From: Macrostomum lignano
Taxonomy: Eukaryota
Length of the DNA stretch: 64,000 nucleotides
NCBI GenBank assembly: GCA_002269645.1
Contig: NIVC01001776.1
Location: 275,990-339,989, forward strand
Direction: 5' to 3'
This document shows positions 1 through 64,000 of this stretch, one piece after another; within the stretch, counting starts at the first letter, position 1; every line of letters begins with the position of its first letter. Below the pieces are notes generated by a model, which was not told where the DNA came from, did no database searches, and saw only the letters and a list, made by a program, of their open reading frames with translations. Position numbers and translations under genes: made by a program.

Positions 1-3000
1 CCTCCACCGAAGCCGTAGTCCGAATCTCTGGCCACTTAGAGTGCAGATCAATGGCAACGATTGCAAATCGGCTGCTGGCCGGCGCTTCGTGGATCTCGCC
101 GAAGATGTCCAGCTGAATCGTGTGCCACGGCTCTTTGGGCCACTCGGTCGTCTGCGCTGGAGCAGCGGGTCGCTTCCACTTCTCCGCCAGGCAGCAGCTG
201 ACGCAGGACTTGGCCAGATCCTCCAGTTGGGCGTCGATTCCCGGCCACCAGACCGTATCGCGAGCTCGGTGCTTCATCTTGACGATGCCGCAATGTCCCT
301 GGTGGATCAGCGCTAGTGCAGTGGCGCGCAAACTCTCGGGCACGACCGCGCGGTTTTATGCGAACCAGGAAGTTGCCGACCGTTGAAATCTCGCCTCGGA
401 GCTTGAAAAAGATTTTCTCCTCATCTGTTGGCGGCTCCTTCCAGTTGGCCTGCAGCTTTGCAGAAACGCTACGGATGAGCGGATCGGCCTGCGAGTGCTT
501 GTCCAGCAGCTCGGCCGATAGAATCCCGTCTAGCACCTGGTGGATGTCGGCCATCTCGTCGTCGTCATCGCCGTTGTCTGTCGACTCAGGTGGTCGCTCG
601 AAACGGGACAGGAAGTCTGGCACAACGTTGTCCTTTCCAGGCTTATACTCGACGTTGAAGTTGTACTGCAGGAGCCGGTCGTTTCATCGGTGGATGCGCA
701 GCGGCTTGTGCCCGGTGCCTTGGGTACACAGCAGTGCCTTGAGAGCCGAATGGTCAGTGCGCAAAGTCAGCCGTCTGCCGTAGGTGTGGATGTGGCAGCG
801 CTCGAGAGCCCAGATGCACACCAGGGCCTCTTTCTCGCTAGCTGAGTATCTGGACTCCGTTGGCGTCAGTGCTCGCGAGGCTTAGGCCACCGGCTTCTCT
901 GACTCGCCTACGCCTACGCGTTGAAGCAGCACCGCGCCAAGCGCGAAGTCAGACGCGTCGCACTCAACGATGGTGTCAGCGTTGCAGTCGAAGTGGCTTA
1001 GCACCGGCGGACTCGTCAGCTGTTGCTTGAGCTCGGCGAAAGCAGCGTCGCACTCGCTCGTCCAGTGGAAGACGGTGTCCTTCTTGAGCAGCTCTCGCAA
1101 TGGTCTCGCTGTCTTGGCGAAGTCGTATATGAACTTGGCGAAGTAGTTGACGGTTTCCAGGATTCCCCCAGGAATGAGGAGACGCCCCGTGCTGTCGTCG
1201 GTGCCGGGATGCGGAGCACGTCTTCGATGTTAGACTTGGACGGTCGAACTCCATCGGCTGAGATCCTGCAGCCCAAGAACACGATCTCCGGGACGCCGAT
1301 CTGGCATATCTCCTTGTTCAGCGTCAGCCCGTTTTCGTTGAGACGTTCGAGAACTGCCTGAAGCCGCTTGCCGTGCTCGTCCGAGTTGACGCCGTGAATG
1401 ACGATGTCATCCACTGAGTGCCGGACACCCTTGATGTCGGCCAGAACGGTTGACAGGATTTTCTGGAAACAGGCGCCGGAACTGGACATGCTGAACGGGA
1501 CCCTCGTGAACTGGTAGAGCCCGCAGTGAGTGATGAAAGCGGTCAGCTGCCTACTGCCGGGGTGCAGCGGGATCTGCAGGAAGCTTTGCTTCAGGTCCAG
1601 CTTGCTGAAGATCTGCGCGCCTGCAAACTCTGCGGCCAGCTCCTTCTGGGTCGGCCCGGGAAAATTATCCGGGTTGATCGCTTGGTTGCAGTTGCGCAGA
1701 TCAACACACAGTCGCAGGTCGCCATTCTTCTTCTTGAATACGACTAGATTGGACACCCAGGGAGAGGCATCGATCTTCTCGATGACACCTGCGGTTTCCA
1801 TCTTGCTTATCTCGTCCTTCACGCGGTCCTGAAGTGCTAGCGGCACCCGGAGCAGCGGCTCAACCATCGGTGTCGCATCCTGGCGCAGCTGTGGTCGATG
1901 GCAAAACTTCTTGGCCATACCGATACCGTCGAAGATTCCCGGGAACTCTCCAGCGATATCATCGATGCTTCTGATTGCGTTGACTCGGATTGAGAATCCC
2001 AGCTTGTCCATTCCGTCCAGACCGAGGATGTTGGCACCTCGTCGTGCGATGAAGAAGCGGCAAATGGCGGACTTGCCGCGGTGCACAACGCACAGCTGTG
2101 CGGTCCGAGCACGTCAATTGCAGAGCCTGTGTACGAGAACAGCTGCTTTGGAGTCGGCGTGATGACCGGTTGCTTCGGCAGGCGTTTCACAGTCTTCTCG
2201 TTGATGATGTTGACTCTTGAGCCCGTGTCCAATAGGAGCCTGACGTCGATGTCAGCAATGCTGCACGTCGCAAGTTAAGGAGCGACGCTTCATATTCTAC
2301 TGCAGATACTTCGAATGGCTCGTCGTCTTCGTCCTTTATGGTTCGAACCTGGCGTCGCTGTCGGCAGCAAGCTTTGAAGTGTCCGACCTTGTGGCAGTGC
2401 AAGCAGGTCTTGTCCTGCGCTGGATACTCTAAGGCGCAGGCGGCGTGCCCGGCCCTCCCGCAGTTGCCGCATCGTGTCTCTGCGCCGGATTTCTGCGATG
2501 CCGCATGCTTGGATCTCTTGCGTGATGGTGTACGCTGGCTGACCTTCTGAATGCGGGACTCGTCGTTGTCGCTCTTGCCGTCGCGCAGCTTCTTGGCGTC
2601 GTTGATTGCAGATTCGACCTGAACCGCCAATGCCATCGCCCTATCCAGCTCGAGCTCCTTTATCCAAGAGCAGTCGCTCTCGAATGCGCGGAGAATGGGT
2701 CTTCTCGATCTGGTCCCGGATCATCTGGTCACGAAAAGCGCCGTATTCGCAGTCTGCCGCAACGAACTGGCTGACTGGCTCGCCTGGCATCTGGGCGCGC
2801 GACTTGAACTTGTAGCGGTTGCTGATTGTGCTGTGCGACTGACCGAAGATCGTTTTCAGTGCAGCCACCAGCTTGTCAAACGTATCAACGCTCGTTGTGG
2901 GCAGATTCCTCAGCGCGTAGACTCTCTGGCTTCCTCGCCTAGCAGATGAACGAGAATCGCCTTCCTTTAGGTCCAAGGCCTCCAGGTAAATCTTGAATCC

Positions 3001-3087
3001 TTCGATCCAACGATTCCAAGGCGTGTGTGGCTGTCCTGGGTGGGCGAGAAACACGCGTGGCTCGGAAATGCGCAGACTCGTCGCCAT
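1..3087 (-). pseudogene. gag-pol pseudogene of the Gypsy element
   Basis: Split over several frames (ORFs 2641-3180, 2187-2636, 1837-2232, 1016-2086, 882-1100, 48-623). There is an in-frame TGA at 684-686 in RNase H (LRIHR*NDRLL), and the RT catalytic motif reads SVDD instead of YxDD. Confidence 0.88.
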
Positions 3088-3223
3088 GTTGTACTTTGAG
3101 GCAGCGTGGCCGAATGAATAAGATGCGAGAAGCGATTGCAGGGTAGAAAAATCACAAAGGCTTGGAAGGCCGGTGCGCACTTATATTATAATTAAACTAC
3201 TAACCAGCGTGATTCAGCAAACA
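3077..3223 (-). promoter_or_regulatory. primer-binding site (3086-3077) and putative short 5' LTR (~3223-3087)
   Basis: Minus strand reads ...GTACAACA|TGGCGACGAG. TGGCGACGAG complements the 3' end of eukaryotic tRNA-Ser(GCU) (...CUCGUCGCCA) and directly follows a CA LTR end. The LTR start at TGTT (3223) is a guess because the second LTR is outside the window. Confidence 0.55.
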
Positions 3224-3339
3224 TCAACCCCCCCCCCCCACCCGGCCTAGGCCGGTCTGGGCAGACAGACAAACCCCCCAGCCAATCAGATCGCGAGAAC
3301 TCTAGGCGGCGTGCGAGCCGCATACACAACAAAATAGAC

Positions 3340-3611
<272 letters not shown>

Positions 3612-3615
3612 GCAC

Positions 3616-7681
<4,066 letters not shown>

Positions 7682-8276
7682 TGGCTGACGCGGCGAGTGC
7701 ACGCCGCACCAGCGCTTTTTAAGCACCAATTGGGAGTGAAATTCCGAATACTGCAGATTTGCATTAGCTGGGAAATGTGGGAAATGTCAAATCTAGCAAG
7801 CCTAAATATAAGGATACTGGATCCTAATCCTAATGCGCAAATTGCCACAACTTCGAACAAATGTTTTATAGTCCTGGCAGTAAAAATACTATAAAATGTC
7901 TATATTTCTACTAGCAGTAGCTGACGCGCAAATGTGCTTCAAAATGATTTCATAGTTTTCACTTATGAAATGTATGATGGACACTTAATCTAAGGGTTGA
8001 TAATTATTTAAAAGTAAAAATAATATCGAAAAAATTTATGCAAATAAAATCAGTTTGCACCGATTGCTGTTATATTCATTTTCAATCAAAAATGGTGTTC
8101 AAATAAAGTAAAATCAAAAGTCTGTTAGTAAAAAATTACTAAAACTTGTAAAATTGTTACCGTGATTAGGCGCAAATAAACAAATTGACCGGGAAATCGC
8201 CAAATAATTCTAAGCTCATTCACGGAATGATTCAAAGAGAATTTGTTCAAATTGCTCAGTCAAAGTCACGTGACTA

Positions 8277-10379
8277 TCAAGTGACCAGCAGGTCGCTCAG
8301 TCGCCCACCGCAGTCCGCCAACAGTTGGCGCGCCTCGGAGACGCTCAGCTCGGGTCGGCGAAGCAGCAGCACCGCTCCAGCCACCGGGGACACCGTCTTA
8401 GACGACATCTGTCCAGCGGGTGGTTCGCCGAACCTCGTCAGAGCGGCGCGAGCTTCGGTCAGTCCCACGCCAGCTGCGGAAGCGACAAGCCGAGCCGCTC
8501 TGTCGGCCAACTTGCTGTTGGAGGGCTGCAGGCAGACCATGCGATTGCCGAACGTCTTGCCGGCTCGAACGAAACCACCCGTTGATAGGCGATTAAGCGT
8601 CAGCTTGGTTGCTATGACACCGGCATAGTCTAGCCAGAGTGGATCGTTTGGTAGCCAGGAGAGATCCAAAGTCAGATCGGCATTGTAGACGATAGCGCTG
8701 AGCTGGTTGCTAGGCAACCGTAAGGCTACGCTGCGGCTGACTCGGGCTGGAATGTCTAATCGGAGAGTTGGACTTGTCAGAGCAAAGCCGATAGCGTCCG
8801 TAGCAACTGCCTTCTCAGTATTCACCGGTTCAGCTAACGTTTCGGCTTCCTTAGCAACCATAGCTGCGTCTCTAGCAACCAATGGAATAGCGGCCAGAAA
8901 CTCTTCAACGTGACTGTCGCCAATTGCGCGAACGTCGCCGGCCGAGGCGCCGAAAGTTGGCGGACACTCGGAGGCGTCGATGGCGGCCATGGCGGAGCTG
9001 AGGGCATTGTCGAAAGCGTAGACAACGCCGTCACCATTGACGCCGACACTGTCGCCAAAGTGCGCCATCCAGTCGTTCAAAACTGCGCCGCCTTCTTTCA
9101 CAGATTCCAACAGCCGGTCCAGCAGGTCCAAATGCTCAGAAATCGATAGCCAGCCCCTAGCAACCGAGTGATCAGCTGACGGCTCGAGATTAGCCAGCAT
9201 TCTGCCGACAGCGTGGAACAGCAGGATCAAAGTCGCCGTGCCGCCTTTCATCCGACTCGAACCTGCGATCGCCTCGGCCTGCGCGGATGCGGATGTACTA
9301 ATCAAATGTACTTTTATTTTTTGAAGGCGCACGAACAAAACTAGACAAAAGTACGATTGTAGGCAGGACGAAATTCTAAATTTTGTACTTTACATGTGTA
9401 CTTTTATAAACCATAGCATAAGTGCGCACGCGCCCTTTATATAGAAGCATTAGATATTTGATATTTAAAGGGACATTTGAATGACAAAATTTTACTTGTA
9501 GGACCCTCGTAACATTAAGTTTAGATGCACTTTTTATAAGCTACTTTTTATGGTCTTTCATGAGTCAGTATAAACCCATTAAAAGTGAATTTTCAGATAA
9601 AGGTGCCTATTCAAAAGTGCAAATGTACGCTAAGGCGTAATCTCACTTGCGTTCAAACTTGAGTACACCTTGCACTTTTTAAGTACTTTTAATAATCTTT
9701 CCCTCACACCAATAGACGGATTAATTAGCAATCCCCGGTCGACATTGTCGGCCTCCGCCAGTCGTTTAGCAACCGCGCGACACCCGCCCGGCCAGGGCAG
9801 TCCGTCGACTCGATCGGCGCGCACGTCGCCAACTTGGTTGAAGCCGATCAGAGCGGGATAGGCGCCCAGGTCTGGCCGGCCGAGGCACAAGCCGACCTGG
9901 CCGAGCACGAACGGGGCGGACAGGCCGCAGCTGACACCGACTAGAAGCGATTTGCTGCTTTTGTCCTTGTTCCCTAGCAACGCAAGCAATTCCGCGACGC
10001 CCTCTCCTGCGGCGTCCTCGGCCGGTTCGACCGACGCGGCGAAAGCCGACCGACCGCCGGCCAGGCACGGCCGAAATGCGGCCGGCAATTGACGCAGTCG
10101 AAGTTGCCGATTGGCCACGGCGCAGCACAAAGTCGCCAGCCGGCCGCTGGTGCCGCAGCCGGACAGGACGACAACGCCATCGGAAGCGACAGTGTCGGCC
10201 ATAACGCCGGCCAGCCGGTCGAGCTGGACATCCAACAGGACAGCCTGTTGGCGCAAGTCGGCCAGCAGCAGCTGATCGACCTGGTGCAGCAGTCCGGCCG
10301 GGTCCGGGCTGCGATCGATGTCGGTAGTCAGCGGGTTGGACCGCTCCGTCTCCGGCAGGCTAAACTCGGACAATTCCTG
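8277..10379 (-). CDS. GCKR: glucokinase regulatory protein homologue (double SIS, MurQ-like); first coding exon not located
   Basis: Exons ~10379-9708 and 9278-8277 join in phase 0 (NPSIG|AEAIAGSSRMKGGTAT). Motifs match GKRP/MurQ: PETERSNPLTTDID, VVLSGCGTSGR, VEPAED, GVSCGLSAPFVLGQ, IGFN, DASECPPTFG, GKTFGNRMVCLQPSNSKLADRA. Confidence 0.87.
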
Positions 10380-11834
10380 CTGAAAAGTGCACGAGTACTT
10401 TAACCGTACCTTTAGCGTATACTTGTGCTTAGTGCTAATGTACTTGAATTTTAGGTACACACGCACTCATGTATTTGGTGCAGGTTATGTACGCGTATTT
10501 AATTAGTGCTTGCGTACTTGATCAATTGTACTAAAAAGTGCACGCGTACTAAAAAAGTGCACGCGTACTTTTTAACTTAACGTGTTTTTTTAGAGTCCGC
10601 CTACTTGTAAGCGTACTTTCACTGCTAGCCTATATTCTAAGAAGCATTAATAATTGTATTGGTAAATATTTTAACTTCAAAAAATGACTAATAACCAAGG
10701 ACACTTTGGATTTTTGCTTTTTTCAGTAGCCAGTAAGAAATGACCAGGCATCCGTGCGAATTTTATTTTTCATGAATAGAATGATATATAATAATATGAA
10801 TAACAAAAAGCACTAAACAGAATGTGCTAATTTAATGAATAATTTTAACATTTAATGCGGCAGGCACGGTACATAGCTGGAAACGGGGAACAAAGACGAC
10901 TAAGCGCTGCTAGTTAAAGCAAGCACAGAGAGACAGTAGTAGAGCAGTAGTATGATTGCATTATTGCAGCAAATTGCTTTTTTTCTAATTATTCTATATA
11001 GGGATATAATAATAATTGTGAACATTAGCTCACACAATATCCACGTATCACATTATTTTCAGGTAGAATAACATCTGTACACACAATGGCAACAAAAATG
11101 CTAGAATTTTGTGCTGAAGAAAAATTTCTAACTATCCCTACTAGTATAAGTAGGAGATATGCACACTATTTTGGTAGAAGAATGCATAATAATAAAATTA
11201 AACCAATCGAATGCTTGATGAAGCATTGTAAATAAAGCAATTTTTATCTATTATAAATATTTAAAACAATACAATATTTATAACTAAAATCCAACAAAAT
11301 CCTGACAGAACAGTCTTAGAAAAAAAATTATTCATTAAAACAAAATGAGTTAATTTTTATACATATAGAACATTGATAACGGATGAACAAACGAAATGAT
11401 GAAAAGATGACCACAACGCATGTATTACTAACAGTAGCTTTGTAATAATAGGCTAGCAGTAGTAGCAATTGTATTCAATTTCAAGATAAAAATTATAACA
11501 AAACGCGATATATAAATGTACATACTACTGTTAGTATGTATAAATAATAATATAATAACAAGAATGCCGCATATAGTTATTAAAAAGGATTAGTCCATGC
11601 AGATTAACTATTGCAATATTGAGGGAATCAAACCGCAAGGCTAAAATGAAAGTAAAAAACGCAAAAGTAAAGTATTAACAAAGGATGCTAACTTTTTCAA
11701 ATTTTGAATTTGAATTTTGCTATAAACAGGTAAACGGCCGGAGTAAATTTGATTCAATTTCTGCCTCGTCATCTAATTAGTAACTAAAACTCAAACTAAA
11801 ATTAGCTCTAAAAGCCAGTAAATAAATAAACTAA

Positions 11835-14800
11835 TTAATTAGCCGCCTCTCTGGCAACAGTTTGAGCAGCGGCGGCAGCTGCTCGCTTCTCGGCGTTCCT
11901 GACGGCGGCATCCGCAGTCGGCGGCGGCTGCATAGAGCAGGGAATGTGACGCCTATGATGAAGCAGCAGTTTGTCCTTGCGGGAGAACACCATGCCGCAC
12001 TGGCCGCAGGAGTGAATCGGCTTCTGATTCGAATGGGCCAATCGTTTGTGCCGACGCATTGAGCTCAGGTGGGTGAACACGCGCTGGCAGACGTCGCAGC
12101 ACCACAGTTCAACGATGCGGCCGTGCACTAGCAGGGTGTGCTCTTGAAGGCTGAACGTGCTAGCGAATCTTGTGCGACACTCGGCGCAGCACAGCTCCTC
12201 TCTGGTGCCGTGCGCCCTCGACTGGTGATGGTTGAGCGCCTTGGCGCTGCCAAATACCATCTCGCATTTGTCGCATTTCATGTGCCTGCCTGCGGGGTTG
12301 GAGAGGTGCGAATGGGCAGTCAATGGGGTTAGTATGAGCTTGGGTTGCTCTGGTACAGGGTTAGGGTTGCTCTGGTACAGGGTTAGGGTTGCTCTGGTAC
12401 AGGGTTAGGGTTGCTCTGGTACAGGGTTATAATTGCTCTGGTACAGGGTCACGGTTGCTCTGGTAGAGGGTAGGGTTGCTCTGGTACAGGTTTAGGGTTG
12501 CTCTGGTACAGGGTTAGGGTTGCTCTGGTACAGGGTCACGGTTGCTCTGGTACAGGTTTAGGGTTGCTCTGGTACAGGGTTAGGGTTGCTTTGGTACAAG
12601 GGTTAGGGTTGCTCTGGTACAGGGTTAGGGTTGCTCTGGTACAGGGTTAGGGTTGCTCTGGTACAGGGTTAGGGTTGCTCTGGTACAGGGTTAGGGTTGC
12701 TCTGGTACAGGGTTAGGGTTGCTCTGGTACATGTTTAGGGTTGCTCTGGTACAGGGTTAAGGTTGCTCTGGTACATGTTTAGGGTTGCTCTGGTACAGGG
12801 TTAGGGTTGCTCTGGTACAGGGTTAGGGTTGCTCTGGTACATGTTTAGGGTTGCTCTGGTACAGGGTTAGGGTTGCTCTGGTACAGGGTTAGGGTTGCTC
12901 TGGTACAGGGTTAGGGTTGCTCTGGTACAGGGTTAGGGTTGCTCTGGTACATGTTTAGGGTTGCTCTGGTACAGGGTTAGGGTTGCTCTGGTACAGGGTT
13001 AGGGTTGCTCTGGTACAGGGTTAGGGTTGCTCTGGTACAGGGTTAGGGTTGCTCTGGTACAGGGTTAGGGTTGCTCTGGTACAGGGTTAGGGTTGCTCTG
13101 GTACAGGGTTAGGGTTGCTCTGGTACATGTTTAGGGTTGCTCTGGTACAGGGTTAGGGTTGCTCTGGTACATGTTTAGGGTTGCTCTGGTACAGGGTTAG
13201 GGTTGCTCTGGTACAGGGTTAGGGTTGCTCTGGTACAGGTAAAGTTTGGTCTAGTACAAGTACAAATAGGAGCTATAGATTAAACTTTGAGTAGTGTTAT
13301 GCTAGACAAGGAAGATCACAGATCCCGCTAGCCACTGCTCACCACTCGCCGCGTACAGTACACTGTCCTCAGCTAGCAGACTGCTGCTCGAATCATCCAT
13401 TGGTGAAGCTAACGACGCCAGCTGCGGCAGCGGAGGCCGACGAGTCGAATGCCTCGATGTCGACGTCGATGAAGATGACGCCGCTGCCTGTGTAGTCGCC
13501 GGCAATGGCCGAGAGGAATATCGTAGCAGCGGCGGCACAGTCAGCGGCGTCGATCCGTCGACGGAATCGGCCAACAGCGAAGTCTTGTGCGACACGGACA
13601 GAGTGTCGTCGGTCTCGATGTCGTCATCGTCGCCAAAGCCGATTCCCCCGGCGCCGCCGCCGCTGCCTTGGCCGGCGCCAAACGGGCCAACGGAGGCGGT
13701 GGTGGACGACTCAGCCTCATCGTCGGGCAGCTCAACAGGGTCGTTGTCGGCGTCCGCGGTGTCGGAATAGTCGATGGTGGCCGAGGATTGGGGCGGTGGA
13801 CCGTCGGGCACCAGCGTCAGCGTCTGCAACACAAATCGGTTGGCAATGATGACTAAGCTGACACAGTAACTGTAACAGTCTGACACAGTGATTGTAAGCC
13901 TGACACAGTGACTGTTACAGTCTGACACAGCCCACAATCCTCAGTCTGACACAGCCCACAATCCCCAGTCTGACACAGCCCACAATCTCCAGTCTGACAC
14001 AGCCCACAATCCCCAGTCGACACAGCCCACAATCCTCAGTCTGACACAGCCCACAATCCCCAGTCTCACATAGCCCACAATCCGCAGTCTGACACAGCCC
14101 ACAATCCGCAGTCTGACACAGCCCACAATCCCCAGTCTGACACAGCCCACAATCCCCAGTCTGACACAGCCCACAATCCCCAGTCTGACACAGCCCACAA
14201 TCCCCAGTCTGACACAGCCCACAATCTCCAGTCTGACACAGCCCACAATCCCCAGTCTGACACAGCCCACAATCCCCAGTCTGACACAGCCCACAATCCC
14301 CAGTCTGACACAGCCCACAATCCCCAGTCTGACACAGCCCACAATCCCCAGTCTGACACAGCCCACAATCCCCAGTCTGACACAGCCCACAATCCTCAGT
14401 CTGACACAGCCCACAATCCTCAGTCTGACACAGCCCACAATCCCCAGTCTGACACAGCCCACAATCCTCGGTCTGACACAGCCCACAATCCCCAGTCTGA
14501 CACAGCCCACAATCCCCAGTCTGACACAGCCCACAATCCCCAGTCTGACACAGCCCACAATCCCCAGTCTGACACAGCCCACAATCTCCAGTCTGACACA
14601 GCCCACAATCCTCAGTCTGACACAGCCCACAATCCCCAGTCTGACACAGCCCACAATCTCCAGTCTGACACAGCCCACAATCCCCAGTCTGACACAGCCC
14701 ACAATCCTCAGTCTGACACAGCCCACAATCCCCAGTCTGACACAGCCCACAATCCCCAGTCTGACACAGCCCACAATCCCCAGTCTGACACAGCCCACAA

Positions 14801-15722
14801 TCCCCAGTCTGACACAGCCCACAATCCCCAGTCTGACACAGCCCACAATCCCCAGTCTGACACAGCCCACAATCCCCAGTCTGACACAGCCCACAATCCC
14901 CAGTCTCACCAGCCCATGCGAAGGCAGCAAGCAGTCGGCAATCTCGGTCGACGAGTTCCGCATCGCCGCAGTGTCGCCAACTCCGACCGTCGCCATCGCA
15001 AAGTCTTCGTCTTCAACTTGATCGCTGACAGCAACGCCGTTGACGGAGCCGACGGTTAGGTCGCCAGTTCCCCGACGGTGATTCGAGACACCAGCCTCGT
15101 CAGCGCGACCGTCATCTTCCATGTCCCCAACTACGCAATCATCATCCTCCTCATCATCAAAATCGCCCAGACGAAGATTCCGCCGAGGCCGCCGATGTCG
15201 AAGGCTCAGACGTTGATGTTGAAGGCGAAGATTCTGTTGACAAGGCGCCGCGGCCACGCCAAGGTCCGGATCGCCCTCCGGCCGGGCCTGATCGTGATGA
15301 AGCCGAGGCTGAGTCCGCACACCGGAGCCGCTGCCAACGGTGACATTTTTCACATTGTGCTGAGTCTGATAGTGCTCAGACAGGCTCGGCTCAGTATTAT
15401 TAGTTTCGCTCAGGTCGTCTGAACAGGTGAAATCGCAGAATGCGCAAGCGCTAGTGACCAGCGCCTCGTTGCTAACAGTTGACCGGGATAGAATCTTCAC
15501 TGGCACCGGCTCCACATCCCTATGCCAAGCTCTGGCGTGCTCAACTAGCAGCGACTGATGGGTGCCAACCAGGCCGCAGGCCTCGCACTGGTAGAACACT
15601 ATCCCGGATGCCTGCCTGTGCGTGTGACAGTGCTCTAGCAGCCGGCTGACTGACAGGGTCAGGAATTGGCAGTGCGAACAGTGCAGCACTTGCACGTGGC
15701 AGGGGTCCAGGTTTAGTACCAT
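11835..15722 (-). CDS. C2H2 zinc-finger protein, 582 aa (3 N-terminal atypical + 4 C-terminal fingers)
   Basis: Exons 15722-14910, 13823-13343 and 12289-11835 are phase-consistent (0, then 1). Fingers: CSHC..HCHTH, CEAC..HARAWH, CAFC..HYQTQH; CDKC, CAEC, CDVC, CGQC with HxxxH/HxxxxH. The linker is acidic and Ser-rich. Confidence 0.85.
12339..13238. repeat. 22-bp minisatellite containing two telomeric hexamers, ZF intron 2
   Basis: About 41 copies of AGGGTTAGGGTTGCTCTGGTAC. Confidence 0.97.
13915..14906. repeat. 24-bp minisatellite, ZF intron 1
   Basis: About 41 copies of CAGTCTGACACAGCCCACAATCCC, starting at the donor (14909). Confidence 0.97.
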
Positions 15723-15854
15723 TATTTATTATTATCAATAAATCATGAAGCAAAAGTTCAGGCGACAGTTAATCATTACAGCAATCATTCATAAATGATT
15801 CAGAAAGGTTAATAGGATTGGGAACAAACACACAAATTAAAATATGGAGCACGA

Positions 15855-16030
15855 ACTTGCCAGCCAAGAAATGAAGAAAGTTGCCAGCTGAGAAAGTTGC
15901 CACCCAAGAAAGTTACCAGCCAAGAAAGTTGCCAGACAAGAGAGTTGCCAGCCAAGAGAGTTGCCAGCCAAGAGAGTTGCCAGCCAAAAGAGTTGCCAGC
16001 CAAGAAAGTTGCCAGCTGAGAAAGTTACTA
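15855..16030. repeat. 16-bp tandem repeat (AGAAAGTTGCCAGCCA)
   Basis: About 10 degenerate copies; an inverted relative lies at ~19470-19510. Confidence 0.8.
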
Positions 16031-16209
16031 GCAGAGAAAATTTGCAGCAAAGAATGTATCAGCTCAATTTCAGCAGCTGTGTAATTTTACAATTATTAAT
16101 CAATTATAAAAGCTTAAGTACATATAATATATTCATTTAATATTTAAAATAACAGGTATTTACAACAGCCTAATCTTATAAACAAATTAATTTCATTTAT
16201 TTTAGCTTC

Positions 16210-16245
16210 TATCATCTATCTATCTCTACCTATAAAAATCAAAAC

Positions 16246-16282
<37 letters not shown>

Positions 16283-16930
16283 GGACAAATTACTTCGCTA
16301 TGGACTCCCAAACCGCTTAACCAAATGACACCAAACTTTACACCCACCCTAAACTTACTACGGAGAATGTCTTAGGCTACCTTTTAATTTCCTAGACTCA
16401 AGTCTTCCTACCTAAAAGTGCAAAAAACTGCTTAAAACGCGCGATTTTTTCACTAAATCCTCCATAGCGCCGCTCCACTTTTACCGATTCTCTTCAAATT
16501 TGACACAGACAATCTTAAACTATTTTAGCACAATCGTGTAAAATTTCGAGTCTCAAAGTTAATCCTGAGCGGTGCTGTGCACTTTTAAAGTTAGGCTGCT
16601 TTTTTTCAGCGTAGCAACCACCCCAACCTCCGCCCGCCTGCCTCTCTTTCCCGATTCCGATCTGGGCCCAGATGTGTAAAATGGGTTTCAAAATCGACTA
16701 ACTTTCAGCTGCCATAAATTTGCTCCACGTGAAGCGATTGACTTTAAACTTGACACAATTATTCATTGACTCATTCTCTATCTAAATGTAAAGTTTCAAC
16801 TCTGTAACTCATTCAGAAAAGAAACTGTAAGCGTGTGAAGTTTGTCTGCTTTTTCTGTGTTTGTGCCACTCACTCACTCATTCCCCCAGCCCAGCCGAAG
16901 GATCAGGCGATAGGGCTGAATGTACATAGC
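16210..16930. mobile_element. possible non-autonomous Helitron-like repeat
   Basis: Starts TCTATCTATCTCTACCTATAAAAATC followed by (CTGT)n, as in microsatellite-carrying invertebrate Helitron derivatives, and has a CAGCCC...GGGCTG hairpin near 16890-16918. It has no coding sequence and the ends are uncertain. Confidence 0.35.
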
Positions 16931-17236
16931 AAATGTACAGTGTTTTGGAATAACTTTTAATAGCCTTCTCTGTACCCCCGCGAGTAGAGAGGCGTGCAGA
17001 GGAGCTTTAGCGAGAGATTCAACCACTGTCCTCACTCCTCTGTATAGACAAGTCTGCAGCAGTTAAACAAGGATGGCAAATCAAGGCGATGTGGGATCAT
17101 TTTTAAAAATAGCGAAAAATTAACTGATTACAATGCAATCCTACTAAATTAGTTACACCATGAAAATTTTAACATTAAGATTCGCATAAGGTACTTTAAA
17201 ATTTAAATGGCCTCCTAAAAATGCGGATTTCCTTGG

Positions 17237-17716
17237 TTGTTAGACTGCTGCAGACTGTGGTGGTGGAACTGGAGATACACAAATTCCTCTCAGAGCTGCT
17301 AATTGGCCAGAAAGATGACGTGATTAAAGCGTGAGAAATGATAACAACCATGATAGTACTACATCCCACAAACTGGATTTCGAAGCAGGGATCGGCGGAT
17401 TTTTTACGTCAAAGGCCAGATATAGAATCAAGCTCATGGCTGCGGGCCATATGAAAGTGAAAAGGAAAAAGAATAGACTATTAGAAAGGGAGGAGGGGCG
17501 AGAGGGGCATAAGAGAAAAGATAGATATCAGGAGAGACGAGGGGGTTGAGGAGAGAGCAGAGAATATGGGACGAAGAAGCGAGAGGAGAGAAGAGAGAGG
17601 GGAGAGGAAATAGTAGAGGTGAGAAGATGGAGAGAGAAGAGTCGAGAGATGAGACAGATGATCGATGAGAGAGGAGAGTAGAGAAGAGTGAGAAGAGATG
17701 AGAGAACAGAGAGGTA

Positions 17717-17753
<37 letters not shown>

Positions 17754-17772
17754 TGAGAAGATGAGATAAGAG

Positions 17773-17865
<93 letters not shown>

Positions 17866-19385
17866 GAGAAGATGAGATAAGAGATAAGAGAGAGAGAGAG
17901 ATTTGAGAAAGAAGAGAGGAGAAAGGAGAGATGATAGAGTAAAGGGAAGAGGAAGAGAGAGGAAAGAGATGAGATTGTAGAGATGAGAGAGATGAAAGAA
18001 AAGATGATCGAGAGAGTAGAGATGAGAGATGAAGAAAGAGAGAGCAGAGTGCAGAGAGACGAGAGAAGAAAATAGAGGGGAGAGAGTATAGAAGATGGAA
18101 GAGAAGAGAGGAGTAAGGAAAGAGAGGAGTCAGAAGAGGGGAAGAGAAGAGTACACAGTAGAGAGGAGAGTAGAGATGACAGAAGAGAGAGGGGAATGAG
18201 GGAGCAAAGATGAGAGTGAACAGACGATATAAGAGAGAAGAGAGGAGAGTGGAGAGAGAAGAGAGAAGACAAGAGAGGGAGAGTATAGAAGAGAGAAGAG
18301 AAGAGACGAGAAGAAATAAGAAAGGAAAGAGAGTCCTGAGTCAAAAAAGGGGAAAGAGATGAGTACAAGAGAGAGGTGAGGGAACATATGAGAGTAAAGA
18401 TGAGAGATGAGAGAGGGGAGATGAGAGAGCAGAAACGAGAGTGAACAGACGAGAGATGGGAGAGTAGAAAGAAAAGAGGAGAGATATGAAATAATAGATG
18501 AGAGGTGGAGACAGGGGAGAGATGAGAAGTGAGTGAAGAGAGAGGAGGGGAATGGAGAGAATCTAGAGGACAGTGAAACTGGTGAAAGGGACGAGAGAGG
18601 AGAGGAAAGAGGGAAGAGATTAGAGAGAAGAGAGATAGGACAGGAGAGAGCAGAGAGATGAGAGGAGAGAGAGAGGGGGAGAGAGAGAAGATAGAAATGA
18701 GAAAAGATAAGAGAGAGAGAGAAGATAAAAGAAGAGATATGAGAGATAAGAGAGCAAAGACGAGAGAGAAGGGAGGTGAGGGAAGAGACGATAGAAGAGA
18801 TGAGAGCAGAGAGCGGACAGAGGAGAGGAGAGAGTTGAGAGAAGAGAGGAAAAATGAGAGTTGAGAGAAGAGAGGAAAAGGAGAGAGTAGAGACGAGGGA
18901 AGTGTTGAGAGAGGGTAGAGTAAGGAGTGAGAAGAGGGGAGAGGGAAGAGAGAGTAGAGAGCAGAGAGAAATGAGAAGAGATAAAAGAGGAGAAAGAAGA
19001 TATGAGAGACCAGAGAGAAGAGAGGAGAGGAGAAAAAAAGAATAGAGAGAAGAGGGGAGAGAGGAGAGAGGACAGAGGAGAGAAGAAAGAAGAGATAAGA
19101 GGAGAGAGAGAGAAGAGCCGAGAGAGAAGATAGGAAACAGAAAAGAAGATGGAAGTTTCAAAGGATGCAAGGGACATAGGTAGAGGCGGAGGCAGAGGCC
19201 AGAGTTTGCCTGACATTCTGTGCAGTACCCCAGCCAACAATATCAATGCTTGCTTTAAATGCTAATTTTACACGAATGTGCACTCTATTTTGTGTTTAAC
19301 TCCATCCTAACTATTAACAAGTTTTTGTTTGAGTTTGACCTCAGATTTCAGAATACATGCAAAAATAATTCCGGGGAATGGAGTT
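17237..19385. repeat. dispersed element with long polypurine (GA-rich) core, copy 1
   Basis: Both flanks (GGTTGTTAGACTGCTG...GGAGATACACAAATTCCTCTCAG; GAAGTTTCAAAGGA...TTAACAAGTT) are homologous to 44503-46095. The core ~17500-19150 is almost all A/G. Confidence 0.85.
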
Positions 19386-22300
19386 CCCCGGGTTCAAAAT
19401 CCGCGGGTTTCAACAGCTTGTTGATTTATAATTGTGATAAGCTGTTGAAATTCTAAGCTAGTACCTTTCCTACTGGAAATTTTCTTAACTGGCAACTTTC
19501 TTGCTGGCAAAGTTTCTAGACCCATTAAATTATGCAAACTCAATAGGGTAGAATATAAACTAATATGATTTTTGAGTGAGCCTTGTGCCCTTTCAACAAT
19601 TGCTACCTATATTTAAATTCAAGCCTTAGCTAAATTATCTACCCTAATGCCTAACTTAAAGTTTACTAGGCCAGTATGGCATACCTATATCTGTGTCAGA
19701 TCTGTTTTGCATGCAATTTAAATCTTCTATTTTTTTCGGCTTTAAGTATCTAATACTCTCTCTTATTATTATTTTTTAATTAACTATGTTGTTTCTTTTT
19801 TCTCTTAAATTTTCTAGAAGAGAGTGTTTTTTCACATATTTTCATCTTATATTTTATGTTTTTGTCTTATGGATCCCATTGTAAAGATTGTGGCTAGATT
19901 GGCTAAATGGTTAAGTCTATTAGGTCTCCAATTTAGGGCTATTTCAAAGTTGCTATTTACTACTTGAAATAATTAATGCAAAAGCAAGTACCAGCCCTAA
20001 AGCTGATCAAAATAATAGTTTTGAAATTAGGAAACTTTGCCTACTAAAAACAAAGCCTATTATACTAAAATAGGAAAAAGATATAAGTGCCAAAAAACAT
20101 AAGCATAAAAGTTGCCTAGCTAAATTTATACTATTAAGCTTAAGCTCAAGTCATCATAAAAAAAGTCCTTATTACCCTCAGTTTGCTTACAATGCTTAGT
20201 ATAATAGTGCCTTTATTCTAGTGCATGTTATGTTATGATGCCTCTATTCTTGCGATTTATGATTAAAATTTGTCCTTATTTATTTATACCTCCAAATCTA
20301 TTTCTAATTAGTGATAGGATAGGACAAATCCTAAAGTCCAAAACATTTGAATCCTAGGCCCTAGCAAAATTAGGGACATTAATCCCAATTGCTTGCCCCT
20401 TGCAGTTTTTATGGTTAGAAAATTTAGAGATTTTTTTACCTTTTCATTTTTGGCATATATTTATATATTGCCAATTGCCATTGGTATGCATTAGTATAGC
20501 TAAAATAGGATTTGCATTCTAGCATGCACTACTACACAATCTAAATCCTAGCTTGGTCTCTACCCCAATGCAGTGGAGATCATACAATAGGCCCTAAACA
20601 GTAAACAAGTCACTGCACTGTCATCTGAAATAGAATGAACAAACCATAGATTAAAAGTTTATGCCAAGCCCTAAGTTTTTTAAATGACTTCTTATGCCCA
20701 ATATGGAGTAGAAATAGTATGCCAACTATAAACAAACTTGCAACCCGCTAATCCAAATTTACACCAGCAATTTTTGGCATGGATCTATTTTCGAGAGAGA
20801 TTCAATAGATCCTAACAAAGTAGCCTAATAGCAATAGGCAATTGAATAGCCAATGATATTGTATATGCTAGGCCTTAAGTTATAGCACTTTTTCAGTGAT
20901 TTAAATTCGCTTTGAATTATCCAGTTCTGCTGCGTTCAGGCATAGAAAACACTAACGCGTAAGCCGTAGGCCTAACCTGAATCTTTATTTAAATTAAATT
21001 TGACTTTTATATAATGTTCTTTCAAAGTTGAATGTGTAGTAATTCGTTAACTCATCACAGGATAATTGTGCCATACTCTGTCACTGTCAGAACTGCCTAT
21101 GCTGTCAGTGACTCTTTTAACATCATGTTTTTATGGCTTTGACGCCAATTGCAATACTGCTTGAAAATTTTTACACTTTCTAAGAACGCATTTATTGTTT
21201 AAAATTTTGCCATATTTTACTGTGCAAAGGCCATAACGCTTTTGAACGCGTATAACGGTATGAGAGTGTAAGATTAAAGATAGTTTCCAACAAGTCCAAC
21301 AAGGGCGGGGCCGCTCCCCCTTGTGGTTGGCGATGATGGTGCCCCTTTTCCTTTAGGCTAAAAAAGGTCCTCACCGCCCTCTATTTGCTCAGTATGGCAC
21401 CCTCTCGGCTATATCATGGCGCCCCTCTCGTGTACATTTTGACGCCCCACTTTTATGGTAAAAATCCGCCCCCAATTTTATATTTCTAAATCCGCCTCTG
21501 AACAAGAAATACGCTTCATTTACTTGATTTTATTAAATATTTGGTCAGAGTGCATTTTTTAGGCATAATTCAACTAATTAAGCATGCAGCAGCCATGCAG
21601 GACTCGGTGGAACCGATTTCTTAATTTAATTTATTAGCCAAATTATAGTCAATGCTAAAAATTTTTATCATACGAGCACTTCTATATATACGCAATCATC
21701 GGAAGCAGAAACAATGACTACTTAAGGACTCTGCAACTCGATCTGATATCAAACATATATATTTTGTAGGCTGAACTTTATAACTTTATGCAATTTCCGA
21801 ATAGCTGCAGTAGACCCTTAGTTTTTCCCTATTTTACTACTTAATTCTTTTGAGTAGCAAAATAACACTTAGATGAAACTAGGCAAAAATTTCTCGAGTC
21901 GAGCAACATGTATAACGCTCGTGCAATTTGATCACCAGTCTAGTAAAAGCTTTTTTTCTCTAATCATGACCTTATGCAATTTACAGTGTACACATGCTGA
22001 AGGTCACACTACCAACGTAGCTCGATGATTCGATCCAGGTGTACAAGTCAATTTCGCATGTAGCGTTGGAGTTCCCATGTGTAAATCATCATGCAAAAAC
22101 ATTTTTATTAGAATTGATAATTGTATCATAAAAGTATTGTTTGAAGAAGTTCATTTTCAAGAAATTGCATAATGCATATATTTACAGAATATGTTGTGTA
22201 TCCGACATGTAAATGTTTATTTATAGCAAACATTTCTTAGCTACATGTATAGCAGTACGTGCAGCTTATTAGCGTCCATATACATTATAGGATTTTGCGC

Positions 22301-23365
22301 TCAGCAAGCCCGAGCATTGGCAGTCGATGCAATCGCACCATCATCATCAATGGAATCATCAGCTGACAGAGTGGTGAAGGACAACTGAGAGCCAGTTGAA
22401 GTTGTCCAGCTCGTGTCTGTACTGGCCAGCGAGTTCCGCGGCTCCGGCTTCAACGGTGCAATGATGACGGCAATTGAGGAATGATGCAGCACGTAGGAAG
22501 ACACACTGCCCAGGAAGGTCCTACGCAGAGAGTTCGCTCCTCGATTGCCCATCAGAATCAAGCTGACGGACTCCTGCTCGGCTAAGCTGATTATGGCAGC
22601 TCCAACATTGGAAGCGAAGCATTCGACAAATTTTTAGGGCCGGCTGATGCCCAGCTGGACGCATTTCTCATCTAGCAGGGTGGCCATCTGCCTGGAAGAG
22701 GCAGTAGGAATGTAGGGAGTAGGAATGTAGGGAGTAGAACTGCAGGGAGTAGGAATGTAGGGAGTAGGACTGCAGGGAGTAGGAATGTAGGGAGTAGGAC
22801 TGCAGGGAGTAGGAATGTAGGGAGTAGGACTGCAGGGAGTAGGAATGCAGGGAGTAGGAATGTAGGGAGTAGGAATGTAGCTAGGGATTAGGAATGTAGG
22901 GAGTAGGAATGTACGTAGGGAGTTAGGAATGTAGGGAGTAGGAGTGTAGGGAGTAGACATGTAGGGAGTAGGACTGTAGGGAGTAGGAATGTAGGGGGTA
23001 GGAATGTAGGGAGTTAGGAATGTAGGAAGTTAGGAATGTAGGGAGTTAGGAATGTAGGGAGCAGTGACCTCCCCTATTAAATTTATTACCGTGGGGAAAA
23101 CTATGACTGATATATAGATATCCGATAACACGCACCTGGCTCGCTCCACCATGGCTTCCAGCCGTTTTTGAAACAGCTCAGCGGACCTGATCATGCCCAT
23201 ACCGTCGCCCACACCAACAGGCGGCGGCTCGGCCACGTACACGAACACCAGGTAGTCCCCCGGCCGGTCCAGAAACTCCGAGTACCACTCGAGAGCTCGA
23301 CGGCTGTACAGACTGCCGTCCATTGCGATTAGAATTCGGCGCTGCGGCGACTTCTTGTTCGGCAT
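22301..23365 (-). pseudogene. universal stress protein (UspA family) with in-frame TAA (nonsense allele or sequence error)
   Basis: Exons 23365-23136 and 22691-22301 join in phase 2. Motifs: RRILIAMDGS, LVFVYV, LILMGNRG...RRTFLGSVSSYVLHHSSIAVII. A TAA at 22636-22634 (GISRP*KFVE) lies in frame with both sides. Confidence 0.82.
22702..23058. repeat. 15-bp minisatellite (GTAGGGAGTAGGAAT), USP intron
   Basis: About 23 copies ending at the acceptor. Confidence 0.93.
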
Positions 23366-23461
23366 GACTTAAATTGTTGATGGTGGGAATTCGCTGTGGG
23401 ATCGAGGAGTGGGAAGACTGGTGATTCTATTTAGGGGGATTGCAAGGATACGAATTGAAGG

Positions 23462-24590
23462 GAGTGGGGCTGCAGGGAGAGGGATTGAAGGGAGACGGAT
23501 TGAAGGGAGAGGGATTGAAGGGAGACGGATTGAAGGGAGACGGATTGAAGGGAGACGGATTGAAGGGAGACGGATTGAAGGGAGACGGATTGAAGGGAGA
23601 CGGATTGAAGGGAGACGGATTAAAGGGAGACGGATTGAAGGGAGACGGATTGAAGGGAGACGGATTGAAGGGAGACGGATTGAAGGGAGACGGATTGAAG
23701 GGAGACGGATTGAAGGGAGACGGATTGAAGGGAGACTGATTGAAGGGAGACGGATTGAAGGGAGACGGATTGAAGGGAGACGGATTGAAGGGAGACGGAT
23801 TGAAGGAAGACGGATTGCAGGGAGACGGATTGAAGGGAGACGGATTGAAGGGAGACGGATTGAAGGGAGACGGATTGCAGGGAGACGGATTGAAGGGAGA
23901 CCGATTGAAGGGAGACGGATTGAAGGGAGACGGATTGAAGGGAGACTGATTGAAGGGAGACGGATTGAAGGGAGACGGATTGAAGGGAGACGGATTGAAG
24001 GGAGACGGATTGAAGGGAGACGGATTGAAGGGAGACGGATTGAAGGGAGACGGATTGAAGGGAGACCGATTGAAGGGAGACGGATTGAAGGGAGACGGAT
24101 TGAAGGGAGACGGATTGAAGGGAGACGGATTGAAGGGAGACGGATTGAAGGGAGACGGATTGAAGGGAGACGGATTGAAGGGAGACGGATTGAAGGGAGA
24201 CGGATTGAAGGGAGACGGATTGAAGGGAGACGGATTGAAGGGAGACGGATTGAAGGGAGACGGATTGAAGGGAGACGGATTGAAGGGAGACGGATTGAAG
24301 GGAGACGGATTGAAGGGAGACGGATTGAAGGGAGACGGATTGAAGGGAGACGGATTGAAGGGAGACGGATAGAAGGGAGACGGATTGAAGGGAGACGGAT
24401 TGAAGGGAGACGGATTGAAGGGAGACGGATTGAAGGGAGACGGATTGAAGGGAGACGGATTGAAGGGAGACGGATTGAAGGGAGACGGATTGAAGGGAGA
24501 CGGATTGAAGGGAGACGGATTGAAGGGAGACGGATTGAAGGGAGACTGATTGAAGGGAGACGGATGAAAGGGTGAGAGATTTCAGGGAGG
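23462..24590. repeat. 15-bp minisatellite (GGGAGACGGATTGAA) upstream of USP
   Basis: About 74 highly homogeneous copies; the source of the spurious (LPSIR)n/(IEGRR)n ORFs. Confidence 0.97.
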
Positions 24591-25459
24591 GGGATTGCAG
24601 GCAAAACAAGCAATCAGAAATCTCCAGGTACATGACAAGGAGACATTTCTGTATAACTGTCTACAAAGGGCATCAATGCCAGTATTAAAATGCTCAGAAG
24701 AGAAGCAGTTTCCTACTACTCACCTGGAAGTGCAAAGTACAAAAGCAGAAATATTTTACAAACAGGCAAGCCGTAAAGCAGTTGTTTAGTCTTCCGCTGT
24801 CTGGGACCAGGGGACTGGATTTTATAGCGGCGTTGGCTGCCAGTATTTTATACCGAGTGCGTTATCACACTACTCGATGAACTTCTACAATGAAGGCGGT
24901 CTCAGCTGCGCAGAGAAAAAATATTCGCATTAAAAAAACTAAATGAGCCACTCGGTTCAGAGATAGCGGAAAAAGCTAGCCATGTTTTGTCAAGATTGCA
25001 ACAATGACTGACAACCGCTATTTTTTAAGCGGGCTAAATAACATGGCGAACAACAAAGGTTGACCTTGTCAATCAATTCTCTAATCAGCATGAGGCAGTG
25101 GCGTGATAAGTTCAGAGCCAACAGCTGCATTTCTTATCAGTGACAAATAATCTTGTTTAAAAAAGCTTTGACACTTTTTAGATCAAGTGCATCATGCCAC
25201 CCAGGCATGAACACAGGCATTGACTCTATGGGACATAACCAATTCATGCTAAGAAACTTACTTGAATGACTTGGGAATATGAATATGATTAATATGATAA
25301 CAAGTTAAAAGTTATATTTTATTTACATTACATTGACAGTTATTCCCTTGAATAAGCGCAATGAATAACAAATAAGACAGAAAAAGAAGGCAAGAAGTGA
25401 AAAATACAATTAACTGCATCGAAAAACCCTTGACATTTCACCATCTGAACATTCCACAC

Positions 25460-25730
25460 CTCAAAACCCAAGCACCCCAGACTCAAAACCCGAGCACCCC
25501 AGACTCAAAACCCAAGCACCCCAGACTCAAAACTCGAGCACCCCAGACTCAAAACCCGAGCACCCCTGACTTTAAACCCGAGCACCCCTGACTCAAAACC
25601 CGAGCACCCCAGACTCAAAACCCGAGCACCCCAGACTTGAAGCCCGAGCACCCCAGACTCAAAGCCCGAGCACCCCAGACTTTAAACCCGAGCACCCCAG
25701 ACTCAAAACCCGAGCACCCCAGACCTCAAA
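25460..25730. repeat. 22-bp minisatellite (CCGAGCACCCCAGACTCAAAAC)
   Basis: About 12 copies just downstream of the ENaC stop codon. Confidence 0.92.
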
Positions 25731-25836
25731 ACCATGCATGTAGCATGAACTACATGTTGAAGCAATACAACAAGCCAGCTCAAATAGGAGCATATAACAT
25801 GGTAATCTGTATGAATAGCAGAATGCTGCACTGTCA

Positions 25837-32238
<6,402 letters not shown>

Positions 32239-33148
32239 TCTGGATGCAGTTGTAGCCAGGCAGGTATGTTAGCTGAACAGCTCTTATAGTAGCCAGCTCT
32301 TGTAACAGCAGCCTGGTCGAGGGAGAGGGAGAGAAATAGAATAAAAAAGCTCTATGTAGGATCATAAGCCCGGCCAATGAGAGGCACTCACGGACAGCCA
32401 GTGAACATGCAATAGCTTCAATAGCAAGTCAACATGCAGAGAGCGTAGCAGCTATATCGCAATTGTACACATGAATTTGAGCTGTAGGGAGAAGAGCGCT
32501 CAGTCCTCTCGATTGTATTTATGCTTCCATGGTAAGTATGAGAACTTGTATAGCAATAAATTATATCCTTCCCGCACGCACGCATCAGGCATCCCTCGTA
32601 ACTGTCAGAATTTATACAATCTTAGGGATTAACCGTCGACAGCTTTTTATCCTGTACTTTAACAGGAACAAAAAATAGACGCTTGAGCTCAAGAGAGCTC
32701 TCGGAGGAATGAAAATCCCAATCTGGCTTAGACTTGGAAAGAAACAAAGGAGAAAGCTGCGATGTTAGCTACATGTAGGAGCATAGGATCAAGATGTTGC
32801 AGTTAAAACCGCGACAATGGTGAACCGCTGTACAAAGCGTATGTATTAACATCTTGTCTACGTCCTTATGTACTCCTGAGTACATACATACTCATACACA
32901 CGCTCACACTGGGTGTACAGCGCATGTCGTGCGGGAGGTAAATCAAACACAAAGCCCCAGTCCGAATGTCCTGAATTTTACACAATGAAATCAATTGAGA
33001 TAATAAACGTTTGACAAATACATATATATTTATACTTCAAAGAGTCGGCTAGCTAGTACTATATTGACACAAAAAGATCAATAAAATTCAGCTAGCAATA
33101 AGAATGCACTGGAAGGGATTAAAAAACACCGAAAAAGACCCAATCAGA

Positions 33149-33783
33149 CTACTTGTCCCCATTAGCCGCAGTTGTACATTCCGCACTTGTTCCATCAGCA
33201 CTATCCGGCACATCAAAGTTAAATCGGAAATCAAACAATTTCTTAGCGGGTTTCTCAACAGCTGACTCTGCGGCAATCTGGTCGCTCTGCTGCTCGTCAG
33301 TTGAATTAGACGCCTCAGAGAGGACGCAGGTTCGAACCGCGTGTCCAGCAGGTGTGCCTGGCCGACTGACTGCGGACGCGTGCTGCTGACGGGCCAACTC
33401 TGCTCGCATCTTGGCTCGATAGTCGCCCAGATGCTGGCGCATTGCCTGCCGCTTCTGCAGCTTGCTGGCACCGGCGCTGCTGAGCACGCGAATTGCGGCC
33501 AGCTCAGACTCCAGCTGACGTCTCGGCGTGCCACCGCCGCTGGCACTCCCCGAGCTTCTCTGCTTCTCCATCCGATTAGCGGCCGTGAGTCTCAACCGTT
33601 CGAGGCACCAGGACAACTCCAATTCGTAATTGTACTCGTCTGCCGATTGCTGCTGCTGCTCATCGCCTACCAGCTGCGGTTCCTCGGAGGAAGCGGAAGC
33701 GGATGAAGCGGAAGCGGATGAGGAACCCAACGGCTGAGGTCGCTTTGGCGGCCTCGCATTGATTGGTTTATTGGGTCGTCTGG
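33149..33783 (-). CDS. C8orf33: UPF0488 / C8orf33 homologue (main exon; 5' exon uncertain)
   Basis: YELELSWCLERL...AIRVLSS...KLQKRQAMRQHLGDYRAKMRAE and a C-terminal FRFNF match the C8orf33 family pattern (ELAWCVEQL...KRQLM...FGDYRAQM...FRFNF). The frame is open upstream to an acceptor near 33783. Confidence 0.78.
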
Positions 33784-33859
33784 CTGGCAGAAGGATGAAA
33801 TTAAAATATCTGCGAATTATTGGATATTTAAATTTAAAACACTTCTCACCTGTGAGTAC

Positions 33860-34385
33860 AGCCCAATAGTCTCATCAAGGAGACCTTGATAGTCTGATCT
33901 GGGAATAGGAGACCCCGATAATCTCACCTAAGAATAGAGAGCCCGATAATCTTATCTGGGAATGAGACCCTGATAATCTCACCTGGGAGTAGACTCCAAT
34001 AGTTTCATCTGGGAATAGGAGACCCCGATAATCTCACCTGGAAATAGAGAGCCCGATAATCTTATCTGGGAATAGGAGACCCCGATAATCTCACCTGGGA
34101 ATAGGAGACCCCGATAATCTCACCTGGGAATAGGAGACCCCGATAATCTCACCTGGGAATAGGAGACCCCGATAATCTCACCTGGGAATAGGAGACCCCG
34201 ATAATCTCACCTGGGAATAGGAGATCCCGATAATCTCACCTGGGAATAGGAGACCCCGATAATCTCACCTGGGAATAGGAGACCCCGATAATCTCACCTG
34301 GGAATAGGAGACCCCGATAATATCACCTGGAAATAGAGAGCCCGATAATCTTATCTGGGAATAGGAGACCCCGATAATCTCACAG
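33860..34385. repeat. 29-bp minisatellite (GGGAATAGGAGACCCCGATAATCTCACCT)
   Basis: About 18 copies just upstream of the C8orf33 exon. Confidence 0.94.
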
Positions 34386-34678
34386 GGTTTTTATTAAAAA
34401 AATGATTTTGAAGACTGATAACGACTTATTGTTGCATTTCAAAGGCTCACACGGCAGATGCAACAACAAACTTCATTTTACAGGAAATAGAAAAAAACAT
34501 TCCGAATGAACAAAAGTACAAATAGTTAAAAGAAGTGCAAAAACTTTATTAGAACAATGGGCCTTATAACGAGAATTAATACAACTGTAGATTAACTTCA
34601 TATACGAGCGTATATGAAATGAATAATTAAAATTACTAGGCACGTCTTGCAATAAAAATCATTACAAATATTAAATAG

Positions 34679-35558
34679 CAGTGTTGGGCACCGTTAATGA
34701 AAATCTTAACTTCCGTTAATAGCAAAAGCGTTAGCGTTAAAACAAAAAAATCTTAACTTTTTAACTCCTAATTTCGTTAAGTTAACTGATAATCGTTAAT
34801 AAGCGTTAATCCGTTAAAGTTAACACAGAAAATACGGAAATCTTGCACGTTTTCAAATGGTTTTCTCCAAAACAGACTTCGTAATGCAAGTCTTTGCTAT
34901 TCCATCTTTTTAGCGAAACACAGAGGTCATCTAAGCGATTTGAAAGCTAAAAAAGTAATAAATAATCATTTTAAAAACTTGCATGCATAATACTACTAAA
35001 AGTAAAGCATATGGTAAAAAGTAACTTATTTTATTTGAAACTTAAAAGCTAATAACGAGAAATTCATAATTAAATACGCATAGGAAGGTTGTTTCAGTAC
35101 CATTAGCAGGCGCAGCAGAAAGTTGCGAAAGATTGGGACAGAAGTGAATCAAAGCGATCGATGCTCACGCGCAAGAAATAAAGTTTCACACTATTTTAAT
35201 TCATTATTTTAAAGTTTATATGTAAGAAGTTGTTAATTACATGTACGTCTGTATGATCATCGTCATAAATAAAGAGATTATATTTAGGCATACAGGTAAG
35301 CCCAAATACGTTCGTAATGTTTAAACTTCTTGTAAGACTTCTATTTTTCGTTCCTTCTTTGCGTCTTTGGTCATTGACATAGACACTACCGTTAACGATG
35401 AATTTATCGTTAATTTACAAAATTTTTAACGCAAATTCGTTAATCCGTTAGTTCAAAAAAATCTTAACGACAGTCCGTTAACGTTAATGAAAAATCTTAA
35501 CGCTTATTAACGCTTATTAACGGATTAACGCTTATTAACGGACTGGTGCCCAACACTG
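34679..35558. mobile_element. hAT-type MITE, 880 bp
   Basis: 14-bp TIR CAGTGTTGGGCACC, perfect 8-bp TSD TTAAATAG (34671-34678 / 35559-35566), and subterminal CGTTAA repeats. Confidence 0.92.
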
Positions 35559-35918
35559 TTAAATAGTATGTTAGAGTGGAATAGGGAATTGCATACCTCC
35601 CAACAAAGTACTTCATAATTACTTTAATTTATTTAACATTCAATAGCTTACATTTCTACTATAAGTAGACAGTTGACGGGATATGAAAATACTTTTAAAT
35701 AGTGACTATTGATAAATTACGATACACTATTCATACTACTGTTAGCAACCTTCATAGTGGCTCAATCTGAATACCAGGTTTTATAGTCTATAATTCTGAC
35801 ACTGGATTCAATCCAATTGATTGGATTGTGACATTCTGACACTGTAAGTGAATCTTATGACATCTGCCTCATTTTTGGCGGGTAATAAATGCTATTGATA
35901 ATTAAATTAAAAAGAAAA

Positions 35919-37442
35919 TCAGTCCAGACACTCCTCCAGAGTTTTGGCCCTTTGCACCAGGCCTTCAATTCGACCTGCCTCGTCTTTCAAAGCGCCAGTC
36001 AATCCGTTGTATTGCTTCGGCGACAGCACGCAGCTGCTGGACGATGATGATGGAGACGAACCAGCCTGAGCAGTGGAAGACAGCTGCTTCTGCTGCTGTC
36101 TGCTAGAAGAAGCCTCGGCTTCAGCAGCCAACGCAGCCAGTGCTTGGCACTTTCGTTGAGCCGAAGCCATAAAAGTTGACAGCGAAGCCAGCCGGTTGGA
36201 CTTCAGCGACTGCAACTCGCCCAGGGCGGCCTGCTCCTCCCGCGTCAGGCACAGCTGCCGCTCACCCAGCCGGCGCGACACGGCTGACAGACGGGCAGCA
36301 TGCGACTCCGCTGTGCTGGATATTGCATCCAGGCGGTCCGCCTGCGATCAGCATGGGGATTCTCGATTCTGAACTGTGAGATCCCAAATCTAAACTGTGA
36401 GATCCCGATTCTAAACTGTGAGATCCCGATTCTGAACTGTGAGATCCCGATTCTGAACTGTGAGATCCCGATTCTGAACTGTGAGATCCCGATTCTAAAC
36501 TGTGAGATCCCAAATCTAAACTGTGAGATCCCGATTCTAAACTGTGAGATCCCAAATCTAAACTGTGAGATCCCGATTCTAAACTGTGAGATCCCGATTC
36601 TAAACTGTGAGATCCCGATTCTAAACTGTGAGATCCCGATTCTAAACTGTGAGATCCCGATTCTAAACTGTGAGATCCCGATTCTAAACTGTGAGATCCC
36701 GATTCTAAACTGTGAGATCCCCGATTCTACACTGTGAGATCCCGATTCTAAACTGTGAGATCCCGATTCTAAACTGTGAGATCCCCGATTCTAAACTGTG
36801 AGATCCCGATTCTGAACTGTGAGATCCCGATTCTGAACTGTGAGATCCCGATTCTAAACTGTGAGATCCCAAATCTAAACTGTGAGATCCCGATTCTAAA
36901 CTGTGAGATCCCAAATCTAAACTGTGAGATCCCGATTCTACACTGTGAGATCCCGATTCTAAACTGTGAGATCCCGATTCTAAACTGTGAGATCGCAAAA
37001 AGCGCATCTATAATCCCACTCACCAACTGAACGAGTTTTCCCTCCTGCCTCATCGCGTCCAACTGTTTATGGACCTCGTCAGCTCTGCGCTGCAAATTGT
37101 CGCGTTTAGCGCGCAATCTAGCGTGGCCGCGCGCCAAAGCAGCGCGCGCTGCGGCGTGAGCAGGCAGAACGGTGTCTCTGGCGCACGACAGCAACTCCTC
37201 CATGGCGGCTTTCCGCCCCGCAGCCTCTGAGACCGATGATGAAGAATCCCGGGAGGAGGCGGCGGCAAGAAAACGCCGTTTCAGCTGCTCGCGCCATCAC
37301 GTTGAAGAGAGTCTCGGATGACCGTCTCGATGTCAGCTGGAGTGCCCTCTGGTGTCACCAAGGATGGCGATGATGGTGACTGGATCTGCTGCTGCTGCTT
37401 TTGATGCAGCTGCTGCGTGGGTTGCAGGACTTTTCTATGCAT
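35919..37442 (-). CDS. uncharacterised coiled-coil protein; apparent 1-nt frameshift near 37298
   Basis: Exons ~37442-37024 and 36341-35919 join in phase 0 (KLVQL|ADRLDAISS). The product is helical, A/L/E/R/Q-rich and GC-rich. The 5' Q-rich frame stops while another frame continues (WREQLKRRF). No family recognised. Confidence 0.6.
36355..36993. repeat. 21-bp minisatellite (TCTAAACTGTGAGATCCCGAT), intron of coiled-coil gene
   Basis: About 30 copies fill the intron. Confidence 0.96.
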
Positions 37443-40400
37443 GAATGAAAGCAGTCAGACATAGTTGTTGAGAAGTGTTGAAGTGTGCTCAAAGTAGAAT
37501 ATTAATGTCAGATTTTTAAGAGTCACTAAGACAAATATGCTAAAGTCTGCAGACTCCATGACTACAGTTTACTTAAATTTAACAATGAATATTAAGTTTA
37601 TATAGCAGAAATGATAGAACTAGAAAAAATGCTATCCAGCTTAGAAAAAGTAGAGATGGATACAGCAATGAGAAGTTGTGGATATGGAGGTTTTTAGATA
37701 GAAATAATAACAATCCCACACCTAATTCGCACATCTAGGTCACTGAGTAACTTAGGAGACTTGAGACCTGAAAGACCACTGGAGCCATTTTTTATTTGGG
37801 CTAAGGTAAAGCAGTAAAAAACTTTAAAGGAATAAATGAATGTTGCCCATTTTTAAGCTTTTGTGAGGGGAGCTTTTAAATCCCTGGGTTTGGGGACTCA
37901 AGCAACAGAGTTTTGATGCCACATGCACATAGTGGTTCAGATTGTGGGGGCTAAAGTGTTAACTATTTATCTATAACTGCATTCTTTCAACTGCTAATAA
38001 CCAATAGCAAGAAATCCCAATGTACTATCTGTAGCATTAATGCTTCTTGTAATTAAGCAAATGAAAAATAAAACAGAAAACAGATAAAAACTTCTATATA
38101 TCTTATATATAGTCAAAAATACTTTAGCAATAGCATTTTAAAGATAACCCAAAAAAGTAACTTTAGTGCTATTATAGGCCTAGCTATATCTAGATTCTGT
38201 AAATAAATAGATAGTAGGCCTAGTCATATTTGTTATTCATACACATTTAAATTAGACCTATGATGATAAGAAACTAACCAAAATATAGCAGGCATGCTCT
38301 AGTTTATTCCAACATTGATATTCAAACTTTTTGGCCATTTCTAATGGCAACACACACACATGTAAGTCACTATTGAATAGAATAGTCATCTTATGACTGC
38401 TCTTGGCCAATAGGGACTTACATGTATATGTGTTGCCAATAGAAATAGCTGAGTGATTCTCAAGATTGTGCATGTATGATATCTTAGCTTTATGCATAGA
38501 CACAGTATTTTACTTTTTGAAATTATACTCTTATTACATATAGTCCTTTGGTCAGTTTATCAAATAGTCTAAAAAGATGTGTGCATACGCCTAATTTAAT
38601 TTAATAGAAATAAGAAGAGTAACTTTAAGTATTAGGCCCTAAAAAGGTTAAATAAAATAGATAAAATATAAATTGAAGTAGGCCTATAGTTTAAACGCAA
38701 ACATATATGCGCAACCTCTAAAATTTGGTTGGCTATGCAACTTAGTTTTTACAATAAATGCGACTAGTTTTTGGCCAAATATAAAAGATAAGAAACCCTA
38801 GAGCAAAAATAATGTAGCTTTTGTAATAGGCCTTCTTCTTTTAGTAGTTTACATTTCTTAGAAAAGGTATAAATTCAAAAAAGCTATTATTTTGTTTTAC
38901 TACACGAATATTTTGTATACTTTGTATATTTTCTATATTCTTTATATTACTTTTTGTTTGAAATGACAGGAAAAATTATACTATAAATAGAGGCCATTTG
39001 AGAGCCTAGCAAACCATCTTGCTCTCGTCTGTTCCTCGTTGAACAATAAGCAATTCTCAGTTGAGAAGAAATTCTATCAGCCTTGAGCTTGTATTCGCTT
39101 GTGTTACTTATTTCGAGTAGTATTAGATAGTAATATAGGAATTGCCCCAAGATTGGGAGTTAAATCCATTTTCAGAGAACGAGATAACCAGATCTAGAAT
39201 CTGAGAAACCCTAGACTTAGGAGTCTTGTAACCCGCCTATAGAAAGGCAGAAATCCTACCACAGGGTAGAGAAGTCCAGACTCAGAGTCTGAGAAACCCG
39301 CCTCAGGGCAGAATACCCAGCAAAGTGCGCTGTGACCCTCTGATCCCGGGAACGCCCAGGACTGAGAATAATATCTTTAGAGGAATATAGGGATAGGATA
39401 AATAGTGCCTAAAAGACCGCTCAGGCCAGAAAGTACAATAGAAGTACAGACACTACCAATAGAAGTACAAACGCTACCAATAGAAGTACATGTGCTACTA
39501 GTAAAAGACAAATAACAATCAGTAAGATTAATAAGAAGAAATAACCCTAGAACAACTTAGTACCAGTGGATTTTGTATTGTACAGGAAAACCGCTAGCAC
39601 AGCTTGGTGGTAATTAGTGGGAAAATTGGAGGACAGGAGTAAGCCCTACGACACTTTAGATAAACAGCAAGAGGGCCTAACTATGACAGTCTTATTAAGG
39701 TTAAATATTTATTTGGGTAGGCCCTAGGCATTTTTATGACTTACCTTGGTTGGCCACCAAATTGGTCAACTGGATGGGTCAACTCAGCCAACTATTACGC
39801 ATGTATGAATGCAAATATCTAAGAAATAGGCTTATAGAAAACAAAATTTCAAAGTTGACACTATCATACAAATATAATCTTATTAGGCCTACGAATATCT
39901 ACAATGTTAATGAACATCATTGTGGCCACCACTATACTCTATATTAGCTTGCTTATGCTATTGCTTCTTTTTGTTATACTATTTATGTATCTATTATTTT
40001 TGCTTTGTTAGGCTAGCTATAGGCCTTACGCCTTAGGCCTATTGCAATATTGTCAATGTCTTCTTATATCTAATGGTGCTTAGTCATACTACTTGCTATA
40101 TCTTTCATAAATGCTAACAGTGAGAATTTCATCAAGTGGATCAGCATACTTTCTTATAAAGCAAAGAAATAAACCCTCAACTTGCTTTTGGCCATCAAAG
40201 TGTGGTAGGCCCATTTATGCCCTATGTGGCTTAAGGCTATGCAATAGCTAGCAATCACCAATGGTTGCAATTGGACCAGCTAGTTGTAGCCTTTAGGCCC
40301 CTATAGCTGATGGCTTTGCCCTTTGAAACAAAAGCAAAGGCCTATATATGCACAAGCTTGTGCAAAAAGAATTGAAAGGTGACAAGATAGGGGGGCCTAT

Positions 40401-41712
40401 TTTGTCAAAAACCTTTTCATTAAAATCCTTTTTGTCAAATACTAATACTAGGCCTTATAGCCTATAGATTGTTATTTAATTAATATTAATAAAAATAGTA
40501 CAATTTCTTTCAAAATTTTATTATGCAACAGTGAATATACTGACTACAACTGAGAATATTAATAGCATAGCAATAATAAGCATCAATGGAATTGCAATCA
40601 ATAATTTTTGCTTTTGACAAGTTCTATTTTTGATGAAATAAGAAGGTATAAAAGTTAATTGCATGTTTTTACCCTTCTTGCATTTGCTCTTTTTGCATGA
40701 AAAAAAATTTAAAAGCTAAAATATAAGTGTTTTTTCTTAGAAACACTTTACTTTAACAAGTAGTATACTTCCTTTTTGATGCTGACCTATGCAAGGCACA
40801 AGGTCGGTTTCAAGATGCAAGGCATCAAATTACAAGCAACTGATATAAAGTATTTACTTCAATTTAAATTTGAAATAAAACACTGCATTGAAAGAAGCAA
40901 GCTAAATACATGTATTGTATAGCTTAATACAATACAGTAGGCCTACATAGAATAAATCTATCTCGACTATCTGCATTTGAAATAAACACTATTGTGACCG
41001 AAACAGCAAATAGTGAAAACTTTTTGTTGGCAAAACCATCTGTCTGGTGGCCGGAATCCGCCCAGAAGACCACTCTGTGTCTCTAAGGCTGCTGCGCGCA
41101 CGCGCGCGCGAGTGGCGCGGCCCAACCGCCTTTGTATGTATGTATGTATGATGGGCCTTGCATAGTCTTATCGGGTCGGGTTCAAAGGGTGATTCTCATC
41201 GAGAGGTTTCGGAGGTTTTGAGGTTTTTCAGAGGTTTCATTTCGAACAAATATTTTTGCACAAAATTTTTAATACCGTACAAAAATTGAAATCTTACTGA
41301 AATTTACTAATGAATACAAATTTTCTTTAGAAAATAGCTCGGAGGTTTTGGATTCTTTTTAATTTTGCTTCTGATAGGCACGCGCGGAAATTATTTAACT
41401 GTTTTTATGCGAAGTGGTAGGGTCCTTCTGACACGTATCTGTTTCCCCATAGATATTCGTATTGATATTCAATTTCTAACAAATGCAACAAAATAAACCT
41501 ACTTGTACAGCTCGGATTTGCTTGAAAATTTACAGAAAAATTATTACACACAAAACAAACACCTCTGTGAAACTTCAAGTCCATCAGACCACGCAAAGCG
41601 GAATGGCAAGAGTTTTAAAGGTGCTCGTATTTATAATGCATTGTATATGCGCACAGTGTATAACATGTATGCTCATTTGCAATACTTGTACAGCTCGGAT
41701 TTGCATGAAAAT

Positions 41713-43600
41713 TTACAGAAAAAAGGTACTCAGCCTGGACTTGGTGTTAAATCGACTTTTCACAGAAGAAAACCAACTCTCCACATGAGCATTTGAGTAA
41801 AAAGACTTTGAATTTTTAGCAATCAAATGATTCCATGTAAATATAGCCCATAGAGGGAGGATGGACAGGTATCTAAGCAAGAAAAAGTTTTTCAATCTAG
41901 GGTTGTAGAATTCATTATCTGTCAGATGCGAATGACCGGTTTTATGCGCGAGAGTATTTTGAATTGTGGTAAATTCCTTTTTAAAGTATTCGTATGGAGA
42001 ATTTTTCAGTATCGCGTCACCTTCCGCGTTCATACTTGCATGATCCTTGTCTTGAAGTATAAATGAGTCTTTGTTGATTGATTCGGAATACTCTGGAACA
42101 TGGCCATCTCTCAGAAAATTTGCTACCCTAGTTCTAGCAGCAACGGTTTGCTCGGCATACGGAGATCCAAATATAATAAGCGTGTCCATGATGAAGTTGA
42201 CGGATAGTTTTTGCGTACTGGAATACTGAATTAAAGAAAATAACTTCAAAAATAGCTGACGGCTTTGCTGGTTCAAGGAGTGTTTTTTGCAGTGGTCCGA
42301 AATTGACTTTATAATATGATTGCTACACAGAAAAACGCCATATTGAATCTCGCTAGGGGTGTCCGTAATAAAGTAATTGTAATGCATTTGGATGTACGTT
42401 GTCACGTCCGTGTGGTGGAAGTCTAAGCATGAATGAATTTGCGCCCATGAAAAGTCGGAAATAAAAAGAATATTTAGGTCAACAGAAAAAGGTGAGTTTA
42501 CACAGTGCAGAATTCTATGGCGGAGGAGTTTTAGAAAGTGAGAAATGGATGCAACGTTATGGGAGTCTGTAATCATATTCCCAACTGGCGACGATGGAAC
42601 AGAATCAGTAGCAGTTGTGATGACAGAATAGAGTAGAACAGGATGAGGTGAACAGTTTTTTTCTATTAACGAGCCAGTAGCGTCGATATGCAGCACTGTT
42701 GGAGTACGAGCTGACATAATTGCTCTAAGAAGCTGTATTTCAAGGTTGGACAATAATACAACACGTAGTGGATCTAAACTACGCTCCATTATGACTCCAG
42801 GAAAAATCGGATGCGGATATCGAAGTTTAAAAATGTCTTGTAGACCTCCAAGCTCAACAAAAAGAACAGAGTGTAACCTCTCGTCTTTCTCCATTTTACT
42901 TTTTAAATTATACATCACAGTTTTGGTTTTGCACGCATCAAAGTTGCACGACAGAATGAATGGTAAATTTTCGATCGCAAGAAAGCGTCTTCTGAATGCT
43001 TCAACGGCACCGGCCTCTTTTATATCGTCGTAAATTTCACGTTTTTCTGATTCGGTCGTTCTACGAAAACAACTAGCCGTAGCATCTTGATGGTTTAACC
43101 TTCCCGTGATAATAACCTCCCAAGACCATGTTGTTCCGTCAATACGTGGTGGTCTTCTCATTATTAAAGCGTAATTTCTTCTGCATCCTTCAATTTTGCA
43201 TTCCGCTCTAATTGTCCAAAAATTCTGCTTACTTTTTCTTGAATTCTGCTTTCGAATGTGATTATAGCCCGTCATCCTCAAACAGCACGTAGCGACTTGT
43301 CACATAGCACGGCAAACTGCTTCATTAAGAAAACTTTTTGAAAACGTATACTTTGGTCCAGATTGACTATCTTCCACCGATAGGTTAATTTTGCAGATAT
43401 CACTCTCCGATAGTTCGATCAGATTCTCCCCAGTTTCATCAGAACTTTCCTCAACTTCTGGTGGTTGTTCGTTTGACGTCGATTGTGATGAGCTTGTAGC
43501 ATTCAAATCTACTTGTACACGCGTTGTTCTCTCTTCTCTATTCTCTGCGTTGCAAAAATCTTCGCTTTTCTGTCCATCGTTGTTTTCTACTATAGGCCTA
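41713..43600 (-). pseudogene. MULE/NOF-like DDE transposase with in-frame stop
   Basis: The 522-aa ORF has LHIDATG (D), ISDFSWA (D), FLCSNH (CxxH) and NAHVESWF (E). The same frame continues upstream through a TGA at 43302-43300 (CRAM*QVATCC). Confidence 0.82.
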
Positions 43601-44502
43601 TAGGGTCGCTGGGTTCATAAATCGTTTTATCAGCCTGACGTCTCCCGTTTAACGTTGAATGTTTTTGGCCAGCTGTATTATATGCACGTCTATTTTTCGA
43701 TCTCTGAGCTTTCTTTCCTTGGACTTTTCCAGTCGGTTTATTTTTCTTGCTCTTCTGGCTACATGCACTGTTGGAACGTCCTGCAGCATCAGTCGTCTCA
43801 GTTGACTGGGGTACATGTAGCGACCTATTCATTAGACCCCAAAGATATACCCGCGATCGCAGTCGGTTTCGAATTTTGAGTGCCCGACATAAGAACACAT
43901 AAAGTGGTGTAGAGTGACGAAAGCCAGTTGGAGGAGGATAAATTCTACTGGCTTCTACCAGGACAGATTGAGCCTAAAATAGGAATAACCCATTTAAAAT
44001 TACGGATAAAGATCCAGTTTCGACATTGCATGCATTCAGAAAGTTATGAAACTGCAAATACCTGCTCTTTTGATGGCAGTCCAAAACAGAAAGTTACTAG
44101 AATTGTGGTCAGTACTACGAAGAAAAATACGAGTCCACGAGTCCACATATTTGAAAAATTCAATGGTCAGTTAAGTTATTGCTTATATAGAATCTAGTAT
44201 TCGTTCAAGAGAAAATGAGAAAATTTACTTAGAATTGAAATTAAAGAAGCAACTAGTAAGTGGGACGCAGGGACCAAGCGTGCAGGTCTACATTTATCAG
44301 AGATTAAACTAAAAGAGAGGGGTGGGGAGTGTGCTGATAGAAAAATAGGGGTGGGTGCGCGACTAAAGAAAGAGACGATAATAAATAGCCAATCAGAATG
44401 CAGCAAGGGAGAGAGATAGCTGGACAGAGAGGCAAAAAACAGTAAACAGGACGAGTGCACATGAACTGAAGATAGATATAAGAAAGTAGCTACGCAATAT
44501 AG

Positions 44503-44647
44503 GTTGTTAGACTGCTGGAGTGCAGTGGAGCTGGAGATACACAAATTCCTCTCAGGGCTGCAAATTGGAGGAGAAAGAAGAGAGATGAAATGAGGAGAAG
44601 AGAGAGTAGAAAGTAGAGATGAGAGAGATGAGATGAGACAGAGAGAG

Positions 44648-44743
<96 letters not shown>

Positions 44744-46095
44744 TAGATGAGATGGGAGAGAGAGGGAAGAGGAGAAAGTAGAGATGAGAGAGAAGAGAGT
44801 AGAGATTAGAGAGTGGAGAGAGAGGAGAGAGGAGAAAGTAGAGATGAGAGAGAAGAGATTAGAGATTAGAGAGTGGAGAGAGAGGAGAGAAGAGATTGGA
44901 AGAGAGGAGTCATAAGAGGGGAAAGAAAATAGTACAGAGGAGAGATTTGAGAACATATAAGAGTAAAGATAACAGAATAGAGAGTAGAGATGATCGAGAG
45001 AGCAGATACGAGAGTGAACAGACGACAGATGGTAGAATAGAGAACAGCGGAGATAGAAGTGATAAGAGAGAATCTATTACAGACACGAAAGCAGAGAGGA
45101 GAGACAAAGGGAGAGAGAGAAGTGGAGTGAGGAAAGAGGAGAAAAGATGGGAGAGAATCGAGAGCAAAAGGGAGAGAGGGGAAAGGGAGAGACAGGGGAG
45201 AGGAGAGGAAAGAGAAGAACGGAGAGGGGAGAGAATATAGTAAGGAGATGAGAGATGGGAGAGCAGAGAACAGAGAGATGAGTGGAGAGATAAGAGCGAG
45301 GGAGAGAGAGATGGAGAGGAGAGGTGAGAGTAGTGGGGGAAGTTGAGAGAGGAGAGATGATAAAAGGAGACTACAGATCAGATAATGAGAGAGAGTATGA
45401 GGCAGGAAAGATATATTACAGAGGATTGAGATGAGAGAGGAGAGAGTAAAGAGATGATAGAAGAGATGAGAGACGAGAGCAGATCGGGGGAGAGTAGAGA
45501 GAAGAGATCGGAGAGAGGAGAGAAGTGGGAAGTGTCAAGAAAGAGGGGAGAGTGAGGAGTGAGAATTTATACAGAGGGGAGAGAGAATAGAGAGTAGAGA
45601 GCAGAGATAAATAAGAAGAGATAAGAGAGCAGAAAATAAGAAGAGAAAGGAGAGATGATAAAGCAATGAGAGAGAAGAGAGTAGAAAAACCAAAGAAAGA
45701 TAAGGAGAGACAAGAGAAGATCGGGGAGAAGGAAGAAATAAAGGAGAGAGGAAAAAAGAGATGAGATGAGATGGGAGGGAAAGGATGAGAGACGATAGAG
45801 AAGAGAGGAAACAGTAGAGAATTGACTGAAGTTTCAAAGGAATCTAGGGACGTAGGGAGGCGCAGGGACAGAGGCCGGAGTTTGCCAATACTTGTTTTAA
45901 GACAGACATTGCCTGACATTCTTGGGCAACACCACAAGCCAACATGTGATTAATGCTTGTCTCAAATTCTAATTTTATACGAACTTATACTCCACTTTTA
46001 TTTTTAACTCTATCCTATAATTATTAACAAGTTCTGTGTTTGAGTATAACTTCATATTCTGGAACACAAGCAAAAGTAGTTCCGGCTGGGATTGG
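44503..46095. repeat. dispersed element with long polypurine core, copy 2 (inside inner MULE)
   Basis: Flanks are homologous to 17237-19385; the GA-rich core is ~44570-45830. Confidence 0.85.
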
Positions 46096-49000
46096 AATTC
46101 ATATACAATGCATTATAAATACGAGCACCTTTAAAACTCTTGCCATTCCACTTTGCGTGGTCTGATGGACTTGAAGTTTCACAGAGGTGTTTGTTTTGTG
46201 TGTAATAATTTTTCTGTAAATTTTCATGCAAATCCGAGCTGTACAAGTGTTGCAAATGGGCATACATGTTATACACTGTGCGCATATACAATGCATTATA
46301 AATACGAGCACCTTTAAAACTCTTGCCATTCCGCTTTGCGTGGTCTGATGGACTTGAAGTTTCACAGAGGTGTTTGTTTTGTGTGTAATAATTTTTCTGT
46401 AAATTTTCATGCAAATCCGAGCTGTACAAGTGTTGCAAATGGGCATACATGTTATACACTGTGCGCATATACAATGCATTATAAATACGAGCACCTTTAA
46501 AACTCTTGCCATTCCGCTTTGCGTGGTCTGATGGACTTGAAGTTTCACAGAGGTGTTTGTTTTGTGTGTAATAATTTTTCTGTAAATTTTCATGCAAATC
46601 CGAGCTGTACAAGTAGGTTTATTTTGTTGCATTTGTTAGAAATTGAATATCAATACGAATATCTATGGGGAAACAGATACGTCCTTCTGACACATTTTAT
46701 GCCATACCATTTTCATTGCTTCCTTTTCATTTCACAAGCGCAAAGTTGCGAATAGTCACAAGTGTGTGTTGTTCTATTTCAATGCATATTCGTAACTATC
46801 CTAATTTCTACTTGACCTGTCCATGTAATTAAAAACAGACACTATTTACCAATACGAATTTCAGATTGTTTTTGACTTGGTCAAAAAAGCTATCAATTTT
46901 TAAGCCAGACTAACTAAATTAAGACTAACAAGACCAAGTCAGTATTTTTTTCATCAAGTCAGTATCAGTCACTATTTAATATAGATTGTTAGTCTAACTA
47001 ACTAAAGGCCCTAAGTATTTTACTAGGCATCTATAATGTAAAATATAATTATTTTTTTCACTTATTTGATATTCTTTTTTATTTTACATCCATTATACTA
47101 AAACTTTTATTTTTCTATTTTCTATTATTTGCTATTTTTACATCATCATCCTAAATCCTAACACACAATGCACATAAGATAAAAATTTATTACCTAAGCC
47201 AAGCCTCTAATACTAGTGAATTAAATACTAGTGAAATACTAGTGCTTTAAAAATGGCAATTTTTTATTTTACTGCTTTACCTCTACCTATAAAATTGAAA
47301 GCTCTAATGATCTGAAATTTTTATACTTTTAATTTTAAATAGGCCTATAATTTGTTAATAGCTTTATATTTAGTCATAATTTAAGCTGATATAGTCGAGT
47401 ACAATTTCTATTCCCTGAAGATGACTGCTTGTGTCGAAACGCATTGGCTATTATAATAATTTATTATATGTTGGTGTTGGCCTTCATTTCTCTATTATTT
47501 TTTAAACGAGCATCGCTACCAGCCAATTTCTATTACTCTTTTACATTAGTAACTTGCTTTAGTTTTTGTCTTTTTATGCAAATATTCAAAGTAAATAGTA
47601 GCTTGTACTTATGTATGCCTAGTCATCACATTTTTATTCAATTTTTAATTTACTTTATAAGTAAATTGTTTTAATATTAAACAAATATACTCTCTTATCA
47701 TCCACAGTAGTTATCATGCCAATGAAATGCATGGTGCCAACCATGTTGGGGAGAAGGCTCTAAATATTTAGATTTTCTTATGATGTTAAGTACTTACACT
47801 AGACCCATATACTAAAATAATATCATTAGTCTAAAATCTTCTAGTCTAAAGTCTAAAATCTAATATCTTAGTCTAAAATAAGACTAACATTGTATTTCTC
47901 AATCATGCCATCTTTCATGAACCCATCAAACTATGGAAATTTGTACAAAGCAATGGCCTACTAAAATACCATTGCTCATGATGATATGCTTCTAGAAGTC
48001 GCAGCGCAGTTGGCGCAATATGCTTTTGGCACGGCTCGACTTCAGCGTTTTTGCTCATCATTGCATCACTCGAGTCCCATTGTCGCATTTTTGGGCTTCC
48101 AGCATAAAAAATCAACTGTTTCGATAGTCTCAATTGGAGGCCATGAAAGGCAATGTCAGACATGCTGGTGCCAATCTTGGAGAGGAATTTGCAGCCCACC
48201 TGATTGCCCTGTGGGAATTGTGCCAAGGGAACTCACACCAATCATTTTTGTCCAGCAGCAGCAGCCGAGTGTTACTGATCCAAATGGAACTCACTACAAC
48301 TGACATAATGCGACTGCCCGATTGCACTTTGCTGGCAGTAGCGGAAACCACGCACTGGAGAAGCATCGCCTATGTTCCTCACCCTACAATATTGAGGTCT
48401 CGATCACGTCGGTGGTCTTGACGATGTAGGATACAGGCTCAGAATGCAGGCAGGAGACCAGGCAAGCGGTAGTTCAGGCATGGTATTGGCAGCTGAAACA
48501 AAGCATGTTGAAATAAAAGGTATTGATTACTTTCATCTATAACTTTTTATAAACAATCAATTTTAAAAGTCAATATGATTTGACATAATGATTTTCCTAT
48601 ACATTTATTCTTGCAATCTTTAAAGATGCCAATACATTTATATTGAAGAAATTATATTATTTTAAAATAAACAATGCCAAAAATGTGTCCAATGACTTTT
48701 TAGTTTTAACTCTAGTAAATATATTGGTATCAGCTATCTAGTTTATTGCTCAACATAGATTTTTAGCATCAAACAAAGGTGGTGCAATACATGTGCAAAG
48801 TCTTACTGTAAGCATTTTGTTTGTATAAGAACTAACTCAAACGTGTTAGAGCTTTTGTCAGCAGTAACAGTTGTGCAACTAGTGTTATTTATGAGAGAAA
48901 AGCTAATAGCTTTCAGTGATTGAAATTAATTTTATGATTAAAAGTAAAATGTTCGGCTTTAAGTAATTAAAAGTAAAATGCATACTTGTAATTCCAGGCC

Positions 49001-50711
49001 CTTAGATATTTATAAAAAAACATTGAGACAACAATAATTCTGCTATTTACTTCTGTGAGGCAGTATGTCTTAACATAACATAACATCACAACAATGTCAT
49101 AACATAATTCGAATGCAAAATGGTATGCAGCAGCAGCAGCACTCAAAAGTAAAAACGGGAAACGGATGAAACAGCTGTCTATATGTTTTCAGTATATTTC
49201 AAGCAGCGCCTTCAAGTCGAATATTTTTTATTTTATTTATGCACCTTGAATGTAAATGCCAATGGCAACGATGACATTACCAGTGTGTTGTGTTGCGTAG
49301 TGTTTAAAAAACCACTTTCAAGCATGAAAATAGTTGCCTAAGTTAAATAATTTCCGCGCGTGCCTATTAAAAGCAAAACTAAAAAGAATCAAAAACCTCC
49401 AAGCTATTTTCTAAAGAAAATTTGTATTCATTAGTAAATTTCAGTAAGATTTCAATTTTTTACAGTATTAAAGTTTTTGTGCAAAAATATTTGTTCGAAA
49501 TGAAACCTCTAAAAAACCTCAAAACCTCCGAAACCTCTCGATGAGAATCACCCGGGTTCAAACAGTTAAAAATGGTAATAGCACTTTAACAAAGTTTGCC
49601 GAGAAGGACCATTTCTTGGGCACAAATTAACGCATATATTAAGCTAACTAGAAAAGAAATGTTGTTCAACTAATAAGACGTCTAAGTCTAAGTATGATTT
49701 AAGCTTCGAAAGATAAATTTTAATTGCAAAATGTCAGCTGCAAATAACGGCAGTAATATGATCTACATATGATCTACATAAAGGATAAGCAGAAAAAACT
49801 TTTTGTACATGTATTGGCATACATTCGAAATCCTGTAACGTTACGCACCGGGTGCATGCACTACTGTGATGACGTGCCGGCTTCAGGTTTTTTTGCTCTG
49901 ATATGTGTAGTCGCGGTCGAAGGCCCTGCTACAGGCCTCTATACAGGCCCCTACATTGCCCACCTTTTTCATCTAAAATCCACCTTTTGCAGGTCTTTTG
50001 TACCTTGGCTTGAGGAGATTTCTTTCGTCTATAGGGCACGAAATCGCATGGCCTTTGCTTATTGATTTTCTGGAACTAGCTACTGTGCTCGTTTAGCGAT
50101 GACGACTAAAGTTTCTTCAAATCTTGCATGGCAGGCATAGAACTGTAAGTATAAACTCCAGGACCCTTGTATATGCACTGGCAGACCATATCCGATTCAT
50201 TGGTGAATTTTTGGATTTTGTGGAGGGGCGCGGATTTTGGAGGATAAACCCCTATAGGGCGGAGATGTGATGGCTATAAATTTTGGCGAAAATGCACGTC
50301 ATCACTAACAGGGGGCGCGACCACTCGGAGCGCCCCTGACCCTAGATTCCAATTATTTGTGCATGTACAATAAATTAAACATACTGTTTTGATGAATGAT
50401 TGATCACAGCTTTGCTAGACCGCATCTGCCGCATTAACAGAGTGCTCTAGCTATCACAGCGTAGCTTGTAGCATAGCTGGAGACCTGATAAAACAATTTT
50501 GGTGGCGTACGGCAGAAATTTAAATTGTAGGGGAGCCAATTTTTGGCGTCTTGGTAGGCGCCTCGCTAGAAAAGTGATGCATTGAGCTTTAAAGCGAGAA
50601 GTGAAGAGAAAAACTGTCAATACGGGCTCAGTATTTTTAGAATTTTCTTTAAGCTTTCAGCAAGCAGCAGGCTTTAAACCATGCAGTCTTCTCCATTTGT
50701 TGTAAAGGCAA

Positions 50712-53700
50712 CCCTAGATGAAGTTCTGTTTACTCATTCTTGGCAGATCTGTTCCTACTTAAATTTCTTAACAGATCTGTGAATTTTGGTTAACACATTC
50801 TTAACAGATCTGTTCTTACTTAAATCTCTTAGCAGATCTGTATCTGCTTTTGTCTTACAAGATCTTACAAATCTTTGCAAGCCATTTTTTATTGTTTAAT
50901 ACGTAAAAAACATTCGTGATTTTTTAGAAAATACTTATGAGGTAAAGAGAAAACAAAATTTCTAACTGTATATCAGAAAAAAGACTTTCGTATATTTTCA
51001 CATTTCTCTGCTGGATCTTGTCAGATCAGTTCTTGCAGATCTGTACAGACCAGTTTTGAAAAGTGTCTGAATTGTTTTTTTTCCACAAAATATTTAACAT
51101 AATAGTAATTACGTTTTTTAATGATTTGTATTTATTTTAGTTGTTCTTCTGGCAGCCAACAGTAAATGAATTTGTTTAAATATTCTTTCGCAGTTCTGAA
51201 CATAGTGGACCCTTATAGTTTGAATTCTCGCTCTTGCAATAATCTCAGTTCTTTCTTTTGACTTAGCCGAATACGTAATTTTTAATTCCTTAAATTGTTT
51301 CATAGTGTAGTATCACTATTTTTTACTTTTTTAGCCATAATAACTTTTTTGATTAAGTATAGCTATGGCTTTAAATGAAGAGCAGATCGCGTCATCAATT
51401 AAAAAAATTTGACATAATTGACAGACTGACTATAAAATGTATGATATGCTATATATATATCTATATCATATATATATCTAGGCTTGTTTCCTACTCCCAG
51501 GCCTATAAGTATGAGTAGGCCTAGGCCTATGACTTTGTTCTATGCTTTAATAGAAACAGAATGCATGTCTAGACCTAGTGATGTCCATTAATAATTCATT
51601 AATCCATTAATAATTCAGAAATTCAGTTACATACATAGATCAGTATTTTTGTAGTCTTTTGCATTTCATTATATTATATTTATATATACATACCTAGTTC
51701 TAGCCCCTAGGCTAGGGCCATAGTCAGGAAGGTGTCCGTACGCCGGAATTTTCCGGCGTACATCAGCCCCCCCCCCAAAAAAATGGCGTACAGTTTCGCG
51801 TACACGCGGTCCGAAAAATGGCGTACAGAGTTCTTGGCGTACACAACACAGTTTTCGCATGCAAAAATCTGTCCAAAAATCGGCCTACAATATTTGCATG
51901 TGATTGGCGTACGAACAAACGTTTAAAAAACCTGCAAACAACCCAATTACTTCGACAAAGTATTGTATATCGTTCAATTTTAGTGAATTGGTAAATCTAT
52001 TTTCATCTTTAAAACGCTGAAATTACGTAAATTTTAAATCTGATTTATTGTTAACAAAACTTTACTAAAGTTTTGTGTAAGTCAGTTATTTATTTTAACT
52101 TATTAACTAATTCTGTACAATAATTACTTTAGTATTTTAGATTTCTTCACGTTACAACAGATGACATACAGGTAAGTTAAGATTTAAGTTGCAAATTTTG
52201 GCGTACGCTTTTTTGGGCTATTCAAATTTTGGCGTACGTCAAAAAGCGCTTTTTTAGGGCTTTTCAATTTTGGCGTACACAACATTTTTTCTTAATTTTC
52301 ATTCCGGCGTACACTGGACACCTTCCTGACTATGGGGCTAGGGCTAGGCTAGTTCTAGTGACCTAGCTAGTAAGTAAATCTTAATTAAATAGGTCTATTC
52401 TGTTTTTGTTTGTTTTATATATGCTTATCTAGATTTATAAATAGGTAGACTGACATATCTGTAAAACTTGGTTTTAATCCCTCCTTGATTTTAAACACTT
52501 AGGTTAAGAGTGTAATGTCTATTTTTAGTAAATAGTGTTATAACTAGGCTTATCATTTTAATTTTAAAATAAAATAGGCCCTACTCTACTAAAAATTGTA
52601 ATTGCTATATAGGGTATAGTTTTTCTGAATTAGAATTAAACCTGGATGCTTAAATATAGGCTTGTGGTTGTTAGAAAGTTATCTTAAGCCTTGACCTACT
52701 ATTTAAAGAATATAGATAGGCATAGCAAAATCTAAAATTATTTATACTAGATAGGCCTAGATAAATAATATGAAAAATATAGAATGGAAGAAAAACAGGT
52801 CTAAATTTAATTAGACCAAAGAACTTATACAAAAGTTATTACTCTGACTATTTAAAAACATAACAATGATATTTGTTTTATGTTTTAGTTATTTTGAATT
52901 GAATATTAATGTTTAAAATCCCAGAACTTTACTACAATTTTCCCTTTCATTGCAGCTACTTTACATGGTCAATATGGCATCGCTACTTATGGGTTCCAAG
53001 CTTGTCTTTATACCAAATGGCAAAGTGGCAAGCATCCTATGATTGCTAAAAGAAAAAATGAAGCCAGCCTAAAGTAAAAATGCAACATGATAAAGAGCCC
53101 TAAAGTATTACTAAGAGCTCTTATAGACCTACTTTTATTGATAACAAAGTAAGCTTTCTAGCAATATTGACTTTAAAATCTTTCAGTACTGTACTCTTTC
53201 AGTTTCAATTATTTGCAAACCAATTTAATTGTACATTGTAGTAAAAGATGCACCTGGTTTTTTTTCAAATGTTTCTGCTTCTATTTTTTAGTTTCTAAAA
53301 GTATTGCTCACCCTAATTTTATTAGTCCATTGTACCATTAGTATTTTTTTCTATTGAATGTGTGCTTAACTTTTGTTTTGAAGTTGACTTATTTTTTGCT
53401 TGTGCCATTTCCCTTGTGCATACAAGTTTTATTTCATGAGCATATGTGTATTTGTTTACATTTTCACAAATAAATATGTCTACTTTATTTTAATTGTTCA
53501 ATGACATTTGCTTTTGTTCTGGCAGCTTACTAGCACAATACTAAAAGTGCAGAATCAAATAAGAAAGTCCTGTCATAACTCGTGTTCTTTATTGGAATTA
53601 AATTAGTGCATTGGGGTTTTATAAATGGATTACTAAACAGATCTTGGAAGATTTGATAAGACGGACAATGCATTCAATTGATAAAGCTTAATACATCTTA

Positions 53701-53877
53701 CAAGATCTGCCCAGATCTCCTAAGATCTGCTCGTGCAGACCGTGCAAGATCTTCCTGCAGATCTTGTAAGTTCTGCCTATATATTTTAATAGTGCAGATC
53801 TGTTACGTTCTTGCAAGAACGTAGCGAGAAGCTCCAGACAGATCTGCTAAGAAATGGCATGACGATTTCATCTAGGG
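50712..53877. mobile_element. non-autonomous EnSpm/CACTA-like (CCC-terminated) element
   Basis: TIR CCCTAGATGAA / TTCATCTAGGG, AA on both sides (2-bp TSD), and many subterminal CAGATCT(G) repeats at both ends. No coding sequence seen. Confidence 0.7.
51718..52335. mobile_element. hAT-type MITE nested in the EnSpm-like element
   Basis: 20-bp TIR CCATAGTCAGGAAGGTGTCC, perfect 8-bp TSD GGCTAGGG (51710-51717 / 52336-52343), and GGCGTAC subterminal repeats. Confidence 0.88.
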
Positions 53878-54370
53878 AAGCCGTAGTTTTCTATATCTTA
53901 ACGCATCTGAGCGGGTGTAGCACTTCCGCGCTTGCTTTCACAGGCCTAAACTTTCTAAGAATATGCTGTGTAAACTCGTATGTTGACTGAAAGACGTTAA
54001 CAAGGTCTCAACGTGATTTCTAGTTTTGAATTTGTCCTTATCTGTTCGTCATTATTTTCCCGACAGCCATGCAGGGGTAGGAAACTAAGGAATGGAATCG
54101 AGGATGGAGAACGTTTGTAACTGTCCGCGTGAAGGGAATTAATGACGGGTGTCTTGGAGCGCTCCAACCGCTGTCATCCGATGCTAGTTTCTGTTCGTCT
54201 TCTTTGTTTGCGTTGCTATGGGAGGAATTTGCAGCTTCCCTGCATGTTACCTGCCTTGAAACCATGGATAAAAGCCTGTGATATCACAGCTCTATCAAAG
54301 CCCTGCTCTCTGCATGTTTCACCATGACACCTTGATCGTCACACTAAAAGCGTCAAACTCTACAAAAACT

Positions 54371-55141
54371 ATGGCTATCTGCAATCAAGCTATCATTGTG
54401 GCCACTGCTGCTGCACTGCTTGTCCTGGCTATTCTTGGTGCCGCAGCTGGTAGCCAAGGACTGTCCAACTACCAAAGCATCGAGGGCAGCCTGTGCATCA
54501 GGCCTGAGTTCGTGCAGTCTCACCCGCGAGCTGCCAGCAAGATCGAGTGCGCCGCCCTGTGCAGCGGCAACCAGCGCTGCCAGGCATTCAGCACAGCCGA
54601 CTCTCCGTGCCAGCTGTTCGTGTTCGACAGGTGCAGCAAGTCGGTGAAGAACTGCGGCTGCTCCAGGAGAGGCCGCGTGTTTGTGAAGCAGCAGCCGGGA
54701 CTGCGGCCGGGCGCTCTGTGTCCGGCTGGCTACGGAGACGACCTGTGCGGAGTGAAGTACAAGCTGCTGGCTGAGGCTGGAAGCTGGTGGCTGAGCAGAC
54801 AGAAGTGCGAGGCGGAGCTCGGGCTGGTGATCATGGCCGACGTGATGGACGACGCTGAGATGAATAAAATCGAGCTTATAAGGAACAAAAACGGTTTGTT
54901 TGGTCATTCAATTTTTCTAGGAGGCTTCCAAACTACCAACAGCACTGAGCCGGGCGGTGGCTGGTACTGGGTCGGCTGCAACATCACCCTGGATGGAACT
55001 CTGTGGAACAGTCTGGAGCCTAATAATTATGCGAATGCTGAAGCTGCTGTTGGCTTTTACCAATCTAGGAGCCGCCTTGCCGACTTAAAAGAGGCCGACA
55101 GTTTCAAAAGTCTATGCGAGTGCCTATCACCATTTGAGTGA
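54371..55141 (+). CDS. secreted PAN/apple + C-type lectin domain protein, copy 1 (256 aa, intronless)
   Basis: Signal peptide AIIVATAAALLVLAILGAAAG; PAN ECAALCSGNQRCQAF..CQLF; CTLD SWWLSRQKCEAE, IFLGG, WYW, EPN, LAD, SLCE. The ATG is at 54371 (the ORF track starts earlier). Confidence 0.88.
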   Translation: MAICNQAIIVATAAALLVLAILGAAAGSQGLSNYQSIEGSLCIRPEFVQSHPRAASKIECAALCSGNQRCQAFSTADSPCQLFVFDRCSKSVKNCGCSRRGRVFVKQQPGLRPGALCPAGYGDDLCGVKYKLLAEAGSWWLSRQKCEAELGLVIMADVMDDAEMNKIELIRNKNGLFGHSIFLGGFQTTNSTEPGGGWYWVGCNITLDGTLWNSLEPNNYANAEAAVGFYQSRSRLADLKEADSFKSLCECLSPFE

Positions 55142-56204
55142 GCTACCAAATTCCACATGAAAATCTCTGGAAGGCGATTATAGTTATTCCGCATGCGAGA
55201 AACTTTTCGAAACTTTTTGAAACTTTGTAGCCAAAAAACTGTTTCTTCTTTGTTACGTACATGTAATGTGACGACACCATTTTCTCTCTATAGTGTATAC
55301 CGATTCAACCGCAGAACTAGGTGTGGACTTCTGTTTCATTGAATTGACTGTAATTATATCTGTATTTTTATATCTATTGGCAGAATGTTGTAACGAATTA
55401 TTTTTCCATAATTTTCTGGCGCATTCAAATGTATTTCAATATTAAATTAGTTCTCACTTCTTCGTAGATGAAATCAAAATTTCTATTTAAACATTGGAAT
55501 TAAATTGTTCTACCGATGAAAATTGCAACTTAGGTGAGCAGCAGTGAATTGATTCCACTAAATAAAATAAACTGGATATTGGCATCGGTGAAAATACTAA
55601 ATCTAGGAGCAGTTTCTCGTAAATAAAAAGTATAGCTGCAAGCTAAACTGAAATCATAGAGCCACGCGTTGCTCAGTAAGCATGCGCTGTTGAGACAATT
55701 GAACACCTCATGGGACTTCTCTGTACAAGCTATGCTAAGTCAGTGTGGTTAAATGCATTGCTTTGCATGAAAAAAACATCAGCTTTTTAGATTGAGAAAA
55801 TGTCTTATATCATCGGCACCTACTATAATTTCCAGATTTCAGTTATGAAACAGGGAAAATCAAACACTCAAAGCTTCTTTACAAACGCACCCTCACATTC
55901 TTCAGTGTTTTCACGGGGACGCAAACATAAAGTTTTCTTGCGGCAAACTTTTCCTGCAGGAGGTTTTCTCACAGGAACCTCTCCAGCACAGATTCTCTCC
56001 CGCCAGTCTTTGCTTTGCTTCCAATATATTTATCAGTTTGCAAACCAGGGATTAGAACGCCTAGGACTTACTATGAGTAGGTTGCATGTAGGAAACAGTT
56101 TTACCCACGCATATACTACACTTTACACTGCACATTGCACATTGCCTTGACTAGCATGTAAGGCATGCATGTGTACATCGTATTCTCTTTTTATGATCCC
56201 AGCA

Positions 56205-57357
56205 GGAGGCGGGAAACCTCGCTGAGGGAAACCTCTCTGCGGGAAACCTCGCTGAGGGAAACCTCTCTGCGGGAAACCTCGCTGAGGGAAACCTCTCTGC
56301 GGGAAACCTCGCTGAGGGAAACCTCTCTGCGGGAAAACCTCGCTGAGGGAAAACCTCACTGAGGGAAAACCTCACTGAGGGAAAACCTCGCTGAGGGAAA
56401 ACCTCGCAGAGGGAAAACCTCACTGAGGGAAAACCTCGCTGAGGGAAAACCTCACTGAGGGAAAACCTCACTGAGGGAAAACCTCGCTGCGGGAAACCTC
56501 GCTGAGGGAAAACCTCGCTGCGGGAAAACCTCGCTGAGGGAAAACCTCGCTGAGGGAAACCTCGCTGCGGGAAAACCTCTGCGGGAAACCTCTGCGGGAA
56601 ACCTCGCTGAGGGAAAACCTCGCTGAGGGAAACCTCGCTGCGGGAAAACCTCTGCGGGAAACCTCGCTGAGGGAAAACCTCGCTGCGGGAAAACCTCGCT
56701 GAGGGAAAACCTCGCTGAGGGAAACCTCGCTGCGGGAAAACCTCTGCGGGAAACCTCTGCGGGAAACCTCGCTGAGGGAAAACCTCGCTGAGGGAAACCT
56801 CGCTGCGGGAAAACCTCTGCGGGAAACCTCGCTGAGGGAAAACCTCGCTGCGGGAAAACCTCGCTGAGGGAAAACCTCACTGAGGGAAAACCTCGCTGAG
56901 GGAAAACCCCGCTGCGGGAAACTCGCTGCGGGAAACCTCGCTGAGGGAAAACCTCGCTGAGGGAAAACCTCGCTGAGGGAAAACCCCCTGCGGGAAACTC
57001 GCTGCGGGAAACCTCGCTGAGGGAAAACCTCGCTGCGGGAAAACCTCTCTGCGGGAAACCTCGCTGAGGGAAAACCTCGCTGCGGGAAAACCTCGCTGAG
57101 GGAAAACCTCGCTGAGGGAAAACCTCGCTGAGGGAAAACCTCTGCGGGAAACCTCGCTGAGGGAAAACCTCGCTGCGGGAAAACCTCGCTGAGGGAAAAC
57201 CTCGCTGAGGGAAAACCTCACTGAGGGAAAACCTCGCTGAGGGAAAACCCCGCTGCGGGAAACTCGCTGCGGGAAACCTCGCTGAGGGAAAACCTCGCTG
57301 AGGGAAAACCTCGCTGAGGGAAAACCCCGCTGCGGGAAACTCGCTGCGGGAAACCTC
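56205..57357. repeat. 15-16-bp minisatellite (GGGAAA(A)CCTCGCTGA) between the lectin genes
   Basis: About 70 variant copies with higher-order repeated blocks. Confidence 0.96.
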
Positions 57358-58294
57358 GCGTGCTCAAATCAAATTCAACGGAGCCATCTACATTAGATTC
57401 AAGGAAAGCTTATATTTGGGAACTTATTGGTGGGGACAGTTTCATTCTGATCGAGTAACAACTCGTTAACTCCCCGGGGAACACAAGGTCATTGTTTTTA
57501 TATTATATAATCTAAATTACATTAGAAATCACGGTTCTGTGCGTCTGAGCCACAGTTTTTGAGCTGCTAGATCAGTAGCTCTACTTGTCTACTTCTCGGC
57601 TGTCAGTTGGGTCCCGCGGGGCCGCCTGTCTGAAAATTGACTTAACACCGCATGCGAGTTGCAACTCAAAGAAAGCAAATTACGTCTGAATTAACTTTTT
57701 ACTCTCAGATTTCTGTTGCTTCTAAACTTGATATAAAGCCTGGCAGCAGAATACAGGACTATCCATGGGAGTGACGGAAGCATTTTCTATGCAGCCCTTA
57801 AAAGCTTTCAACCCGCGGAAAACATTTCGAGGTTCCGTTGTAAAGGCGGCCTTCAAGTTTCTTTGACTTTACGCTTCTGAGCGGATGTACATGTAGCTAG
57901 CACTTCCTCTTGCGAGTACATGAGTACAATGTATAGGCGTGAAAACTTCCAACAAAGAAATAGTAAAGACGATGAGGACAGGAATTTATTGCAGCTTAGA
58001 TCGACGGCAAAGTCCTGATGGTTATCGAAAGTTTTCCTAAACGCGAGAGAAGTTCCTGGAGTGCCGAGAAAGATTCGGCTGGCTACCTACTCGGAACCAA
58101 ATCCAGTTCTGGCCCGCTAGCTTTTCTGCAGGAGATGATTCTCTTCGTCCGCTATTTTTGCAAAGGCAGGATAGCACCGCTTCCGTGTTTCACATGGATG
58201 AAATAAGGATAAAAGCTGTGGGATCCGCATTGCTCGGCTCCCTGCTTCACCCGCATTGATCGTCACACTAAAAGCGTCAAACTCTACAAAAACT

Positions 58295-59065
58295 ATGGCT
58301 ATCAGCAATCAAGCTATCATTGTGGCCACTGCTGCTGCACTGCTTGTCCTGGCTATTCTTGGTGCCGCAGCTGGTAGCCAAGGACTGTCCAACTACCAAA
58401 GCATCGAGGGCAGCCTGTGCATCAGGCCCGAGTTCGTGCAGTCTCACCCGCGAGCTGCCAGCAAGATCGAGTGCGCCGCCCTGTGCAGCGGCAACCAGCG
58501 CTGCCAGGCATTCAGCACAGCCGACTCTCCGTGCCAGCTGTTCGTGTTCGACAGGTGCAGCAAGTCGGTGAAGGACTGCAGCTGCTCCAGGAGAGGCCGC
58601 GTGTTTGTGAAGCAGCAGCCGGGACTGCGGCCGGGCGCTCTGTGTCCGGCTGGCTACGGAGACGACCTGTGCGGAGTGAAGTACAAGCTGCTGGCTGAGG
58701 CTGGAAGCTGGTGGCTGAGCAGGCAGAAGTGCGAGGCGGAGCTCGGGCTGGTGATCATGGCCGACGTGATGGACGACGCTGAGATGCAGCGCGTGGAATC
58801 TCTCTGGCAAGCTCAAGTTGTAAGCGATTCGATCTGGCTTGGAGGCTATCAGCCACCCGGCAGTCCTGAGCGGGATGGTGGCTGGTACTGGGTCGGCTGC
58901 AACCTCACTGTGGACCGCTCTCTGTGGGCCGCTAATGAGCCCGACAATAACGACGAAAAGGACAATGTTGTGGGCAGATACTACGGCAAAACTGGCCTAG
59001 CCGATTTATTCGAGTCAGAAAGCAACTACAGAGCCTTTTGCGAGTGCGTGTCGCCATTCGACTAA
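58295..59065 (+). CDS. secreted PAN/apple + C-type lectin domain protein, copy 2 (256 aa, intronless)
   Basis: Same architecture and length as copy 1; IWLGG, WYW, EPD, LAD, AFCE. Confidence 0.88.
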   Translation: MAISNQAIIVATAAALLVLAILGAAAGSQGLSNYQSIEGSLCIRPEFVQSHPRAASKIECAALCSGNQRCQAFSTADSPCQLFVFDRCSKSVKDCSCSRRGRVFVKQQPGLRPGALCPAGYGDDLCGVKYKLLAEAGSWWLSRQKCEAELGLVIMADVMDDAEMQRVESLWQAQVVSDSIWLGGYQPPGSPERDGGWYWVGCNLTVDRSLWAANEPDNNDEKDNVVGRYYGKTGLADLFESESNYRAFCECVSPFD

Positions 59066-59304
59066 TGAATATGATATTTGCGATCAAAATAACTAGAGTG
59101 CTGTTTTAAATGTATTCTTTCTGAGGCCCTATTTGCTAGAGAAAAGTACAACAAAATTCTTTTATAATGGACACGATTTTGCGACTGAAAATCCTTATAG
59201 TTTTTACATTTGATCTGAACTCCCCAGCCAGAGTGTGTTTCAAGATCAAACGTTTTGCAAACTCAAAATCACTTTTTTTGTACTTTAAAATACATTATTT
59301 ATAA

Positions 59305-60015
59305 AGAAACCCCGCCGGCGGAGGGGGAGGGGGCGCCCACTAACTGACACGATACAGAACGTACACACGCGGCGGGGGGGCGCCCACCTAACCGACACGA
59401 TACAGAACGTACACACGCGGCGGGGGGCGCCCACCTAACCGACACGATACAGAACGTACACACGCGGCGGGGGGGCGCCCACCTAACCGACACGATACAG
59501 AACGTACACACGCGGCGGGGGGGGCGCCCACCTAACCGACACGATACAGAACGTACACACGCGGCGGGGGGGCGCCCACCTAACCGACACGATACAGAAC
59601 GTACACACGCGGCGGGGGGGGGCGCCCACCTAACCGACACGATACAGAACGTACACACGCGGCGGGGGGGGCGCCCACCTAACCGACACGATACAGAACG
59701 TACACACGCGGCGGGGGGGGCGCCCACCTAACCGACACGATACAGAACGTACACACGCGGCGGGGGGGGCGCCCACCTAACCGACACGATACAGAACGTA
59801 CACACGCGGCGGGGGGGGCGCCCACCTAACCGACACGATACAGAACGTACACACGCGGCGGGGGGGCGCCCACCTAACCGACACGATACAGAACGTACAC
59901 ACGCGGCGGGGGGGCGCCCACCTAACCGACACGATACAGAACGTACACACGCGGCGGGGGGGGGCGCCCACCTAACCGACACGATACAGAACGTACACAC
60001 GCGGCAGGGGGGGCG
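59305..60015. repeat. ~48-bp GC-rich minisatellite with variable G run
   Basis: About 14 copies of GCGCCCACCTAACCGACACGATACAGAACGTACACACGCGGC(G)n with no unique spacers. Confidence 0.96.
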
Positions 60016-60831
60016 CACAGAAGGAGCGTGCTTGGGCACAAAAGCCGGTTTGCTCAAGTGCAAGCCTATCGCAAACCGCAGCCTATGAGAATTTAACATT
60101 TCAATACATTAAATACATGATATTCTCAACACTTGCTACAGTTATCAAGATTCAAAACTCGAGAACAATTATTGTTTCTGCTTAATTAAACAAATCAGTA
60201 AATAAAATTTGACAGTTAATTTATCTCATCGTTTATTAAACTCTATAGATTTTAAATACTATCGCTAAATGGTTTGTTAAAATAATTAGGGGCTACTAAA
60301 ACACAAGTGACAAAGTAGATTTTTTTGCATAGAAAACTTTAATACATAATAAAAAAATCAAAACAGAAACCAAATCCAAAAGAATTGATGGGCTTGGCTT
60401 GTCAGCGACTATTTGCTTTGTAAATCATACTTAATTTTTATTTGAAGTCATAATTTTTCGCTCTATAAATGCATTTGCAAGATAGAATTTTTCGGGTTTC
60501 TTTAAACAATTTCCAAACTAATGAAATGTCGATAGGTATAATAAATTTTTACTTTTGTTTGTTTTTCTCACCTAGGGTTGTAGGTCGGGGGTTCGATTCT
60601 CCCCAGTAACTAAAGTAACTAAGTAACTTCAGTAACTAAACTGAACCAACAATCAACTTAGTGAAAAATCCTTATCTTGCTTATGAATTTCGCGGCAAAA
60701 TCAAAACTTCAAATAAATTTTCATTTCAATAAAACTACAGTAACTTTTTATCCTTCGACTACAGATGGGTCTTGGTGCTTGTCAAAGTCAGCAATCAAGG
60801 CTGATCTGATCTGCTAACTGCTCAGAATTGC

Positions 60832-62795
60832 TCAGAGTTTCCCACCGCTTGGTTCGCGCCCGCCGGGCTGCAGCAGGCCGGAGTCAAGCGACGGCTCCCA
60901 GATAATTTTCTGCACCTCTTTGAAGTGCGGGTGCGAGGCGTCGCGAAGCAGAGCCAAGACTGCCGACTCCGATGTGGTCAGCCAGCACCCTGCCGACTTC
61001 ATCCGGTCCAGGGCGTACATTCTGAATGGGGGATTAATGACAGAAGTATGCATGAGTAGAGAGCCACGTTATTGATTTACCTCACGATTACTTCTGGTTG
61101 AGGTACTCAAAAGGGGGGGGTTGAGTCAACCTAAGGATCTGGGAGACTGACAGTGACAACATGAGGATCTGGCAGTGTGATCTAACATGAAGATCTGGCA
61201 GTGTGATCTAACATGAGGATCTGGCAGTGTAATCTAACATGAGGATCTGGCAGTGTGATCTAACATGAAGATCTGGCAGTGTGATCTAACATGAGGATCT
61301 GGCAGTGTAATCTAACATGAGGATCTGGCAGTGTGATCTAACATGAGGATCTGGCAGTTTTATCTAATATGAGGATCTGGCAGTGTGATCTAACATGAAG
61401 ATCTGGCAGTGATCTAACATGAGAATCTGGCAGTGATCTAACATGAGAATCTGGCAGTGTGATCTAACTTGAGGATCTGACAGTGACTCAACATGAGGAT
61501 CTGACAGTGACTCAACATGAGGATCTGACAGTGACTCAACATGAGGATCTGGCAGTGACTCAACATGAGGATCTGGCAGTGACTCAACATGATGATCTGA
61601 CAGTGACTCAACATGAGGATCTGACAGTGACTCAACATGAAAATTCTTGAGAAAGTTCAGCCTCAAACTCTGGAATGTAGATTTTTAACTGACAAAACTT
61701 AAATTTAAACAGCAACTATTGAAAATATATTTTTAAAAACTACTGACAAGGCTCTGTCCTCACCTGTCCACCGGATTCCTGGAACTAACAGCATCAACAA
61801 TCACGTGCACCTGAAAATTCTTCTCGAGCAGGTCCAGACTTGTTTGCTGAACGCAGGCGTGAGCTTCGATGCCGCACAGCAGAACCGAGTCAATTTCGGA
61901 CGGTAGGGCGGACATGACGGCATTGACGCACATTGAGAACTGGGTCTTGTCTATAACAGTGACTACTGAGAGGTCGCCGAGTTCAGGAACTGTATGACCG
62001 AGACCTGGAATGCCATCAGGGTAGAGATGCCTGCTGAGTCATTGAGTCGTGAGTAGAGGGTAGATATGCCTGCTGAGTCATTGAGTAGGTGAGTAGGGGG
62101 TAGAGATGCCTGCTGAGTCATTGAGTAGGTGAGTAGGGGGTAGAGATGCCTGCTGAGTCATTGAGTAGGTGAGTAGGGGGTAGAGATGCCTGCTGAGTCA
62201 TTGAGTAGGTGAGTAGGGGGTAGAGATGCCTGCTGAGTCATTGAGTAGGTGAGTAGGGGGTAGAGATGCCTGCTGAGTCATTGAGTGGTAGAGATGCCTG
62301 CTGAGTCATTGAGTAGGTGAGTAGGTGGTAGAGATACCTGCTGAGTTATTGAGTGGTAGAGATGCCTGCTGAGTCATTGAGTCGTGAGTAGGGGGTAGAT
62401 ATGCCTGCTGAGTCATTGAGTAGGTGAGTAGGGGGTAGAGATGCCTGCTGAGTCATTGAGTAGGTGAGTAGGGGGTAGAGATGCCTGCTGAGTCATTGAG
62501 TCGTGAGTAGGGGGTAGAGATGCCTGCTGAGTCATTGAAAAGGGAGAAAGACTGCAAATAGATAACTCCAATGTCAGAAATGTGAATCAATGCCACACTC
62601 ACCTTTGGGATACTGCTCAGTGACAAAGACTGGCATCTTTATTATCTGACAGGCTCGCAGCATCCGAGAAGAAGTGTCAACAATGGCAGGAAAGTGAGTG
62701 ATTGTTTTCCGGAATTTCTCTTGCATGTCACACAAAAACAGGGCTGTGCGATTGGAGTTGAGCTTGCCAACACAGCGTACCACTGCAGATGCCAT
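60832..62795 (-). CDS. ISOC2: isochorismatase domain-containing protein (ISOC2-like), 207 aa
   Basis: Exons 62795-62603, 62004-61764 and 61021-60832 (624 nt, phases match). Motifs [62 protein letters not shown] short N-terminus favours ISOC2 over ISOC1. Confidence 0.9.
61140..61640. repeat. 24-26-bp minisatellite, ISOC intron 2
   Basis: GAGGATCTGGCAGTGTGATCTAACAT and CAGTGACTCAACATGAGGATCTGA units. Confidence 0.93.
62020..62537. repeat. 40-bp minisatellite, ISOC intron 1
   Basis: About 13 copies of GTAGAGATGCCTGCTGAGTCATTGAGTAGGTGAGTAGGGG. Confidence 0.95.
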
Positions 62796-62900
62796 TGCTT
62801 AGCATGCATTCAATCAGTTTGCTATAACATATTTGCAAAATGTGAAAACTGTTGAACTCATTTTAATCAGTCATCGATTTTTGAGGCACTTTTATGAATA

Positions 62901-64000
62901 CGAGAGAGGGCTGTCAGAAAAGTTTTGCTTATTGACCAATATATATATTTGTAAGTTACGTAACGAAATGCGGCTAAGCCCAGGCCACTGCCTGGTATAT
63001 AAAGTGCCTGTTACAAAAATGGCTTGAAATCTCGAAACCTAGCTTTACAGCAGACAATTTACAAGTCCTATTATGAACACCTCCGTTTTGCAAAAAAAGC
63101 TTCTCTAAAGAAGACAAACGAACCAGTATCAAGTTTCATAACTTGCTTGGGCTGTCTCCAACAGAGACACACGCCAGCATGCATCGAGCCATGGCATGAG
63201 ACTCTTGCCCGTCATGACACTATTCGTCGCTGGATGGCAGGTGTTCTTGACGGCAAGGAGGACGTTCATGACGAACCTCGAAGTGGAAGGCCCTGTTCAG
63301 CGCGAACAACACAGTTGGCGCAGAAGGTGGAAGCTGCTCTGCAAGAGGATCGCCGTGTCACCACTAATCAGCTGGCTGAGTCTACAGTCTACTGGCATGT
63401 CTCATGACAAAATCCATAAGGTGCTGACTGAAGCTCTTGGAGTCAGGAAGATTTGCGCGAGGTGGGTGCCTCACATCCTGTCAGAGGAGCAGAATGTCTG
63501 CTGCACACTGAGTCTACTGGCGTGTCTCATGACACAATCCATAAGGTGCTGACTGAAGATCTTGGAGTCAGGAAGATTGGCGCGAGGTGGGTGCCTCACA
63601 TCCTGTCAGAGGAGCAGAAGGTCTGCCGCACAACTCTCAGAGCAGCTCATCTGCAAAGACACAGGCGCGAGGGGCTTCAGTTTCTTCAGAGAATCGTGGC
63701 TTGTGATGAGACTTGGGCTCACTCGCGGGAGGCTGAACTGAAGCGGCAGAGCGCATCTTGGTGCCGGCCTGGCTCTCCAAGGCCAGTGAAGGCTGCGGGG
63801 AGCATTGCTCAGCTGGAAATCATGCATGTGACTTTCTTTGATCGCGAGGGCATCATCTTCGATCAGGCTGTTCCTGCCAGCCGGACAGTCAATGGTGACT
63901 ATTATCTGCAAGTGCTGCACAAGGTGCAAAGAGCCATTCGCGACAAAAGGCCAAGCTTGCACGCCCACGGCCCAATCCTGCTGCAAGACAACCAGGGTTT
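62901..64000 (+). mobile_element. mariner (DD34D) transposon, disrupted, truncated by window edge
   Basis: TA|CGAG..GGGCTGTCAGAAAAGT mariner-like end. The transposase pieces read DEPRSGRP, EDRRVT, ARWVPHIL, CDETW, TVNGDYY and LLQDN. Frameshifts, a 7-bp duplication and a 125-bp duplication disrupt it. Confidence 0.9.

What the first reader, a model, noticed from the sequence alone, without database searches (positions are those of the whole stretch)
54266..59065. Lectin gene pair: ~99% identical 5' two-thirds, abruptly divergent sugar-binding third (EPN vs EPD)
Seen: from ~38 bp before the ATG to codon 164 (54862 / 58786) I count about 5 substitutions in ~530 nt. After ...DDAEM the proteins share only the framework (LGG, GGWYWVGCN, EP, LAD, CE, SPF), yet both are 256 aa. 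Upstream DNA is unrelated except a conserved GGATAAAAGC(C)TGTG box (54266 / 58207). Known: EPN typically marks mannose/glucose preference, and EPD variants occur in invertebrate lectins with altered specificity. Inference: old paralogues whose constant part is homogenised by gene conversion while the binding module is kept diverse, a constant/variable cassette system for immune or gamete recognition.
Basis: partly seen in the sequence, partly recalled or inferred. Interest (0 to 1): 0.7.

Follow-up and report, generated by a model that had tools for sequence, protein, structure and literature searches.

The report
Gene-conversion mosaic in flatworm lectin pair
Two neighbouring flatworm genes for small secreted lectin-like proteins have had their front two-thirds copied onto one another by gene conversion while their sugar-binding ends stay anciently different: a clean but ordinary example of a well-known process.

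Summary
Two intronless 256-codon genes (54371-55141 and 58295-59065, + strand) share a 531-nt tract (54332-54862 = 58256-58786) with exactly 5 differences. Identity then falls to about 55%. Synonymous divergence jumps from dS 0.018 to about 1.1, and the breakpoint statistic is 228 against at most 25 in 200 permutations. The flanks are unalignable apart from a TATA-like box.

The proteins have a signal peptide, a probable PAN/apple module and a C-type lectin-like domain. The closest fold match is codakine. The only close relatives found are Macrostomum lignano proteins. The break lies inside the lectin domain, at the start of helix alpha2.

Best explanation: interlocus gene conversion between two old tandem paralogues. 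The tract ends where the whole family switches from a conserved to a fast-evolving module, so loss of homology can stop it there without any special mechanism.

Not shown: selection for diversity (dN/dS about 0.4), a specificity switch from EPN to EPD (the WND asparagine is alanine in both copies), or an immune or gamete role. Evidence for a recurrent breakpoint is mixed. One protein-level case agrees; the one M. lignano tandem pair seen as DNA is not homogenised.

This is a new member of a known kind, of modest interest.

The parts
54371..55141 (+). Gene A: intronless CDS of 256 aa (stop included). It encodes a signal peptide or anchor, a PAN/apple-like module and a C-type lectin-like domain with an EPN motif.
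   Evidence: ORF. Profile hits to codakine CTLD (E = 2e-5) and Eimeria MIC5 PAN (E = 3e-4). AF2 model of residues 110-256 has pLDDT 79.8. Foldseek best hit is codakine 2vuv, TM 0.76/0.86.
58295..59065 (+). Gene B: intronless CDS of 256 aa (stop included). Same architecture as gene A, with an EPD motif.
54332..54862 (+). Converted tract in copy A: last 39 nt of the 5' UTR plus codons 1-164 (signal peptide, PAN module, and the first part of the CTLD up to the start of helix alpha2).
   Evidence: 5 differences in 531 nt against copy B. dS 0.018.
58256..58786 (+). Converted tract in copy B.
54863..55138 (+). Anciently diverged third of A: most of alpha2, beta2, the long-loop region with EPN (55016-55024), LAD in place of WND (55076-55084), and CEC (55115-55123). 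GC3 is 0.50, against 0.76 in the tract.
   Evidence: dS 1.13, dN 0.48, 44% aa identity to B. Motif coordinates.
58787..59062 (+). Anciently diverged third of B: EPD (58937-58945), LAD (58997-59005), CEC (59039-59047). GC3 is 0.62.
54266..54275 (+). TATA-like box GGATAAAAGC of gene A, 105 nt before the ATG.
   Evidence: Identical 10-mer in both copies. Similar GAATAAAAG lies 75 nt before the ATG of homologue P0003 in L001. The core-promoter role is inferred.
58207..58216 (+). TATA-like box GGATAAAAGC of gene B, 88 nt before the ATG.
54956..54982 (+). 27-nt perfectly identical island (GGWYWVGCN codons) inside the diverged third; its partner is 58877-58903. It is either a second micro-conversion or strong constraint.
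   Evidence: A-B identity is 0.84 in codons 196-210, against 0.58-0.69 in non-converted comparisons. dS is 0.25 here against more than 1.3 on both sides.
53888..53919 (+). Relic of upstream homology, collinear with 57858-57889. It is the only alignable flank beyond the promoter box.
   Evidence: blastn, 81% over 32 nt, E = 7e-4.

Best explanation
Genes A and B are two old tandem paralogues, 3.9 kb apart in the same orientation. They belong to a family of small secreted PAN/apple + C-type-lectin-like proteins. The only close database relatives found are from the flatworm Macrostomum lignano, so the window is probably from a related macrostomid.

A non-allelic (interlocus) gene conversion copied about 0.53 kb from one copy onto the other: 39 nt of 5' UTR, the signal peptide, the PAN module and the first ~40 residues of the lectin domain. 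This may have been one event or a few. About 1% divergence has accumulated since.

The tract stops at codon 164/165. That is the point at which, in every comparison within the family, a strongly conserved module gives way to a fast-evolving one. With too little similarity beyond that point to carry a heteroduplex or re-anneal, the exchange ends there. Selection against overwriting the binding loops may add to this.

Shown: the mosaic, the synonymous-site contrast, the family-wide junction, and the CTLD fold. Inferred: the recombination mechanism, the direction of transfer, the reason for the boundary, and any lectin activity.
For: (1) dS is 0.018 in codons 1-164 and 1.13 in codons 165-256. Codons with the same amino acid differ in 2 of 119 against 14 of 36 (p = 1e-8). 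Protein-level constraint therefore cannot explain the tract.
(2) Both tract ends lie inside homologous sequence, and the flanks are unalignable except for the TATA-like box and one 32-nt relic. That pattern fits a conversion patch, not a single crossover or a recent whole-gene duplication.
(3) Breakpoint statistic is 227.7, against at most 24.9 in 200 permutations.
(4) The two C-terminal thirds are as far from each other (44% aa) as from homologues elsewhere (33-45%). Pairs with that C-part divergence normally show only 55-71% identity in the N-part, not 98%.
(5) Same-amino-acid codon differences between the window's N-part and M. lignano gene g1 (13/79 and 14/81) are fewer than between the two C-parts (14/36). 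The A/B split therefore looks older than the tract's own lineage.
(6) Family-wide junction. Nucleotide identity of A or B to the non-converted homologues g1 and L001 falls from 0.76-0.82 (codons 151-165) to 0.33-0.49 (codons 166-180). The blastn alignments to g1 end at 54850 and 58797, within 12 nt of the breakpoint.
(7) GC3 is 0.76 in the tract against 0.50 and 0.62 beyond it, whereas homologue L001 is uniform at 0.71/0.725. This is compatible with GC-biased conversion.
Against: There are only two copies, so one event cannot be told from recurrent exchange, and the donor cannot be named. The tract includes the signal-peptide and 5' UTR region, which is poorly conserved in the family, so the 5' end is not obviously homology-limited. 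No reads were available to exclude an assembly or polishing artefact. NG86 dS above 1 is saturated and depends on the alignment. The lower synonymous divergence of the N-part in non-converted comparisons could partly reflect codon bias rather than age.
Confidence: 0.75

Rival explanations
1. A recurrent, selected constant/variable system. Conversion repeatedly homogenises the constant module across the family, and diversifying selection keeps the binding module different. The result is a repertoire of recognition specificities with a fixed breakpoint.
For: Units 3 and 4 of the fused model P0005 are 92% identical in the N-part and 61% in the C-part. Their first differences fall within about 3 residues of the same aligned position. 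Unit 4's C-part is closer to unit 1 (67%) than to unit 3. The motif position varies across the family: EPN, EPD, EPT, QPD, QPN and DPD. A possible second micro-tract sits at 54956-54982. GC3 is raised in the tract.
Against: The P0005 evidence is protein-only and no DNA could be fetched. The one M. lignano tandem pair seen as DNA (L002: g1 and P0152, 3.8 kb apart) is not homogenised. P0002/P0004 diverge nearly uniformly, 88% against 76%. dN/dS in the variable third is about 0.42, not above 1. A boundary set by homology explains a shared breakpoint without selection.
Confidence: 0.2
2. A recent whole-gene duplication, after which the 3' third and the flanks of one copy were replaced by recombination with a distant third paralogue. 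On this view the divergent part was imported and the similar part was not homogenised.
For: It yields the same two-gene mosaic. Mosaicism among family units is suggested by P0005, where unit 4 resembles unit 3 in the N-part and unit 1 in the C-part.
Against: It needs separate replacements on both sides, because the promoter side is also old-diverged while still weakly homologous: TATA-like box, gapped similarity over 54266-54331, and the relic at 53888. No donor paralogue is present in the window.
Confidence: 0.1
3. An assembly or polishing artefact. Reads from one paralogue were used to correct the other, or the consensus is chimeric, creating false near-identity.
For: The window is extremely repeat-rich, with about 25 minisatellite arrays. 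Neither protein is on record in independent assemblies.
Against: Five evenly spaced differences remain in the tract. The boundaries are sharp at both ends. Each copy has its own unique flanks and its own different minisatellite, and both ORFs are intact. Absence from short-read assemblies is expected, because contigs break in shared sequence of this kind.
Confidence: 0.05
4. No recombination at all: extreme purifying selection on the nucleotide sequence of the 5' part, for example from an overlapping antisense gene or an RNA element.
For: Antisense ORFs 54353-54907 and 58277-58816 coincide with the tract.
Against: The antisense ORFs follow from the complete absence of TTA, CTA and TCA codons in the GC3-rich N-part. 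The same N-part differs by 20-24% at nucleotide level from M. lignano g1, so no such constraint acts in the family.
Confidence: 0.02

Closest known systems
Partial interlocus gene conversion in the NKG2 C-type lectin-like receptor genes of mouse (Vance et al. 1999, PMC2195720)
   Same: These are clustered paralogues with a C-type lectin-like domain. One part of the gene shows no synonymous differences while the other part is old-diverged. The authors infer gene-conversion-like events affecting discrete parts of genes.
   Different: The polarity is opposite: in NKG2 the lectin-like domain is homogenised and the cytoplasmic 5' part diverges. Those are vertebrate type II receptors. Here the proteins are small, probably secreted PAN+CTLD proteins of a flatworm, and the break lies inside the lectin domain.
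Textbook partial conversion between tandem duplicates, such as human G-gamma/A-gamma globin (from my own knowledge, not checked here)
   Same: A tandem pair in direct orientation a few kb apart. The 5' segment is nearly identical, the 3' segment older, and the boundary sharp.
   Different: In gamma-globin the boundary is ascribed to a simple-sequence hotspot. Here no repeat lies at the boundary, which coincides with a family-wide conserved/variable junction in the coding sequence.
Ca2+-dependent carbohydrate-recognition CTLDs: codakine (2vuv), CEL-I, Mincle, langerin, DC-SIGN
   Same: The fold matches at TM 0.69-0.76 normalised to the query and up to 0.86 to the target. The profile hit to codakine has E = 2e-5, with the EPN motifs aligned. 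A long-loop region is present.
   Different: Pfam Lectin_C is not reached by A or B. WND is LAD in both copies. The usual Cys at beta3 is absent and a different Cys (C203 / C202) is present. An N-terminal PAN/apple-like module precedes the domain.
Secreted gene families with a conserved leader and a hypervariable mature part, such as conotoxins (from my own knowledge)
   Same: The 5' part, including the signal sequence, is conserved even at silent sites. The ligand-contacting 3' part diverges strongly.
   Different: In those families the pattern holds across many members. Here it is demonstrated at DNA level for one pair only.

Membership tests
C-type lectin-like domain (CTLD) superfamily | CTLD fold: two helices, two sheets and a long-loop region | tested here: met
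   AF2 model of A residues 110-256 has pLDDT 79.8 and pTM 0.78. Foldseek against PDB gives 491 hits at E <= 1e-3. The top 50 listed hits are all CTLDs (codakine, Mincle, CEL-I, langerin, DC-SIGN) at TM 0.69-0.76.
C-type lectin-like domain (CTLD) superfamily | Sequence membership: Pfam Lectin_C at or above its gathering score | tested here: not met
   No Lectin_C hit for A or B even at E <= 1. Family relatives P0024 (25.5 bits) and P0038 (27 bits) pass the cut-off of 22.6. The family profile hits codakine at E = 2e-5. Homology is therefore transitive, not direct.
Ca2+-dependent carbohydrate-binding C-type lectin (functional CRD) | EPN or QPD tripeptide in the long loop | tested here: met
   A has EPN (residues 216-218), aligned with codakine's EPN. 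B has EPD, a non-canonical variant. The family also shows QPD, QPN, EPT and DPD.
Ca2+-dependent carbohydrate-binding C-type lectin (functional CRD) | WND motif on beta4; its Asn and Asp are Ca2+/sugar ligands | tested here: not met
   Both copies have LAD, with Ala in place of Asn. More distant relatives keep ND: P0008 LND, P0010 FND, P0024 IND.
Ca2+-dependent carbohydrate-binding C-type lectin (functional CRD) | Measured Ca2+-dependent sugar binding | not testable with these tools
   Needs recombinant protein and glycan arrays.
PAN/apple domain | PAN fold and Cys pattern; Pfam PAN at or above its gathering score | tested here: inconclusive
   PAN_1, PAN_3 and PAN_4 hits for A and B reach only 12-14 bits, against cut-offs of 21-27. 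The family profile hits Eimeria MIC5 PAN at E = 3e-4. Relative P0061 passes PAN_1 at 25.3 bits. The low-confidence full-length model gives only PAN/apple modules as its top hits, none significant, E >= 0.04.
Interlocus (ectopic) gene conversion tract | A discrete patch of near-identity, bounded on both sides by older divergence within homologous DNA | tested here: met
Interlocus (ectopic) gene conversion tract | Homogenisation extends to synonymous and non-coding sites | tested here: met
   dS 0.018 against 1.13. The 39 nt of 5' UTR are identical.
Interlocus (ectopic) gene conversion tract | Phylogenetic incongruence between the tract and the rest of the gene | tested here: inconclusive
   Distance comparisons point that way: the C-parts are as far apart as from other homologues, and the N-part is closer to M. 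lignano g1 than the two C-parts are to each other. Too few sequences with DNA were available for trees.
Recurrent constant/variable cassette family | The same breakpoint in several independent paralogue pairs | tested here: inconclusive
   For: P0005 units 3 and 4, protein only. Against: the L002 g1/P0152 pair and P0002/P0004.
Recurrent constant/variable cassette family | Positive or diversifying selection on the variable module | tested here: not met
   Pairwise dN/dS is about 0.42 in codons 165-256, with dS saturated. This is a weak test with only two sequences.

The most novel reading that the evidence does not exclude
In macrostomid flatworms this PAN+CTLD family evolves as a true modular repertoire. 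The constant module (leader, PAN, first third of the lectin domain) is repeatedly homogenised within tandem clusters. Old, distinct binding modules (EPN, EPD, QPD, QPN and others) are preserved by selection and occasionally swapped between units. The junction is fixed at the start of helix alpha2.
Probability: 0.2. Interest if true: 0.55.

Novelty: new member of a known kind. Interest (0 to 1): 0.3.

Why it matters
It is a clean natural example of gene conversion limited by sequence similarity. Such conversion sharpens an existing conserved/variable junction inside a single protein domain and makes two old paralogues look like a recent duplicate with a swapped end. In practice, whole-gene trees or whole-gene dS values for this family would be misleading, and short-read assemblies will break or merge these genes. 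If the pattern proved recurrent across the family, it would point to an expanding recognition repertoire in a flatworm used as a model organism. None of these family members has been characterised, as far as the literature searched shows.

Tried and rejected
- Pfam on A and B gave no Lectin_C hit, so I used a profile against PDB and fold comparison instead.
- The full-length AF2 model from 6 sequences was poor, pLDDT 45. It was used only for a weak PAN hint. A domain-only model with 9 sequences worked.
- Exact-protein look-ups for A, B, P0001, P0002 and P0005 found no contigs. There is therefore no independent assembly support, and no DNA for the P0005 array.
- A word-indexed search with P0005 unit 4 returned nothing.
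- A profile search with 21 family members added only P0008, P0133 and P0152. P0152 gave the M. lignano locus L002.
- Synteny between the window and L002 was not found.
- An unequal-crossover hybrid gene was rejected because the promoter side is also old-diverged.
- Nucleotide-level constraint from the antisense ORFs was rejected because codon usage explains those ORFs.
- A trans-splice acceptor or an intron at either boundary was rejected. There is no AG at the 5' boundary. The intron of relative P0152 lies at the PAN/CTLD junction (about codon 126 in A), not at codon 164.
- No canonical AATAAA was seen downstream of either gene.


Full report
**What is there**

The window is eukaryotic and very rich in minisatellites. 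It carries ordinary metazoan genes: a TERT-like gene, a GKRP-like gene, a DEG/ENaC channel exon, a DUF4615 exon and an isochorismatase exon.

At 54371-55141 and 58295-59065, both on the + strand, lie two intronless ORFs of 256 codons. No third copy is in the window.

**The observation**

A DNA alignment shows near-identity from 54332/58256, 39 nt before the ATG, to 54862/58786, the last base of codon 164 in the motif DDAEM. That is 531 nt with exactly five substitutions. Immediately after it, identity falls to 0.38-0.67 per 15 codons.

Three tests show the contrast is not chance:
- A two-breakpoint maximum chi-square is 227.7, against a maximum of 24.9 in 200 permutations.
- Nei-Gojobori dS is 0.018 before the break and 1.13 after it, with dN 0.008 against 0.48.
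- Counting only codons that encode the same amino acid in both copies, 2 of 119 differ before the break and 14 of 36 after it (Fisher p = 1e-8).

The contrast is therefore not a matter of protein constraint. The equal length of 256 aa comes from one compensating single-codon indel in each copy.

**The flanks**

Upstream of the tract, the 50-67 nt back to the GGATAAAAGC box align only with gaps. Beyond that, only one collinear 32-nt relic is detectable. Downstream nothing aligns, and each gene is followed by a different minisatellite.

Both ends of the identical patch therefore lie within homologous but old-diverged DNA. That is the signature of a conversion patch. A single unequal crossover or a recent whole-gene duplication would not produce it.

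The box is TATA-like. A similar element lies 75 nt before the ATG of a homologue in another genome. Its role as a core promoter is inferred.

**What the genes encode**

Pfam does not recognise a lectin domain in either protein and gives only sub-threshold PAN hits.

The closest database relatives are four to seven proteins of 36-52% identity. Nearly all are from the free-living flatworm Macrostomum lignano, and UniRef labels them 'C-type lectin domain-containing protein'.

An exhaustive profile search found 957 proteins. About twenty have the same full-length architecture. The more distant of these pass Pfam's Lectin_C and PAN_1 thresholds. The family profile hits the bivalve mannose-binding lectin codakine (E = 2e-5, EPN aligned on EPN) and an Eimeria PAN module (E = 3e-4) among solved structures.

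An AlphaFold model of residues 110-256 has pLDDT 79.8. It superposes on codakine, Mincle, CEL-I, langerin and DC-SIGN at TM 0.69-0.76. The architecture is therefore:
- a hydrophobic leader, which is a plain signal peptide in the relatives;
- a probable PAN/apple module;
- a C-type lectin-like domain.

In the model the breakpoint falls three to four residues into helix alpha2. The divergent third thus holds most of alpha2, the long-loop region and strands beta2-beta5, which is all of the putative ligand-binding surface.

**Is it a working lectin?**

A has EPN and B has EPD at the canonical position. Both have LAD where canonical lectins have WND, so the asparagine that binds both Ca2+ and sugar is an alanine. 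The role of that asparagine is established knowledge of CTLDs, not tested here. More distant relatives keep ND.

Across the family the tripeptide is EPN, EPD, EPT, QPD, QPN or DPD. Sugar binding is plausible but unproven. A mannose-type versus altered specificity reading of EPN versus EPD is speculation.

**How old are the parts?**

The two C-terminal thirds are 44% identical. That is no closer than each is to homologues elsewhere (33-45%). Pairs with that much C-part divergence normally have N-parts only 55-71% identical, not 98%.

A M. lignano contig (L002, NIVC01001023.1) carries two family genes in tandem, 3.8 kb apart. The first, g1, is 76-80% identical in nucleotides to the window's N-part. 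Its same-amino-acid codons differ in 13/79 and 14/81 cases, fewer than between the window's own two C-parts. The A/B duplication therefore looks older than the lineage of the shared tract, as expected if the tract was overwritten.

**Why the tract stops where it does**

In comparisons that involve no conversion (A or B against g1, and against the homologue in L001), nucleotide identity also collapses at the same place. It falls from 0.76-0.82 in codons 151-165 to 0.33-0.49 in codons 166-180. The blastn alignments to g1 end at 54850 and 58797, within 12 nt of the breakpoint.

The family thus has a built-in junction between a strongly conserved module and a fast-evolving one. A recombination intermediate that needs sequence similarity would end there by itself. 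This is my preferred explanation of the boundary. It is an inference. It does not exclude that selection also removes tracts that overwrite the binding loops.

**Is it a recurrent cassette system?**

Evidence for:
- A fused gene model, P0005, contains at least three tandem units. Units 3 and 4 are 92% identical before the junction and 61% after it.
- Their first differences lie within about three residues of the same aligned position.
- Unit 4's C-part resembles unit 1 (67%) more than unit 3.
- A 27-nt perfect island sits in the divergent third of A and B. Its identity is 0.84, against 0.58-0.69 in other comparisons. It may be a second small tract.
- GC3 is higher in the tract (0.76) than beyond it (0.50 and 0.62), whereas a homologue is uniform. 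This fits GC-biased conversion.

Evidence against:
- The P0005 evidence is protein-only, and no DNA could be obtained for it.
- The one M. lignano tandem pair available as DNA is not homogenised at all.
- P0002 and P0004 diverge almost uniformly.
- Pairwise dN/dS in the variable third is about 0.42.

I rate the recurrent, selected system at about 0.2.

**Rivals**

- Import of the divergent third into a recent duplicate needs separate events on both sides and an unseen donor (about 0.1).
- An assembly or polishing artefact cannot be excluded without reads. It is made unlikely by the five retained differences, the sharp boundaries and the unique flanks (about 0.05).
- Nucleotide-level constraint is rejected. 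The antisense ORFs that coincide with the tract follow from the complete lack of TTA, CTA and TCA codons there, and the same region differs by 20-24% from g1.

**Comparison with what is known, and verdict**

Partial conversion between clustered paralogues is well known. In mouse NKG2 genes the lectin-like domain shows no synonymous differences while the 5' part is old, which the authors ascribed to gene-conversion-like events acting on discrete parts of genes (PMC2195720). The present case has the opposite polarity, and its boundary lies inside the lectin domain.

I found no paper linking Macrostomum with this family or with gene conversion in it.

This is a real feature: a new member of a known kind, neatly documented, of modest interest.

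Noticed in passing
window 1016-7729 (- strand): A telomerase reverse transcriptase-like gene split by introns and microsatellites. Telomerase_RBD lies at 6155-6739, and RVT_1 at 1016-2086 and 3192-3941.
   Followed up: partly
window 8277-10466 (-); 31537-32238 (-); 33149-33730 (-); 62574-62795 (-): Exons of a glucokinase-regulatory-protein-like gene, a DEG/ENaC (ASC) channel, a DUF4615 protein and an isochorismatase-domain protein. This is ordinary metazoan gene content.
   Followed up: partly
whole window, e.g. 56214-57359, 59329-60016, 12342-13239, 13918-14916, 23437-24601: About 25 minisatellite arrays with periods of 12-49 nt, plus GA-rich tracts (17575-19130, 44571-44895) that give GC skews up to 0.6. 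Each lectin-like gene is followed by a different array: a 16-mer x75 after A and a 49-mer x14 after B. Many long 'ORFs' in the window are just these repeats.
   Followed up: no
window 54353-54907 (-) and 58277-58816 (-): Antisense ORFs of 184 and 179 aa almost coextensive with the identical tract. They are explained by the total absence of TTA, CTA and TCA codons in the GC3-rich N-part. Probably not genes.
   Followed up: yes
window 54956-54982 = 58877-58903: A 27-nt perfectly identical island (GGWYWVGCN) inside the otherwise saturated third. Local dS is 0.25, against more than 1.3 on both sides. Either a second micro-conversion or constraint.
   Followed up: partly
window 63024-63900: A degenerate transposase-like remnant: an HTH_32 hit below threshold, a 125-nt tandem duplication at 63386-63632, and a weak tblastx match to L002 8915-9211.
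   Followed up: no
L002 6226-6962 and 10001-11240 (M. lignano NIVC01001023.1): A tandem pair of family genes. The first, g1, has a frameshift near 6770, which is either a pseudogene or an assembly indel. The second, P0152, has a 289-nt intron at the PAN/CTLD junction, whereas the window genes and L001 have no intron.
   Followed up: partly
P0005 (3072-aa fused gene model, source unknown): It reads through at least three complete family units and one partial P0008-like unit, so a larger tandem array of this family exists in some assembly. The units look mosaic at protein level.
   Followed up: partly
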